Source: Candidatus Omnitrophota bacterium
GTDB taxonomy: Bacteria; Omnitrophota; Gorgyraeia; Gygaellales; Gygaellaceae
Length of the DNA: 64,000 nt
NCBI GenBank assembly: GCA_018400015.1
Contig: JAGYNB010000001.1
Coordinates: forward strand, 198,815-262,814
Direction: 5' to 3'
In this document: positions 1 to 64,000 of the stretch, piece after piece
Numbering within the stretch: the first letter of the stretch is position 1
Layout of the letters: each line of letters starts with the position of its first letter
Translations under genes and position numbers: made by a program
The notes under the pieces: generated by a model
Databases searched by the model: none
Told to the model about the DNA's origin: nothing
Seen by the model: only the letters and a program-made list of their open reading frames with translations

Positions 1-25
1 AGAATCGCAATAAGCATAAATTGAT

Positions 26-1465
26 ATGAGCGTAAAATTAAAACCAGATTTAGGCTCAATTGAGAAAGCGCCACTTATACGCAAATTCACGGTTTTGTTT
101 ATCGTAATGAGCCTTTTGCCTTTTTTGGTTATTGCATATTTATTTACTCAATATAATAAAGGCGGTTCTATTAATATCGATCAGGATATTCTGCTTATTC
201 TTTTATTCTTGGTTGGTGCAGGAACGTTAGCTGGTTTTTATGGAATGAGGCGTTCAATAGTGAAGATTCAGCAGTTGACAAAATCAGCAACTAAGATTAT
301 TTCCAAGGATATGCCTGGGTTGGGGGAAATTAAGCAAGAACAGAGTGAAATAAATCAGCTTACACACGCGTTTAATTCTGTAACTCAGAATTTAGAGAAT
401 AATATAAAGCGTCTTGAAGCATCTAAGCGTACAATGCAGGATGTTTTATCAAAGCTGGCACTTGGTCTTTCCTCTGCAAAGACCATGGAGACTTTTTTAG
501 ATTTAATTGTTGAGATAACTGCTAATGCATTAGATGCAAAAAGAGGCGTATTGATGCTTTTGGATGAAAAAGGGGAAGCGCTTTATGTAAAAGTCTCATC
601 AGGCTTTGATATGCAGTTTGCCAATATTAAACTTAAAGTTGGCGAAGAAGCTCCCGGCTGGGTGGCAAAGCATAAGAAACCTCTTTTGATTCCTGCTGTT
701 AATAGCCAGGCGCAGAGAATAGAAGAAGCAGACCCTTTTGCACCGCCTTTATTGAGTGCCCCTATGCTATATCAAGATAGGCTTATCGGTGTTTTGACCG
801 TAGTGGGAAAAATTACCGGAGGGAATTTTCAAGAAGACGAACTTATTATAATTCAAAATTTGGCAACTCAAACCGCGGTTGCAGTTGAAAACGATAAGCT
901 TCATAAAGATGCAGAAAAGACTTATATTGAGACAATATCAGCACTTGCTATGGCAGTTGAAGCAAGAGATCCTTATAGCAGAGGCCACTCTGACAGGGTA
1001 GCTAAATATTCTATTGCTGTTGCTAAAAAGCTAGGTTTGGCCGAAGATGAAATTAACGATATAAAACATGCGGGAGAGCTTCATGATGTGGGTAAAATCG
1101 GCATAAGTGATGAGATATTACGTAAGCCCAGTATTTTGAATGATGAAGAAATAAAAGTAATGCATAAACATCCGATCATTGGCGAAGGTATTGTTAAGCC
1201 GGTAAAAAGTTTAGCTCGTTTGTGCGAAACAATAAGACATCATCATGAATGGATTGACGGTAGCGGTTATCCGGATGCTTTAAAGGGCAATGAGATATCA
1301 ACTGCAGCAAAGATTATGGCAGTTACCGATAGTTTTGATGCAATGACAACAGATAGGCCTTATAGAAAAGGTTTGAGCGCTGACCAGGCCAAAGACGAGA
1401 TTAGAAAGTATATAGGCATTAGATACGATAAGAAAATTGCAGAGGCATTTCTAGAAGTAGTTTAA
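26..1465 (+). CDS. HD-GYP domain c-di-GMP phosphodiesterase with N-terminal TM/HAMP and GAF-like sensor region
   Basis: 479-aa ORF. HD..H motifs and HHEWIDGSGYP signature are visible in the translation. The N-terminal hydrophobic segment is followed by a GAF-like region. Confidence 0.8.
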   Translation: MSVKLKPDLGSIEKAPLIRKFTVLFIVMSLLPFLVIAYLFTQYNKGGSINIDQDILLILLFLVGAGTLAGFYGMRRSIVKIQQLTKSATKIISKDMPGLGEIKQEQSEINQLTHAFNSVTQNLENNIKRLEASKRTMQDVLSKLALGLSSAKTMETFLDLIVEITANALDAKRGVLMLLDEKGEALYVKVSSGFDMQFANIKLKVGEEAPGWVAKHKKPLLIPAVNSQAQRIEEADPFAPPLLSAPMLYQDRLIGVLTVVGKITGGNFQEDELIIIQNLATQTAVAVENDKLHKDAEKTYIETISALAMAVEARDPYSRGHSDRVAKYSIAVAKKLGLAEDEINDIKHAGELHDVGKIGISDEILRKPSILNDEEIKVMHKHPIIGEGIVKPVKSLARLCETIRHHHEWIDGSGYPDALKGNEISTAAKIMAVTDSFDAMTTDRPYRKGLSADQAKDEIRKYIGIRYDKKIAEAFLEVV

Positions 1466-1490
1466 TTATTAACAATAAAGGAGAGCGTAG

Positions 1491-2483
1491 ATGGCGAGAA
1501 TATTTTATGATAAAGATGCTGATCTGGGTTTGTTAAAAAATAAAACCGTTGCTATAGTCGGTTATGGCATACAAGGCAGGGGCCAGGCGCTTTGCTTAAG
1601 AGATAGCAAGGTTAAAGTTATAGTTTCCGAACTTGCCAATACCCCAAATTTTAAACAAGCCAAGAAAGACGGTTTTAAGCCTGTCCCGGTCAAAGAGGCT
1701 GCAGAAAAAGCAGATATAATCCAGATTTTAACTCAAGATCATGTTCAGTCTATTGTATACAATAAGTCAATCAAACCTTATTTAAAAAAAGGCAAGGCGC
1801 TTTGTTTTTCTCACGGGTTTAATATTCATTTTAAGGAAATTAAGCCTCCTAAGTTTGTGGATGTGTTTATGGTTGCACCTAAAGGTCCAGGAGCCTTGGT
1901 GAGGAGAATGTATGAAGAAGGCAAAGGCGTACCGTCATTAGTCGCAGTTTACCAGAATGCAAGCGGCAAGGCTTTAAAACTTGCTTTAGCTTATGCCAAG
2001 GCATTAAAAGCTACAACCGCAGGCGTCATAAAGACAACTTTTAAAGAAGAAACCGAGACTGATCTTTTTGGCGAGCAGGCAGTCCTCTGCGGTGGAGTGA
2101 GTGAGCTTATTATGGCTGGTTTCGATACCTTAATTAGAGCAGGTTATCAAAGTGAGATTGCTTATTTTGAAGTTTTGCATGAATTAAAACTTATTACTGA
2201 TCTTATTCAGGAATATGGGATTTCCGGCATGAGAAGGAGAGTTTCCAATACTGCCTGTTATGGTGATCTTTCAAGAGGCAAAAGAATAATAACCAAAAAG
2301 ACGCGTTTGGAAATGGCTAAAATTTTAAAAGAAATCAAATCCGGAAAATTCGCCAGAGAATGGATTCAGGAAAATAAAAAAGGTCGACCCAGTTTTAACA
2401 GGTTGTTATCCGCAGGCGATAAGCATAAGATCGAACAGGTGGGTAAGAAATTAAGGAAAATGATGCCTTGGATGAGGCATTAA
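1491..2483 (+). CDS. ilvC: ketol-acid reductoisomerase
   Basis: 330-aa ORF with an N-terminal Rossmann motif GYGIQG and a conserved class I KARI C-terminal domain. An RBS (aaaggagag) lies upstream. Confidence 0.9.
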
Positions 2484-2499
2484 TTTACAGGCCAATATT

Positions 2500-4329
2500 A
2501 TGAAAAAAATCTTAAGTTTTTTGTTTATAGGTGTAGGCGTTATTCTTTTGTTTGGCATTGGAATGTATTTTTGGCAGCAAAAACTAACGAGGTTAGAATT
2601 TACTCAGCTCGAAGATCTTGTTTCTGATGATGCGATCGGTTATATTGCTACAGATAATTTAAATGATGTCTTTACAAAATTAGAACAAACGGCGCTTGTT
2701 AAAAATATTGCTAAATCAACGTTTTGGAGCAATTTTGTTGATTCCGATAAGGTAAAGACAGAATATGAAAAAGCATTAAAGGTTAAAGATATTGTCCTTA
2801 GTGTTTTAAAGAAAGGATATTCAGTCGCTTTATTTTCAAGAGAAAAAGCGGAGGTCAATTTTTTGCATTTAGTAGAGCTTACTCCTGAGAGCAAATTCAA
2901 AGAGAAGATACTCAAAATCTTTTTGGATAAAAGTAAAAAAGCAGACGTAGAAAGCTCCAAATATAAAAAGTTTGTTATCAGTACAGTCCATCTGGATAAT
3001 TCTACAATATATTATACCGTTGCTGGGAATATCGCTTTAATATCCGATAACCAACAGCTTTTGACAGAATCTCTCGATTTAGGTTGTAATGTCAATAAGG
3101 ATTCTTTATCTGATAATCCCCGCGTAAACAATGCAAAAAAATTGCTTAACAAGACTGGGCGTTTTATGTGGGTTTGGTTTGATGTAAATAAATGGCAGGA
3201 GGTTTCTTATCAGGCGTTGGAAAAACAAAATGAAGATGCCGTTTTAGATGAGCAATCAATAAACGAGTTTAAGAGCCCTTTTAGCGACGTTTGTTTCGAG
3301 GTTGTTTTCGATAAAGGTTTTGATATAAGAACTGTTTCAGTAATCGATAAAGCATTAGGTGAAGACAATAAACAAATTCAGGCATATAGTCTTTTTTCCG
3401 GCAAGGCTTCCGATAAGAGGTTTCTTAATCTTTATCCTCAGCAGTCTTTGGCCATAGCCAGTATCCATATAGATGATTTTTTAAAATGGTACGATTCGTT
3501 TAAGGGGTATTTGGAAGTTCCTTTGTTCAGCGCGCCCGGAGCTAATAATACGGATAATTTTAAATTAAGCGTTATAAAGAAAAAGCTCATGGATTATTGT
3601 GGAATTGACCTAGAGCAGGAAATTATAGCCAATATCGGCAAAGAGCTAAGTCTTGGTTTTGTCGGTTTTGAAAACCTTGCTATATCCAGTTTAAATAAGA
3701 TGTCTGGTAAGGCTGGTTTTAGTCTTCCTTTGCTACAGTTATTATTGGCTTTCGAGGTTAAGGATAAAGTAATGGTTAAGGCAACGATAGAAAAACTTTA
3801 TAATAAAGTTATAGCTGATCGTAATGATAAGATAATTGCCCAATTGGATATTCCTGAGGCAGAAGAAAGTCAGGAAGTTTTATCCAAGTTGCCTAAGTTC
3901 GAATTGCAGCAGCGGGACTATAAAGGGGATACGGTTTATCAGATAGGTATAGATAGCCCAGAGCTTCAAGATAATCCTCTTTTGTTGGGTTTGACAATGA
4001 TGCCTAGTTTCTCGATAAAAAATAGCGATCTTTTGGTGAGTTTTCCGCCGGAATCAGTCAATAGAGCTTTGGATAACCATCAAAGCAATGAAGATTCAAT
4101 AAGGGCTAATGAGAAAATATCCGATTTGTTAAATGCGGATTATAATTTTATGTTTTTTGTAGATGTCGACGGTATTATAAGTTCACTGGAGTTTCTTTTA
4201 AAGATGCTGCCTCTTCATGAGAGTATCTCCGATATTATAGATATCGTCAACAGCATAGATTTTATAGCTTCAAGGATGTTTAATGGCAGCGAGTTTGCCG
4301 AATCAAATTTTATCTTAGAGTTAAAATAG
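2500..4329 (+). CDS. hypothetical membrane-anchored protein (single N-terminal TM, large extracytoplasmic domain)
   Basis: 609-aa ORF with an N-terminal hydrophobic helix and no motif I recognise. It is tightly packed between ilvC and leuA. Confidence 0.4.
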   Translation: MKKILSFLFIGVGVILLFGIGMYFWQQKLTRLEFTQLEDLVSDDAIGYIATDNLNDVFTKLEQTALVKNIAKSTFWSNFVDSDKVKTEYEKALKVKDIVLSVLKKGYSVALFSREKAEVNFLHLVELTPESKFKEKILKIFLDKSKKADVESSKYKKFVISTVHLDNSTIYYTVAGNIALISDNQQLLTESLDLGCNVNKDSLSDNPRVNNAKKLLNKTGRFMWVWFDVNKWQEVSYQALEKQNEDAVLDEQSINEFKSPFSDVCFEVVFDKGFDIRTVSVIDKALGEDNKQIQAYSLFSGKASDKRFLNLYPQQSLAIASIHIDDFLKWYDSFKGYLEVPLFSAPGANNTDNFKLSVIKKKLMDYCGIDLEQEIIANIGKELSLGFVGFENLAISSLNKMSGKAGFSLPLLQLLLAFEVKDKVMVKATIEKLYNKVIADRNDKIIAQLDIPEAEESQEVLSKLPKFELQQRDYKGDTVYQIGIDSPELQDNPLLLGLTMMPSFSIKNSDLLVSFPPESVNRALDNHQSNEDSIRANEKISDLLNADYNFMFFVDVDGIISSLEFLLKMLPLHESISDIIDIVNSIDFIASRMFNGSEFAESNFILELK

Positions 4330-4331
4330 CA

Positions 4332-5840
4332 ATGAACAATAAAGTATACATATTCGATACCACGCTTAGAGACGGTGAACAGGCTCCGGGTGCGAGTTTA
4401 AATGAACTGGAAAAACTCGAGATTGCTTTTCAGTTAGAAAAGTTAGGCGTAGATATTATCGAGGCTGGGTTTCCTATATCATCAAAGGGAGATTTCAGTG
4501 CTGTTAAGCTTGTTGCAACAAGTTTAAAAAGGGCAAAGGTGTGTGGCTTGGCCCGTGCAATAAAAAAAGATATCGATGCTGCTGCCAGTGCATTAAGGAC
4601 TGCTGCATCGGCCCGCATACATGTATTCTTGGCAACTTCCAAGATACACATGAAGTATAAGCTTAAGAAAGCCGAAGAAGAAATCCTTCGTTTGGCAGTC
4701 CAAGCTGTAAAATATGCCAAGAGAAAATGCAGTGATGTTGAGTTTTCCCCCGAAGACGCCTCTAGAACCGACAAAAGTTTTTTGTATAAAATAGTAGAAG
4801 CGGTAATTGATGCTGGTGCGACAACAGTGAATATCCCTGATACCGTAGGTTATATTGAACCTGAAGAATTCGGTTTGTTGATCCACGACATCTTCAACAA
4901 TGTTTTTAATATAAATAAGGCTGTGATTAGCGTTCATTGTCATAATGATTTAGGTCTTGCCGTAAGTAATTCTTTGAGTGCGGTGAAAAACGGAGCAAGG
5001 CAGGTAGAGTGCACTATTAACGGTATTGGAGAGCGCGCTGGTAATGCCTCGATGGAAGAGATTGTTATGGCGATAAACACCAGACAAGATATATTCAAAA
5101 ACTTAAAGACCAATATTGATACAAAAAGCATTACTAAGGTTTCCCGTATTGTCAGTAAGCTTACCGGTTTTCCAGTTGCTCCCAATAAGGCGATAGTGGG
5201 CGCCAATGCGTTTAGACATGAATCCGGAATACATCAAGACGGGGTGTTGAAAGAACGTTCTACTTATGAGATTATTAGACCCGAAGACGTTGGTTTCAAA
5301 GAAGAAGGTCTTGTTTTAGGCAAGCATTCGGGAAGGCATGCTTTCAAAGAACGCCTGAAGGCATTGTCAATAAAATTGAGCGAAAAGGATCTTGAACGTG
5401 CATTTACTATGTTTAAGCAGCTGGCGGATAAGAAAAAAACAGTATACGACGATGATCTGATTGCTATTGTTGATGAGCAGATTAGACGTATTCAGAATAG
5501 GTGGCAGCTAGTGTCTTTTAAGATAACAAGCGGTACAGGTCTTTTGCCGCAATCCGAGGTAAGGCTAAGATATAAGAATAAAGAAACAACTAAGGTTTCA
5601 TCTGGCGATGGTCCCGTAGATGCATGTTGTAAGGCAATCGATAAAATTACAGGTAAAAAATCTAAACTTTTGGAATATAAGCTTGGTGCAGTGACTTCCG
5701 GCAAAGACGCACTAGGCGAAGTAAATGTTCGCGTTAAGATCAACAAAGATATAATAATGGGTAGGGGAACAAGTACCGATATTATTGAAGCTTCCATTAA
5801 AGCATATTTAAACGCAATTAATAAATCTTTCCGTGCCTAA
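4332..5840 (+). CDS. leuA: 2-isopropylmalate synthase / citramalate synthase family enzyme
   Basis: 502-aa ORF with a DRE-TIM metallolyase N-domain (LRDGEQ, HCHNDLGLAV) and a LeuA-dimer-like C-terminal domain. LeuA cannot be distinguished from CimA by eye. Confidence 0.8.
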   Translation: MNNKVYIFDTTLRDGEQAPGASLNELEKLEIAFQLEKLGVDIIEAGFPISSKGDFSAVKLVATSLKRAKVCGLARAIKKDIDAAASALRTAASARIHVFLATSKIHMKYKLKKAEEEILRLAVQAVKYAKRKCSDVEFSPEDASRTDKSFLYKIVEAVIDAGATTVNIPDTVGYIEPEEFGLLIHDIFNNVFNINKAVISVHCHNDLGLAVSNSLSAVKNGARQVECTINGIGERAGNASMEEIVMAINTRQDIFKNLKTNIDTKSITKVSRIVSKLTGFPVAPNKAIVGANAFRHESGIHQDGVLKERSTYEIIRPEDVGFKEEGLVLGKHSGRHAFKERLKALSIKLSEKDLERAFTMFKQLADKKKTVYDDDLIAIVDEQIRRIQNRWQLVSFKITSGTGLLPQSEVRLRYKNKETTKVSSGDGPVDACCKAIDKITGKKSKLLEYKLGAVTSGKDALGEVNVRVKINKDIIMGRGTSTDIIEASIKAYLNAINKSFRA

Positions 5841-6280
5841 TGGGCAATAGATACTTTGCTAAAATATTGATATTTGTTTTAATAGTTGTTATTGTTGTTA
5901 TTATTTTCAACCAAGGATTTATTCGTAACACTCTGCAGGATTCATCTTCTTTTTTTGAAAAAGCCAAAGATAATTTCTCTTCCCAGTTTGACAAAAAAAG
6001 ATCTGCTCCCATTACTTTGATAGAGAAAGAGGAGAACCTCAGGCTTTTCATGGGGCCTTTGGTACATGATTTTACTCAAGAAGATTGGGATAGGTTCTGG
6101 AATGTTATTTACGGCATGCAGGAAAAGCCTGCGGATAACCCGTTTTTACCCAAAGAATTCTATCAGTATTCCATAGAACAAGCTCAGGATCAATTAAGGC
6201 GTATGTTCCCGGGAAGTTTTGGCAGGTTAGGTCCTGAACATTGGTCATATATCTGGAGAGAGATAATAAAGACTAATTAA
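5840..6280 (+). CDS. hypothetical small membrane-anchored protein
   Basis: 146-aa ORF with an N-terminal hydrophobic helix. Its start overlaps the leuA stop. Confidence 0.35.
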   Translation: MGNRYFAKILIFVLIVVIVVIIFNQGFIRNTLQDSSSFFEKAKDNFSSQFDKKRSAPITLIEKEENLRLFMGPLVHDFTQEDWDRFWNVIYGMQEKPADNPFLPKEFYQYSIEQAQDQLRRMFPGSFGRLGPEHWSYIWREIIKTN

Positions 6281-6282
6281 AA

Positions 6283-7260
6283 ATGAGTGATAAAAAAAGA
6301 ATCTTTGGATTAATTGGTTATCCGGTTAAACATAGTCTTTCACCGGTTATGCACAATGCCGGTTTTAAGGCTTTAGGAATAGATGCAGAATACAAATTAT
6401 TTGAAGTCACACCGGAAAGGTTAGAGGAATTCCTACTAGGTAAAGGAGTATTTAAGGATACTGAAGGCAATGAAATCCCAGCCCAAGACGTGGAAGGTTT
6501 TAATGTCACAATCCCGCATAAGGTAAAAGCTAAACAGATTCTAGAGAAGGTTAATAAGACTCAGAAAGAATTGCTTGAATCAACCCCGCAGGAATTAAAT
6601 GCAAACAAATACGGAGCAGTAAACACAGTCAGAAGAAGAAATGGCAATATAGAATACTGTAATACTGACGGAAAAGGCTTTTGGATGTCTTTGTGGAATG
6701 ATTTAGGATTCGATCTTAGCAATAAAACTGTTATTGTTTTTGGCTGCGGTGGCGCAGGACAAACAATTGGATCAGCTTTGAGTGTGTATAAAAACAACCA
6801 TGTAAGTAGATTATATATGTATGATCCAAATACCAAAGCAGTTGATATGGTAAAGAGTCATTTTGATTACTTAGTTAATTATGAAAATAGAGATAAAGAA
6901 AGAATGTATAAAGATATAATAAAAAGGATAGAGTTTGTTGATAAAAAAGATATTCCTTCAGTTATAAAAGACTGTGATTTGTTGGTTAATGCATCAAGTT
7001 TGGGTATGAAAGAAGATGATCCTTCGGTAGTTGATAAGCAAAATCTGCGCGAGAATTTATTTGTTTATGATATAATATATCATCGAGAAACACAGCTTAT
7101 AAAAGACGCTAAAGAAGCTGGCTGTAAGCATGCAGATGGTCGAGGCATGCTTTTATATCAGGGTATTGCAGCGTTTGAGTTATGGATGGATGCAACAGAT
7201 AAAAAACATGTTGATCCGATGAAAAAAGCTTTATATGAAGCGCTAGATAAAGGAAAATAA
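6283..7260 (+). CDS. aroE: shikimate dehydrogenase (with internal insertion)
   Basis: The N-terminal GLIGYPVKHSLSP and NVTIPHK motifs are typical of AroE. A GCGGAG Rossmann motif is present. At 325 aa it is longer than usual. Confidence 0.8.
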   Translation: MSDKKRIFGLIGYPVKHSLSPVMHNAGFKALGIDAEYKLFEVTPERLEEFLLGKGVFKDTEGNEIPAQDVEGFNVTIPHKVKAKQILEKVNKTQKELLESTPQELNANKYGAVNTVRRRNGNIEYCNTDGKGFWMSLWNDLGFDLSNKTVIVFGCGGAGQTIGSALSVYKNNHVSRLYMYDPNTKAVDMVKSHFDYLVNYENRDKERMYKDIIKRIEFVDKKDIPSVIKDCDLLVNASSLGMKEDDPSVVDKQNLRENLFVYDIIYHRETQLIKDAKEAGCKHADGRGMLLYQGIAAFELWMDATDKKHVDPMKKALYEALDKGK

Positions 7261-7264
7261 ATAA

Positions 7265-8080
7265 ATGTTTAATGCTATTGTAATATTCTTATTGGGTTTG
7301 ATTGTAGGCAGTTTTTTAAATGTCTGTATTTTCAGAATGCCCAGAGGTATTTCAGTTGTAAAGCCGCGATCATTTTGCCCGCAGTGTAAGAAAATGGTCC
7401 GCTGGTATGAGAATATCCCTTTATTTAGTTATATTGTTTTGCGCGGTAAGTGTCCAAATTGTAAAACAAAGATAAGTTTTCGTTATTTTGTTGTTGAGTT
7501 ATTGACTGGAGTAAGTTTTTTAGCGCTTTATATTAGGTTTGGTTTAAAAATAGATCTTATTACAAATTTGATTTTAGTTTCAAGTCTCATTATTGCTACG
7601 TTCGTTGATATAGATTTTCGTGAAATACCCGACGAGATAACTATCGGCGGGATGGTGGTTGGGTTATTGTTCGGCTTGGTAAAAACTTTTTCTACAGGGT
7701 TTAGCATGAGCTGGGATCTTCCGGTCATACAATCTCTTATCGGTTTACTGGCAGGAGGAGGACTACTTTACATTACCGGGCTCTTTGGAAATTTCTTGTT
7801 TTTTAAACTTATGAAAAGAGATAATATCGATGGAGAGACTGAGAGTATGGGCGGAGGAGATATAAAGCTTTTGGCGATGATTGGGAGTTTTTTAGGCTGG
7901 AAGATAGCGGTGTTAGTATTTTTCATAGCCCCATTCATCGGATCTTTCGCAGGAATTTACGAATTAATAAAGACAAAAAAACACACCATACCTTATGGAC
8001 CGGCTATCGCATTAGCGAGTGTGGTGTCTATTTTCTGGGCGGATAAAATCGTATTGTGGCTTTTTGGTATTAGACTTTAA
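7265..8080 (+). CDS. pilD: prepilin peptidase (A24 family)
   Basis: A CPxC...CPNC zinc-binding N-terminal domain is followed by polytopic membrane helices with conserved Asp residues. The arrangement is typical of PilD/GspO. Confidence 0.8.
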   Translation: MFNAIVIFLLGLIVGSFLNVCIFRMPRGISVVKPRSFCPQCKKMVRWYENIPLFSYIVLRGKCPNCKTKISFRYFVVELLTGVSFLALYIRFGLKIDLITNLILVSSLIIATFVDIDFREIPDEITIGGMVVGLLFGLVKTFSTGFSMSWDLPVIQSLIGLLAGGGLLYITGLFGNFLFFKLMKRDNIDGETESMGGGDIKLLAMIGSFLGWKIAVLVFFIAPFIGSFAGIYELIKTKKHTIPYGPAIALASVVSIFWADKIVLWLFGIRL

Positions 8081-8101
8081 ATTTTATTTAAGGAGGACGA
8101 G

Positions 8102-9142
8102 ATGTTAAGATATCTTACCGCTGGTGAATCTCACGGGAAGTGTCTTGTGGGTATTATTGAAGGTATTCCTTCGGGTGTAAGAATAGATGATAAGAAGATT
8201 AATCATGAACTTAAACGCAGGCAGTCCGGATATGGCCGTGGCCCGCGCATGAAGATGGAGTTTGATAAGGCGGAGATTCTTTCTGGCGTGAGAAGATCTA
8301 TTACTATAGGCTCGCCCATTGCATTGTTAATTAAGAATAAGGATCATTCTATCGACAGTTTAAGCGCTTTTTCTAATCCTCGACCTGGTCATGCCGATTT
8401 GCCAGGAGCTTTAAAATACGGTTTTAGCGATATGCGCAGTGTCTTAGAGCGTGCTTCTGCCAGGAAAACCGCAATAGATGTTGCTATAGGTGCGATATGT
8501 AAACAGTTAATTGATAATTTTAAGATATCGTTATCAAGCAGAACGATAAGTGTTGGTGGTGAAGTTATAGTTTCTAAGATTCACAAGAAAATTGATTTGG
8601 CAAAGAGGAATAAAGATACTCTCGGCGGTATTTTCCAGGTGTGCGTAAAAAATGTTCCTGTTGGTTTAGGCAGTTATGTCCATGCAGACAGGCGTCTTAA
8701 TGCGCTAATTGCAGCAGCTTTAATGGGTATACCAGGAATAAAGAGCGTTGAGTTTGGTTTAGGTATTGCTTTGGCTGAAAAATTCGGCTCCCAGGTCCAT
8801 GATGTTATAGCATATACAAGAAACAAAGGAATTTATAGAAAAACCAACAATGCCGGAGGTATAGAAGGCGGAATGTCAAATGGAGAAGACATTATTGTCA
8901 GTTGTGCGATGAAACCAATAACCACATTGGCCAATCCATTAGATAGTATAGAGTTAAAAACAAAGAAAAAGACCAAGGCAACTGTTCAGCGCGCAGATAT
9001 ATGCGCAATTGAAGCTGCTGGAGTAATAGCAGAAGGCGTTGTTGCTTTTGAGATTGCAAAAGCATTGATGGATAAATTCGGCAGCGATTCTTTAGCTGAG
9101 ATAAAAAACAGTTTGCAAAGCTACTTAAAAAAAATCCGATAA
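8102..9142 (+). CDS. aroC: chorismate synthase
   Basis: The N-terminal LTAGESHG motif and overall similarity match AroC. The ORF is 346 aa. Confidence 0.85.
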   Translation: MLRYLTAGESHGKCLVGIIEGIPSGVRIDDKKINHELKRRQSGYGRGPRMKMEFDKAEILSGVRRSITIGSPIALLIKNKDHSIDSLSAFSNPRPGHADLPGALKYGFSDMRSVLERASARKTAIDVAIGAICKQLIDNFKISLSSRTISVGGEVIVSKIHKKIDLAKRNKDTLGGIFQVCVKNVPVGLGSYVHADRRLNALIAAALMGIPGIKSVEFGLGIALAEKFGSQVHDVIAYTRNKGIYRKTNNAGGIEGGMSNGEDIIVSCAMKPITTLANPLDSIELKTKKKTKATVQRADICAIEAAGVIAEGVVAFEIAKALMDKFGSDSLAEIKNSLQSYLKKIR

Positions 9143-9164
9143 TTTCCGGCCGATTTCCAATTGC

Positions 9165-9198
9165 AGGCCCCACTATTTTAGTGGGGCGGTTTTTTTTG
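9165..9198 (+). terminator. rho-independent terminator after aroC
   Basis: A GC-rich hairpin (ggccccac...gtggggc) is followed by a T-run. Confidence 0.6.
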
Positions 9199-9233
9199 AC
9201 ATAGGTTTGTAACTATGTTAAAATCATAGCATT

Positions 9234-9740
9234 ATGAAAAATGTTTATTTGGTTGGGTTTATGGGTACAGGTAAGACCGTAGCGGGTCGTATTCTAGCCA
9301 GGCTCTTGGGTAGAAATTTTATTGATTTAGATGATTTGATAGAGCTTTCAGAATCTTCCACCATCAACGATATATTCTGCGATAAAGGTGAAAGCGCCTT
9401 TAGAGACCTAGAAACTACCCATCTTAAGAAGATTTCAAATGAAAATAATCTTATTGTTGCCTGTGGCGGTGGTATTGTTATAAAGCAGGACAATATCGAT
9501 ATAATGAAGAGCACAGGTATAATTGTTTGTTTAACAGCAAGTCCCGAGATTATCTTTAACAGGGTAAAGTTAAACACGGCTCGTCCGCTTCTGAACGTGG
9601 ATAATCCTCCGGACAAGATTAAAAAACTTCTTGAAATAAGAAAATCTTTTTATGAAAAGGCGGATTTTCAGATCGATACTTCAGGTATAAGCGAAGAAGA
9701 GGTTGCAAATAGAATATTAGATACTATTAAAATACAATGA
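9234..9740 (+). CDS. aroK: shikimate kinase
   Basis: 168-aa ORF with a P-loop GFMGTGKT and the shikimate kinase fold. Confidence 0.85.
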   Translation: MKNVYLVGFMGTGKTVAGRILARLLGRNFIDLDDLIELSESSTINDIFCDKGESAFRDLETTHLKKISNENNLIVACGGGIVIKQDNIDIMKSTGIIVCLTASPEIIFNRVKLNTARPLLNVDNPPDKIKKLLEIRKSFYEKADFQIDTSGISEEEVANRILDTIKIQ

Positions 9741-10864
9741 CCGATAAAGAAGCTTTGATATTATTAAATATGGTGCCTGGCTTGGGGATCAAAAGATTCA
9801 AATCTTTACTCGATGCTTTCAGTTCTGCATCTAGTGTTTTACAAGCGAAAACAGAAGATTTACAAAAAATATCTTCGATTGGTTTAAAAATCGCTTTGGG
9901 AATAAAAAAAGTTAACAATTCTCAAATGCTCGATAAAGAGCTTAGTTTTATTAAAGAAAACAATGTTGTTGTCAGCACCTTTTTAGATGACGATTACCCA
10001 TCATTTTTAAAGGATATTTACGATCCGCCGATAATGATTTACAGAAAAGGTAAAATCGGTGTATGTAATAATGTCGGTGTTGCTGTTGTTGGTTCAAGAA
10101 AAGCCTCGAATTATGGTTTGAGAATAGCCAGGGAATTTTCCTTTGAGTTAGCAAAGGCAGGTTTGGTTGTAGTTTCCGGTTTAGCTCGCGGGATTGATAC
10201 TGCAGCACACCAGGCAGCAATTGAAGCAAAAAGGCCAACCGTTGCTGTATTAGGAAGCGGTTTGGCGGATATTTATCCAAAGGAAAATAAGGTTCTGGCT
10301 GAGCGTATAGCAGAAATAGGTGAGGTTATTTCTGAATTTCCTATGCAAGAATCTCCAAAAGCAAGTAATTTCCCCAGGAGAAACCGTATTATCAGCGGTT
10401 TGTCTAGAGCTGTATTAGTAGTGGAGGCAGCTGAAAAAAGCGGGGCTTTAATTACTGCTGATTTTGCTTTAGAGCAAGGAAAAGATGTTTATGCTGTTCC
10501 CGGAGAATTGAATAATCCTAATTCATCAGGAACAAATAATCTTATTAAGCAAGGGGCATGTTTGGTAAGGAATACTGATGATTTATTGGTAGAACTTGGA
10601 CTTGACTTGAAAAAAGACCTTGAAAAGCGAACCCATACAGATAAAAGCAGTCTTTTTACTCAAATCTCTTTAAACGAAGATCAACTTAGGATATTCAGCG
10701 TCTTGTCGGATGAACCGATTGATATCGATTGTATATCACAGCTCATCAGAATGAAACCGGAAGCCTTGATGGAAACGCTTATGCAACTGGAGATGAATCA
10801 GCTTATAAAGCAGCTTCCAGGCAAACGTTTTATATTAAAAAAGGAGTCTTTTTTATATGAGTAA
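9737..10864 (+). CDS. dprA: DNA processing protein DprA (Smf)
   Basis: A Rossmann-like DprA core (VVGSRKAS...SGLARGIDT) and a C-terminal winged-helix region are present. It sits in the typical position upstream of topA. Confidence 0.85.
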   Translation: MTDKEALILLNMVPGLGIKRFKSLLDAFSSASSVLQAKTEDLQKISSIGLKIALGIKKVNNSQMLDKELSFIKENNVVVSTFLDDDYPSFLKDIYDPPIMIYRKGKIGVCNNVGVAVVGSRKASNYGLRIAREFSFELAKAGLVVVSGLARGIDTAAHQAAIEAKRPTVAVLGSGLADIYPKENKVLAERIAEIGEVISEFPMQESPKASNFPRRNRIISGLSRAVLVVEAAEKSGALITADFALEQGKDVYAVPGELNNPNSSGTNNLIKQGACLVRNTDDLLVELGLDLKKDLEKRTHTDKSSLFTQISLNEDQLRIFSVLSDEPIDIDCISQLIRMKPEALMETLMQLEMNQLIKQLPGKRFILKKESFLYE

Positions 10865-12821
10865 GACACTGGTTATTGTAGAATCCCCTACCAAGGCAAA
10901 GACTATTCAGGGCATTTTGGGAAAAGACGTTAAGACTATACCGAGCATGGGCCACATTATTGACCTTCCACAAAAGCAAATTGGGATTGATATCGAAAAA
11001 GATTTTAAACCGACCTATACGGTTTTAAAAGGCAGGGCCAAGGTGTTACAACAAATAAAAAAAGCTGCCAAGACCGCTGATAAGATTTATTTGGCTACTG
11101 ACCCTGATAGAGAAGGAGAAGCCATAGGCTGGCACATAAAAGAAAAATTAAAACTGAAAAAGCAGTATTTTAGGGTTATTTTACATGAAATAACAAAGCC
11201 GAGTATAAAAGAGGCTTTTGCTAATCCTGAGGAATTAGATATCAATAAAGTAAAGGCACAGCAGGCGAGACGAATTTTAGACAGGCTTGTGGGATATTTT
11301 TTAAGTCCGTTTTTATGGCGAAAAATCGCAAGGGGTTTAAGCGCAGGAAGAGTTCAGTCCGTTGCTTTGCGTCTTATTGTAGAAAGAGAACGTAAAATTG
11401 CAGAATTTAAGCCAGAAGAGTATTGGCAGATAGAAGCACAATTAAACAAGAAAAAGTCTAAGGAAACATTTACTGCAAAGTTAAACAAAATAAATGGCGA
11501 GGATTATAAATTAAAAAACGAATCGCAAACTAATAAAATATTAGAAGACATAGAAAAGAATACTTTTAAGGTCGTTAGGGTAGTCAATAAGCAGAAAAAA
11601 CGTTATGCTCCGGCGCCGTTTATTACCAGCAGCCTCCAGCAAGAGGCATTCAATAAGCTTAGGTTTATTGCCAAAAGGACAATGATGATTGCCCAACAAC
11701 TTTATGAGGGAATCGAAATTGGGAAAGAAGCTCAGGCGGGTCTTATAACCTATATGAGAACAGATTCCACAAGAGTTTATCAACCTTTTATTGAACATGC
11801 TAGAGGTTTTATCGCTAACAATTTTGGCAAAGAATACGTTCCTGAAAAACCCAATTATTTTAAAGTGAAGAAATCTGCTCAGGGGGCGCATGAAGCAATC
11901 AGACCTACATCTTTAGAGAAAACACCTGAGTCCATAAAACAATTTTTAACCCAGGATCAGTTTAAACTGTATCAGCTTATCTATAATAGATTTTTAGCCA
12001 GCCAGATGAATCCTGCTAAGTTTAATGCTACAAGCGTTGCGATAAACGCAGGTCCTTATGAATTCAGCGCAAGCGGTCAGACTTTATTGTTTGATGGATT
12101 TTTAAAGCTTTATAAAGTTGACAGTGAAGAAAAAGAAGACGATGATAAAAGTAAGCTTCCAGAATTAAAGGAAGAGGAGATACTGGATCTTGATAAATTG
12201 ATTCCGCAGCAGAGCTTTACAAAACCTCCCGCCAGATTTTCCGAAAGCTCACTTATTAAAACTCTTGAAGAGCTAGGAGTAGGAAGACCTTCTACGTACG
12301 CACCGATTATCCAGACATTGGTGTTTCGTAACTATGTCCACAGACTTAAAGGTTACTTTGAGGCAACGCAGCTTGGAATAAAGGTAAGTGATATGTTAGT
12401 GGACAATTTTCCTAAGGTTATGGATGTTAAGTTTACCGCTAACCTTGAAGAAGAGCTTGATCAGGTAGAAGAAGGGACAATCGATTATATTAAAGTGCTT
12501 AATGATTTTTACAGGCCGTTTAAAGAAAACTTAGATTATGCAAAAGAGCACGTAAAGAAAGAAGTGATTACTGCTGATGAGAATTGCCCAGAGTGCGGCA
12601 GCGTGCTTGTGTATAAATGGGGCAGGCGCGGCCGTTTCTTGAGCTGTTCAAAATTTCCCACATGCAAATTTTCAAAGTCTATTACCACGAAAGTTAAATG
12701 TCCTTCTGAAGGTTGTGACGGAGAATTAGTCGAGAGGCGCTCTAGAAGAGGAGTTTTTTATGGATGCTCGAAATTCCCCAAATGTAGATACATTACGGAT
12801 AAACTTCCCCAAGTGGAGTGA
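10857..12821 (+). CDS. topA: DNA topoisomerase I
   Basis: 654-aa ORF with a TOPRIM domain, the active-site Tyr region and C-terminal Cys4 zinc ribbons. Confidence 0.95.
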   Translation: MSKTLVIVESPTKAKTIQGILGKDVKTIPSMGHIIDLPQKQIGIDIEKDFKPTYTVLKGRAKVLQQIKKAAKTADKIYLATDPDREGEAIGWHIKEKLKLKKQYFRVILHEITKPSIKEAFANPEELDINKVKAQQARRILDRLVGYFLSPFLWRKIARGLSAGRVQSVALRLIVERERKIAEFKPEEYWQIEAQLNKKKSKETFTAKLNKINGEDYKLKNESQTNKILEDIEKNTFKVVRVVNKQKKRYAPAPFITSSLQQEAFNKLRFIAKRTMMIAQQLYEGIEIGKEAQAGLITYMRTDSTRVYQPFIEHARGFIANNFGKEYVPEKPNYFKVKKSAQGAHEAIRPTSLEKTPESIKQFLTQDQFKLYQLIYNRFLASQMNPAKFNATSVAINAGPYEFSASGQTLLFDGFLKLYKVDSEEKEDDDKSKLPELKEEEILDLDKLIPQQSFTKPPARFSESSLIKTLEELGVGRPSTYAPIIQTLVFRNYVHRLKGYFEATQLGIKVSDMLVDNFPKVMDVKFTANLEEELDQVEEGTIDYIKVLNDFYRPFKENLDYAKEHVKKEVITADENCPECGSVLVYKWGRRGRFLSCSKFPTCKFSKSITTKVKCPSEGCDGELVERRSRRGVFYGCSKFPKCRYITDKLPQVE

Positions 12822-12825
12822 ATAA

Positions 12826-13686
12826 ATGCAGCGTTATCTTGAAAAATTCTTGAGATATCTTGAAATAGAGAAAAATTATTCTCCCCACACTCTGCTTAAT
12901 TATAGTATAGATCTTCGGGATTTTACAGCGCATACTGCTGAAACGCCTTTAGAAAAAGTAAATTATTTAGTATTGAGAAAATATCTTGCATACTTAAAAG
13001 AAAGAGGATTAAAAAACAGGTCTATTGCCAGAAAGCTTGCAAGTATTAGAAGTTTTTTTCGTTTTCTAACCAGAGAAGGCTATATTAAGGAAAATCCTAC
13101 ACTTGTACTTTCAAGTTTAAAAATGGATAAAAATCTGCCGCATTTTCTGACAGAAGAACAGATGAACGATCTTATTCAAGCACCGGATTTGAAAAGCAAG
13201 TTTGGTTTAAGGGATAAGGCTATAATAGAGTTATTGTATTCGACAGGTATGAGAATAAGCGAGATGACAGGGTTGGATGTTGATTCGGTAGATTTTATAT
13301 CTGGCGTAGTTAAGGTCGCCGGTAAAGGCAAAAAAGAACGTCTTGTCCCTGTAGGCGATAAAGCAATAGGGGCGTTAAGAGAATATCTTGATAAGCGTAA
13401 AAATCAGTCAAAGAAACTTTTCCTGAATAAGAATAACACGCCTTTAGGAGCAAGAGGGGTAAGGGTTGTTTTGGATAAGTATATACATCTAATGGCGTTA
13501 AAAGAGAAAATATCTCCTCATACCTTGAGGCATTCCTTCGCAACACATTTATTAAACAGAGGAGCTGATTTAAGAAGCGTTCAGGAATTATTAGGCCATG
13601 CAAATATAGCTACAACCCAAATCTATACACACCTTACAACTCAGCGTTTAAAGGAAATATACAACAAGGCGCATCCTCGGGCATAA
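12826..13686 (+). CDS. xerC: tyrosine recombinase XerC/XerD family
   Basis: The catalytic R...HxxR...Y signature is present (HTLRHSFATHLL...IYTHL). It lies in the housekeeping dprA-topA-xer synteny. Confidence 0.75.
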   Translation: MQRYLEKFLRYLEIEKNYSPHTLLNYSIDLRDFTAHTAETPLEKVNYLVLRKYLAYLKERGLKNRSIARKLASIRSFFRFLTREGYIKENPTLVLSSLKMDKNLPHFLTEEQMNDLIQAPDLKSKFGLRDKAIIELLYSTGMRISEMTGLDVDSVDFISGVVKVAGKGKKERLVPVGDKAIGALREYLDKRKNQSKKLFLNKNNTPLGARGVRVVLDKYIHLMALKEKISPHTLRHSFATHLLNRGADLRSVQELLGHANIATTQIYTHLTTQRLKEIYNKAHPRA

Positions 13687-13690
13687 ATAT

Positions 13691-14929
13691 ATGTTTATTT
13701 TATACGATTTTATTTTTCTGGCAGTTTTTATTTTTGGTTTAGCTTACTATTTTCTGAAGGCTAAATTCCATAAGGATATTTTATTGCGTGTATTTCTTGT
13801 GAAAACAAAGCCTTTGACTAAGCCAATATGGATACATGCTGTAAGCGTTGGTGAAGCCAAGCTTGCAAAGGCTTTATATATTTTAATAAAAGAGAAATTC
13901 ACGCAAAGACAGGTAGTGATTTCTACGGTAACTAAGACCGGCCATGAGATTGTACGTTCATTTATTAAAGGCGAAGACGAACTTATTTATTTCCCGTTAG
14001 ATTTTAGTTTTATTGTCAGAAGGTTTATCAGGAAGATTGATCCAAGTGTTTTTATCTCAATCGAGACTGAAATTTGGCCGAATCTTTTTTATTTTTTAAA
14101 ACGCAACAATACTGCCGTTGTTATTATTAACGGCAGGATTTCCCCGGCGTCATTTGCCAGATACAAGATTGTTGGGAGAATATTTAAACAAGTTTTGGAA
14201 AATGTGTCTTTGTTCTGTATGCAGAATCAGATCGATAAAGAGCGCATAATAGCCTTGGGTGCGGATAGAACAAAAGTAGAGAAAACCGGCAATATTAAGT
14301 TTGATATCGAACTAAAAGAAGAAAGTTATTCTAAAAGCGGTCTTGGTATAACTGAAAATGATTTGGTTTTTATTGCTGGAAGCACTCACCCTGGAGAAGA
14401 GCTTGTAATTTTCAACGTGTTTAAGCGCCTTAAAAAAGAAATACCCAGCTTAAGATTAGTTTTAGCCCCTAGGCATATCGAGCGTGTTGATACGATTGAA
14501 TCTTTATTAAGGAGCATGGATTTAAGTAGTATTCGTCTCTCAAGGGTTTCAAATGAAACAAAACAGGATTTGGTCATTGTGGATATCATGGGTGAGTTGG
14601 CACAGATTTACGCTGCAGGAGATGTTGTATTTATCGGCGGTAGCCTTATTAAAAAAGGGGGTCAGAATATTCTAGAGCCTGCGTTCTTCGCAAAGCCAAT
14701 TATATTTGGTCCCTATATGTTTAATTTTAGTTACATTAGCGAACTTTTTATTAAGGAGAATGCAGCAAAGATGATTTTTGATCAAAAACAACTTTATGAA
14801 GCCGTAAAAGAACTATTGTTAGATAAAGAAAAAAGCAATGCTCTTGGTAAAAAAGCCAAAGAGATAGTTAACAGTAATAAAGGCGCACTGAGAAATACAT
14901 TTTTAAAGATTGAAGGTTTTTTAAAATGA
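13691..14929 (+). CDS. waaA: 3-deoxy-D-manno-octulosonic acid (Kdo) transferase
   Basis: 412-aa ORF with a GT30 KdtA N-terminal region (HAVSVGE) and a C-terminal GT-B domain. Confidence 0.85.
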   Translation: MFILYDFIFLAVFIFGLAYYFLKAKFHKDILLRVFLVKTKPLTKPIWIHAVSVGEAKLAKALYILIKEKFTQRQVVISTVTKTGHEIVRSFIKGEDELIYFPLDFSFIVRRFIRKIDPSVFISIETEIWPNLFYFLKRNNTAVVIINGRISPASFARYKIVGRIFKQVLENVSLFCMQNQIDKERIIALGADRTKVEKTGNIKFDIELKEESYSKSGLGITENDLVFIAGSTHPGEELVIFNVFKRLKKEIPSLRLVLAPRHIERVDTIESLLRSMDLSSIRLSRVSNETKQDLVIVDIMGELAQIYAAGDVVFIGGSLIKKGGQNILEPAFFAKPIIFGPYMFNFSYISELFIKENAAKMIFDQKQLYEAVKELLLDKEKSNALGKKAKEIVNSNKGALRNTFLKIEGFLK

Positions 14930-15978
14930 AAAAATATCTTTACCTTTTGGCAACAGAAAAGATTGATGGTTTCCCCGCTAACATTATCAAAGTAATAATG
15001 TTTATTGTTTCGTTTTTTTACCAGTTCGGGATCTATATAATCAAAAGTCTTTATAAGTATAAAATTATAAGACAGGATAAAGTAAAAGCCAAGGTTATAA
15101 GTGTTGGTAATTTAACTTTAGGAGGGACGGGAAAAACACCGCTGGAGGAGATTGTTGCGGATTATTTGCTGTTAAAAGGCAAGAATGTAGTAATCTTGAC
15201 TAGGGGTTACAAGGCGATAGATTCAAGTAGCGATGAGGCAATGGTTCTTAAGAACAATCTGGGAATTATTATTATCGAGGGAAGAGATAGGGTTATTGCT
15301 GCAAAAAAAGCAATCAGTAAGTATAATTGTGATACAATCTTACTTGATGATGCGTTTCAGCACTGGAGGTTGTTTCGCGATTTAGATATCATTACTATTG
15401 ATTCCACTAATCCTTTTGGTAACGGGTTTACTATTCCCAGGGGTATATTACGCGAACCAATAAAAGCCCTTGAGCGTTCAGATTTGGTTGTTTTTACAAA
15501 AACCGACAGGTGCAAAGATATTAACGCATTAGAAAATCAGATATCCGCAATAAATAATAAAGTCGCTTTTGTCTACACTAAACATCAGGGTTTGGATTTT
15601 ATAAACATTGTTAATGATAACAGGTTGCATTATCTAGATTTTCCTGATAACGAAGATATATGTGTTGTTTGTGGTATTGCAGATCCGGAATATTTTCAGC
15701 ATACACTTAAGAGTATGGGGTTTAGATTGGGTTTAAGTTTTGTTTTTTCAGACCACCATCATTATACTAAAGAGGACATCTTTAAGATTATAGAAAAGTG
15801 TAAAGATAAAAAAATAAAAAGAATTGTTTTTACTCAGAAAGATGCTGTAAAGCTGTCATTTCTGAAGAAATTTTCTAAGGATATAAATATAGAATTATGG
15901 TTTTTAAGAATCAAGATGAAACTTATCAAAAACGAAGATGTGTTTTTTAAAAAACTGGATAGCTTATATATTGGTTAA
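14926..15978 (+). CDS. lpxK: tetraacyldisaccharide 4'-kinase
   Basis: A P-loop VGNLTLGGTGKTP and the LpxK fold are present. The gene overlaps waaA by 4 nt. Confidence 0.85.
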   Translation: MKKYLYLLATEKIDGFPANIIKVIMFIVSFFYQFGIYIIKSLYKYKIIRQDKVKAKVISVGNLTLGGTGKTPLEEIVADYLLLKGKNVVILTRGYKAIDSSSDEAMVLKNNLGIIIIEGRDRVIAAKKAISKYNCDTILLDDAFQHWRLFRDLDIITIDSTNPFGNGFTIPRGILREPIKALERSDLVVFTKTDRCKDINALENQISAINNKVAFVYTKHQGLDFINIVNDNRLHYLDFPDNEDICVVCGIADPEYFQHTLKSMGFRLGLSFVFSDHHHYTKEDIFKIIEKCKDKKIKRIVFTQKDAVKLSFLKKFSKDINIELWFLRIKMKLIKNEDVFFKKLDSLYIG

Positions 15979-17872
15979 GGTACTTTCGGTAATATTTTGT
16001 CTTATGAGCGCAGAATTTGCGCTTTTGGTCGCAAGAACAATTGCCAGGATAGTTTATCCTTTTAGCTTTAAATACAAGACTATTGCCTACGGTAATATTA
16101 GGAAGGCATTTGTAGGTATCAAATCTCAACGAGAAATGAGAGTTATACTTAAAAAATCATTTATAAACCTAATACAGGATGTTGTTGAATGCCTTAGGTT
16201 TCCAAGGCTCGATTCAAATTATATAAAAAAGTACATCAGGTTAGAGGGGATTGAAGATATCGATAAGGCTTTGGAAGAAAAACATGGAGTAATATTGGTA
16301 GGCAGTCATTTTGGCAGCTGGGAAATGGCTAATGTTGTTTTCTCGTTATTAGGTTATGACCACAATGTTTTTGCGAAAGAACAAAAAAAGTTCAATAAGC
16401 TTTTTTTATATCTTAACGAACTAAGAAAAAGCAAGGGCACCAAGGTATTTTTGAATTCAAATGCTCTTTTAGGGATTGCTCGCGCGCTTAAGCATAATAA
16501 GGTTGTGGCCATGGTAGCTGACCATGGCGGTAAAGGTGCAACGACAGTGCCATTTTTTAATATTCCTACACCTACGCCGTCAGGCGCAGTAAGGCTTGCT
16601 TTAAGATTTGGTTCCCCTGTTCTTTTAGGCAGTATAACTAGGATTAACGGCCCTTATCATTTATTGAAGTTGGAACCCGTATCTATAAAAAAGTTAGATT
16701 CTTTAGATGAGAGCCTAAAAGTTAACTTAACCAGAATAAATTCTAAGCTAGAGGAGTTGATAATTAGCAGCCCTCAAGATAATCTGTGGCGTTACAGAAG
16801 ATGGAAGTACTCGCCATTTAAAAAAGTTTTGATTTTAAGCGATGCAAAGCAGGGGCATTTAAATCAATCCAAGGCTGTTTTGGATATGATAAAAGCTGAG
16901 CATACAAGCATATCTTCAAATATTATTGAAGTAAAGTTTAAAAGTAATATTTTAAGATTATTAGCAAGGACCGCCTCTTTATTTATATGTAATTATAGTA
17001 TAGGTTCGTTGGGGATTCTCAAATTAGCTCTTAGAAAAGAGTCATTTGAGGCTTTATTAAGTTCGCAGGCAGATATTATTATTTCTGCGGGGAGCTCTTT
17101 GGCTGCTGTAAATCTTTATTTAAAAAGAGAGAACCAGGCTAAATCCATATGTTTGATGAATCCGGGGTTCTTAAGAAGATCTTTATTTGATTTGATCATA
17201 GTCCCGGTGCATGATCGCTTGCTTCATAAAACCAATACCGTTCTAACAGATGCGGCTGTTAATCGTATTAGCGAAGGTTATCTTGTTGAAAAAGGCGCTA
17301 AATTGCAAAAAGCCTTAAAAGAAAATAGTATTAATTTAAAAACGCAAGTCCTGGGAGTATTTTTTGGAGGGGACAGTAAATCGTTTAAGTATGAAAAACA
17401 TGATCTTGTTGGTTTTTGCCAGCAGATAAACCAATTTTTAGAAAATAGTGGATTTGACATGCTTTTTACTACTTCCCGGAGAACATCTTCGTGGCAGGAG
17501 GAAGTTTTTGAAGAGCAATTAAAAGGTCATGCCAAATTCATGATTGTTGCCAATAAACATAATCTTGAATATGCGTTCGGGGGAATTCTGGCAGCAAGTC
17601 GTATCGTTTTGGTAAGTGCCGAGAGCATTTCTATGGTCTCAGAAGCAGTATCAAGTCTCAAGAAAGTAGTGGTTTTTCTCCCAAGTGTTTTGCGTTTAAG
17701 AAATCGCCACCAGACTTTTCTGGATAATCTTATAAATAAGGGTTTAGTTATAGTTGCCGATGAGAATAATCTTAACAGTGTTTTAAATTCTGTTTTATCC
17801 AAAGATTATATGAGCTTGCAAATTAATGACCGCGATGTTATTACAAATGCTTTAAGGAAAAAGATTTTATGA
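15938..17872 (+). CDS. lipid A biosynthesis LpxL/HtrB-family acyltransferase fused to a C-terminal ELM1/DUF1022-like GT-B-fold domain
   Basis: The N-terminal ~300 aa resemble lauroyl/myristoyl acyltransferases. A further ~340-aa C-terminal domain of unknown function follows. The true start may be the internal Met near 16004. Confidence 0.6.
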   Translation: MCFLKNWIAYILVKVLSVIFCLMSAEFALLVARTIARIVYPFSFKYKTIAYGNIRKAFVGIKSQREMRVILKKSFINLIQDVVECLRFPRLDSNYIKKYIRLEGIEDIDKALEEKHGVILVGSHFGSWEMANVVFSLLGYDHNVFAKEQKKFNKLFLYLNELRKSKGTKVFLNSNALLGIARALKHNKVVAMVADHGGKGATTVPFFNIPTPTPSGAVRLALRFGSPVLLGSITRINGPYHLLKLEPVSIKKLDSLDESLKVNLTRINSKLEELIISSPQDNLWRYRRWKYSPFKKVLILSDAKQGHLNQSKAVLDMIKAEHTSISSNIIEVKFKSNILRLLARTASLFICNYSIGSLGILKLALRKESFEALLSSQADIIISAGSSLAAVNLYLKRENQAKSICLMNPGFLRRSLFDLIIVPVHDRLLHKTNTVLTDAAVNRISEGYLVEKGAKLQKALKENSINLKTQVLGVFFGGDSKSFKYEKHDLVGFCQQINQFLENSGFDMLFTTSRRTSSWQEEVFEEQLKGHAKFMIVANKHNLEYAFGGILAASRIVLVSAESISMVSEAVSSLKKVVVFLPSVLRLRNRHQTFLDNLINKGLVIVADENNLNSVLNSVLSKDYMSLQINDRDVITNALRKKIL

Positions 17873-19962
17873 ATATACTGCAGATTTTACCACAGCTTAA
17901 TGTAGGCGGGGTAGAGACCGGGGTGGTTGATTTATCTCGCCTTCTTGTCGAAGACGGCCACAAGGTTATTGTTGTTTCTTCAGGAGGGATGTTAGTTAAT
18001 GATTTAGAGAATATTGGGGTAAAACATTATACATTGGAAGTACACAAGAAAAATCCTTTCATAGCCATAAAGACAATACCGGAATTAGTTAAGATTGTAA
18101 AAGAAGAGCAGGTAGAGGTTATTCATGGCCGTTCCAGAGTGCCGGCCTGGATTGGTTTTCTTGTATCGTTCAAAACGGGTATTAGTTTTATTACTACATG
18201 TCATGGTTATTATTCCAAACATTTTTTCAGTAGAGTTATGGCGTTGGGTAAATATATAATCTGTCCCAGCAATATTATTGCGCGGCATATGGTAGAAGAT
18301 TTTTCTGTCAAAAGAGATAATATAGTCATAATCCCCAGAGGAGTTGATATCTCAAAATATTCTTTTTGCAGGCCCGACGAAAAAAATAAGCAGGAATTTA
18401 CTATAGGCATTATTGGAAGACTTACTCCATTAAAAGGGCATGTATATTTTTTAAATGCCGCAGCTAAACTGCACAGAATCATTCCTAATTTGCGCATTTG
18501 GATAGTGGGCGACGCAGCTAAGAATAAGCAAGATTACAAACAGGATTTAAAAACTCTTTGTAAAAAGCTGGGCATAGCCGAACGAGTGGATTTTTTAGGG
18601 CACCAAAAGGATATTGCCTCGATTCTTTCTAAAATGAATGTTTTGGTATTGTCTACTATTACTGAAGAGGCTTTCGGAAGGGTGATAATTGAGTCGCAGG
18701 CAGCAGGGGTACCGGTTGTTGCTACCAGGGTTGGAGGCGTTATCGATATAATAAAAGATAACGAAACAGGTATTTTGGTTAATCCTGCGGATTCAGAAGC
18801 GATCAAGGATGCGGTAATAAGGCTTTATAATGATGCCAGTCTTGCTAATAACTTTGCTTTAAATGCAAGGAGTCATGTTGAAAAAAACTTTAACCTGGAG
18901 AATATGTATCAAAAGACTCTTTCGGTTTATAAGAAAACCGTAGTCAAAAAAAGAATTCTTGTTATTAAGTTAACCGCCCTGGGGGATGTTATTTTAGCTG
19001 TACCGAGTCTGCGCGCTATCAGGAAAAAGTTTAAAAACCATACAATTACATGTCTGGTAAATAAGAATTTTAGTTCTCTTTTGTGGGACTGTCCTTATAT
19101 AGATGAATTGATTGTTGACGACAGGGATATTCAGCATAAGGGTTTTATTGGTCTGTTGCGTTTGGCTAAAAAGATTATTTATTACAGATTCGATATATCA
19201 GTTGATTTACAGAATAATAAGCGCAGCCATTTACTTGCTTTTTTAGGGCTTATTCCGAAAAGGTACGGATTTTTTATAAAGAAGAAATTAAGTTTTCTTG
19301 TCAATCATTTGGCACGTCTGCCTCAGCAGGCAGAACATCCTGTCAGGCATCAGTTGAATATATTGAGGCTTTTGAATATAGAAGAGATTGACGATTCTCT
19401 GGAATTATGGGTAAATAAAGATGCAAGGTTATTTGTTGATAAGTTCTTAGAAGAGAATTGGTTGACCCCAGAGCAAAAATTTATAGGCATAAATATTGGC
19501 GCTAGTGTTCGCTGGAAGTCAAAATGTTGGCCGGTTGATCATATTGTCAGGCTTTGCGACATGGTTAAGAATCGTAATTTAAGAGTTGTGTTTACGGGTA
19601 CTAAGTCAGAGCTTAATATAGCTAAGGAGATATCTGAGAATTTAAAGGATTTCAAGCCGATTATTGCCTGCGGTCAGACTAATTTAGCGCAGCTTATTGC
19701 TCTTATTGCCAGGTGTAGTGTTTTTGTCAGCGCAGACTCTGCTCCTATCCATATTGCTTCTAGTTTGAATGTTCCTTTTGTTGCTCTTTTTGGGCCGACT
19801 GATCCTTCAAAACATCTGCACCCTAAGGGTCAATACAGGCTTTTGAGAAAAGATTTACCGTGCAGCCCATGTTATAGATCAAAATGCAATAAGAATATAT
19901 GTATGCAAAATATATCGCCTAAAGAGGTTTTTGATGCAATTGAGGAGCTATTGAATTCATGA
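17869..19962 (+). CDS. bifunctional glycosyltransferase: N-terminal GT4 (WaaG-like) fused to C-terminal GT9 heptosyltransferase-like domain
   Basis: The 697-aa ORF carries a GT4 EX7E-type region (ITEEAFGRVIIESQAAGVPVVAT). The C-terminal half has GT9 hallmarks (VIKLTALGDV, FGPTDP). Confidence 0.7.
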   Translation: MNILQILPQLNVGGVETGVVDLSRLLVEDGHKVIVVSSGGMLVNDLENIGVKHYTLEVHKKNPFIAIKTIPELVKIVKEEQVEVIHGRSRVPAWIGFLVSFKTGISFITTCHGYYSKHFFSRVMALGKYIICPSNIIARHMVEDFSVKRDNIVIIPRGVDISKYSFCRPDEKNKQEFTIGIIGRLTPLKGHVYFLNAAAKLHRIIPNLRIWIVGDAAKNKQDYKQDLKTLCKKLGIAERVDFLGHQKDIASILSKMNVLVLSTITEEAFGRVIIESQAAGVPVVATRVGGVIDIIKDNETGILVNPADSEAIKDAVIRLYNDASLANNFALNARSHVEKNFNLENMYQKTLSVYKKTVVKKRILVIKLTALGDVILAVPSLRAIRKKFKNHTITCLVNKNFSSLLWDCPYIDELIVDDRDIQHKGFIGLLRLAKKIIYYRFDISVDLQNNKRSHLLAFLGLIPKRYGFFIKKKLSFLVNHLARLPQQAEHPVRHQLNILRLLNIEEIDDSLELWVNKDARLFVDKFLEENWLTPEQKFIGINIGASVRWKSKCWPVDHIVRLCDMVKNRNLRVVFTGTKSELNIAKEISENLKDFKPIIACGQTNLAQLIALIARCSVFVSADSAPIHIASSLNVPFVALFGPTDPSKHLHPKGQYRLLRKDLPCSPCYRSKCNKNICMQNISPKEVFDAIEELLNS

Positions 19963-21065
19963 AGGTACTTTTAGTGACAAAACATCTGAACATCGGAGGT
20001 ATATCAAATTACGTTGTTAACCTTGCAAAAGGGTTAAAAGATAATAGTATTAATGTTTTTGTTGCTTCCGGACCAGGGGTGTTAAAAGCCGAACTTGATC
20101 GGTACGATATTAAACATTATGAGGTTAATTTTAATACGAAGAACGAATTCAATCCGCTGCTATTGAGGCAGTATTTACAGTTAGATAGGATAATTAAAGA
20201 AAATAAAATAGATTTAATCCATGCTCAGGAGCGCGTTACACAAGTGTTATCCGGCACAGTTGCAAAACGCAATAATATTAGTTGTGTTTCTACATGTCAT
20301 GGTGTTTATAAGGTGAGGTTTTTGCGTAAGGTTTTTCCTTTTTTTGGCGATACGGTAATCGCAGTAAGCGGTTATTGCCAAAATCTTATTTTGGACAATT
20401 TTCATATAGAAAAAGAAAGAGTAAGGCATATCAATAACGGTATAGATTTAAGCAGATTCAACCAACTGGGTTTTGATAAAGATGCATTAAGGGCCCGTTA
20501 TGGCTTAAAAAATACTGATCTTGTAATTGGCAACATTGCACGTTTTTCCCCCGATAAGGGTTTGGATTTATTGTTAGAAGTATTTGAACGCGTGCATGAT
20601 TTTATTCCCGAAGCAAAGCTTATTATTGCCGGCGGCGGTCCGCAGGAAGAGTATTTACGGTTAAAGGCAAAATCTTTGGGGGTGTCCGATGAGGTAAAGT
20701 TTTTGGGGTTTGTAAATGATACTCGCGAGGCGCTTTCTGTTATGGATGTTTTTTGCACTACAACTAAATATGAATCTTTCGGTTTGTCGGTCTTAGAGGC
20801 TATGGCTTCAATGGTTCCAGTGGTTGTTTCTTGTGTTGGAGGATTAAAAGAGCTTATCCAGGATTCTATTAACGGTTATTGCGTTAAGTGTGGTGATATG
20901 GCTTGTTTTGCTGATAAAATAATAGAGCTTTTAGGTAACAAGGAGTTGCGGTCTAAAATGGCAGAACAGGCAAGAAAATTCTGTTTTGAAAACTACGGTA
21001 TAAATAAAACCGTGTCGAATACATTAGAAGTTTATAATCGGGTTTTAACAAAAAGAATAAAATGA
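19959..21065 (+). CDS. glycosyltransferase family 4 (group 1)
   Basis: 368-aa ORF with a GT-B fold and a GT4 C-terminal motif (ESFGLSVLEAMASMVPVV). Confidence 0.8.
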   Translation: MKVLLVTKHLNIGGISNYVVNLAKGLKDNSINVFVASGPGVLKAELDRYDIKHYEVNFNTKNEFNPLLLRQYLQLDRIIKENKIDLIHAQERVTQVLSGTVAKRNNISCVSTCHGVYKVRFLRKVFPFFGDTVIAVSGYCQNLILDNFHIEKERVRHINNGIDLSRFNQLGFDKDALRARYGLKNTDLVIGNIARFSPDKGLDLLLEVFERVHDFIPEAKLIIAGGGPQEEYLRLKAKSLGVSDEVKFLGFVNDTREALSVMDVFCTTTKYESFGLSVLEAMASMVPVVVSCVGGLKELIQDSINGYCVKCGDMACFADKIIELLGNKELRSKMAEQARKFCFENYGINKTVSNTLEVYNRVLTKRIK

Positions 21066-21883
21066 TAAAAATTACAAAAAGAAGATTTTTATTTATATTT
21101 TTGGCAGTAGTTATTTTTATTACAGCAAGTTTACTGTTAAAACAAGAATATGTAGTGCCGATATTTATGTATCATTCTGTCAGGGAGGATAATCCAGAAG
21201 GGTCAAAACTTATCGTTAGCCCCAAGGCATTTGAGGCGCAGATGAGGTTTTTGGTTAAGAACTCCTATAATGTTATCAGTCTAACTCGACTTGCCAAGAT
21301 CATAAAAGAGAAAAAAAAGATCCCTGCAAAGACAGTAGTAATTACTTTTGATGATGGATACAGGGATAATTTTCTTAATGCTAAGCCGATTCTGGAGAAA
21401 TACCGAATGCCGGCAACAATATTTATTGCTGTTGATCTTATCGATACAAAGGTGGAAAAAAGCGAATATTTTGTGGATAATTCCCAATTTATGTCTATGG
21501 ATGAGCTTAAAAGCCTGATAAATAGTGAATTTATCGATTTAGGAATTCACACTTTTAGTCATGAGGATTTGGTAAAGCTTCAACAGCAGAATGATTTGAT
21601 TTATCAAATAAGTGATGCCAGAAAATTCTTAGAAGAAGAGCTTAATTGTAGGATAGATTCGTTTAGTTATCCTTTTGGTTCGTTTGATAAAAGAATCCGT
21701 AGTATTGTTGTGCAGTCAGGTTACAGCGTAGCCGTAGCAACTAATCCGGGAAAGGATTATCCCAAAGACGATCTGTTTGCTTTAAAAAGAATACGGATAA
21801 GCGATAAAGACAGTAATCCTTTTGTCTTGTGGGTAAAAGCAAGCGGGTTTTATACACTTTTAAAAGAGCTCAGAGATGACTAA
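21062..21883 (+). CDS. polysaccharide deacetylase (NodB-fold, CE4)
   Basis: An ITFDDGYRDN motif and an N-terminal TM anchor are present. Confidence 0.75.
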   Translation: MIKITKRRFLFIFLAVVIFITASLLLKQEYVVPIFMYHSVREDNPEGSKLIVSPKAFEAQMRFLVKNSYNVISLTRLAKIIKEKKKIPAKTVVITFDDGYRDNFLNAKPILEKYRMPATIFIAVDLIDTKVEKSEYFVDNSQFMSMDELKSLINSEFIDLGIHTFSHEDLVKLQQQNDLIYQISDARKFLEEELNCRIDSFSYPFGSFDKRIRSIVVQSGYSVAVATNPGKDYPKDDLFALKRIRISDKDSNPFVLWVKASGFYTLLKELRDD

Positions 21884-31470: not shown

Positions 31471-32739
31471 ATGCTAGATATAAGATTTATTGCAGAAAAT
31501 AAGAAGCTTGTTGAAAAGTCTCTGAAGGATAGAAACGTTAAGATTGATCTTGATTATATCTTGGAGCTTAATGAAAAACGCAAGAAAGTGCTTGCGGAGT
31601 TGGATGAGTTGCGCAGGAAGCAGAATTTGGCTAATGATGAGATTACAAATCTGCTTAAAGAAAAAAAAGACGCAAAAGAGACTATTGCTTCTATGAAGGC
31701 GATTTCCCATGCAAAAGACAAGCTTGAGGATGAATCTAAAAATATAATCAGCGTATTGAATAAACTGCTTTTGACTGTTCCTAATTTGCCGGATTTATCA
31801 GTTCCCGCAGGAACCGCTGAACTAAATAAAATAATTAGAACTGAAGCAGAGAAGAGAAAGTTCGATTTTAAACCAATAACACATATTGAGTTAAGCGAAC
31901 AGCTTGGTGTTATTGATTTTGCCAGGGCAGCAAAATTAACTGGTTCAAATTTTGTTCTTTTTAAAGGCTGGGGAGCAAGGCTGGAGAGAGCTTTAATAAA
32001 TTTTATGCTGGATTTTCATCAACAGCATCATGGTTATAAGGAGGTAAATGTACCGTTTCTCGTAAATGCCGATTCCATGACCGGGACCGGGCAGCTTCCC
32101 AAGATGGAAGAGGATATGTATGCCTTAAAAGAAGACGGATTGTATTTAATACCTACCGCAGAAGTTCCGATTACCAATATCCACCGCAATGAAATTTTAG
32201 ATGAGGAAGCTCTTCCAATTTACTATATGGGTTATTCGGCATGTTTTCGAAGAGAGGCAGGTTCATACGGCAAAGATACCCGCGGGTTATCGAGAGTGCA
32301 TCAGTTTGATAAGGTGGAGCTGGTAAAATTCGTAAAGCCCGCTGATTCTTATAAAGAACTGGAAAGTCTTGTTAATAACGCAGAGGCGATTCTCAAAGTG
32401 CTGGAGTTACCCTACAGGGTGGTGTTATTGTCTACCCAGGATTTGAGTTTTGCATCAAGCAAGACCTATGATTTGGAGATTTATGCTTCAGGAATGGATA
32501 AGTGGCTTGAGGTATCAAGCTGCAGTAATTTTGAGAGTTTTCAGGCAAGGCGGGCGAATATCCGCTTTAGAGAAAAAGAGACTAAGAAACTCCAATACGT
32601 GCATACATTAAATGGCTCCGGAGTTGCCTTGCCGCGGCTTGTGATTGCGATTATGGAAAACTATCAGAATTCAGACGGCAGTATCACTATTCCGGAGGTT
32701 TTAAGAAAATATCTGGATGGACAAACAAAAATTAGCTAG
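31471..32739 (+). CDS. serS: seryl-tRNA synthetase
   Basis: An N-terminal coiled-coil arm is followed by a class II aaRS core (motifs 2 and 3; FRREAGS, GSGVALPR). Confidence 0.9.
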   Translation: MLDIRFIAENKKLVEKSLKDRNVKIDLDYILELNEKRKKVLAELDELRRKQNLANDEITNLLKEKKDAKETIASMKAISHAKDKLEDESKNIISVLNKLLLTVPNLPDLSVPAGTAELNKIIRTEAEKRKFDFKPITHIELSEQLGVIDFARAAKLTGSNFVLFKGWGARLERALINFMLDFHQQHHGYKEVNVPFLVNADSMTGTGQLPKMEEDMYALKEDGLYLIPTAEVPITNIHRNEILDEEALPIYYMGYSACFRREAGSYGKDTRGLSRVHQFDKVELVKFVKPADSYKELESLVNNAEAILKVLELPYRVVLLSTQDLSFASSKTYDLEIYASGMDKWLEVSSCSNFESFQARRANIRFREKETKKLQYVHTLNGSGVALPRLVIAIMENYQNSDGSITIPEVLRKYLDGQTKIS

Positions 32740-33337
32740 AATATTTTTAAATACATTGAAGCTTGTTTTGGGGTTGTTGGTTGTCCCTTTTGTGATAAGT
32801 GTATCAATAGTTTTTATAAAAAGTATTGCTCAAATAGATAGCACTGCCTTAAGTTATTTTATAAACGGAATGGTGTTTTTTTTGGTTCTGTATTTATTTA
32901 TATATGAACCAAGGTTTTTTTACAGAAAAGGACAGCATTTTTTAGAGGTAATTTTCCGATTTTTTGCACCGCTTGTAAAGACTGCTCCTTATGTTCTGCC
33001 GATATATGTGGTTATTTTCGGTATGCTCTATTTTGTCTTGAGGTTGTTCAGTGATTCTGTTTATATTTTGTATTACTCGCTTTTTTTATGCAGTTTTTCA
33101 CTTTTAATGCATCTAAGTTTTAGTGCAAGGATTCTCAGGCCAAAGAGAATTGAATACGGCAATATTGCTAATTATATTTTTGCGATTTCAATAATATATG
33201 TTGTAAATATCCTGGTTTTTGGTAGTATACTTAATTTTATGTTTGATTCGTTTTCATTCGTTGAGTTGTTTAACAACTCCACAGGTTTAACTAAGTCAAT
33301 TTATTTGAGTATTTTTAAGCAGTTGTTTGTCAGTTAG
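32717..33337 (+). CDS. polytopic membrane protein, unknown function
   Basis: 206-aa ORF made up mostly of hydrophobic helices. Confidence 0.35.
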   Translation: MDKQKLARIFLNTLKLVLGLLVVPFVISVSIVFIKSIAQIDSTALSYFINGMVFFLVLYLFIYEPRFFYRKGQHFLEVIFRFFAPLVKTAPYVLPIYVVIFGMLYFVLRLFSDSVYILYYSLFLCSFSLLMHLSFSARILRPKRIEYGNIANYIFAISIIYVVNILVFGSILNFMFDSFSFVELFNNSTGLTKSIYLSIFKQLFVS

Positions 33338-33342
33338 GGTTT

Positions 33343-33430
33343 GGAGGAGTGGCAGAGTGGTCGAATGCGGCGGTCTTGAAAACCGTTGAGGCGCAAGTCT
33401 CCAGGGGTTCGAATCCTCTCTCCTCCGCCA
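33343..33430 (+). tRNA. tRNA-Ser (anticodon UGA)
   Basis: Hand-folded. Acceptor ggaggag/ctcctcc, anticodon loop cttgaaa, long variable arm, encoded CCA. Confidence 0.85.
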
Positions 33431-33456
33431 TTATTTAAAAAAAAGGAGGGATAAGC

Positions 33457-33735
33457 ATGGAAGAATTGACGATCTTTGATTTTATGAAGGATTTTGTTCT
33501 TTGGATCAGCCCGGTTGTGTTTGCAGTGGGTGCGCTTCTTATTTTATCTCCTAAGATATTCGGCAAAATAGAAGGTTCTTTAGGCAAGGAAATCGGCGGG
33601 ATTAAAAGAAGAGTTGTTCCTAAATTGGAGATGAATATTGAGAGTTTTCAGAACTGGATGTTGAAGAAAAACAATCTTGTCGGTCTTATTTTGGTAGTTT
33701 TGTCTTTTGTTTTCTTTCTGCTGCTTAAAAAGTAG
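33457..33735 (+). CDS. small membrane protein, possibly TatA/TatB-like
   Basis: 92-aa ORF lying between the tRNA-Ser genes. It has a TM helix followed by an amphipathic segment (FGKIEGSLGKEIGGIKRR). A GGAGG RBS is present. Confidence 0.3.
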   Translation: MEELTIFDFMKDFVLWISPVVFAVGALLILSPKIFGKIEGSLGKEIGGIKRRVVPKLEMNIESFQNWMLKKNNLVGLILVVLSFVFFLLLKK

Positions 33736-33745
33736 TCTTTTCACT

Positions 33746-33833
33746 GGAGAGATGCCAGAGTGGTCGAATGGGCCTGTCTCGAAAACAGGTAGGTGCTTAT
33801 AGTGCCTCGCAGGTTCAAATCCTGCTCTCTCCG
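33746..33833 (+). tRNA. tRNA-Ser (anticodon CGA)
   Basis: Hand-folded. Acceptor ggagaga/tctctcc, anticodon stem cctgt/acagg, loop ctcgaaa, long variable arm. Confidence 0.85.
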
Positions 33834-33850
33834 AAAAACATAAAATTCAT

Positions 33851-33939
33851 GGAGAGGTCGCGTAGCCCGGTTTAGCGCGCACGCCTGGAGAGCGTGTGAC
33901 TCACAAGGTCCGAGGGTTCGAATCCCTCCCTCTCCGCCA
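33851..33939 (+). tRNA. tRNA-Ser (anticodon GGA)
   Basis: Hand-folded. Acceptor ggagagg/cctctcc, anticodon stem cacgc/gcgtg, loop ctggaga, long variable arm, encoded CCA. Confidence 0.85.
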
Positions 33940-34036
33940 GTTTTTAGAGTTAACCCTTTCTTCGATAGCCGTATGTAATTTTGGTTTAAACAGATGGTTT
34001 CTTTTGAACTTTTTATACATTTATAAGGGGTAAAAT

Positions 34037-34993
34037 ATGTTTAGATTTTTTGTTATTTTTGCGTTGTTGTTTTTTATCTGTCAGGTATCGGTTGCTGGAA
34101 CGTTTCGTGAAAAAATCCGGGAACGTATTAAAAAACGCCATGTTCAACAAGTGCAGGATGAAATGCTTGAGGATGGCGGCGATTGCGGATACCATTCGCC
34201 ATTGCCGGCTGGTGTCCGGGTCGAGCGCGATATTGCTTACGGAAGTGATAAGAAGCAGAAATTCGATGTATATATTCCCGTACAAGCCAAGGTTGCACCG
34301 GTAATATTTATGGTTCATGGCGGAGCTTGGAGTATGGGCGATAAGGCGATACAACGGGTTGTTAAAAATAAGGTAGCGCGTTGGGTGCCCAAAGGGTTTA
34401 TTTTTATTTCTATTAATTATCGTCTTTTGCCCGATGCCGGTCCTCTTGAGCAGGCCAGAGATGTTGTTCGTGCTGTAAGTGTTGCTCAGGATAAGGCTGA
34501 ATCGTGGGGAGGAGATAGTAGTAAATTTATTTTAATGGGACATTCAGCTGGTGCTCATTTGGTTGCGCTTCTTGCGACAGACCGCTCGCTTTCAGCGGGT
34601 ATTGTTAAGAAGCCGTGGCTGGGTACTGTTGCTCTTGATAGTGCAGCCTATGATGTTGTTAAAATTATGGAGAAGCGTCATTTTCCTTTATATGACAAAG
34701 CGTTTGGTAGCGATAAACAATATTGGAAAGTGGCATCGCCTTTTTATTCATTAACAAAAGAAACTATGCCTATTCTTGCTGTTTGTTCTAGCCGTCGGGA
34801 TGATTCTACTGCCCAAGCTCGTCAGTTTGCCAAAAAAGCGGTATCTTTGGGAGTTGTTGTGAACGTTTTAGAAAAGGATCTTTCCCATGGTGAAATTAAT
34901 TCTCTTCTGGGGGAAGACAAGGTTTATACCGAAGAGGTCGAGGCGTTTATGGCTAGCCTTAACGAGTTGGTAGCGAATATGTTGCTTGAATGA
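34037..34993 (+). CDS. secreted alpha/beta-hydrolase (esterase/lipase; HGGG and GxSxG motifs)
   Basis: A signal peptide is present, along with FMVHGGAW and MGHSAGAH motifs. Local GC content and codon usage are visibly higher than in the surroundings. Confidence 0.75.
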   Translation: MFRFFVIFALLFFICQVSVAGTFREKIRERIKKRHVQQVQDEMLEDGGDCGYHSPLPAGVRVERDIAYGSDKKQKFDVYIPVQAKVAPVIFMVHGGAWSMGDKAIQRVVKNKVARWVPKGFIFISINYRLLPDAGPLEQARDVVRAVSVAQDKAESWGGDSSKFILMGHSAGAHLVALLATDRSLSAGIVKKPWLGTVALDSAAYDVVKIMEKRHFPLYDKAFGSDKQYWKVASPFYSLTKETMPILAVCSSRRDDSTAQARQFAKKAVSLGVVVNVLEKDLSHGEINSLLGEDKVYTEEVEAFMASLNELVANMLLE

Positions 34994-35143
34994 CAAGGAA
35001 CCATCTTGTTGATGTTATGCTATTTTAAAGGTTTTTGTTTGTAGTGTTGTGATAAAATACCGTTATTTTTTATATGCAATCAAAATATATAAAAATATAA
35101 TAGCTGTATACAGTTTTATTTAATAGTGATATTATGAGGATTA

Positions 35144-36391
35144 ATGAAGAAAACAGTACATAATTCAAATGTTTCTTTTTACGGGCTTGGCATTGCTCCA
35201 AAGATACTAGATATCTTGGATCGCATGAAATTTACGACTCCTACGCCGATTCAACATAAAGCCCTGCCGATTGCTATAGAAAACAAGGATATTATCGGAA
35301 TTGCCCAGACCGGTACAGGTAAAACGCTTGCTTTTGCTATTCCGGTTATTCAGCGCCTATCACAAAAAAATGGCCGGGCGTTGATTCTTGTGCCAACTAG
35401 AGAATTGGCTATTCAGGTTAATGAGACTTTTCAGAAGATCGCTTCGGGTTTTGGCATAAAGACAGCTGTTATTATAGGCGGCGTGTCAATGAATCTTCAG
35501 ATAAAAGCGTTAAGAAAAAACCCGCGTATCCTCATTGCTACTCCAGGACGCCTTGTTGATCATATGCAGCGCAGATCGATTGTTTTATCCGATATAAATG
35601 CTTTGGTTTTAGATGAGGCAGACCGGATGCTGGATATGGGTTTTTTACCGCAGATTGAAAAAATTATTAAATTTATTCCCAAAAACAGGCACACTATGCT
35701 TTTTTCTGCAACTATACCAGGGGCAATAGTTAAGATGGCAACCGCTCATATGAAGTTGCCTATTCATGTTGAAGTTGCCCCCTCAGGAACTGCCGCAGAG
35801 CATATCATTCAGGAGGTTTTTATTGTTCAAAAAAGTTCAAAACGCCAGCTTTTGGAAAAGCTTCTTCAACAGTATCGTGGCTCTGTGCTTATTTTTTCCA
35901 GGACAAAAATAGGTGCAAAAAAGATTACAAGACATCTGCAGCAAATTAACCACAGGGCCGCTGAGATTCATTCAAACCGATCGCTTGCCCAGAGAAGGGA
36001 AGCTCTTGAAGGTTTTAAAACAGGAAAGTACAGGATACTTGTTGCGACAGATATAGCCGCAAGGGGTATTGATGTTAGAGGTATCGAACTTGTTATAAAC
36101 TATGATCTGCCTGATGATACCGAAAATTATGTACACCGTATTGGCCGGACAGGACGCGCAGGGCATGAAGGTCGTGCGATTTCTTTTGCTACTCCTGAAC
36201 AGGGAAGCGACATAAGAAGCATTGAAAGGCTTATCAATGCTGCTTTGTCGATAGTAGAACATCCTGATTTTCCAAAAGAAGAATTTATTAAATCGTCAGG
36301 ACATTTAAAAGGTGCAAGACTGTATCAGGGAAAACGCAGAAAACACAGTTCTTTAAGAAACAGGCGTCGTAAATACTACCGCAATAAGTAG
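35144..36391 (+). CDS. DEAD-box ATP-dependent RNA helicase (RhlE-like)
   Basis: Q-motif, AQTGTGKT, DEAD, SAT and HRIGRTGR motifs are present, along with a basic C-terminal tail. Confidence 0.9.
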   Translation: MKKTVHNSNVSFYGLGIAPKILDILDRMKFTTPTPIQHKALPIAIENKDIIGIAQTGTGKTLAFAIPVIQRLSQKNGRALILVPTRELAIQVNETFQKIASGFGIKTAVIIGGVSMNLQIKALRKNPRILIATPGRLVDHMQRRSIVLSDINALVLDEADRMLDMGFLPQIEKIIKFIPKNRHTMLFSATIPGAIVKMATAHMKLPIHVEVAPSGTAAEHIIQEVFIVQKSSKRQLLEKLLQQYRGSVLIFSRTKIGAKKITRHLQQINHRAAEIHSNRSLAQRREALEGFKTGKYRILVATDIAARGIDVRGIELVINYDLPDDTENYVHRIGRTGRAGHEGRAISFATPEQGSDIRSIERLINAALSIVEHPDFPKEEFIKSSGHLKGARLYQGKRRKHSSLRNRRRKYYRNK

Positions 36392-36479
36392 GATACGAGT
36401 AATCAGCTTAGTGTATAACCCTCCTTGAATCGTTAGATAATTTGAAAGAATATATTGGTTAATGGTATAATAAATATAT

Positions 36480-36752
36480 ATGAAAAGATCGGATTTTAAG
36501 AAGCTAAATTCCGGTTTTGCGGGGATACTAGGAATTATTATTACCTTAGCAATAATCTGCGTTATTGTTCTGGTAGTGTTTAAAGATAAAAATGACGGTA
36601 TTGTTAATAAGCAGATTAAAAATGACTTATCAAAGGAAGGGATAAACACTGCTACTTATAAGACAACCATTGATTCTACAAGGCAGAAAATAAATGTGGT
36701 TAATAAAGATTACAGTGATCGTTTAAAACAATTGGATGATTTGAATAAATAG
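36480..36752 (+). CDS. small membrane-anchored protein
   Basis: 90-aa ORF with one TM helix. Confidence 0.3.
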   Translation: MKRSDFKKLNSGFAGILGIIITLAIICVIVLVVFKDKNDGIVNKQIKNDLSKEGINTATYKTTIDSTRQKINVVNKDYSDRLKQLDDLNK

Positions 36753-36767
36753 TACTAAAAATATTTA

Positions 36768-37307
36768 ATGAAGAAAATATTTTTGTTTATGTTTTGTTTT
36801 GGTTTTTTTTCAATAGGCGTTTGTTTTTCTCAAGATGCAACCACAGGCGCAACCCCGCCATATAAAAAGCCGCTTTTAGATATAAAAATTACCACTGATA
36901 AAGAGTTTTATTCTGTTAACGATTCGATAAAAGTTACTGTTTTCAATAATATCGATGAAAGTATATATTCTCATGCATGTAGCTTGACACCTACTTTTTG
37001 TATTAACCATATCGGTTCTTTTGACGGATTAAAGTATTATGCTTATTGCGATTATCCGGATTGTGTGTATGATATTGATGTGCCTTGTGAGATAAAACCC
37101 GGTGAAAGTGTCCAGTTTCCCTGGCAGCCGCGATATTACGATACAGTAAAAAAACAAATGCTTGATTTAAATCCCGGTGATTATTGTTTGGTTATTTCTT
37201 ATCAGATAAAAGATACTCGCGATAGTTCTAAATGGCAATGGTTGTTTCAGAATTCGAATAAATTCACCATTTTGGAAGAATCTTTGGAAGATGTGTTAAT
37301 TAATTGA
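36768..37307 (+). CDS. Cys-rich secreted protein
   Basis: A signal peptide is present. About eight Cys residues lie in the mature part. Confidence 0.35.
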   Translation: MKKIFLFMFCFGFFSIGVCFSQDATTGATPPYKKPLLDIKITTDKEFYSVNDSIKVTVFNNIDESIYSHACSLTPTFCINHIGSFDGLKYYAYCDYPDCVYDIDVPCEIKPGESVQFPWQPRYYDTVKKQMLDLNPGDYCLVISYQIKDTRDSSKWQWLFQNSNKFTILEESLEDVLIN

Positions 37308-37362
37308 CAATTGATTCTAGCTGATGTAATATACCTTTCACTGATTTTGAGAAGATACACTT

Positions 37363-37436
37363 GCGCCTGTAGCTCAATTGGATAGAGCATCAGCCTACGG
37401 AGCTGGTTGTTGCAGGTTCGAATCCTGCCAGGCGCA
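37363..37436 (+). tRNA. tRNA-Arg (anticodon ACG)
   Basis: Hand-folded. Acceptor gcgcctg/caggcgc, anticodon stem tcagc/gctgg, loop ctacgga. No encoded CCA. Confidence 0.9.
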
Positions 37437-37449
37437 TAAAAATATTTTC

Positions 37450-37914
37450 ATGATTAGTTCTCACCAAAAATTCATGCAACTGGCTTTAAAAGAAGCAGTT
37501 AGGGCTTTCGAAGAAGACGAAGTTCCTGTTGGAGCAGTGGTTGTTTATAAAGATAGAGTCATTGCCAAAGCTTATAATCAGGTGGAACGCCTTCAAGACC
37601 CAACCGCTCATGCTGAGATGATCGCCATTACCCAGGCAAGTCATTTCCTAAACTGCAAATGGTTGAATGATTGCACGCTTTATGTTACAATTGAGCCTTG
37701 CCCGATGTGTGCGGGAGCTTTAGTGTTAGCGCGGGTAAAAAACTTAGTTTTTGGTGCGGTTGATGTCAAATCCGGCGCTTGCGGTTCGGTGACTGATATT
37801 GCTAATAATAAAAAGCTTAATCATCGTATTAAAGTTAGCAAAGGCGTTTTAGAAGAAGAAGCAAAAGGTCTTTTACAGGAATTTTTCAGAAAAAAAAGAA
37901 AAACTAAAGCTTGA
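37450..37914 (+). CDS. tadA: tRNA-specific adenosine-34 deaminase
   Basis: CDA-fold motifs HAE and PCPMCAGA are present. The ORF was trimmed to the ATG at 37450 because the ORF track start at 37378 lies inside the tRNA. Confidence 0.85.
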   Translation: MISSHQKFMQLALKEAVRAFEEDEVPVGAVVVYKDRVIAKAYNQVERLQDPTAHAEMIAITQASHFLNCKWLNDCTLYVTIEPCPMCAGALVLARVKNLVFGAVDVKSGACGSVTDIANNKKLNHRIKVSKGVLEEEAKGLLQEFFRKKRKTKA

Positions 37915-37918
37915 GCTT

Positions 37919-38010
37919 GGAGAGGTGGCTGAGTGGCCGATAGCAGTTGCCTGCTAAGCAATTGGTCCGGGTAACTGGACCCCTGGGTTCGAATCCCAGC
38001 CTCTCCGCCA
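37919..38010 (+). tRNA. tRNA-Ser (anticodon GCU)
   Basis: Hand-folded. Acceptor ggagagg/cctctcc, anticodon stem gttgc/gcaat, loop ctgctaa, long variable arm, encoded CCA. Confidence 0.85.
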
Positions 38011-38022
38011 TAATTAAATTTT

Positions 38023-38652
38023 ATGAAAAAAATAAAAATTATATTACTTTTTGCAATATTTTTGTTTGCATCTTCAGTTTGTTTTGCTGGCTGGTCAAAG
38101 CCGGTTTATAAGATAGACTCCGGTTACAGCTATGATTTTAGACATCCGGATAAGGATTTTTATTTTGTATCTGGAGAGGCGCGTTTTAAAAAAGAGGATG
38201 TTTTTGAAGGCATTGATATTATTATCAAGCCGTTTGTTAATTTTAACTGGAACCAGGACAGGAATATCTGGGAGCGCAAGGAATTGGCAGTCGCAGTTGA
38301 TGTTCCTTTGACCAGTTGGTTTACTTTGACACAGGACTTGCGCGCAACATGGTATAAGGAAGATATGCGCGATTACGGCAGTATTGAAAAAGAATACTTT
38401 ACAGAAAGCGCAACGACATTAATGTTTAAAAAAGTTTTATTGGATAATTTAGATTTTAAGCTGGAAGGGTTTTTTAGCAACGTATATTTGTTTAATTTAG
38501 ATAAACAAGAAGCTACGCGTAACGAACTGTGTGTTGGTTTAGTATTGCCGGTTAATGAGCATTTTAAATCACAAATTGACTGGCGCCATATCGATAGGAT
38601 TCATTATTACGATTCAGATACTTTAGAGGCAATTCTAACTTGGGAATTTTAA
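38023..38652 (+). CDS. outer-membrane beta-barrel-like exported protein
   Basis: A signal peptide is present. The C-terminal aromatic residue (…TWEF) and an alternating hydrophobic pattern point to an OMP. Confidence 0.4.
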   Translation: MKKIKIILLFAIFLFASSVCFAGWSKPVYKIDSGYSYDFRHPDKDFYFVSGEARFKKEDVFEGIDIIIKPFVNFNWNQDRNIWERKELAVAVDVPLTSWFTLTQDLRATWYKEDMRDYGSIEKEYFTESATTLMFKKVLLDNLDFKLEGFFSNVYLFNLDKQEATRNELCVGLVLPVNEHFKSQIDWRHIDRIHYYDSDTLEAILTWEF

Positions 38653-38653
38653 T

Positions 38654-40216
38654 ATGTCTTATGTAGTCTTTGCCAGAAAATGGCGCCCCCAGATTTTTGA
38701 TCAGGTTATCGGCCAGGATGAAGTGGTAAAGCGGCTTAAGAACGCAATTACCCAAAACCGCCTGGGGCATGCATTTTTGTTTGCCGGTCCGCATGGCGTG
38801 GGGAAAACTTCCACTGCAAGAATACTTGCCAAGTCTTTGAATTGCTTGAAAAACGGCCCATCGGTAACGCCGTGTGGAGAATGTGCATCGTGCAAGGAGA
38901 TAACAGAAGGAAGAAGTTTGGACGTCATTGAAATAGACGGCGCTTCCAATAGAGGTATTGATGAGATACGTTCTCTTAGAGAACATGTTAAGTTTGCGCC
39001 CACACGCTCAAAGTTCAAGATATATATAATTGATGAAGTGCACCAGATCACTCCTGATGGGTTTAATGCGCTTTTAAAAACCTTGGAAGAGCCGCCTGAA
39101 TTTGTAAAGTTTATTTTTGCTACGACCCATGCGCATAAGGTTATTCCCACAATACTTTCACGCTGCCAGCGTTTTAATTTTAGGAAGATCCCTGTTTTAA
39201 AGATAATCGAGCAGCTTAAAGTTATCTCTAGGGAGGAAAAACTATCTGTTGAAGAATCGGTATTTTTATCAATCGCTAAAGCCTCAGAAGGCGCATTAAG
39301 AGATGCTGAGTCAATGCTTGATGAGTTGATTACGTTTTCAAAGAATAAGATAAGTCTAAACGATATAATCGCAGTTTTAGGAATAATCGATCAGGAGTTT
39401 TTATTTGAAATGACTGATTTTATAGTTGATAAAAAACCGATTGATGCTGTAAAGTTATTAGATAATGCAATCGAGCAGGGCAAGGATATTTCAACAATTA
39501 TAAATAATTTGATCGAGCATTATAGGAATCTTCTTGTTGTAAAATTAGATGATAAATATGATGCGCAGCTTATTGACCTGCCGCAGGAATCTTTTAAGAG
39601 ATTGTCAGAACAGAGTAAAAAACTCAGTTTGAAAGCGATATTTGCTTCCTTTAGCGCTTTAATGGGAGTAAGCGAGGCTGCAAGAAAGCTGCTTAATTTT
39701 AAGATCCCGCTTGAACTTGTCATACTAAGGCTATCAACGCCGGCTGAATTGCCGATAAGCGTCAAGGATAATAGTTCTCTGCAAGAAAAAGCAAAAAAAG
39801 AAGAAAAACCTATTTCGGTAAATGCTTCAAAAGAGCCCAACCCCCAAGAGGAAAAACAACCTAAACCCATAAAGAACTTAATCGAGATAGGCCGGGTAAA
39901 AGAATTATGGCCGAACATATTAGAGGGTGTGAGTAAAATTAAAGTTTATATTATGCATTGTATGGAGAATACTGTGCCGATAAAGATACACAATAATATT
40001 CTGACCTTAGGTTTAAGTAAGAAATTCAGCTTCCATAAAGAAGCTCTTACCAGCCGCGACAATACGGCGTTGATTGAGAAAGTTATAACGGAATTAACCG
40101 GAAGCGATATCAGGTTAAAGTTAGAAATTCTAAAGCATGATCCGCAAGAGGAGCAGGAGCAGGATGAAACAATCAACTCTGCGTTGGATATTTTTAAAGG
40201 CAAAGTGATAGACTAA
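38654..40216 (+). CDS. dnaX: DNA polymerase III subunit gamma/tau
   Basis: An AAA+ clamp-loader fold is indicated by GPHGVGKTS, a Cys4 zinc module CGECASC and the SRC motif. Confidence 0.9.
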   Translation: MSYVVFARKWRPQIFDQVIGQDEVVKRLKNAITQNRLGHAFLFAGPHGVGKTSTARILAKSLNCLKNGPSVTPCGECASCKEITEGRSLDVIEIDGASNRGIDEIRSLREHVKFAPTRSKFKIYIIDEVHQITPDGFNALLKTLEEPPEFVKFIFATTHAHKVIPTILSRCQRFNFRKIPVLKIIEQLKVISREEKLSVEESVFLSIAKASEGALRDAESMLDELITFSKNKISLNDIIAVLGIIDQEFLFEMTDFIVDKKPIDAVKLLDNAIEQGKDISTIINNLIEHYRNLLVVKLDDKYDAQLIDLPQESFKRLSEQSKKLSLKAIFASFSALMGVSEAARKLLNFKIPLELVILRLSTPAELPISVKDNSSLQEKAKKEEKPISVNASKEPNPQEEKQPKPIKNLIEIGRVKELWPNILEGVSKIKVYIMHCMENTVPIKIHNNILTLGLSKKFSFHKEALTSRDNTALIEKVITELTGSDIRLKLEILKHDPQEEQEQDETINSALDIFKGKVID

Positions 40217-40217
40217 A

Positions 40218-40814
40218 ATGAAATATCCTCTTTCTATAGAGCAATTAATAGATTATCTAGTAAAATTCCCAGGCGTAGGAAGGCGAAGCGCAGAGCGAAT
40301 CATCAGCTATATTTTGGATACTTCAAAAGACGATATTGAAAAACTTTCTAATGCTTTAATGAAAGTTAAATCCAGTATTAGGCTGTGCAAGGTTTGTAGC
40401 AACTTAAGCGATGATGAGATGTGTCTTATTTGTAAAAACCCTTCAAGGAATAAAGATGTTATCTGTGTTGTGGAATATCCCAATGATGTTATTGCGATTG
40501 AAAAGACTTCAAGCTACAAGGGCGTGTATCATGTTTTAATGGGTTCAATCTCTCCTTTAGAAGGAAGGGGCCCTGATGACATAAAGATAGAACGGCTTAT
40601 TAATAGAATTAAGACAACCCAGGTAAATGAAATCATTATCGCTACTGGTTCAGATATGGAAGGTGAAACAACGGCAATGTATCTTGTAAAGATGCTAAAA
40701 CCCTTAGAGGTAAAGATCTCAAGAATAGGTTTAGGCATACCTATGGGCAGTAACTTAGAATATATAGACAGCGCTACATTAACTAAGGCTATTGAAACAA
40801 GAAGAGAGTTCTAA
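40218..40814 (+). CDS. recR: recombination protein RecR
   Basis: HhH, Cys4 zinc finger (CKVCSNLSDDEMCLIC) and Toprim motifs are present. Confidence 0.9.
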   Translation: MKYPLSIEQLIDYLVKFPGVGRRSAERIISYILDTSKDDIEKLSNALMKVKSSIRLCKVCSNLSDDEMCLICKNPSRNKDVICVVEYPNDVIAIEKTSSYKGVYHVLMGSISPLEGRGPDDIKIERLINRIKTTQVNEIIIATGSDMEGETTAMYLVKMLKPLEVKISRIGLGIPMGSNLEYIDSATLTKAIETRREF

Positions 40815-40815
40815 T

Positions 40816-41292
40816 ATGAAACATAAACAAAAAAGAAAATGCCGTTTTTGTGGGATGCCGCTTGAGGGCCTGGGGGCAAAGATTATTTATTTGTTTTCTG
40901 GCAACAAGGCAAGCGAAGAAGATAGCCACATCTGTATCAAATGCCATAAAAAAATTGAGCGTAGACAATTTGAAAGATTTTTAGTACAATATGAAACCGG
41001 TCTTAGGCATTTTGAAAATGAAGATTTTGCTTTAGCTAATACTCACGATCTTAGCGAGGGCGGAGCCAAGGTAGAATCGAAGATGGTTTTGATGAAGGGT
41101 AAGGCCGTTCATCTGAAGCTTTTTTTGGAGCATTTAAGAGAATATATAGATTTAGTTGGTTCTGTTATTTGGTATGATGATTCAAAAAAAGATAAGTTTA
41201 CCTGCGGCATAGAGTTTAAGTATTTAAATCCTCATGCCAAGCAGCGTTTAAAGTCGCTCATTGAAGAAGCAAAGAAGATAAGAAAAAAATAG
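40816..41292 (+). CDS. PilZ-domain c-di-GMP receptor with N-terminal zinc ribbon
   Basis: RRQFERF and DLSEGG PilZ motifs are present. An N-terminal CRFC...CIKC ribbon precedes them. The start was taken at the Met just after the recR stop. Confidence 0.6.
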   Translation: MKHKQKRKCRFCGMPLEGLGAKIIYLFSGNKASEEDSHICIKCHKKIERRQFERFLVQYETGLRHFENEDFALANTHDLSEGGAKVESKMVLMKGKAVHLKLFLEHLREYIDLVGSVIWYDDSKKDKFTCGIEFKYLNPHAKQRLKSLIEEAKKIRKK

Positions 41293-41296
41293 ATAT

Positions 41297-41569
41297 TCCC
41301 CCGTAGCTCAGTTGGTAGAGCGAGTGGCTGTGTAATAAAACGCAGCTTCTGCGGGAAACCGTGGTTGAAACAGCGGGCTAATTCAGGGAAGTCCTTTAAA
41401 AAGGATAATCCTGAGCTAAGTCGTCACTAAAGTGGCGTAAATGTGCAGAGACTATATACCCGCCTCCCGTAACGTTAAGTCGTGGGAGAAGAGATAGTCC
41501 AAGTCCGGTAGTAATATCGGGTTACTTGTAACCACCAGGTCCGAGGTTCGAGTCCTCGCGGGGGAGCCA
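41297..41569 (+). tRNA. tRNA-Asn (GUU) interrupted by a group I intron in the anticodon loop
   Basis: The exons fold into a canonical tRNA: acceptor tcccccg/cggggga, D-arm agctcagttggtagagc, T-arm ggttcgagtcc identical to bacterial tRNA-Asn, discriminator G and encoded CCA. The spliced anticodon loop reads ct-GUU-aa. Confidence 0.75.
41332..41528 (+). ncRNA. group I self-splicing intron (IC3/Azoarcus-like, ~197 nt)
   Basis: Conserved core elements are visible: GGGAAACC P2 tetraloop region, R-like gcagAGACUAtata and S-like AAGAgAUAGUCC. The exon ends in U, which pairs with the G of an internal guide gcagc. The intron ends in G. Boundaries are ±2 nt. Confidence 0.7.
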
Positions 41570-41621
41570 GTCTTGACAATCAGCCGAAACTGAATAGTAT
41601 CGGATCTGGTTAACACTTAAA

Positions 41622-41654
41622 CCCCACAAGTTTTAATCGGCTTGTGGGTTTTTT
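41622..41654 (+). terminator. rho-independent terminator after tRNA-Asn
   Basis: A ccccacaag...cttgtggg hairpin is followed by a T6 run. Confidence 0.6.
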
Positions 41655-41670
41655 GATGTAAGGAAGATAT

Positions 41671-42012
41671 ATGAAAATATTAGAAAATATTATATCGAAT
41701 GTTGAACTAAAAAGAATAGCAAAAGCGTCTTTTGGAGATTTGGTCAAAGCTGTCGTTGATGTTGACCGTGAACTGGTTGCGATCGATGCGGAACTTCATT
41801 CGGATTTAGAAGCTTTATTTCTAGAAAACGGCTCTAAATAAAACAGTCTTTGCGGCATTAATTTTTATCCTGATCTTGAAGGCGAAGAGTTTATTGAGTT
41901 TGATTCAATGATCCATTTATGTCCTTCTCAAGGGAATATGACCAGAGGAATTGATTCAAAAGATATTCAGGCAAAGATAATATGTATTGTAAATAAATGG
42001 GTGAAACGATGA
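41671..42012 (+). pseudogene. conserved small ORF interrupted by an in-frame TAA (41839-41841) at an expected Gln position
   Basis: A single reading frame runs MKILENIIS...LENGSK-TAA-NSLCGINFYPD...VNKWVKR. An RBS aggaag lies upstream. From memory, homologues read GSKQENLWGIN(L)YP. Confidence 0.5.
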
Positions 42013-42335
42013 GCCCACAATATAATGAACTTGCAAGTGGACGTTGGTTCAAGATGTCATTAGCAGAACAAATGGCAAATATCGGCAGCGAAGTTAGTAG
42101 AGCCTTGAATTGGCAAAAAAAAGAAAGAAAAGAGCTGTCCATAAAGGCATTTAATCGAGCTTTGGAACTGTTAGATATGACAGTTTCCTCAGTAAAAAAA
42201 TATTCTACGCTTAAAGAGCTTCTCAGAGTTAGAGAAGCTTTAATCGATTTTTTTTATGGGGTGAATGAATTTGCTTCATCGGAAATCTTATGGCGAAAAT
42301 ATTTTGACCATTTTGTTTATTTGGCGAGAAAATAG
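42009..42335 (+). CDS. hypothetical protein, translationally coupled (ATGA overlap) to upstream interrupted ORF
   Basis: An ~108-aa helical protein whose start overlaps the preceding stop by 4 nt. It could be MazG-like or HEPN-like; this is unresolved. Confidence 0.4.
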   Translation: MSPQYNELASGRWFKMSLAEQMANIGSEVSRALNWQKKERKELSIKAFNRALELLDMTVSSVKKYSTLKELLRVREALIDFFYGVNEFASSEILWRKYFDHFVYLARK

Positions 42336-42372
42336 ATTCACGAATAAACGTTTGACAATATTTATTAAATTT

Positions 42373-42428
42373 ACAGGCGATGGAGTTCGCCATTAACCGC
42401 CTCAACAAGGCTGATAACTCCTTACAAT
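42373..42428 (+). promoter_or_regulatory. fluoride riboswitch (crcB RNA motif)
   Basis: The sequence aGGCGATGGaGTTCGCCattAACCGCCtcaacaaGGCTGATaACTCCTtAC matches the crcB motif consensus. It lies directly upstream of crcB. Confidence 0.8.
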
Positions 42429-42448
42429 AAAAAAGGAGGAATTAGTTT

Positions 42449-42838
42449 ATGTTGAGGCTTTTTTATATAAGTGCAGGTGGCGCAGTTGGTGCATTAATGC
42501 GTTATTGGCTTTCAGGTGTGATCCAGCGTTTTTTTAATGGAGGCTTTCCGTGGGGGACACTGGGCGTAAACCTGATTGGATCATTGATTATAGGAATTTT
42601 GTGGGGGACATTTGAAACAGTTATTATCTCAGAGAATGTTAAGTTAATGATATTTATTGGCTTGCTTGGTTCCTTTACAACTTTCTCTACTTTTTCACTG
42701 GAGAGTTTTCATCTTATTCGTGACGGAGAATATAGTTTTTTCCTTATGAATGCGATAGCAAGTTTTCTTTTGGGTATTACCTTGGTGTTTGTCGGTTATT
42801 TTATCAGTCAATATCTATTTGTTTTGATAAGGAGGTAA
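42449..42838 (+). CDS. crcB: fluoride ion channel CrcB/Fluc
   Basis: 129-aa ORF with four TM helices and the GxxGxxTTFSTF motif. Confidence 0.85.
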   Translation: MLRLFYISAGGAVGALMRYWLSGVIQRFFNGGFPWGTLGVNLIGSLIIGILWGTFETVIISENVKLMIFIGLLGSFTTFSTFSLESFHLIRDGEYSFFLMNAIASFLLGITLVFVGYFISQYLFVLIRR

Positions 42839-42843
42839 CAAAA

Positions 42844-43185
42844 ATGAAGCTTCCCGAAGAAGGAACATTATTACGTATATTTTTTGGCGAATCAGATAAG
42901 CATAATAGCAAACCGCTTTATGAGGCCGTAGTAGTTAAAGCTCGTGAATTAGGTCTTGCCGGAGCCACCGTTATCAGAGGTATTATGGGTTTTGGGGCAG
43001 ATAGCCGTATGCATAGCGCAAAAATATTAAGATTGTCAAGTGATCTTCCGGTTATAGTTGAAATTGTCGATTCAAAAGAAAATATCCAGAAACTTATGCC
43101 TTTTCTTGATGAAGTTGTGCAGGAAGGCTTAATTACTATGGAAAAAGTAAGGGTTATAAAATACCGGCATAAAGATTGTGGATAA
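42844..43185 (+). CDS. DUF190 (PII-like) protein commonly co-regulated with crcB
   Basis: 113-aa ORF resembling DUF190 family members. The conserved GxxGFG motif is present. Confidence 0.7.
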   Translation: MKLPEEGTLLRIFFGESDKHNSKPLYEAVVVKARELGLAGATVIRGIMGFGADSRMHSAKILRLSSDLPVIVEIVDSKENIQKLMPFLDEVVQEGLITMEKVRVIKYRHKDCG

Positions 43186-43260
43186 GCACATCTTTTTATA
43201 ATAATCATTTTATTTTGTTGTATAGTATTACCGGATATAATTAGGATATAGTATGAAATT

Positions 43261-43298
43261 ACCCTCTTGCAGCATTTAGTTGCGGAGGGTTTTTGTTT
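43261..43298 (+). terminator. putative intrinsic terminator after crcB-DUF190
   Basis: An imperfect hairpin (accctc...gagggt) is followed by a T-run. Confidence 0.4.
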
Positions 43299-43329
43299 GT
43301 GATAGAGTATATAAAAGAAAAGAGGGGAT

Positions 43330-43788
43330 ATGACAAAAAAGCCTAAATCCAAAGTTGTTGCAGTTAAGCGCAGGAAAGAAGTTGTTACAGATGAGATTGT
43401 TGAGGGGATTCAGCAGAGTTTAAGCGCCATAGAGAGGAAGTTGGATCTTCTGATAAATCAGTCTTCAAGAAAGCCTTTTGAGCAAAACCGTTCTCAGGGT
43501 TTTAATCGTTTCAATCGCCGCGATAGAGATTCCAGAGAAAGAACCTATACCCGCGCTGTTTGTGCAGAATGTCATCAGGAATGTGAAATTCCGTTTAAAC
43601 CTACCGGAGACCGCCCAGTATACTGCAAAGATTGTTTCGCGAAGCATAAAAACAGCAGTTCGTTTGATTCAAATCGAGGCGACAGGCCTGAAAGAAAAGA
43701 TTTTTCTCCAAGGGGGCGTTTTGATAAAAGGCCGAGATCTGATAAAAAGAAGATGCAGTTTGCCGGACGTAGAAAAAGAAGGGCATAA
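43330..43788 (+). CDS. highly basic protein with C4 zinc ribbon (CxxC-x17-CxxC, DksA/TraR-like spacing)
   Basis: The motif CAECHQECEIPFKPTGDRPVYCKDC is present. The protein is Arg/Lys-rich with low-complexity tails. Function unknown; probably nucleic-acid binding. Confidence 0.5.
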   Translation: MTKKPKSKVVAVKRRKEVVTDEIVEGIQQSLSAIERKLDLLINQSSRKPFEQNRSQGFNRFNRRDRDSRERTYTRAVCAECHQECEIPFKPTGDRPVYCKDCFAKHKNSSSFDSNRGDRPERKDFSPRGRFDKRPRSDKKKMQFAGRRKRRA

Positions 43789-43806
43789 ATATTTAGACAT
43801 AGCAAT

Positions 43807-45411
43807 ATGAATGCAAAGCAGGCCGTAAATTGGCTGGATCCGCAAAAGTGGCAAAACACCTCCGTTTTAGAAAAATTAAATCTACTTAAACAAATCAGAT
43901 ATAATCTAAAACGCTATATGTTTGATTTAGTTCAGGCAGATTGCGAGATGAAAGGTATTGATACTCGAGATAAAAATACCTTTCATATGCAGGCAGTCAG
44001 CTGGCAGGGCACGATTGTGCCTATTGCCAGCAATGTCAGCTCCTGTATTAAGATTTATGAAGGTTTAGTCAAAGGTATAATGTCTAAGCCTTTGAAGATT
44101 AAAAGATTAAAAGATGACTTGTATGACGCAGAGGTATTCCCAAAGTATATAAAAGACAAGATTCTTTATTTTGACCGCAAGGATTATCTTAGGATTAAAG
44201 GAGAACCCAAACAAGCCAATCCATTAGAAAAAAAAGGCGGTATTATAGCTATTTTAGCTGCTGGCAATTACAGTTCTTCTTTTGAAATGATCAGGGCTTT
44301 ATTTATCGATAACTGCGCGGTTGTGCATAAATCGCATGAGTTAAATAAGATAACTGATATAATCTGGCAAAAAATATTTAAGCCTTTGGTTGAGGCAAAA
44401 GCAGTAAGCTTTTCTGATTTAGACCAAGGCAAGGATTTAGTAAAAGATTCTAGAATCGATAAGATTTATTTTACAGGGGGCACTTCTACTGCAAAAGCGA
44501 TATTGGCTTCGACTAAAACAGAACTAGTTTGTGAATGCGGCGGCAATAACCCTTGTATAATTGTTCCTGGTGTTAAGCCCTGGAGTAAAGCGCAAATCAG
44601 ACATCACGCAATCGGCCTTGCCACAATTGCAAAGTTAAACGGCGGCGCAATCTGCGGGAGACTGCAGACAATTATTACATGCAGGAACTGGCCGCAGAGA
44701 AATGAGTTTATTTTTGCGCTAAAAGAAGCCTTAGAATTTGATACACCCGCAGTAAGCTCATATTATCCTCACACTGATAAAATATTTGAAGATTTTAAAA
44801 GACATTATCCTTTAGTCAGCGCCATAAAACCAAAAGATAATACCGCAGTTAAATCGGAATTTTTATTTATTGAAGATGTAAAAGATGATTATGCTTTGCA
44901 GCATGAAGCATTTTCTCAGGTGATGGGCGAGGTAGCTTTGGATACGTCTTGTGATACCGAAGAATTCTTAAAACAGGCTGTTGAATTCTGCAATGACAAG
45001 CTTTTAGGTACTCTGGCTGCTACAATTATAATCGATGATAAAACTTCTGAAAAATATAAAACTGCGCTTGATCAGGCAGTGAATGCTTTAAAATACGGAG
45101 CAATCGGTGTGAATGTTATGGCACCGATGATATGGATGGACCAATATCTTACCTGGGGCGGCAATGAAAAGGGCAAAGAATTGGTTTCTGGAAGGGGTAA
45201 TTTCGGCAATTTATTTAGTTATGGAAATGTTGAAAAATCCATTGCCAGAAGCTCATTTATATCATTGGCGCATTTAAAATTAACTAATAAAAGCTATTTT
45301 TTTGATATATCAAAACAGGTGTCATATTATTCAACATCAGATAGTTGGTATCGGTTGATAGTTATGCTGTTTATTTTGCTTATCGGTAAATTAAAAGGAA
45401 AAGATTTTTAA
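43807..45411 (+). CDS. aldehyde dehydrogenase superfamily-like protein with C-terminal hydrophobic segment
   Basis: An ELVCECGGNNP motif (glutamate-motif-like) and a NGGAICGRLQ catalytic-Cys-like motif are present. The sequence is divergent. Confidence 0.55.
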   Translation: MNAKQAVNWLDPQKWQNTSVLEKLNLLKQIRYNLKRYMFDLVQADCEMKGIDTRDKNTFHMQAVSWQGTIVPIASNVSSCIKIYEGLVKGIMSKPLKIKRLKDDLYDAEVFPKYIKDKILYFDRKDYLRIKGEPKQANPLEKKGGIIAILAAGNYSSSFEMIRALFIDNCAVVHKSHELNKITDIIWQKIFKPLVEAKAVSFSDLDQGKDLVKDSRIDKIYFTGGTSTAKAILASTKTELVCECGGNNPCIIVPGVKPWSKAQIRHHAIGLATIAKLNGGAICGRLQTIITCRNWPQRNEFIFALKEALEFDTPAVSSYYPHTDKIFEDFKRHYPLVSAIKPKDNTAVKSEFLFIEDVKDDYALQHEAFSQVMGEVALDTSCDTEEFLKQAVEFCNDKLLGTLAATIIIDDKTSEKYKTALDQAVNALKYGAIGVNVMAPMIWMDQYLTWGGNEKGKELVSGRGNFGNLFSYGNVEKSIARSSFISLAHLKLTNKSYFFDISKQVSYYSTSDSWYRLIVMLFILLIGKLKGKDF

Positions 45412-45430
45412 ATATGAAAGGAGGCATATC

Positions 45431-45730
45431 ATGCCGGAATTTGGATCGCCTTTTTCAGGGCTTGCTAAGGATAAAAAGATTACCCATGAGGAATTAGTGC
45501 GTGCAATTCGCTTTATGATTGCCGCAGAGTATGAAGCTATACAGCTTTATATGCAGTTAGCCGAGTCAACAGACAATAAACTTGCCAAAGATGTCCTTAA
45601 AGACATAGCAGATGAAGAACGGGTTCATGCAGGTGAGTTTTTGAGACTATTAAAAGAACTTGATCCTGATGAGCAGAAGTTTTATGATGAAGGTGCAGAA
45701 GAAGTAGAGGAAGAGATAAGCGGTAAATAG
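45431..45730 (+). CDS. ferritin-like diiron-carboxylate small protein (rubrerythrin/EncFtn-like)
   Basis: 99-aa ORF with EYEAIQLY and EERVHAGEF (ExxH) motifs. An acidic C-terminal tail is present. Confidence 0.5.
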   Translation: MPEFGSPFSGLAKDKKITHEELVRAIRFMIAAEYEAIQLYMQLAESTDNKLAKDVLKDIADEERVHAGEFLRLLKELDPDEQKFYDEGAEEVEEEISGK

Positions 45731-45867
45731 TATAGCTTATGCCTATGTCCTGTAAGCAGATTGGATAATTCTCTTGCGGTTTTTATCCAATCCTCTTGAT
45801 AACTATAGGTTGCTTAGTTACGATAAATATGATATTTCATAAATGTTATATTTTCTGATAGGTATAA

Positions 45868-46122
45868 GGAAGTGGAGACGAGAAATTATCCAGGGTATTC
45901 GGTATTGTAACTGTCGGCTAAAGAGGCCAGGTGGGTATCCCTGTGAAAGCAAGAAAGCTTCTTAAATTAAAGCAGGGAGAATAGCTTATCGTAATGTCTG
46001 GTTCGCAAGGGGAAAGCGTTATGATCATTTTCATTCCTGTGGAGCGGATTTCCGGTTTCTTAAAAGATTTCAAGAATAGAATCGATGCTTTAAAAAAAGA
46101 GTTCTTAAAGCAGTTGGTTTAA
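45868..46122 (+). pseudogene. decayed AbrB/MazE/SpoVT-family (looped-hinge helix) gene remnant with two in-frame stops
   Basis: A single frame reads GIVTVG-TAA-RGQVGIPVKARKLLKLKQGE-TAG-LIVMSGSQ..., matching the AbrB-type VxVxxKGQIxIPKxIRxxLxLKxGDxL pattern. There is no start codon. Confidence 0.45.
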
Positions 46123-46133
46123 AAAACAGTTAA

Positions 46134-47411
46134 ATGGTTAAACTAATACATAAAGTAAATATATTAATTTTAGGTTTAGGTTTGTTTGTTTTTGTCTGTA
46201 CAGGTTATACCGCTGAAGTACTCTCCTGGCAGGATTGCGTGAAAGAGACGCTTGTAAACAATCCTGATTTGATTGCAGCAAAAGAGCAAGTTGTCCAATC
46301 TGTGCAGGATAAGAATATAAGCGTAAGCAATGTTTTGCCTGATATATCAGCTCAATTAGGTGCTAAAAGGTCGGAATCCGCCGGTGCAAGTGAAGTAAAT
46401 AGTTTTTCCTACAGCGTTACGGGTCAGCAGGTATTATTCGACGGATTTAAGTCAAAATTAGATATTGATTCCGCAGGGAAAACTTTGACTGCCGCAGAAT
46501 ATAATTATTTAGTTGTTTCATCAAATATAAGATTAAATTTGAAAGCAGCTTTTTCTGCGCTTTTAAGGGCTCAGGAGCTTATTTCTTTGACTGAAGAGAT
46601 TTCAAAAAGAAGAGAACAAAACTTAGAACTTGTAAGAGCCAGGTATGAGGCAGGCAGAGAGCATAAAGGTGCAGTTTTGACCGCTGAGGCAGATGCGGCT
46701 CAAGCTGAATTTGAAGTTGCGCAAGCTAAACGAAACCTTGCTCTTGTTCAACAGGAGTTAACAAGAATTTTAGGCCGGGATAAAAAAACATTTATTAAAG
46801 TTAGCGGTAGTTTTGATATTGAAGAAGTAGTTGACGCTAATCCTAATTTTGAGGTGCTAGCGGATGATACAGCGTTTTTAAAGGAGTTGATTGCGAAAAA
46901 GGAAGCCGCGCGTTTTAATTATGATGCTAAAAAAGCGGAGTTTTTTCCTACGGTGTATCTGAACAGCTCTGTTTCTAAAACACGTTCGAAGTGGCCTGTA
47001 GGAGATAACGATTGGTCAGCTGGCGTTACTGTGTCTGTTCCGATTTTTGAAGGAGGCAATAAGATATCCCAGACCAAGAAGGCACAGTCGCAGCTTCAGG
47101 AGGCTTTAGCTAATGAACGAAGCGGCCGTGATAGTGTTATCTATATATTAGAGAAGACTTGGAAAGACTTTAAAGATGCTATTGGATTGCTGATTGTAAA
47201 AGAAAAATTCTTAAAAGCTGCAAGGGAGCGGGCAATGATTGCCAATGCCCAGTATTCATCCGGGTTGGTTAGTTTTGATGATTGGGTAATTATTGAAGAT
47301 AATTTAGTGAGTGCGAAAAAATCTTATCTTGATACGCAGGAGAATTTGTTACTAGCTCAAAGCTATTGGATTCAGGCAAAAGGAGGTACTTTAGATTATG
47401 CTAAAGAATAA
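46134..47411 (+). CDS. TolC-like outer membrane efflux protein
   Basis: 425-aa ORF with a signal/anchor and a two-repeat coiled-coil OEP architecture. Confidence 0.8.
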   Translation: MVKLIHKVNILILGLGLFVFVCTGYTAEVLSWQDCVKETLVNNPDLIAAKEQVVQSVQDKNISVSNVLPDISAQLGAKRSESAGASEVNSFSYSVTGQQVLFDGFKSKLDIDSAGKTLTAAEYNYLVVSSNIRLNLKAAFSALLRAQELISLTEEISKRREQNLELVRARYEAGREHKGAVLTAEADAAQAEFEVAQAKRNLALVQQELTRILGRDKKTFIKVSGSFDIEEVVDANPNFEVLADDTAFLKELIAKKEAARFNYDAKKAEFFPTVYLNSSVSKTRSKWPVGDNDWSAGVTVSVPIFEGGNKISQTKKAQSQLQEALANERSGRDSVIYILEKTWKDFKDAIGLLIVKEKFLKAARERAMIANAQYSSGLVSFDDWVIIEDNLVSAKKSYLDTQENLLLAQSYWIQAKGGTLDYAKE

Positions 47412-48375
47412 ATTTATTTGGTTATTTTTTCTGGCGATTATTTTATCACTTGGCATTAAGTTTTTCTATAAAGCCAATAATACTCTTAATGGCGATACTG
47501 TTGTTAATGAGATTACGCCGATAAAAGGAGATATCAGTATTGTAGTTACTACAACCGGAGTAATCCAGCCACAAAACCGCCTAGAAATAAAACCATCCAT
47601 AACCGGGCGCATTGAAGAGATTTTGGTTAAAGAAGGCTCAATTGTAAAAAAGGGTGATATATTGGCCTGGATGAGTTCGACTGAACGCGCTGCATTAATT
47701 GATGCAGCTATTTCACAAGGGTCTAAGGAAAAGGAATATTGGGAACAAGTGTATAAAAAAGCAGCGATAGTTTCACCTATTGATGCAGAAGTAATTGTGC
47801 GTTCGGTAGAGCCTGGTCAAACTATCTCTACAGGCGATGTAGTGTTAGTTTTATCAGATCTTCTGATCGTGAGCGCACAGTTTGATGAGACAGATATCGG
47901 TCGAGTAAAAATCGGTCAGGATGCAAATATAGTTTTAGATGCTTATCCGGATGTAAAGATTAAGGCAGTAGTGGATCATATAGCTTACGAATCTGAGCTT
48001 GTTAATAATGTTACCATTTATGATGTGGATATATTACCTTGTGAGGTTCCTGAATTCTTCCGCTCCGGAATGAGCGCTAATGTGGAAGTAATAGAAAATC
48101 TGCATAAAGATGTGTTGCTTTTGCCTATCGAAGCAATAGAAAATATTGACGGTGAAAAGTTTGTTAAGGTTAAAAATAAGCAGAACAATTTAATTGAGCG
48201 GCGTAAGGTAAAAATCGGTCTTACGGATATTAATAATGTTGAAGTGCTTTCCGGTCTTGACGCAAACGACGTGGTTATTGTAAAAAGCAATAAATACATA
48301 CCAGTAAAAAGACAGGATGTAGGAATAAATCCTTTTATGCCCAACCGTAACAGGGATAATGATAAAAATAAGTAA
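47398..48375 (+). CDS. periplasmic adaptor (membrane fusion protein, HlyD/MacA family)
   Basis: An N-terminal TM helix is followed by lipoyl, beta-barrel and MP domains. The gene is coupled to the upstream and downstream genes by overlaps. Confidence 0.8.
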   Translation: MLKNKFIWLFFLAIILSLGIKFFYKANNTLNGDTVVNEITPIKGDISIVVTTTGVIQPQNRLEIKPSITGRIEEILVKEGSIVKKGDILAWMSSTERAALIDAAISQGSKEKEYWEQVYKKAAIVSPIDAEVIVRSVEPGQTISTGDVVLVLSDLLIVSAQFDETDIGRVKIGQDANIVLDAYPDVKIKAVVDHIAYESELVNNVTIYDVDILPCEVPEFFRSGMSANVEVIENLHKDVLLLPIEAIENIDGEKFVKVKNKQNNLIERRKVKIGLTDINNVEVLSGLDANDVVIVKSNKYIPVKRQDVGINPFMPNRNRDNDKNK

Positions 48376-50323
48376 TGTTTCAAAGACATATCATGCTGAT
48401 AAGGTTCCCATAAACGCATTAAAAGATGTTAGTATTTCTATTGAAGAAGGGGAATTTGTGGCAATTATGGGGCCGTCAGGTTCGGGTAAGTCAACCTTAC
48501 TGCATGTATTGGGATTCTTAGACAGGCCTGATAGTGGATCGTACAAGATATTCGATACGGAAGTTTCACGCTTGGAAGATAATCAATTAGCTAGTTTAAG
48601 AAACAATCTGGCTGGTTTTGTATTTCAGCAGTTTCATCTTTTAAGGCGAGCGAGCGCATTGGAAAATATAGAACTCCCTCTTATTTACGCAGGTAAACAG
48701 AACATAAAAGAAAAAGCCTTAAAGAATTTAGAGGAAGTCGGGTTGGCTAATCGTGAAAACCATAGGTCTAATGAACTCTCCGGAGGGGAGCAGCAACGCG
48801 TTGCTATAGCAAGAGCTCTGGTTAATGATCCATTGATTATTTTTGCCGATGAGCCCACAGGAAATTTAGACACTAAAAGCGAAGAAGAAATAATGAAGAT
48901 ACTCGCACGGCTCAATGAAGAAGGCAAGACTGTTGTTATGGTAACGCACGAGCGAGAGGTGGCAGAAAAAGCAAAAAGAATCATTACTATGCGCGATGGG
49001 AAGATTCAAAGCGATGTTTATAAAGATAAAACCAATTTTAAAGTTAATTCTGAGACAATTAAGTTTTCAATTACTGAAGTAATTGAACAAAAACACTCTT
49101 CGTTTGGGCGTATGGAATTCTTGCAGCATTTTCATCAGTCCTTTCAGGCAATTTTTCATAATAGGGTAAGGTCATTTCTTTCGATTCTGGGTATTCTTTT
49201 TGGCGTGGGTGCTGTGATTGCCATGATGGCTTTAGGCGAGGGGGCGAAAATCTCAATGCAACAGCGTCTAAAATCATTAGGCTCGAACCTGCTGTCGATT
49301 CATGGCGGAAGTTCCAGGTTTCGCGGCGCTTCAACAGGTTCCGGGTCTGTGGCAAGATTTACCTTTGATGATATTGAATTGATAAAAGGTCTCAATCCTT
49401 ATGTAAAGAATGTGAGCGGCAGTTCTCGCGGCAGTGCACAAGTTGTTTTCGCTAACGAAAATTGGAGTACGACTGTTGAAGGGGTAGGCTATGATTACGG
49501 TAAGATGAGATCAACTATTCCTAATATCGGCAGATGGTTTACGGTAGAAGAAATTACCAAACGCGATAAAGTTGCTATTTTGGGGATTACTGTTGTAAAT
49601 AAGTTATTTGGTAGCCAAAACCCAATTGGTAAGGAAATAAAACTTAACCGGATTAATTTTAGGGTAATTGGAATTGCTCCAGAAAAAGGCTCTGGTGGCT
49701 GGCGCGATCAAGATGATGTTGTTTATATTCCTTTGACGACTGCTATGTATAGGGTTATGGGTCAGAATTATTTAGGCCAGATTTATGTAGAGGTTGCGGA
49801 TGTTGCTTTAATGGATCAGGCTAAAGAAGCGATAAAAAGCTTGATTATGAAACGTCATAGGCTGTACAACGATGAGGATTCGTTTGGAATTCATGACATG
49901 AGCGAAATCCAAGAAATGTTAACCAGCACTACACAAACTATGAGTATTCTTTTGGGTTGTATTGCTGCTATATCTCTTCTGGTAGGCGGGATCGGGATTA
50001 TGAATATAATGCTTGTTTCAGTTACAGAACGCACGCGTGAAATAGGACTTCGTAAGGCCATAGGAGCGACAAAAAAAGATATCATGTCCCAGTTTTTGAT
50101 AGAATCAGTTGCGATGACTTTTAGCGGGGGAATAATCGGGATTTTATTAGGGATAGGGGCAGCTTTTCTTATGGCCAGTGTTTTTGGATGGGCGACAAAG
50201 GTTTCTTTTTTTAGTATTATTCTTTCTACGACTTTTTCTATTGCTGTTGGTATTGGTTTTGGTCTATGGCCGGCAAAGAAAGCCGCTCAGCTTAACCCGA
50301 TAGAAGCATTAAGATTTGAATAA
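48359..50323 (+). CDS. MacB-type ABC transporter (fused ATPase + FtsX-like permease)
   Basis: Walker A GPSGSGKST, the LSGGEQQR signature and Walker B are present. A C-terminal four-TM FtsX permease domain follows. Confidence 0.85.
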   Translation: MIKISNVSKTYHADKVPINALKDVSISIEEGEFVAIMGPSGSGKSTLLHVLGFLDRPDSGSYKIFDTEVSRLEDNQLASLRNNLAGFVFQQFHLLRRASALENIELPLIYAGKQNIKEKALKNLEEVGLANRENHRSNELSGGEQQRVAIARALVNDPLIIFADEPTGNLDTKSEEEIMKILARLNEEGKTVVMVTHEREVAEKAKRIITMRDGKIQSDVYKDKTNFKVNSETIKFSITEVIEQKHSSFGRMEFLQHFHQSFQAIFHNRVRSFLSILGILFGVGAVIAMMALGEGAKISMQQRLKSLGSNLLSIHGGSSRFRGASTGSGSVARFTFDDIELIKGLNPYVKNVSGSSRGSAQVVFANENWSTTVEGVGYDYGKMRSTIPNIGRWFTVEEITKRDKVAILGITVVNKLFGSQNPIGKEIKLNRINFRVIGIAPEKGSGGWRDQDDVVYIPLTTAMYRVMGQNYLGQIYVEVADVALMDQAKEAIKSLIMKRHRLYNDEDSFGIHDMSEIQEMLTSTTQTMSILLGCIAAISLLVGGIGIMNIMLVSVTERTREIGLRKAIGATKKDIMSQFLIESVAMTFSGGIIGILLGIGAAFLMASVFGWATKVSFFSIILSTTFSIAVGIGFGLWPAKKAAQLNPIEALRFE

Positions 50324-50401
50324 GTTGTTTTCTGAAATCTTGAATCGGCCTTTATCTTTAATTATTATTGGAATTTATATTCCTTAGAAAGGACATTGAT
50401 C

Positions 50402-51484
50402 ATGTCAAGGTTTATTAAGAAGGTTTCTAAAACTGCAGGTTTAATCCCTGGCAGTCTTGTTTATGTTGGAGATAAGACTCAGATAAAGTCGAAAATTACT
50501 GTTATTGATTACGATCAGGATAACTTTACTGAAAAAACAATAGAGAATATCGAAGATTTATTTCCTTTTAAGGATTCGCCAACAGTTACCTGGATAAATA
50601 TAGACGGCATAAACGATGCATCGCTGATAGAAAAAATCGGCAATCACTTTAATATACACCATTTGATTTTAGAGGATATTTTAAATACTGCTCAGCGGCC
50701 TAAATTTGAGGAATTCGATAATTTTATTTTCATCGTGTTAAAAATGCTTTACTATAATAAAACAGAAGAAGAGGTGCAGTCCGAACAGGTCAGTTTTATT
50801 ATTGTTTCTAATTGTGTGATATCGTTTCAGGAAAAAGTTGGGGATGTTTTTGATCCTATAAGAGAAAGGATACGTAACGCTAAAGGAAGAATAAGAAAAA
50901 CAAAGGCTGATTATTTGTTGTACGGGCTGCTCGATTGTATTATCGATACCTACTTTTTGATATTGGAGAATTTGGGTGAAAAAATCGAATTAATGGAAGA
51001 AGATTTAGTAACAAAGCCAACGCCAGAGAAACTTAAACAGATACAAAGTTTAAAAAGTGACATGATTTTTTTACGTAAGTCGGTCTGGCCGCTTCGTGAG
51101 ATTATAAGCGGATTAGAAAGAATGGAATCAGGGTTAATTAACGAGTCGACATTTATATATTTAAGAGATCTGTACGACCATACTATACAGGTGATTGACA
51201 GTATAGAATCTTTGAGGGACATGACTTCAGGTATGTTGGATATTTATATTTCAAGTATCAGTAATAAGATGAATGAGGTAATGAAGGTACTTACGATTAT
51301 TGCTACGATATTTATTCCGCTGACTTTTATTGCCGGAATTTACGGTATGAATTTTAATCCAGAGGTATCCCGTTTTAATATGCCGGAACTTAATTGGAGA
51401 TATGGTTATTTCGGAGTTTGGGTGGTTATGATTATAGTAGCTTTGGTTATGGTGATTTACTTTAAGCGTAAAAAATGGATGTAG
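50402..51484 (+). CDS. corA: magnesium/cobalt transporter CorA
   Basis: A GIYGMNF signature and two C-terminal TM helices are present. The start was taken at ATG 50402. Confidence 0.85.
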   Translation: MSRFIKKVSKTAGLIPGSLVYVGDKTQIKSKITVIDYDQDNFTEKTIENIEDLFPFKDSPTVTWINIDGINDASLIEKIGNHFNIHHLILEDILNTAQRPKFEEFDNFIFIVLKMLYYNKTEEEVQSEQVSFIIVSNCVISFQEKVGDVFDPIRERIRNAKGRIRKTKADYLLYGLLDCIIDTYFLILENLGEKIELMEEDLVTKPTPEKLKQIQSLKSDMIFLRKSVWPLREIISGLERMESGLINESTFIYLRDLYDHTIQVIDSIESLRDMTSGMLDIYISSISNKMNEVMKVLTIIATIFIPLTFIAGIYGMNFNPEVSRFNMPELNWRYGYFGVWVVMIIVALVMVIYFKRKKWM

Positions 51485-51494
51485 GAGAAACAGA

Positions 51495-51689
51495 ATGAAA
51501 TTGAAATTAATATTAGTTATAATATTATTGTTATTTTTAGCCATCTTTATCATGCAAAACTATGAGATTGTTAAAATAGAATTTCTTTTTTGGTCTTTTC
51601 AGACCAGCAGAGCACTCATTGTTTTTATAAGTCTTTTTGTAGGTTTAATCATCGGTTGGTTGACTAGTTATCTATTCAGAACGCATTAA
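51495..51689 (+). CDS. LapA/DUF1049-like small inner-membrane protein
   Basis: 64-aa ORF with two TM helices. An RBS is present. Confidence 0.4.
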   Translation: MKLKLILVIILLLFLAIFIMQNYEIVKIEFLFWSFQTSRALIVFISLFVGLIIGWLTSYLFRTH

Positions 51690-51704
51690 GTAAGGAGATT
51701 TAAT

Positions 51705-51977
51705 ATGGATTTTAAGGTATTTTTAGCAACGTTTGGCGCAGTTTTACTGGCGGAGCTGGCGGATAAGACTCAGCTTGTAGGAATTGGTATGTCTGCAAGA
51801 TCGGGCAAACCTTTAATAGTTTGGCTGGGTTCAGTGTCTGCTTATATAATTGTTACTGCGGTTTCAGTTTTGATCGGTTCAACTCTTGCTAAGTACATTA
51901 GGCCCGATGTGATAAGGTATTTTGGGGCTTCAGTTTTTGTATTGATGGGCGCACTTATGTTTTTAGGCAAGATATAG
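51705..51977 (+). CDS. UPF0016 (GDT1/TMEM165) family half-size cation transporter
   Basis: An ELADKTQL (E-x-G-D-K-T-like) motif is present, with three TM helices. Confidence 0.6.
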   Translation: MDFKVFLATFGAVLLAELADKTQLVGIGMSARSGKPLIVWLGSVSAYIIVTAVSVLIGSTLAKYIRPDVIRYFGASVFVLMGALMFLGKI

Positions 51978-52023
51978 TTTATTTTAAGCTGTAAAATAAT
52001 ACCCAAACTACCTGTACATTATT

Positions 52024-52995
52024 ATGGTTAAAAAAAAGCCTCTGTTTATCATATTGATTATAGATGTAATTTTTATTGCCTTGTTTGTTAATATTCGTTC
52101 TATTCCCCGTTTAGCTATCTGGAATATAAAGACAATAGAGGATAAGATTTTTTTTAGCTCAAGCAGCAATAAGTCCGATGATTTTAATTTTGAGAAAAAA
52201 ACAAGCGAGATCGGTTTGTTTAATGAGGAAATAATCGAAGTTATATCCGATAAAGAAACAGATTTAGAAAAGATTGAAAAGATATTATTGTTTTTAAAAA
52301 CAAATTATATCGATACATTTAGACCAAAAGATGATCGTCTAGTCTGGGGCAGTCCTTTATACCTAAAAAAGCAAGTTGAAAATGGAGCAAGAGGAATTAA
52401 TTGCTTTCATTTTTCCATACTTTTTAATTCTTACGTAAGCAGCTTAGGTTATAGAAGCAGGATTTGGGCTTTGGAGGGAGATGATTATTTAGAGGGTTTT
52501 GGACATACGGTTGTGGAAATATTCTTGTCGGATTTAGATAGATGGGTGGTTTTTGATCCGAGTTTTTCAATATATTTTTCTGTTAACAATATGCCTATTG
52601 GACTTTTAGATTTGAAATATCATATTGCATATAACAAAGATGATATTGGCATACACGGTTTTCCTCGATATTTCAGTAGACAGCCAATCATAGAATTATA
52701 CCGTAGATTGACACAACTTGTGCTGCTAAGAAGTTCTTCCGATTTTTCATACAAATTAAATGATTCGAGATTAAGATGGGGAGGGTTATTTTTTATATCG
52801 GGGCTGTTAAGCAGGCTTCCTTATGAGGCTCAAAGAGGGTTAGAAATGCTTTTAGGAAGAAAAGAATATTTTTATCAATTAAAAGAAAACGATAATTTAG
52901 CGTTTCAGGTATTAGCGGTAAGAATGTTTATTTTGATTTTATTAATTGCCAATATTTATATTGTTTTGTTTTATCTATCGAAAAAATGGCATTGA
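52024..52995 (+). CDS. membrane-anchored transglutaminase-like cysteine protease-fold protein
   Basis: An N-terminal TM helix is present. The Cys (GINCFHF), His (GHTVVE) and Asp (VVFDP) triad appears in the right order. Confidence 0.5.
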   Translation: MVKKKPLFIILIIDVIFIALFVNIRSIPRLAIWNIKTIEDKIFFSSSSNKSDDFNFEKKTSEIGLFNEEIIEVISDKETDLEKIEKILLFLKTNYIDTFRPKDDRLVWGSPLYLKKQVENGARGINCFHFSILFNSYVSSLGYRSRIWALEGDDYLEGFGHTVVEIFLSDLDRWVVFDPSFSIYFSVNNMPIGLLDLKYHIAYNKDDIGIHGFPRYFSRQPIIELYRRLTQLVLLRSSSDFSYKLNDSRLRWGGLFFISGLLSRLPYEAQRGLEMLLGRKEYFYQLKENDNLAFQVLAVRMFILILLIANIYIVLFYLSKKWH

Positions 52996-54161
52996 AGATA
53001 GCGTTATATTATCCTTATATACATTTAAGAAGCGGTATTGAGAAAACCATTCTTGAAATTCTTAAACGAAGCAGGCATGATTGGACGGTATTTACCAATC
53101 TTTTTGAAAAGAATTCTACCTATTCAGAATTGAATAGTTTTTCTTCCCGGATAGTACAATTAAAAAAGATTTCAGTTAAACGCAGTTACTTCAATACGCT
53201 TTTGACCGCATTTACAATTTTTAAACAAAAGCTTCCCTTGGAATCATTTGATATTTTATGGGTTCACAATGAAGGATTAGGAAGTTTGATTAATTTTAAA
53301 AATAGGGGAAAACCAAGTATATGTTTTTGCCATACGCCATTAAAGATAGTTTATGATAAATCTTTAAGAACAAGCTATCTTGCAAAAAATTCCCATAAAC
53401 TGCTTTTTTATTTGTTGTTTTCTTCTTTATTCAAATTGTTAGACAGAAAAGCGTTCAGTTTGTATGAATGGTGTTTTTGCGTAAGTAATGAAGTTAAAAA
53501 AAGAGTCGTAGAAAACAGACTTTTCTCAGAAAGTAAAATAGGGTTAGTTTATCGGGGCGCCGATTTGGATAAATCTTCTTTAAATGTTAATTATGGTAAT
53601 TATTTCTTTCATCCTACGCGGATTAAGTGGTGGAAGAATATAGAATTATCAATCGAGGCATTCAGAATATTTAAAAGTAAGTGCTCAGGAGCAAATGATT
53701 TTAAATTGGTTATTTCTGGACAGGTATATCCGACATCGCAGTCATATTATAAGAAGCTGCTTAAACTTATTTCTTCAGACAGGGATATTGTTTTTCTTGT
53801 TAATCCCAGCCAGGAGCAGATCAATGATCTGTACTTAAATTGTCTTGCGGTTTTATCTACAACTATGAATGAGGATTTTGGTTTGACGGTATTGGAATCA
53901 TTCTCTTTTGCCAAGGCGGTAATTGCAATAAACAGAGGAGGGCCTAGTGAGATAATTAGCAATGGCAGGACAGGGCTATTGTCCGACAGCAGTGCTAGAA
54001 ATTATGCAGAATGCATGATAAAATTAGCAAATGACAAGAGAAATACAATTTTAATGGGTAAGTCTGCGAGAGAAGTCATTGTTAAATATGGCTGGGGCAG
54101 TTTTATAAAAGAAATGGACAATTTTTTGGACAATTTTATTAAACGCAGAAGGGTTAATTGA
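52986..54161 (+). CDS. glycosyltransferase family 4
   Basis: 391-aa ORF with a GT-B fold and C-terminal GT4 motifs (EDFGLTVLESFSFAKAVIA). Confidence 0.75.
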   Translation: MALKIALYYPYIHLRSGIEKTILEILKRSRHDWTVFTNLFEKNSTYSELNSFSSRIVQLKKISVKRSYFNTLLTAFTIFKQKLPLESFDILWVHNEGLGSLINFKNRGKPSICFCHTPLKIVYDKSLRTSYLAKNSHKLLFYLLFSSLFKLLDRKAFSLYEWCFCVSNEVKKRVVENRLFSESKIGLVYRGADLDKSSLNVNYGNYFFHPTRIKWWKNIELSIEAFRIFKSKCSGANDFKLVISGQVYPTSQSYYKKLLKLISSDRDIVFLVNPSQEQINDLYLNCLAVLSTTMNEDFGLTVLESFSFAKAVIAINRGGPSEIISNGRTGLLSDSSARNYAECMIKLANDKRNTILMGKSAREVIVKYGWGSFIKEMDNFLDNFIKRRRVN

Positions 54162-54847
54162 TGAAGCGGGTACAAAAAATACTTAGTAATTGCGGGTTTT
54201 GCTCCAGAAGGAAAGCAGAAGAACTTATTGAACAGGGAAGAGTCAAGATTGGTGGCAACGTTGTTTCTCTTGGCGATAAAGCTCAGGAAACCGACCCTAT
54301 CTATGTAGACGGTAAGTTGGTGTCCAAGCAAGAAAAGATATATTTGTTGTTTAACAAACCTATAGGTTGCGTTACGGCTGTAAATGACAAGCGTTTTAAG
54401 ACAGTTATGGATTATATAAAAATAAAAACAAGGGTTTTTCCCGTAGGCAGGCTCGATTATGCAACTTCAGGGTTATTGCTTTTGACTAATGACGGTGATT
54501 TTGCAAATCGTATTATGCATCCTAGGTATGAGATGAATAAAACTTATCTTGTAGAGTTGGATAAGCCCGTAGATAATGAGAAAATAAGATTAATAGAGCA
54601 GGGCATTGAGTTGGAAGATGGCAAAACCTCTCCTTCTAAGATAAAGCTTATTCAAAATAATAGTCTTAAGATAACCATACATGAAGGCAAGAACAGGATT
54701 GTCAGAAGAATCTTTAAGAAAATGGGTTTTCGCGTAAAAAGACTTCATAGGCTTGCTATAGGAAGACTTACGCTCGGGGATTTAAAAAAAGCAAAATACA
54801 GGGTTTTAACTGATGCGGATAAGAATAAGATTTTTCTAAAAACATAG
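54158..54847 (+). CDS. pseudouridine synthase, RsuA/RluB family (S4 + catalytic domain)
   Basis: The S4-domain N-terminus and the catalytic Asp motif GRLDYATSGLLLLTNDG are present. Confidence 0.85.
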   Translation: MMKRVQKILSNCGFCSRRKAEELIEQGRVKIGGNVVSLGDKAQETDPIYVDGKLVSKQEKIYLLFNKPIGCVTAVNDKRFKTVMDYIKIKTRVFPVGRLDYATSGLLLLTNDGDFANRIMHPRYEMNKTYLVELDKPVDNEKIRLIEQGIELEDGKTSPSKIKLIQNNSLKITIHEGKNRIVRRIFKKMGFRVKRLHRLAIGRLTLGDLKKAKYRVLTDADKNKIFLKT

Positions 54848-54879
54848 TTTATTTAGGGTTATTTAAAGATATAGACGGT

Positions 54880-55992
54880 ATGTTAAAAGAACATGAGTGC
54901 ATTTTAAGATGCTGTAAGTTTTCTCCATCAGGAGAAGATATAGAAAGGATAAAAGAAATTCCTTTTTTTTCTTTTAACTGGTCTAGCGTTATTTGGGAAC
55001 TTGGTCGTCAGCAGGTTTTGCCATTAGTTTATTTTAATCTCAATAGAATAATTCAGGATAAGAAATTGGATTTTACTTTGCCCGCTGTACTTAAAAACAA
55101 ATATTATTCCACAGCAGCGGTCAATATGAAATTATGGCAGGAATACCGTAGTATTAATGAGTTATGTATTCAGAGAAAAATCAGGATTGTTGGCTTAAGA
55201 GGTATTATTTTTTCTTATACGCTTTATCCTGTTAATGCGTTACGAAATTTAAGAGATATAGATATATTAGTTCAGGAGAAAGATATCTTTTCAATAAGAG
55301 ATATTCTCATTTTAAACGGATATCGGCATGTTCCTTCGCCAGGTTTTTTTGCTTACGATATCAAAAATGAATGCGGAACTAATTTTGTTAAAAATTGCGG
55401 AGCAATAAATATTATCCTTAATGTTCATTGGTCCTTGGCTTCAAGACGTCCGTATAGTCTGTTTTTGCCCGAATTGTGGGGTAGGGTTAAAGAAATAAAA
55501 ATTGATAATGTTGTTGTATCGGTTTTATCAGCAGAAGATAATGTTTTGTCGTTAGCTCTGCATTTAAGAAGACATTGCCGTTCCTTGTGCTTAAAATATA
55601 TATTCGACATAAAAGAGGTTATCGAAAAAGAAAAGGATATTGATTGGGATTATATATACAAGTATTCAAGAATAAATCATATCAGAAATACCGTTTATTT
55701 CTCGCTTTATATGTGTAGAACGCTTTTTAATACAATGAATATAGAGAATCAAGTTATAAGATTTAACCCCGGAGCGCTTAGAAAGAAATTAATAAGGTTA
55801 ATTATTAATAAAGAGAATTACTTTTACCATAACTCTTTTAAAGGAATCATGTTAAGATTATTGCTTTTTGATAGAGTGATAGATATTGTTGTTTATTTAT
55901 TTCGTGTTAGCTTTATTGAGAGATTGGTATATAATAAATTGTTTACAGCTGGATTTTTGAGAAAACTGTTTTCAAAGCGGACAAAGTCATGA
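54880..55992 (+). CDS. putative nucleotidyltransferase of the PF14907-like family seen in kinase-associated lasso/RiPP clusters
   Basis: 370-aa ORF. Conserved acidic residues in an LRDIDILV region are consistent with a minimal nucleotidyltransferase fold. The assignment rests on recollection of the family. Confidence 0.45.
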   Translation: MLKEHECILRCCKFSPSGEDIERIKEIPFFSFNWSSVIWELGRQQVLPLVYFNLNRIIQDKKLDFTLPAVLKNKYYSTAAVNMKLWQEYRSINELCIQRKIRIVGLRGIIFSYTLYPVNALRNLRDIDILVQEKDIFSIRDILILNGYRHVPSPGFFAYDIKNECGTNFVKNCGAINIILNVHWSLASRRPYSLFLPELWGRVKEIKIDNVVVSVLSAEDNVLSLALHLRRHCRSLCLKYIFDIKEVIEKEKDIDWDYIYKYSRINHIRNTVYFSLYMCRTLFNTMNIENQVIRFNPGALRKKLIRLIINKENYFYHNSFKGIMLRLLLFDRVIDIVVYLFRVSFIERLVYNKLFTAGFLRKLFSKRTKS

Positions 55993-55994
55993 TA

Positions 55995-56023
55995 TTGACA
56001 TATAAATATGGATATGATACTAT
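55995..56023 (+). promoter_or_regulatory. sigma-70-like promoter for the RiPP-like operon
   Basis: TTGACA (55995-56000), a 17-nt spacer and TACTAT (56018-56023) lie ~40 nt upstream of the 56061 start. Confidence 0.35.
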
Positions 56024-56060
56024 ATCTACAAGTTAATATTTTCACATAAGTTTAAAGAAT

Positions 56061-56990
56061 ATGAAGTGTTATAGAAAAAAATGTAAGAAAGTTTTATTTT
56101 CGGTATTGTTTTATTTAATGGTAAGCGTTGCTTATGTTAATTATGGTTTTACCCAGGGGGAAGTGGTGGAGGAGTTAGAATTTAAGCCGCAAATAGGTAG
56201 CGTGTGGGATTATAAGGCGAGTTTTGAGATTACTTCCAAGCGTCAATTTAAAGATCTATCACAGGATGTAATAGATAGTTTTGGTCCTGCTAGGGACTTT
56301 CAAATGTTTGCCGATATTCTTTTTTCTGCTGAGGTTGAAAACGAGAGAGATCCCACAAGATTAACTTTGACTTATAAAGATATTGATATGAGGTTAGTTG
56401 TCAATGGGCAAGAGTTGTCGCCTCCAGATTCTATTACAAATAAAGGTTTAGAGGGGAAAGCTATTGAGCTTTCTATATTTACTCGAGATAATAGCGTTAT
56501 TGAGGATTTTAGCGGAATAAATGATGAATTGCTTCCGTATGCTAAAAATATGTTGAATATTGCTAAGTTTTTCTATGATTTTCCTTCTCAAACAGTAAAA
56601 ATGGGAGATAAATGGAATAGCGATAATAAATTTAAATTAGCGCCTATCGGGTCACTAGAAATCATACAAATAAGTAAAAATGAATATTCTTTTAAGGCAG
56701 TCAAGAATATTAACGGGCAAGATTGTGCCTATGTAAGAAAAGATTCATCGATAACACAGGAATCAGCGGCTGTTGAGAATAATACTATAGTGAGTGGTCG
56801 CGGTGATGGATATCTGACGACGGATATATATTTTGATTTAGATGACGGTAAATTGGTAAGGTCTGAGATAGAATCTTCCGTAGATTCGTCTTTTGATATT
56901 GCAGGCGATGTTTTAGGACAGGGTAAATTATTGGTTAATACTGTTCAGAAGTCGAGGATCGAAATGTTAGCGGGGAGAAATAATGAGTAA
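56061..56990 (+). CDS. secreted hypothetical protein; its stop overlaps the start of the precursor-like peptide gene
   Basis: 309-aa ORF with a signal-peptide-like N-terminus. It overlaps the next gene by 8 nt (aATGAGTAA). Confidence 0.4.
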   Translation: MKCYRKKCKKVLFSVLFYLMVSVAYVNYGFTQGEVVEELEFKPQIGSVWDYKASFEITSKRQFKDLSQDVIDSFGPARDFQMFADILFSAEVENERDPTRLTLTYKDIDMRLVVNGQELSPPDSITNKGLEGKAIELSIFTRDNSVIEDFSGINDELLPYAKNMLNIAKFFYDFPSQTVKMGDKWNSDNKFKLAPIGSLEIIQISKNEYSFKAVKNINGQDCAYVRKDSSITQESAAVENNTIVSGRGDGYLTTDIYFDLDDGKLVRSEIESSVDSSFDIAGDVLGQGKLLVNTVQKSRIEMLAGRNNE

Positions 56991-57168
56991 AAACCGGGCT
57001 AAAGCCAAAATAATTAAGGAAAAAAAAGTTTTTGTTGAACCGTGCATGGAAAAGCAGAATTATATATCTGATTTTGGCGCTACAAGTACTGGAAGTATAT
57101 TAGTAGTTACTTCTGTTGTAAGCGGCGTAGTAGGCGGTGTTTTATTCGGTGCTTGGGTTTCTTCGTAG
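56983..57168 (+). CDS. candidate RiPP precursor peptide (61 aa; charged leader, Gly/Ser/Thr/Val-rich core, C-terminal Ser-Ser)
   Basis: MSKNRAKAKIIKEKKVFVEPCMEKQNYISDFGA | TSTGSILVVTSVVSGVVGGVLFGAWVSS. It lies immediately upstream of the HprK-like kinase and RRE genes. The core contains no Asp/Glu. Confidence 0.5.
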   Translation: MSKNRAKAKIIKEKKVFVEPCMEKQNYISDFGATSTGSILVVTSVVSGVVGGVLFGAWVSS

Positions 57169-57250
57169 ATATTGCTTATTTTTTACAATCTCAGCGGTTA
57201 AATTTCTCCTGAAAAAAAGCATTTGTTTTTAAATATTTCAACAATGATAA

Positions 57251-64000: not shown

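Follow-up and report, generated by a model that had tools for sequence, protein, structure and literature searches.

A compact group I intron between nucleotides 35 and 36 of a tRNA-Asn(GUU) gene in Omnitrophota

Within the 64,000-nt stretch of Omnitrophota DNA analyzed here (the window), positions 41297-41569 of the forward strand hold what is very likely a working tRNA-Asn(GUU) gene, split between U35 and U36 of its anticodon loop by a compact group I intron that lacks an ORF and splices itself out, an arrangement known as the "Asn.4Ug" or "35/36" class. The locus is a new example of a published and experimentally validated arrangement.

The split tRNA-Asn gene and its splice sites

ARAGORN in its default mode called no tRNA at 41297-41569 and, across the 64-kb window, no other tRNA-Asn gene. 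When introns were allowed, it called the whole of 41297-41569 a tRNA-Asn(gtt) interrupted at position 36 by 197 nt of intron, and deleting 41332-41528 in silico yielded a clean 76-nt cloverleaf with the anticodon GUU (ARAGORN on the spliced sequence). An earlier reading of this DNA from its letters alone (the sequence-only reading) had proposed exactly such a gene, a tRNA-Asn(GUU) with an intron in its anticodon loop, and both results bear it out; the T-loop, discriminator G, and spliced GUU loop that it described are all present in the folded 76-mer, and its coordinates, its length of ~197 nt, and the motifs it quoted are each correct in the sequence. Exon 1 (nt 1-35; 41297-41331, +), delimited by ARAGORN and by the splice-site rule described below, contains the acceptor 5' strand UCCCCCG, the D-arm, the anticodon stem 5' strand AGUGG, and the loop nucleotides CUGU, the last of which, U35 (U41331), is the -1 U. 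Exon 2 (nt 36-76; 41529-41569, +), delimited by ARAGORN, contains U36, A37, and A38, the stem 3' strand CCACC, the variable loop, the T-arm, the acceptor 3' strand, G73, and CCA. The spliced tRNA thus has a U1-A72 pair, discriminator G73, the T-loop GGTTCGAGTCC, and an encoded CCA, and we take U1-A72 together with G73 to be Asn-type from E. coli tRNA-Asn.

The sequence permits a two-base shift of register at the splice sites, since it can be read either as CUGU/...UUG/UAA (Asn) or as CU/.../UGUAA (Thr). Given that ARAGORN ignores group I rules, we applied a splice-site rule after Williams (bioRxiv 10.1101/2020.01.27.920355), requiring U at -1 and G at omega and trying eight anticodon-loop positions. 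A single parse was admissible, CUGU/...G/UAA, which places the intron between nt 35 and 36, the insertion point that the sequence-only reading had preferred. The intron-terminal G that it had noted is G41528 (+), the only admissible omega-G: no other G fits both a 7-nt anticodon loop and U at -1, and this last intron nucleotide is G in all 28 sequences of the alignment described below.

The competing parse, a tRNA-Thr(UGU) with its intron at 33/34 (CU/.../UGUAA), is the one that ARAGORN gave at 28 related loci among the matches listed and that tFind also often returns. It is possible because exon 1 ends in CUGU and the intron ends in ...UUG before UAA, and the TGTAA string is almost invariant across our alignment. 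In that parse, however, the intron would end in U41526 and not in G, and the splice-site U33 would lie opposite A41344 with no U.G wobble; it fails the -1U/omega-G rule and was rejected for the window. It is further contradicted by P9.0 covariation, which positions G41528, and by a tRNA body that is of the Asn type (U1-A72, discriminator G73). Moreover, when Nakagawa et al. (mSystems 2026, PMC13011429) sequenced spliced products, genes called "Thr" in this way proved to be tRNA-Asn with a 35/36 junction. The chance that this gene encodes tRNA-Thr is negligible, that reading being effectively refuted already, and we treat the gene as tRNA-Asn(GUU) from here on.

The spliced cloverleaf has one mismatch, A27.C43 (window 41323/41536), at the base of the anticodon stem AGUGG/CCACC. 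The same stem is present in an Omnitrophota relative, L087, while the same stem position is A-U in the relative L028 and G-C in L003. On the basis of this sequence comparison, A27.C43 looks like a tolerated lineage feature and not decay.

A PilZ-domain ORF (40792-41292), itself preceded by dnaX and recR, has its stop codon 4 nt ahead of the tRNA. We found no promoter-like site directly upstream of the tRNA, which, together with the 4-nt gap, suggests either co-transcription with dnaX-recR-PilZ or a promoter of an unrecognized type. A consensus scan placed a terminator-like hairpin (10 bp, 41623-41648) followed by a T-run (41623-41658, +) 54 nt downstream of the tRNA. Several features of the neighborhood can be recorded alongside these. 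The PilZ-domain ORF (+), listed with a TTG start, shares 23 nt with the end of recR. Directly upstream of crcB, which encodes a fluoride channel (42449-42838), lies a fluoride riboswitch (RF01734, 56 bits; 42367-42430, +); together with a DUF190 gene (42844-43185, +), the two form a standard fluoride-resistance unit. The window also holds seven intron-less tRNAs on the forward strand between 22900 and 38010, namely Arg(TCG), Lys(CTT), Ser(TGA), Ser(CGA), Ser(GGA), Arg(ACG), and Ser(GCT), and its four serine isoacceptors lie within ~4.7 kb.

Fold, subgroup, and proposed splicing of the intron

The intron (41332-41528, +) is 197 nt long, contains no ORF, and is identified as a group I intron by Rfam, by covariation, and by its single-sequence fold. 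The Rfam search that the sequence-only reading had proposed as a check returned a match to RF00028 (Intron_gpI) at 41322-41521 (+) that spans the full model (1-253) and scores 87 bits (E 8e-21), well above the gathering score of 50. We examined the fold in an alignment, A1, of the window intron with 27 clean CTGT/...G/TAA tRNA-Asn introns. RNAalifold recovered P1, P2, P3, P4, P5, P6, P8, and P9 from A1, and with them P9.0, a short helix between J7/9 and the three bases that precede the terminal G; a 2-bp helix (columns 210-219) and a pair between C274 and omega-G that it also proposed clash with P7 and were discarded. We next scored a fully specified structure of ten helices and 51 pairs, with the P7 pseudoknot among them. 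In A1, 97.9% of its cells are paired, compared with 35-48% when partners are slid by 1-3 columns, and 31 of the 51 pairs show compensatory changes; none of 500 shuffles reached any of the observed covariation measures. The minimum-energy fold of the single sequence has the same helices (z = -3.7), with 0/200 shuffles as stable.

P1 (41328-41345, +) pairs the exon nucleotides CUGU (41328-41331) and G41332 with the guide CGCAG (41341-45). Its U.G wobble and three exon pairs are invariant in 27/27 distinct sequences, while the first intron pair covaries (AU 9, GC 8, CG 5). The pairing of the exon-final U with a G of the guide GCAGC (41342-41346), anticipated by the sequence-only reading, is the wobble U41331.G41342. 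P2 (41351-41362, +) is a hairpin with a GAAA (GNRA) tetraloop and compensatory changes at 4/4 pairs. The two strands of P3 (41373-41377 and 41459-41463, +) pair in the window, and three of their five pairs show compensatory changes. P4 (41382-88/41409-15) encloses P5 (41392-95/41402-05) within 41382-41415 (+), and both draw on covariation: P4 is 100% paired with one covarying pair, and 3/4 pairs of P5 covary. Compensatory changes occur at all six pairs of P6 (41422-41437, +) and at three of the four pairs of P8 (41464-41488, +). Finally, P9.0 (41501-03/41525-27) encloses P9 (41504-10/41515-21, with a GUAA tetraloop) within 41501-41527 (+), with compensatory changes at 3/3 and 7/7 pairs, respectively, and P9.0 places G41528 as omega-G. 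The loops of P2 and P9 are GNRA in the alignment rows inspected.

P7, the presumed guanosine-binding helix, is supported differently. Its 5' strand, G-A(bulge)-GACUA (41448-41454, +), forms standard pairs with its 3' strand, AUAGUC-C (41495-41500, +), which is preceded by the J8/7 sequence AAGAG. P7 pairs perfectly in the window and matches the conserved P7 of RF00028, while its invariance in the alignment was imposed by the search pattern and does not represent covariation. Only 4 nt (UAUA) separate P7 from the 3' strand of P3, so there is no P7.1/P7.2, the helices expected of subgroups IA1 and IA2. The group I core signatures quoted in the sequence-only reading fall within these elements: GGGAAACC (41353-41360) is P2 with its GAAA loop, AGACTAT (41449-41455) is the 5' strand of P7, and AAGAGATAGTCC (41489-41500) is J8/7 with the 3' strand of P7. 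The RF00028 score, the U.G wobble in P1, the omega-G placed by P9.0, and the conserved core helices together identify the element as a group I intron; its fold and splice-site geometry, like the architecture of the gene, are established here.

These data also bear on whether the locus might be a decaying pseudo-tRNA, or an inactive intron relic, in a genome that obtains its tRNA-Asn from another gene. The A27.C43 mismatch and the absence of a promoter-like site immediately upstream would fit such decay. However, each helix in the window is made of standard pairs, none of the core positions that are invariant across the 28 aligned sequences has been lost, the mismatch recurs in L087, and dnaX-recR is conserved upstream at 10 or more related loci. 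In published Patescibacteria cases, furthermore, the split gene is the sole genomic copy of that tRNA (PMC13011429). We consider a relic very improbable and a functional gene, by analogy with its validated relatives, almost certain.

The sequence-only reading had called the intron "Azoarcus-like", which holds for its size and layout and, by sequence identity, not for its relatedness. The Azoarcus tRNA-Ile(CAU) intron (IC3, ~205 nt) and the window intron are both small and ORF-less, both reside in an anticodon loop, and both have helices P1-P9 with P9.0 and GNRA loops on P2 and P9. In contrast, the Azoarcus intron occupies a different host tRNA at site 36/37 and differs in its J3/4 and J7/3 junctions. 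An IC3 lineage member, such as the Azoarcus tRNA-Ile or Anabaena tRNA-Leu intron, that moved into tRNA-Asn could account for the similar size, the GNRA-capped P2 and P9, the missing P7.1/P7.2 insert, and core strings found in both, such as GTGCAGAGACT and AGATAGTCCAA. Yet the IC3 examples gave the lowest global identities of any introns compared (52% to Azoarcus, 50% to the Rhizobiales-type Arg intron, and 49% to an Omnitrophota fMet intron), and the window intron is instead 65-66% identical globally, and 80-83% over aligned columns, to 35/36 introns of tRNA-Asp and tRNA-Asn. In addition, its Nitrospirota relatives are labeled IA1 in Table S5 of PMC13011429, and that study placed no Patescibacteria tRNA intron in IC. 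An IC3 origin is unlikely, and "Azoarcus-like" probably describes size and layout, not lineage.

Given the 4-nt distance between the PilZ stop codon and the tRNA, the precursor of the functional tRNA-Asn would probably be transcribed with, or from within, the upstream dnaX-recR-PilZ genes, and transcription would probably end at the hairpin at 41623-41648. The intron would then adopt its P1-P9 fold, with the guide CGCAG (41341-45) pairing with C32-U35 of the anticodon loop and the first intron base, and U41331 in the U.G wobble. An exogenous guanosine bound in P7 would attack after U41331; P9.0 would bring G41528 into the same pocket, and the 3'-OH of U35 would attack after G41528 to join U35 to U36. 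By reading the sequence, we found P10 to be at best 1-2 bp and very weak. The exons are probably held together by the anticodon stem of the tRNA, rather than by P10, as in the Anabaena pre-tRNA intron, whose exons are aligned by the anticodon stem (Zaug et al. 1993, as cited in PMC13011429). Catalysis by the window intron we infer from experimentally validated relatives, and strongly so, because two introns studied by Nakagawa et al. (PMC13011429), one in a tRNA-Asn and the other in the tRNA-Asp of GCA_001029755.1, spliced themselves precisely at 35/36 in vitro, and exon ligation was blocked by an omega-G to C mutation.

Published relatives and related loci

The sequence-only reading had judged an Asn(GUU) host and this insertion point to be unusual. 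That judgment stands relative to the four classical host types, but not overall, since the class was published in 2020 and its self-splicing was demonstrated in 2026; the classical four-host list is out of date. Williams (bioRxiv 10.1101/2020.01.27.920355) extended the tRNA settings of such introns to 21, including Asn.4Ug, and Nakagawa et al. (PMC13011429) surveyed 95 complete genomes of Patescibacteria and found 35/36 introns in tRNA-Asn (15) and tRNA-Asp (3), assigning 25 of 28 published 35/36 introns to subgroup IA. The latter authors describe 35/36 insertions as "rare in other phyla", a statement that covers complete genomes only. In the available text of that study, Omnitrophota is absent from the main article and has one entry in the supplement, an fMet 33/34 intron of the IC3 type.

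The window intron shares with the other members of the class its location at nt 35/36 of a tRNA with a GUN anticodon, its -1 U, and its omega-G. The Asn.4Ug seed of Williams, Pam37.Asn.4Ug, is likewise found in tRNA-Asn(GUU), inserted after the fourth loop nucleotide (CUGU/UAA) with U at -1 and G at omega, but it is 276 nt long including a short 5' exon context, carries a P2.1-like helix and an insert after P7, and is 50% identical globally to the window intron, which represents a compact form. Closer is the Woesebacteria tRNA-Asp 35/36 intron, which matches the window intron in site, guide on CUGU, architecture, and the core motifs CTAATTCRGGGAA, AGAGACTATATACC, and GATAGTCC, is 80% identical over aligned columns, and belongs to the same compact subfamily. 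This intron (GCA_001029755.1, 196 nt), validated in vitro, is identical to our locus L029 and to Williams' seed Wba81.Asp.4Ug. The validated tRNA-Asn intron of GCA_016700035.1, on the other hand, contains a P7.1 insert, and its global identity to the window intron is 52%. The hosts of these Patescibacteria introns differ in phylum from the window, which derives from Omnitrophota. The tRNA-Asn 35/36 introns of Nitrospirota (e.g., GCF_900169565.1, given as IA1 in Table S5 of PMC13011429) have an almost identical P1-P2 region, GCAGCTTCCACAGGAAACTGTGGTTGAAAC, and are 83% identical to the window intron over aligned columns, although they are longer (248-347 nt), with a P7.1/P7.2-type insert between P7 and the 3' strand of P3 and longer P5, P6, and P8.

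We scanned one genome per species for the intron core motifs, using AGAGACTAT to exclude classical IC3 types, and obtained at least 119 loci (L001-L119), most of them in Patescibacteria, Omnitrophota, and loosely labeled metagenome-assembled genomes (MAGs). ARAGORN's isotype and intron-position calls proved unreliable at these loci, with Asn genes called Thr(tgt), Asp(gtc), or Tyr, and we replaced them with two tests. Among the matches listed, 27 loci were directly callable as CTGT/...G/TAA, and the splice-site rule classified 43 of 119 unambiguously as Asn.4Ug, with 16 more compatible. The second test, which is independent of ARAGORN, requires complementary anticodon-stem halves around the intron; it does not settle Asp loci, so only its Asn count was used, and it identified at least 68 of the 119 matches listed as Asn.4Ug with the junction CTGT/...G/TAA. 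All 28 of the "Thr(tgt)" calls among the matches listed start with U1 and satisfy the Asn.4Ug rule. In intron mode, the program turns many Asn.4Ug genes into Thr(tgt) at 33/34 or, with the 3' exon shifted, into Asp(gtc) or Tyr; it also calls some Asp.4Ug genes Ala(tgc). Williams (bioRxiv 10.1101/2020.01.27.920355) reported the Asn/Thr miscall as well.

Family members are 174-313 nt long (median, 195.5; n = 58 among the matches listed), and the 197 nt of the window intron is a typical length. The closest intron among the matches listed is that of the Omnitrophota locus L028, with 77% identity in the intron and 95% in the exons. At least 10 related loci have dnaX and/or recR upstream of the split tRNA, the best match to the window's genes among the matches listed being in Omnitrophota MAG177 (L087; DnaX 53% and RecR 61% identity).

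The subfamily is found at position 4 in both Asn and Asp, while Tyr and His calls are less secure. In the family, the guide GCAG reads anticodon-loop nucleotides C32-U33-G34-U35 (A1 columns 3-6 with 47-50). The sequence CUGU at loop positions 32-35 is common to the GUN-anticodon tRNAs, that is, tRNA-Asn, Asp, Tyr, and His. Since the guide reads a sequence that these tRNAs share, hopping among them by reverse splicing would be easy.

The organism labels of some matches call for caution. L010 (JAIWAR010000065.1), labeled as a Methanosarcinales archaeon, has a bacterial-type dnaX and recR, 35-48% identical to those of the window, beside its tRNA-Asn group I intron, and because of these adjoining genes it is probably a mis-binned bacterial contig. 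L074, a 2-kb contig labeled Methanobrevibacter sp., has a group I intron in tRNA-Lys, and its label is without flanking-gene support. Williams (bioRxiv 10.1101/2020.01.27.920355) suspected similar mis-binning for a "Pacearchaeota" hit. Records titled "MAG TPA_asm: uncultured Gammaproteobacteria" or "Planctomycetia bacterium" have exons and introns that resemble those of Patescibacteria- or Omnitrophota-labeled loci, and some of them, e.g., L105, have an Omnitrophota-like dnaX-recR; the organism names in these titles look like unreliable placeholders. The same core pattern also occurs on 54 IMG/VR viral contigs (L120-L173), where the split gene can be taken for tRNA-Asn (position 4) in 5 cases and for tRNA-Met/Ile2(CAT) (position 2) in 12; 35 contigs gave no tRNA call. 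Phage-borne copies could be a route of transfer.

Omnitrophota introns and their significance

Among the matches listed, 12 of 15 Omnitrophota-labeled loci carry Asn.4Ug, and the tRNA-Asn intron appears to be both common and syntenic in this phylum. Two Omnitrophota MAG contigs, L043 (oriented 7345-7911) and L076 (5865-6401), have larger tRNA-Asn 35/36 introns of 567 and 537 nt, in which the P1 loop contains an ORF of 113-127 aa with a CxxC...HH...CxxCH pattern. These ORFs are 48-54% identical (BLASTP, E ~1e-42 to 1e-44) to the ORF of a Patescibacteria Asn intron that bears a homing endonuclease gene (HEG; GCA_000503835.1). Against the Pfam HNH model, the L043 ORF scored below threshold (16.5 bits vs 21.4) and the L076 ORF gave no match. 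Judging from sequence similarity, the ORF is possibly a homing endonuclease. HEG-bearing IA introns at 35/36 have been reported only in Patescibacteria (Nakagawa et al., PMC13011429, complete genomes).

In four further Omnitrophota-type Asn introns (L085, L090, L031, and L007), 307-327 nt in length, the P1 loop is enlarged by an insert of 100-130 nt. These inserts start similarly (CAATGAGRC...) and look self-complementary, and we found no convincing ORF in them. Such an insert could be what is left of a former ORF, or it could be an additional RNA domain.

The increment offered by the window locus is taxonomic and modest, in that most documented members of the class are from Patescibacteria and this one is from Omnitrophota, and it leaves the understanding of how these introns work unchanged. 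Together, the Omnitrophota Asn.4Ug loci and the ORFs of L043 and L076 modestly extend the published complete-genome statements on rarity and HEG range. There is also a practical consequence for annotation, in that default tRNA finders miss the gene or call its relatives tRNA-Thr, tRNA-Asp, or tRNA-Ala, and such a genome would wrongly seem to lack tRNA-Asn, which affects completeness estimates; this point is made in PMC13011429 too. The sequence-only reading had placed the intron among the smallest known sizes, and we agree: at 197 nt, it belongs to a compact form of ~190-200 nt, one of the smallest group I ribozymes in nature and a possible subject for structural studies.

We lean, by a modest degree, toward a broader interpretation in which Omnitrophota is a second major reservoir of 35/36 tRNA-Asn introns, with forms that range from those of 189-221 nt without P7.1/P7.2 to copies with an endonuclease-like ORF of the Patescibacteria family. 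Largely vertical inheritance may apply within the phylum, since the dnaX-recR...tRNA-Asn neighborhood is conserved. If this interpretation is correct, it would revise two published statements, one calling 35/36 insertions "rare in other phyla" and the other limiting HEG-bearing IA introns at this site to Patescibacteria, and it would point to exchange between two lineages of ultra-small cells, possibly via phages.

What the first reader, a model, noticed from the sequence alone, without database searches (positions are those of the whole stretch)
56983..57168. Candidate precursor peptide with Ser-Ser C-terminus and an acid-free, Val/Gly/Ser/Thr-rich core
The 61-aa ORF is translationally coupled to the upstream gene; its ATG overlaps that gene's stop. 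It sits directly 5' of the HprK-like kinase, the position of A genes in kinase-lasso clusters.

The N-terminal half is Lys/Glu-rich and leader-like, with a Thr two to three residues before a plausible cleavage point (…DFGATS|TGS…). The C-terminal half (TGSILVVTSVVSGVVGGVLFGAWVSS) has no Asp/Glu. A lasso isopeptide ring is therefore impossible, which is consistent with the missing cyclase.

The peptide ends in Ser-Ser, the residue that paeninodin-type kinases phosphorylate. Valine- and glycine-rich cores are typical substrates of B12-rSAM C-methyltransferases and of rSAM/SPASM cross-linking enzymes.
Basis: partly seen in the sequence, partly recalled or inferred. Interest (0 to 1): 0.75.

Follow-up and report, generated by a model that had tools for sequence, protein, structure and literature searches.

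The report
Precursor peptide of cyclase-less lasso-like cluster
This 61-codon gene is real and is most likely the substrate peptide of a very rare gene cluster that borrows the leader-handling proteins of lasso peptides but pairs them with two radical enzymes instead of the ring-forming enzyme, so it probably makes an undescribed modified peptide.

Summary
The ORF is in the window exactly as described: 56983..57168 on the + strand, 61 aa, with its ATG overlapping the stop of the upstream gene.

It is a real, selected gene. The only two homologous clusters with upstream sequence (L014, L015) carry a small ORF in the same slot. Its N-terminal half is conserved: KK-x-F-x-E-P-x-M-x-K-x-x-Y-[IL]-x-x-F-x-x-[ST]-x-T. 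In that half pN/pS is about 0.2-0.3. The C-terminal tail is acid-free, rich in Val/Gly/Ala, and varies in length.

The F-x-x-P-x-M motif matches the lasso leader motif YxxPxL. The surrounding genes are conserved in all three loci: a PqqD-type RRE, lasso B2 peptidase, rSAM/SPASM, B12-rSAM, an HprK-like protein, NTP_transf_5 and an ABC-2 exporter. None of the loci has a lasso cyclase. A RiPP precursor of a non-lasso product is therefore the best reading (about 0.7).

The Ser-Ser end is not conserved; the three peptides end in S, W and N. The kinase subfamily also lacks the second Asp of the H-K-D-D motif.

The only conserved hydroxyl residues are S/T34 and the invariant T36. T36 lies in register with Ser3 of BsfA, a known kinase target. 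The cleavage site is therefore after A33 or after G37, not after S35.

A plain tail-anchored membrane peptide is not excluded by hydropathy.

The parts
56983..57168 (+). Candidate precursor peptide gene (61 aa plus stop)
   Evidence: Positional and sequence homologues in L014:5348-5563 and L015:2688-2834. Leader pN/pS about 0.2-0.3.
56974..56977 (+). Shine-Dalgarno-like GGAG, 5 nt before the ATG. It lies inside the 3' end of the upstream gene, consistent with translational coupling.
   Evidence: Read directly. L014 has GAGG and L015 has AAGGGG before their ATGs.
56983..57081 (+). Leader region under model A (residues 1-33). It has a Lys-rich N-terminus and the invariant residues K12, K14, K15, F17, E19, P20, M22, K24, Y27 and F31.
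   Evidence: Alignment A2. Ungapped register with the BsfA leader.
57031..57048 (+). F17-V-E-P20-C-M22, which matches the lasso RRE recognition motif YxxPxL
   Evidence: Invariant F, E, P and M in the three peptides. YxxPxL spans positions -17 to -12 in lasso leaders (PMC10368454).
57088..57090 (+). Invariant Thr36. It is either core residue 3 (the position of the phospho-acceptor Ser3 in BsfA) or leader residue -2.
   Evidence: F17 to T36 is 19 residues in all three peptides, the same as Y(-17) to Ser(+3) in BsfA.
57082..57165 (+). Core region under model A (residues 34-61, TSTGSILVVTSVVSGVVGGVLFGAWVSS). Under model B the core starts at 57094 (S38).
   Evidence: No Asp or Glu. Val+Gly+Ala is 54% over residues 38-61, against a mean of 25% in local TM segments.
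56061..56990 (+). Secreted or membrane-anchored protein with a weak DUF6263 match, translationally coupled to the peptide gene. Conserved partner of unknown role.
   Evidence: Pfam E = 1e-4, below the cut-off. Homologues directly upstream of the peptide gene in L014 and L015 at 29-30% identity.
57251..58189 (+). HprK/PEPCK-fold P-loop protein ('kinase'). It keeps H130, K151 and D168 but lacks the second Asp (R169).
58211..58531 (+). PqqD-family RRE (lasso B1-like)
   Evidence: PF05402 at 48 bits. Best solved relative is TbiB1. hhalign against BsfB1 gives E = 3e-9.
58531..59541 (+). Radical SAM enzyme with a Cys-rich, reduced SPASM-like C-terminal part
59546..60013 (+). Lasso B2-type transglutaminase-like leader peptidase
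   Evidence: NF033537 scores 40.5 bits, above the 33-bit cut-off. Cys85 and His122 are invariant. hhalign against BsfB2 gives E = 2.6e-5.
60032..61855 (+). B12-binding radical SAM enzyme, related to RiPP C-methyltransferases
   Evidence: TIGR03975 scores 157.7 bits, below the 281.85 cut-off. Radical_SAM is a clear Pfam hit; B12-binding scores 19 bits, below its 32.1 cut-off.
54880..55992 (+). NTP_transf_5 nucleotidyltransferase-like protein, the kind of gene called N in lasso clusters
   Evidence: PF14907 at 137 bits. Invariant D-x-D in the motif RDIDIL.
61833..63465 (+). ABC-2 type exporter: ATPase 61833..62627 and permease 62608..63465
   Evidence: Conserved in L014 and L015.
52024..54161 (+). 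Transglutaminase-core membrane protein (52024..52995) and GT4 glycosyltransferase (52986..54161). Both are linked to the cluster in all three loci, in different positions.
63477..64000 (+). PMT_2 (GT-C) glycosyltransferase, cut by the end of the window. Linked to the cluster in all three loci.

Best explanation
The ORF encodes the precursor (A) peptide of a rare RiPP-type cluster built from lasso-peptide parts but without the lasso step.

Proposed mechanism, all steps inferred:
1. The PqqD-type RRE binds the Lys-rich leader through the F17-x-x-P20-x-M22 motif.
2. While the leader is still attached, the rSAM/SPASM-like enzyme and the B12-rSAM enzyme modify the Val/Gly/Ala-rich, acid-free core. 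C-methylation by the B12 enzyme is the most likely chemistry. For the other enzyme, epimerisation or another C-H functionalisation is most likely, because the cores share no Cys or aromatic residues.
3. The HprK-like protein and NTP_transf_5, if they act on the peptide, act on the only conserved hydroxyls. These are S/T34 and the invariant T36 at the leader-core junction, not the C-terminal Ser.
4. The B2 Cys protease removes the leader, either after A33 (register with YxxPxL at -17..-12) or after G37 (Thr at -2).
5. The ABC-2 pump exports the product.
6. The co-translated DUF6263-like envelope protein and the linked GT4, PMT_2 and transglutaminase-core genes act later, in binding, immunity or glycosylation.

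Shown directly:
- gene reality and selection on the leader;
- conserved synteny across three loci;
- domain identities and catalytic residues of B2, the rSAM enzyme and NTP_transf_5;
- absence of a lasso cyclase.

Every enzymatic step and the nature of the product are inferred.
For: - **Same slot, same architecture.** In 2 of 2 homologous clusters with upstream DNA the order is NTP_transf_5, DUF6263-like, small ORF, kinase-like, PqqD, rSAM, B2, B12-rSAM, ABC.
- **Leader/core pattern.** There are 11 invariant residues between positions 12 and 36 with no indel from F17 to T36. The tails cannot be aligned, with uncharged C-terminal runs of 31, 46 and 26 residues.
- **Purifying selection.** In the leader pN is 0.21-0.33 and pS is about 0.9-1.0.
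- **Leader as conserved as the best enzymes.** By manual count from alignment A2, the window and L014 leaders share 14 of 26 residues (54%). The flanking proteins are 29-56% identical.
- **Lasso leader motif.** F-x-x-P-x-M matches YxxPxL (PMC10368454) and aligns without gaps to BsfA.
- **Leader-handling machinery present and intact.** The PqqD protein is closest to the lasso RREs TbiB1 and BsfB1. B2 scores above the NCBIfam cut-off and has invariant Cys and His.
- **Only candidate substrate.** It is the only conserved small ORF in the cluster.
- **No cyclase.** No Asn-synthase-like protein is found in the three loci or among the large ORFs of the window.
- **Tail composition.** Val+Gly+Ala is 54-93%, against means of 23-28% (maximum 47%) in TM segments of the same loci, even though the window is only 36% G+C.
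- **A-gene position.** In the psm and pade clusters the A gene sits directly 5' of K (PMC6993621).
Against: - No product has been observed. Everything here is comparative.
- Only three family members exist in 5.8 billion proteins, so conservation statistics are thin.
- All three peptides score as TM segments by Kyte-Doolittle (maximum 2.1-2.6). They have a positive N-terminus, as a tail-anchored membrane protein would. Conserved N-terminus plus a loosely conserved hydrophobic tail is also what such a protein would show.
- Leader similarity to a real lasso leader is at motif level only (hhalign P = 0.034 over 18 columns).
- The residue at -2 is Gly or Ala under model A. Under model B the motif spacing is non-canonical.
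- The kinase-like protein lacks a catalytic-motif Asp, so that step may not be a phosphorylation at all.
- No attenuator or terminator follows the ORF.
Confidence: 0.7

Rival explanations
1. It is a small tail-anchored (N-in) membrane protein, not a substrate. On this reading it acts as a structural, regulatory or immunity partner of the co-translated DUF6263-like envelope protein or of the ABC-2 pump. Its conserved cytoplasmic N-terminus is a protein-interaction motif and its hydrophobic tail is a glycine-zipper-type TM helix.
For: - The best 19-residue Kyte-Doolittle window scores 2.22, 2.09 and 2.58 in the three peptides.
- The N-terminal part carries 8-10 Lys/Arg against 3-4 Asp/Glu, which fits the positive-inside rule.
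- The window tail has small-xxx-small spacing (S44, G48, G52, G56; read).
- The L014 tail gives sub-threshold Gly-zipper Pfam hits (E = 0.023, 14.9 bits against a cut-off of 27).
- The gene is tightly coupled to the upstream envelope protein in all three loci.
Against: - The RRE, the B2 leader peptidase and the two peptide-type rSAM enzymes would be left with no substrate encoded anywhere in a 13-gene conserved set.
- The uncharged tail ranges from 26 to 46 residues.
- The tail composition lies outside the range of all 73 TM segments called in the same loci.
- No glycine-zipper family reaches threshold, and two of the three peptides hit nothing.
- The conserved motif is the one that lasso RREs read.
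Confidence: 0.17
2. It is a precursor, but the modified part is the junction rather than the tail. The hydrophobic tail stays as a membrane anchor. The conserved [ST]-x-T is phosphorylated or nucleotidylated and then glycosylated by the kinase-like protein, NTP_transf_5, GT4 and PMT_2. The result would be a membrane-anchored phosphoglycopeptide.
For: - S/T34 and T36 are the only hydroxyl residues conserved in all three peptides.
- T36 is in register with Ser3 of BsfA, which BsfK phosphorylates with help from B1 (PMC10368454).
- PsmN-type proteins add hexoses to the phosphoserine (PMC6993621).
- GT4, PMT_2 and a transglutaminase-core membrane protein stay linked to the cluster in three different arrangements.
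Against: - It gives no role to the two rSAM enzymes, which are among the best-conserved proteins of the cluster (42-56% identity).
- The kinase-like protein lacks the second catalytic-motif Asp.
- Linkage of the glycosyltransferases could reflect shared ancestry of three related genomes.
Confidence: 0.1
3. It is a chance ORF, or the real substrate lies elsewhere. For example, the 309-aa DUF6263-like protein could be the target of the rSAM enzymes.
For: - rSAM/SPASM enzymes can act on whole proteins, as anSME-type maturases do (background knowledge).
- The family is tiny, so coincidence is harder to rule out.
Against: - The ORF is conserved in three diverged loci, with saturated synonymous sites and low pN.
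- All three copies have SD-like sequences.
- A B2 leader peptidase and a discrete RRE imply a short leader-bearing substrate.
Confidence: 0.03

Closest known systems
Phosphorylated lasso peptide clusters: pade (paeninodin), psm (pseudomycoidin) and bsf (Bradymonas)
   Same: - They share the toolkit: an A gene directly 5' of an HprK-like K gene, a discrete PqqD RRE (B1), a B2 Cys peptidase, an NTP_transf-type N gene and an ABC exporter (PMC6993621; PMC10368454).
- The leader has a Lys-rich N-terminus and a [YF]xxPx[LM] motif.
- A Ser/Thr lies 19 residues after the aromatic residue, as Ser3 does in BsfA.
   Different: - There is no lasso cyclase and no Asp/Glu in the core, so no isopeptide ring can form.
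- The C-terminal Ser is not conserved.
- The kinase subfamily lacks the second Asp of H-K-D-D, whereas BsfK has ADD.
- Two rSAM enzymes are added.
- The core is hydrophobic and Val/Gly/Ala-rich rather than polar.
Polytheonamide-type proteusins (PoyA with the rSAM epimerase PoyD and the B12-rSAM C-methyltransferases PoyB/C)
   Same: - The core is long, acid-free and Val/Gly/Ala-rich, and it is paired with a B12-binding rSAM related to RiPP C-methyltransferases (TIGR03975, 157.7 bits) plus a second rSAM enzyme.
- PoyD introduces up to 18 D-residues in the biosynthesis of polytheonamides (PMC9266682).
- That valine C-methylation is done by PoyC is background knowledge.
   Different: - There is no NHLP/Nif11-type leader; the peptides hit no NCBIfam or Pfam precursor family.
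- The leader is handled by lasso-type B1/B2 proteins.
- The second rSAM enzyme is a small SPASM-like protein whose relation to PoyD was not tested.
- The B12-rSAM enzyme scores below the family cut-off.
Haft's HprK-related kinase, PqqD and rSAM/SPASM cassettes, with no lasso cyclase model among them. These are the NCBIfam families SynChlorMet cassette ScmC/D/E/F, GeoRSP system, and HprK-related kinase A/B.
   Same: - They show the same combination of an HprK-like protein, a PqqD-family protein and rSAM/SPASM enzymes.
- Relatives of the window kinase hit HprK_rel_A (61 of 62), HprK_rel_B (54 of 62) and ScmC (34 of 62).
- The window rSAM enzyme hits ScmE, ScmF and GeoRSP_rSAM, and the PqqD protein hits ScmD.
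   Different: - All scores are far below the curated cut-offs: ScmF 79.5 against 400, GeoRSP 67.4 against 400, ScmD 22.4 against 100, HprK_rel_A 29.1 against 200.
- This cluster additionally has B2, a B12-rSAM enzyme and an identifiable precursor.
- As far as I know, no precursor or product is established for those cassettes. No paper was found in the held library.
Discrete lasso-type RREs that co-occur with rSAM enzymes instead of a cyclase (noted in the RRE-Finder survey)
   Same: About 4,000 of 8,000 hits to the discrete lasso RRE model lack a peptidase and cyclase, and about 300 co-occur with rSAM enzymes (PMC7470986). The window's PqqD protein is of this kind.
   Different: - Those cases were listed as model false positives and were not characterised.
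- Here the B2 peptidase is retained and a precursor family can be named.

Membership tests
Lasso peptide precursor / lasso BGC | Lasso cyclase (Asn-synthetase-like C protein) in the cluster | tested here: not met
   No Asn_synthase hit in the gene tables of L014 and L015, in the cluster genes, or in the ten ORFs of 479 aa or more outside the cluster that were scanned. Two of those ten have no Pfam hit at all.
Lasso peptide precursor / lasso BGC | Asp or Glu at core position 7-9 to form the isopeptide ring | tested here: not met
   There is no Asp or Glu after D30 in the window peptide and none in the tails of L014 and L015.
Lasso peptide precursor / lasso BGC | Leader with a YxxPxL motif read by a discrete PqqD RRE, plus a B2 Cys peptidase | tested here: met
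   F17-x-x-P20-x-M22 is invariant. The PqqD protein is closest to TbiB1 and BsfB1. B2 scores above the NF033537 cut-off and has invariant Cys85 and His122. Binding itself was not tested.
Lasso peptide precursor / lasso BGC | Thr at the penultimate leader position (-2), with YxxPxL at -17..-12 | tested here: inconclusive
   The two rules disagree here. Motif register puts the cut after A33, with Gly or Ala at -2. Putting invariant T36 at -2 places the motif at -21..-16.
Paeninodin/pseudomycoidin-type C-terminally phosphorylated precursors | Conserved C-terminal Ser as phospho-acceptor | tested here: not met
   The three peptides end in Ser, Trp and Asn. The requirement is stated in PMC9266682.
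Paeninodin/pseudomycoidin-type C-terminally phosphorylated precursors | Kinase with the His-Lys-Asp-Asp catalytic motif | tested here: not met
   H130, K151 and D168 are present. Position 169 is R, H, R, S or G in the five subfamily members, against Asp in 54 of 62 relatives. BsfK has ADD.
Bsf-type precursors (kinase acts on core residue 3) | Ser/Thr at core position 3, i.e. 19 residues after the aromatic residue of YxxPxL | tested here: met
   F17 to T36 is 19 residues in all three peptides, with no indels. The ungapped alignment to BsfA puts T36 on Ser3. Phosphorylation itself cannot be tested here.
Proteusins (polytheonamide type) | NHLP or Nif11-type leader | tested here: not met
   No Pfam or NCBIfam precursor family is hit by any of the three peptides, even at E <= 10.
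Proteusins (polytheonamide type) | B12-rSAM C-methyltransferase of family TIGR03975 | tested here: inconclusive
   It is the best NCBIfam hit, but at 157.7 bits against a cut-off of 281.85.
Proteusins (polytheonamide type) | PoyD-type radical SAM epimerase | not tested
   No PoyD or YydG sequence or model was available for comparison. The best solved relative is SkfB, over the rSAM core only.
SynChlorMet cassette / GeoRSP system (NCBIfam) | Component proteins reach the curated equivalog cut-offs | tested here: not met
   ScmE 78.2 against 400, ScmF 79.5 against 400, ScmD 22.4 against 100, GeoRSP_rSAM 67.4 against 400, HprK_rel_B 19.4 against 200.
Glycine-zipper membrane domains (Pfam Gly-zipper_OmpA, Gly-zipper_YMGG, Gly-zipper_Omp, Rick_17kDa_Anti) | Score above the Pfam gathering threshold | tested here: not met
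   Only the L014 peptide hits, at 14.9 bits against a cut-off of 27. The window and L015 peptides hit nothing.

The most novel reading that the evidence does not exclude
The cluster makes a new class of RiPP. The product would be a linear, strongly hydrophobic Val/Gly/Ala peptide that the two rSAM enzymes C-methylate and epimerise into a gramicidin- or polytheonamide-like membrane-active molecule. Unlike those, it would be matured by a lasso-derived B1/B2/K/N module that has lost the cyclase. It might also carry a phospho-glycosyl head group on the conserved Thr at the leader-core junction.
Probability: 0.2. Interest if true: 0.85.

Novelty: new variant of a known kind. Interest (0 to 1): 0.62.

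Why it matters
If the reading is right, three things follow.

- The lasso leader-recognition and leader-removal module (B1/B2, with its K and N tailoring partners) has been recruited to a completely different chemistry. That would give a named precursor to a class of "lasso-RRE plus rSAM" clusters that surveys have so far set aside as false positives (PMC7470986).
- The hyper-hydrophobic Val/Gly/Ala cores, paired with a B12-rSAM enzyme and a second rSAM enzyme, would be a second and independent route to polytheonamide-like peptides.
- The family is small. Exhaustive searches found three precursors and five kinase relatives. Its cores are short (about 14-38 residues), which makes it practical for heterologous expression and mass spectrometry.

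Tried and rejected
**Searches that found little**
- A word-indexed search with the peptide found only the peptide itself. A search with the leader profile found only the three known members.
- The window peptide and kinase have no entry in the contig index.
- The two nearest kinase homologues, P0003 and P0004, sit on contigs cut at the kinase, so they say nothing about the upstream ORF.
- The genome contigs and metagenome-contig scans were swamped by the Walker-A pattern. They returned only distant kinases and not the source genome, and both caps are now used.
- None of those distant loci has a peptide with the motif or the tail.
- The cluster look-up gave no accessions or organism, so the taxon remains unknown. 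It is a Gram-negative organism, judging from its LPS genes.

**Structure work**
- A single-sequence AlphaFold model of the DUF6263-like protein is unusable (pLDDT 35), so no fold search was made.
- B2 has no sequence relative in the PDB.

**Regulatory signals**
- No terminator or attenuator follows the ORF. The folds of the intergenic regions are no better than shuffles.

**Literature**
- Searches for this gene combination, for GeoRSP and for SynChlorMet found nothing relevant. The Zhu 2016 and Haft 2011 papers are not held.

**Arguments dropped**
- I first argued that the L015 tail is too short for a TM helix. One search showed that a 19-residue window including the conserved FALSVT segment scores 2.58, so I withdrew the argument.
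- The similarity between the leader and BsfA is not statistically significant (hhalign P = 0.034). I use it only as a motif and register argument.
Full report
**1.

The window has an ATG at 56983 and a stop at 57166-57168. The ORF gives the 61-aa peptide MSKNRAKAKIIKEKKVFVEPCMEKQNYISDFGATSTGSILVVTSVVSGVVGGVLFGAWVSS.

The upstream gene 56061..56990 ends in TAA at 56988-56990. The two genes therefore overlap by 8 nt (ATGAGTAA). A GGAG lies 5 nt before the ATG.

The last 31 residues carry no charged residue, and the peptide ends in Ser-Ser. The window is 36% G+C.

**2. The neighbourhood**

Pfam and NCBIfam scans and tblastn against two related loci give this gene order:

| Coordinates | Product |
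|---|---|
| 52024-52995 | Transglutaminase-core membrane protein |
| 52986-54161 | GT4 glycosyltransferase |
| 54158-54847 | Pseudouridine synthase (probably unrelated) |
| 54880-55992 | NTP_transf_5 |
| 56061-56990 | Secreted protein with a weak DUF6263 match |
| 56983-57168 | The peptide |
| 57251-58189 | HprK-like P-loop protein |
| 58211-58531 | PqqD |
| 58531-59541 | rSAM with a Cys-rich C-terminus |
| 59546-60013 | Lasso B2 peptidase |
| 60032-61855 | B12-binding rSAM |
| 61833-63465 | ABC-2 exporter |
| 63477 onward | PMT_2, cut by the window end |

The lasso B2 peptidase scores 40.5 bits against NF033537, above the 33-bit cut-off. The best NCBIfam hit of the B12-binding rSAM is TIGR03975, the RiPP C-methyltransferase family, at 157.7 bits, below its cut-off.

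No Asn-synthetase-like lasso cyclase appears in the cluster, among the ten ORFs of 479 aa or more outside the cluster that were scanned, or in the related loci.

**3. Is the small ORF conserved?**

The family is extremely rare.
- The peptide alone finds only itself among 5.8 billion proteins.
- The kinase-like protein has four relatives better than E = 1e-20 among 1.84 billion cluster representatives.
- Two of those relatives lie on contigs cut at the kinase.
- The other two, P0005 and P0006, lie on contigs L014 and L015. These show the same gene order and a small ORF in exactly the same slot.

The two homologous peptides are:
- L014: MKKNKSLPRSKQKKSFIEPRMYKEEYIANFGASATMAVVGGVVGAVVGAPVGLGAAAVGAAVGVVVGGVVW
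- L015: MKKRLVQKKKKKPFMEPRMDKEQYLASFALSVTAVVVVAAAVGAVVAN

In window numbering, the invariant residues in the alignment are K12, K14, K15, F17, E19, P20, M22, K24, Y27, F31 and T36. There is no indel between F17 and T36. The tails differ in length and cannot be aligned.

A profile of the three leaders again retrieves only these three peptides.

In the 26-codon leader block, synonymous sites are saturated (pS 0.9-1.0) while pN is 0.21-0.33. The ORF is therefore a translated gene under selection.

In about 140 kb of fetched DNA, these three are the only ORFs with the motif and the only ones with an acid-free Val/Gly/Ala-rich tail.

In all three loci the ORF is coupled to, or within 8 nt of, the preceding DUF6263-like gene.

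**4. What the leader looks like**

F-x-x-P-x-M preceded by a Lys-rich stretch corresponds to the lasso leader motif YxxPxL. Discrete B1 RREs read that motif, and it spans positions -17 to -12 (PMC10368454).

I translated bsfA from that paper: MEMKKAKNKISRKLIYKKPQLTYHSTLAAIIR|GTSGNEVDGS.... MAFFT aligns it to the three peptides without gaps from the motif onward:

| BsfA | Window peptide |
|---|---|
| Y(-17) | F17 |
| P(-14) | P20 |
| L(-12) | M22 |
| R(-1) | A33 |
| G1 | T34 |
| S3 | T36 |

The pairwise profile score is weak (hhalign P = 0.034). This is therefore a motif and register argument, not proof of homology.

The enzymes do relate to the Bsf proteins:
- PqqD against BsfB1: E = 3e-9.
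- B2 against BsfB2: E = 2.6e-5 across the Cys...His region.
- Kinase-like protein against BsfK: E = 1.8e-5.

The best solved relative of the PqqD protein is the lasso RRE TbiB1.

**5. The kinase question**

In the paeninodin and pseudomycoidin systems the kinase phosphorylates a conserved C-terminal Ser. A PsmN-type protein then adds hexoses to the phosphate (PMC9266682; PMC6993621). Here the C-terminal residue is Ser, Trp or Asn, so that target is not conserved.

The only conserved hydroxyls are S/T34 and the invariant T36. BsfK is strictly selective for core residue 3, accepts Thr there, and needs B1. T36 sits exactly 19 residues after the aromatic residue, as Ser3 does in BsfA. If the kinase-like protein acts on the peptide, T36 is the likely site.

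There is a caveat. Among 62 relatives, H130, K151 and D168 are nearly invariant and position 169 is Asp in 54. The five members of this subfamily have R, H, R, S or G there, followed by an invariant Tyr. The second Asp of the H-K-D-D motif, which lasso kinases need, is therefore missing.

The fold is still of the HprK/PEPCK type. The AF2 model has pLDDT 85, and Foldseek hits to the PDB at E <= 0.001 are only PEPCK and HprK/P. Relatives hit HprK_rel_A, HprK_rel_B, hpr-ser and ScmC.

NTP_transf_5 keeps its D-x-D motif.

**6. Where the leader is cut**

Three cut sites can be considered.
- *Model A.* The motif sits at -17..-12 and the cut falls after A33. The core then begins TSTG (window), SATM (L014) or SVTA (L015). 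This leaves the conserved hydroxyls in the product but puts Gly or Ala at -2.
- *Model B.* Thr lies at -2 and the cut falls after G37. This leaves the L014 and L015 cores with no hydroxyl at all and puts the motif at a non-canonical distance.
It is the least supported of the three.

**7. Is the tail a core or a TM helix?**

All three peptides reach a Kyte-Doolittle 19-residue maximum above 2.0, and their N-termini are positively charged. Hydropathy alone cannot exclude a tail-anchored membrane peptide.

Several points argue against an ordinary anchor.
- Val+Gly+Ala is 54%, 89% and 93% in the three tails. The means in 73 TM segments from the same loci are 23-28%, with a maximum of 47%.
- The uncharged run varies from 26 to 46 residues.
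- No glycine-zipper family reaches threshold.
- Without this peptide, the RRE, the leader peptidase and the two rSAM enzymes would have no encoded substrate.

The cores share no Cys or aromatic residues, and the L015 core is only Val, Ala, Gly and Asn. The known cross-linking chemistries of SPASM enzymes therefore have nothing conserved to act on.

By elimination, C-methylation and epimerisation or another C-H functionalisation are the most plausible modifications. These are the polytheonamide chemistries (plus background knowledge). This step is inference only.

**8. Comparison with known systems and novelty**

The cluster shares its leader-handling and tailoring toolkit with the phosphorylated lasso clusters. 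It fails the two defining lasso features: there is no cyclase and no ring-forming acid.

It resembles Haft's HprK-like, PqqD and rSAM/SPASM cassettes (SynChlorMet, GeoRSP), but it is far below their cut-offs.

It resembles proteusins in core composition and in having a B12-rSAM enzyme, but it lacks their leader.

RRE-Finder had noted lasso-type RREs that co-occur with rSAM enzymes and treated them as false positives. I found no paper describing this gene combination.

I classify it as a new variant of a known kind: a RiPP precursor and cluster.

**9. Verdict**

| Reading | Confidence |
|---|---|
| Precursor peptide of a cyclase-less, lasso-derived rSAM RiPP cluster | about 0.7 |
| Plain membrane peptide | about 0.17 |
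| Junction-glycosylated anchor | about 0.1 |
| Artefact or another substrate | about 0.03 |

Noticed in passing
window 41298..41569 (+), intron match 41322..41521: A group I intron (RF00028, 87 bits) lies between tRNA-like halves. The acceptor and D-arm are on the 5' side, and the T-arm and ...GCCA are on the 3' side. ARAGORN did not call this tRNA.
   Followed up: partly
window 42367..42430 (+): Fluoride riboswitch (RF01734, 56 bits).
   Followed up: no
window 33343..33939 and 37919..38010 (+): Four tRNA-Ser genes with different anticodons (tga, cga, gga, gct) lie within 5 kb, together with tRNA-Arg and tRNA-Lys genes.
   Followed up: no
window 57251..58189, residue 169, and P0003-P0006: This kinase subfamily replaces the second Asp of the HprK-type H-K-D-D motif with R, H, R, S or G, followed by an invariant Tyr. 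In the wider family 54 of 62 members keep Asp-Asp. It may be a changed chemistry or a non-catalytic ATP-binding partner.
   Followed up: partly
window 52024..54161 and 63477..64000; L014:373-3215 and 11879-12883; L015:9112-12969: A transglutaminase-core membrane protein, a GT4 and a PMT_2 (GT-C) glycosyltransferase stay next to the core cluster in all three loci, in three different arrangements. This suggests functional linkage.
   Followed up: partly
window 54158..54847 (+): An S4-domain pseudouridine synthase gene sits between GT4 and NTP_transf_5. It occurs only in the window's version of the cluster.
   Followed up: no
L012:2673-8929 (MAG Taishania pollutisoli, JBEBRN010000039.1): A distant HprK-like kinase with an intact GDD motif sits with a PqqD-like protein, GT2 glycosyltransferases, an ABC exporter and an NTP_transf_5-like protein. 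No B2, cyclase or obvious precursor lies in the part read. This is another kinase/PqqD/N set without a known substrate.
   Followed up: partly
L002:22-857: The kinase homologue on this metagenome contig is split into two overlapping ORFs (22..339 and 336..857) just before the P-loop. This is a frameshift or an assembly error.
   Followed up: no
window 55995..56023 (+): The best sigma-70-like site in the region (TTGACA-17-TACTAT with an upstream TG) lies just 5' of the DUF6263-like gene. That gene, the peptide gene and the downstream genes may form one operon. The number of such sites in the region is no higher than in shuffles.
   Followed up: no
window 15938..19962 (+): There are two fused envelope enzymes. 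One joins a lipid A acyltransferase to an ELM1-like domain. The other joins a GT4 to a GT9 heptosyltransferase. Together they mark an LPS-core locus in a Gram-negative host.
   Followed up: no
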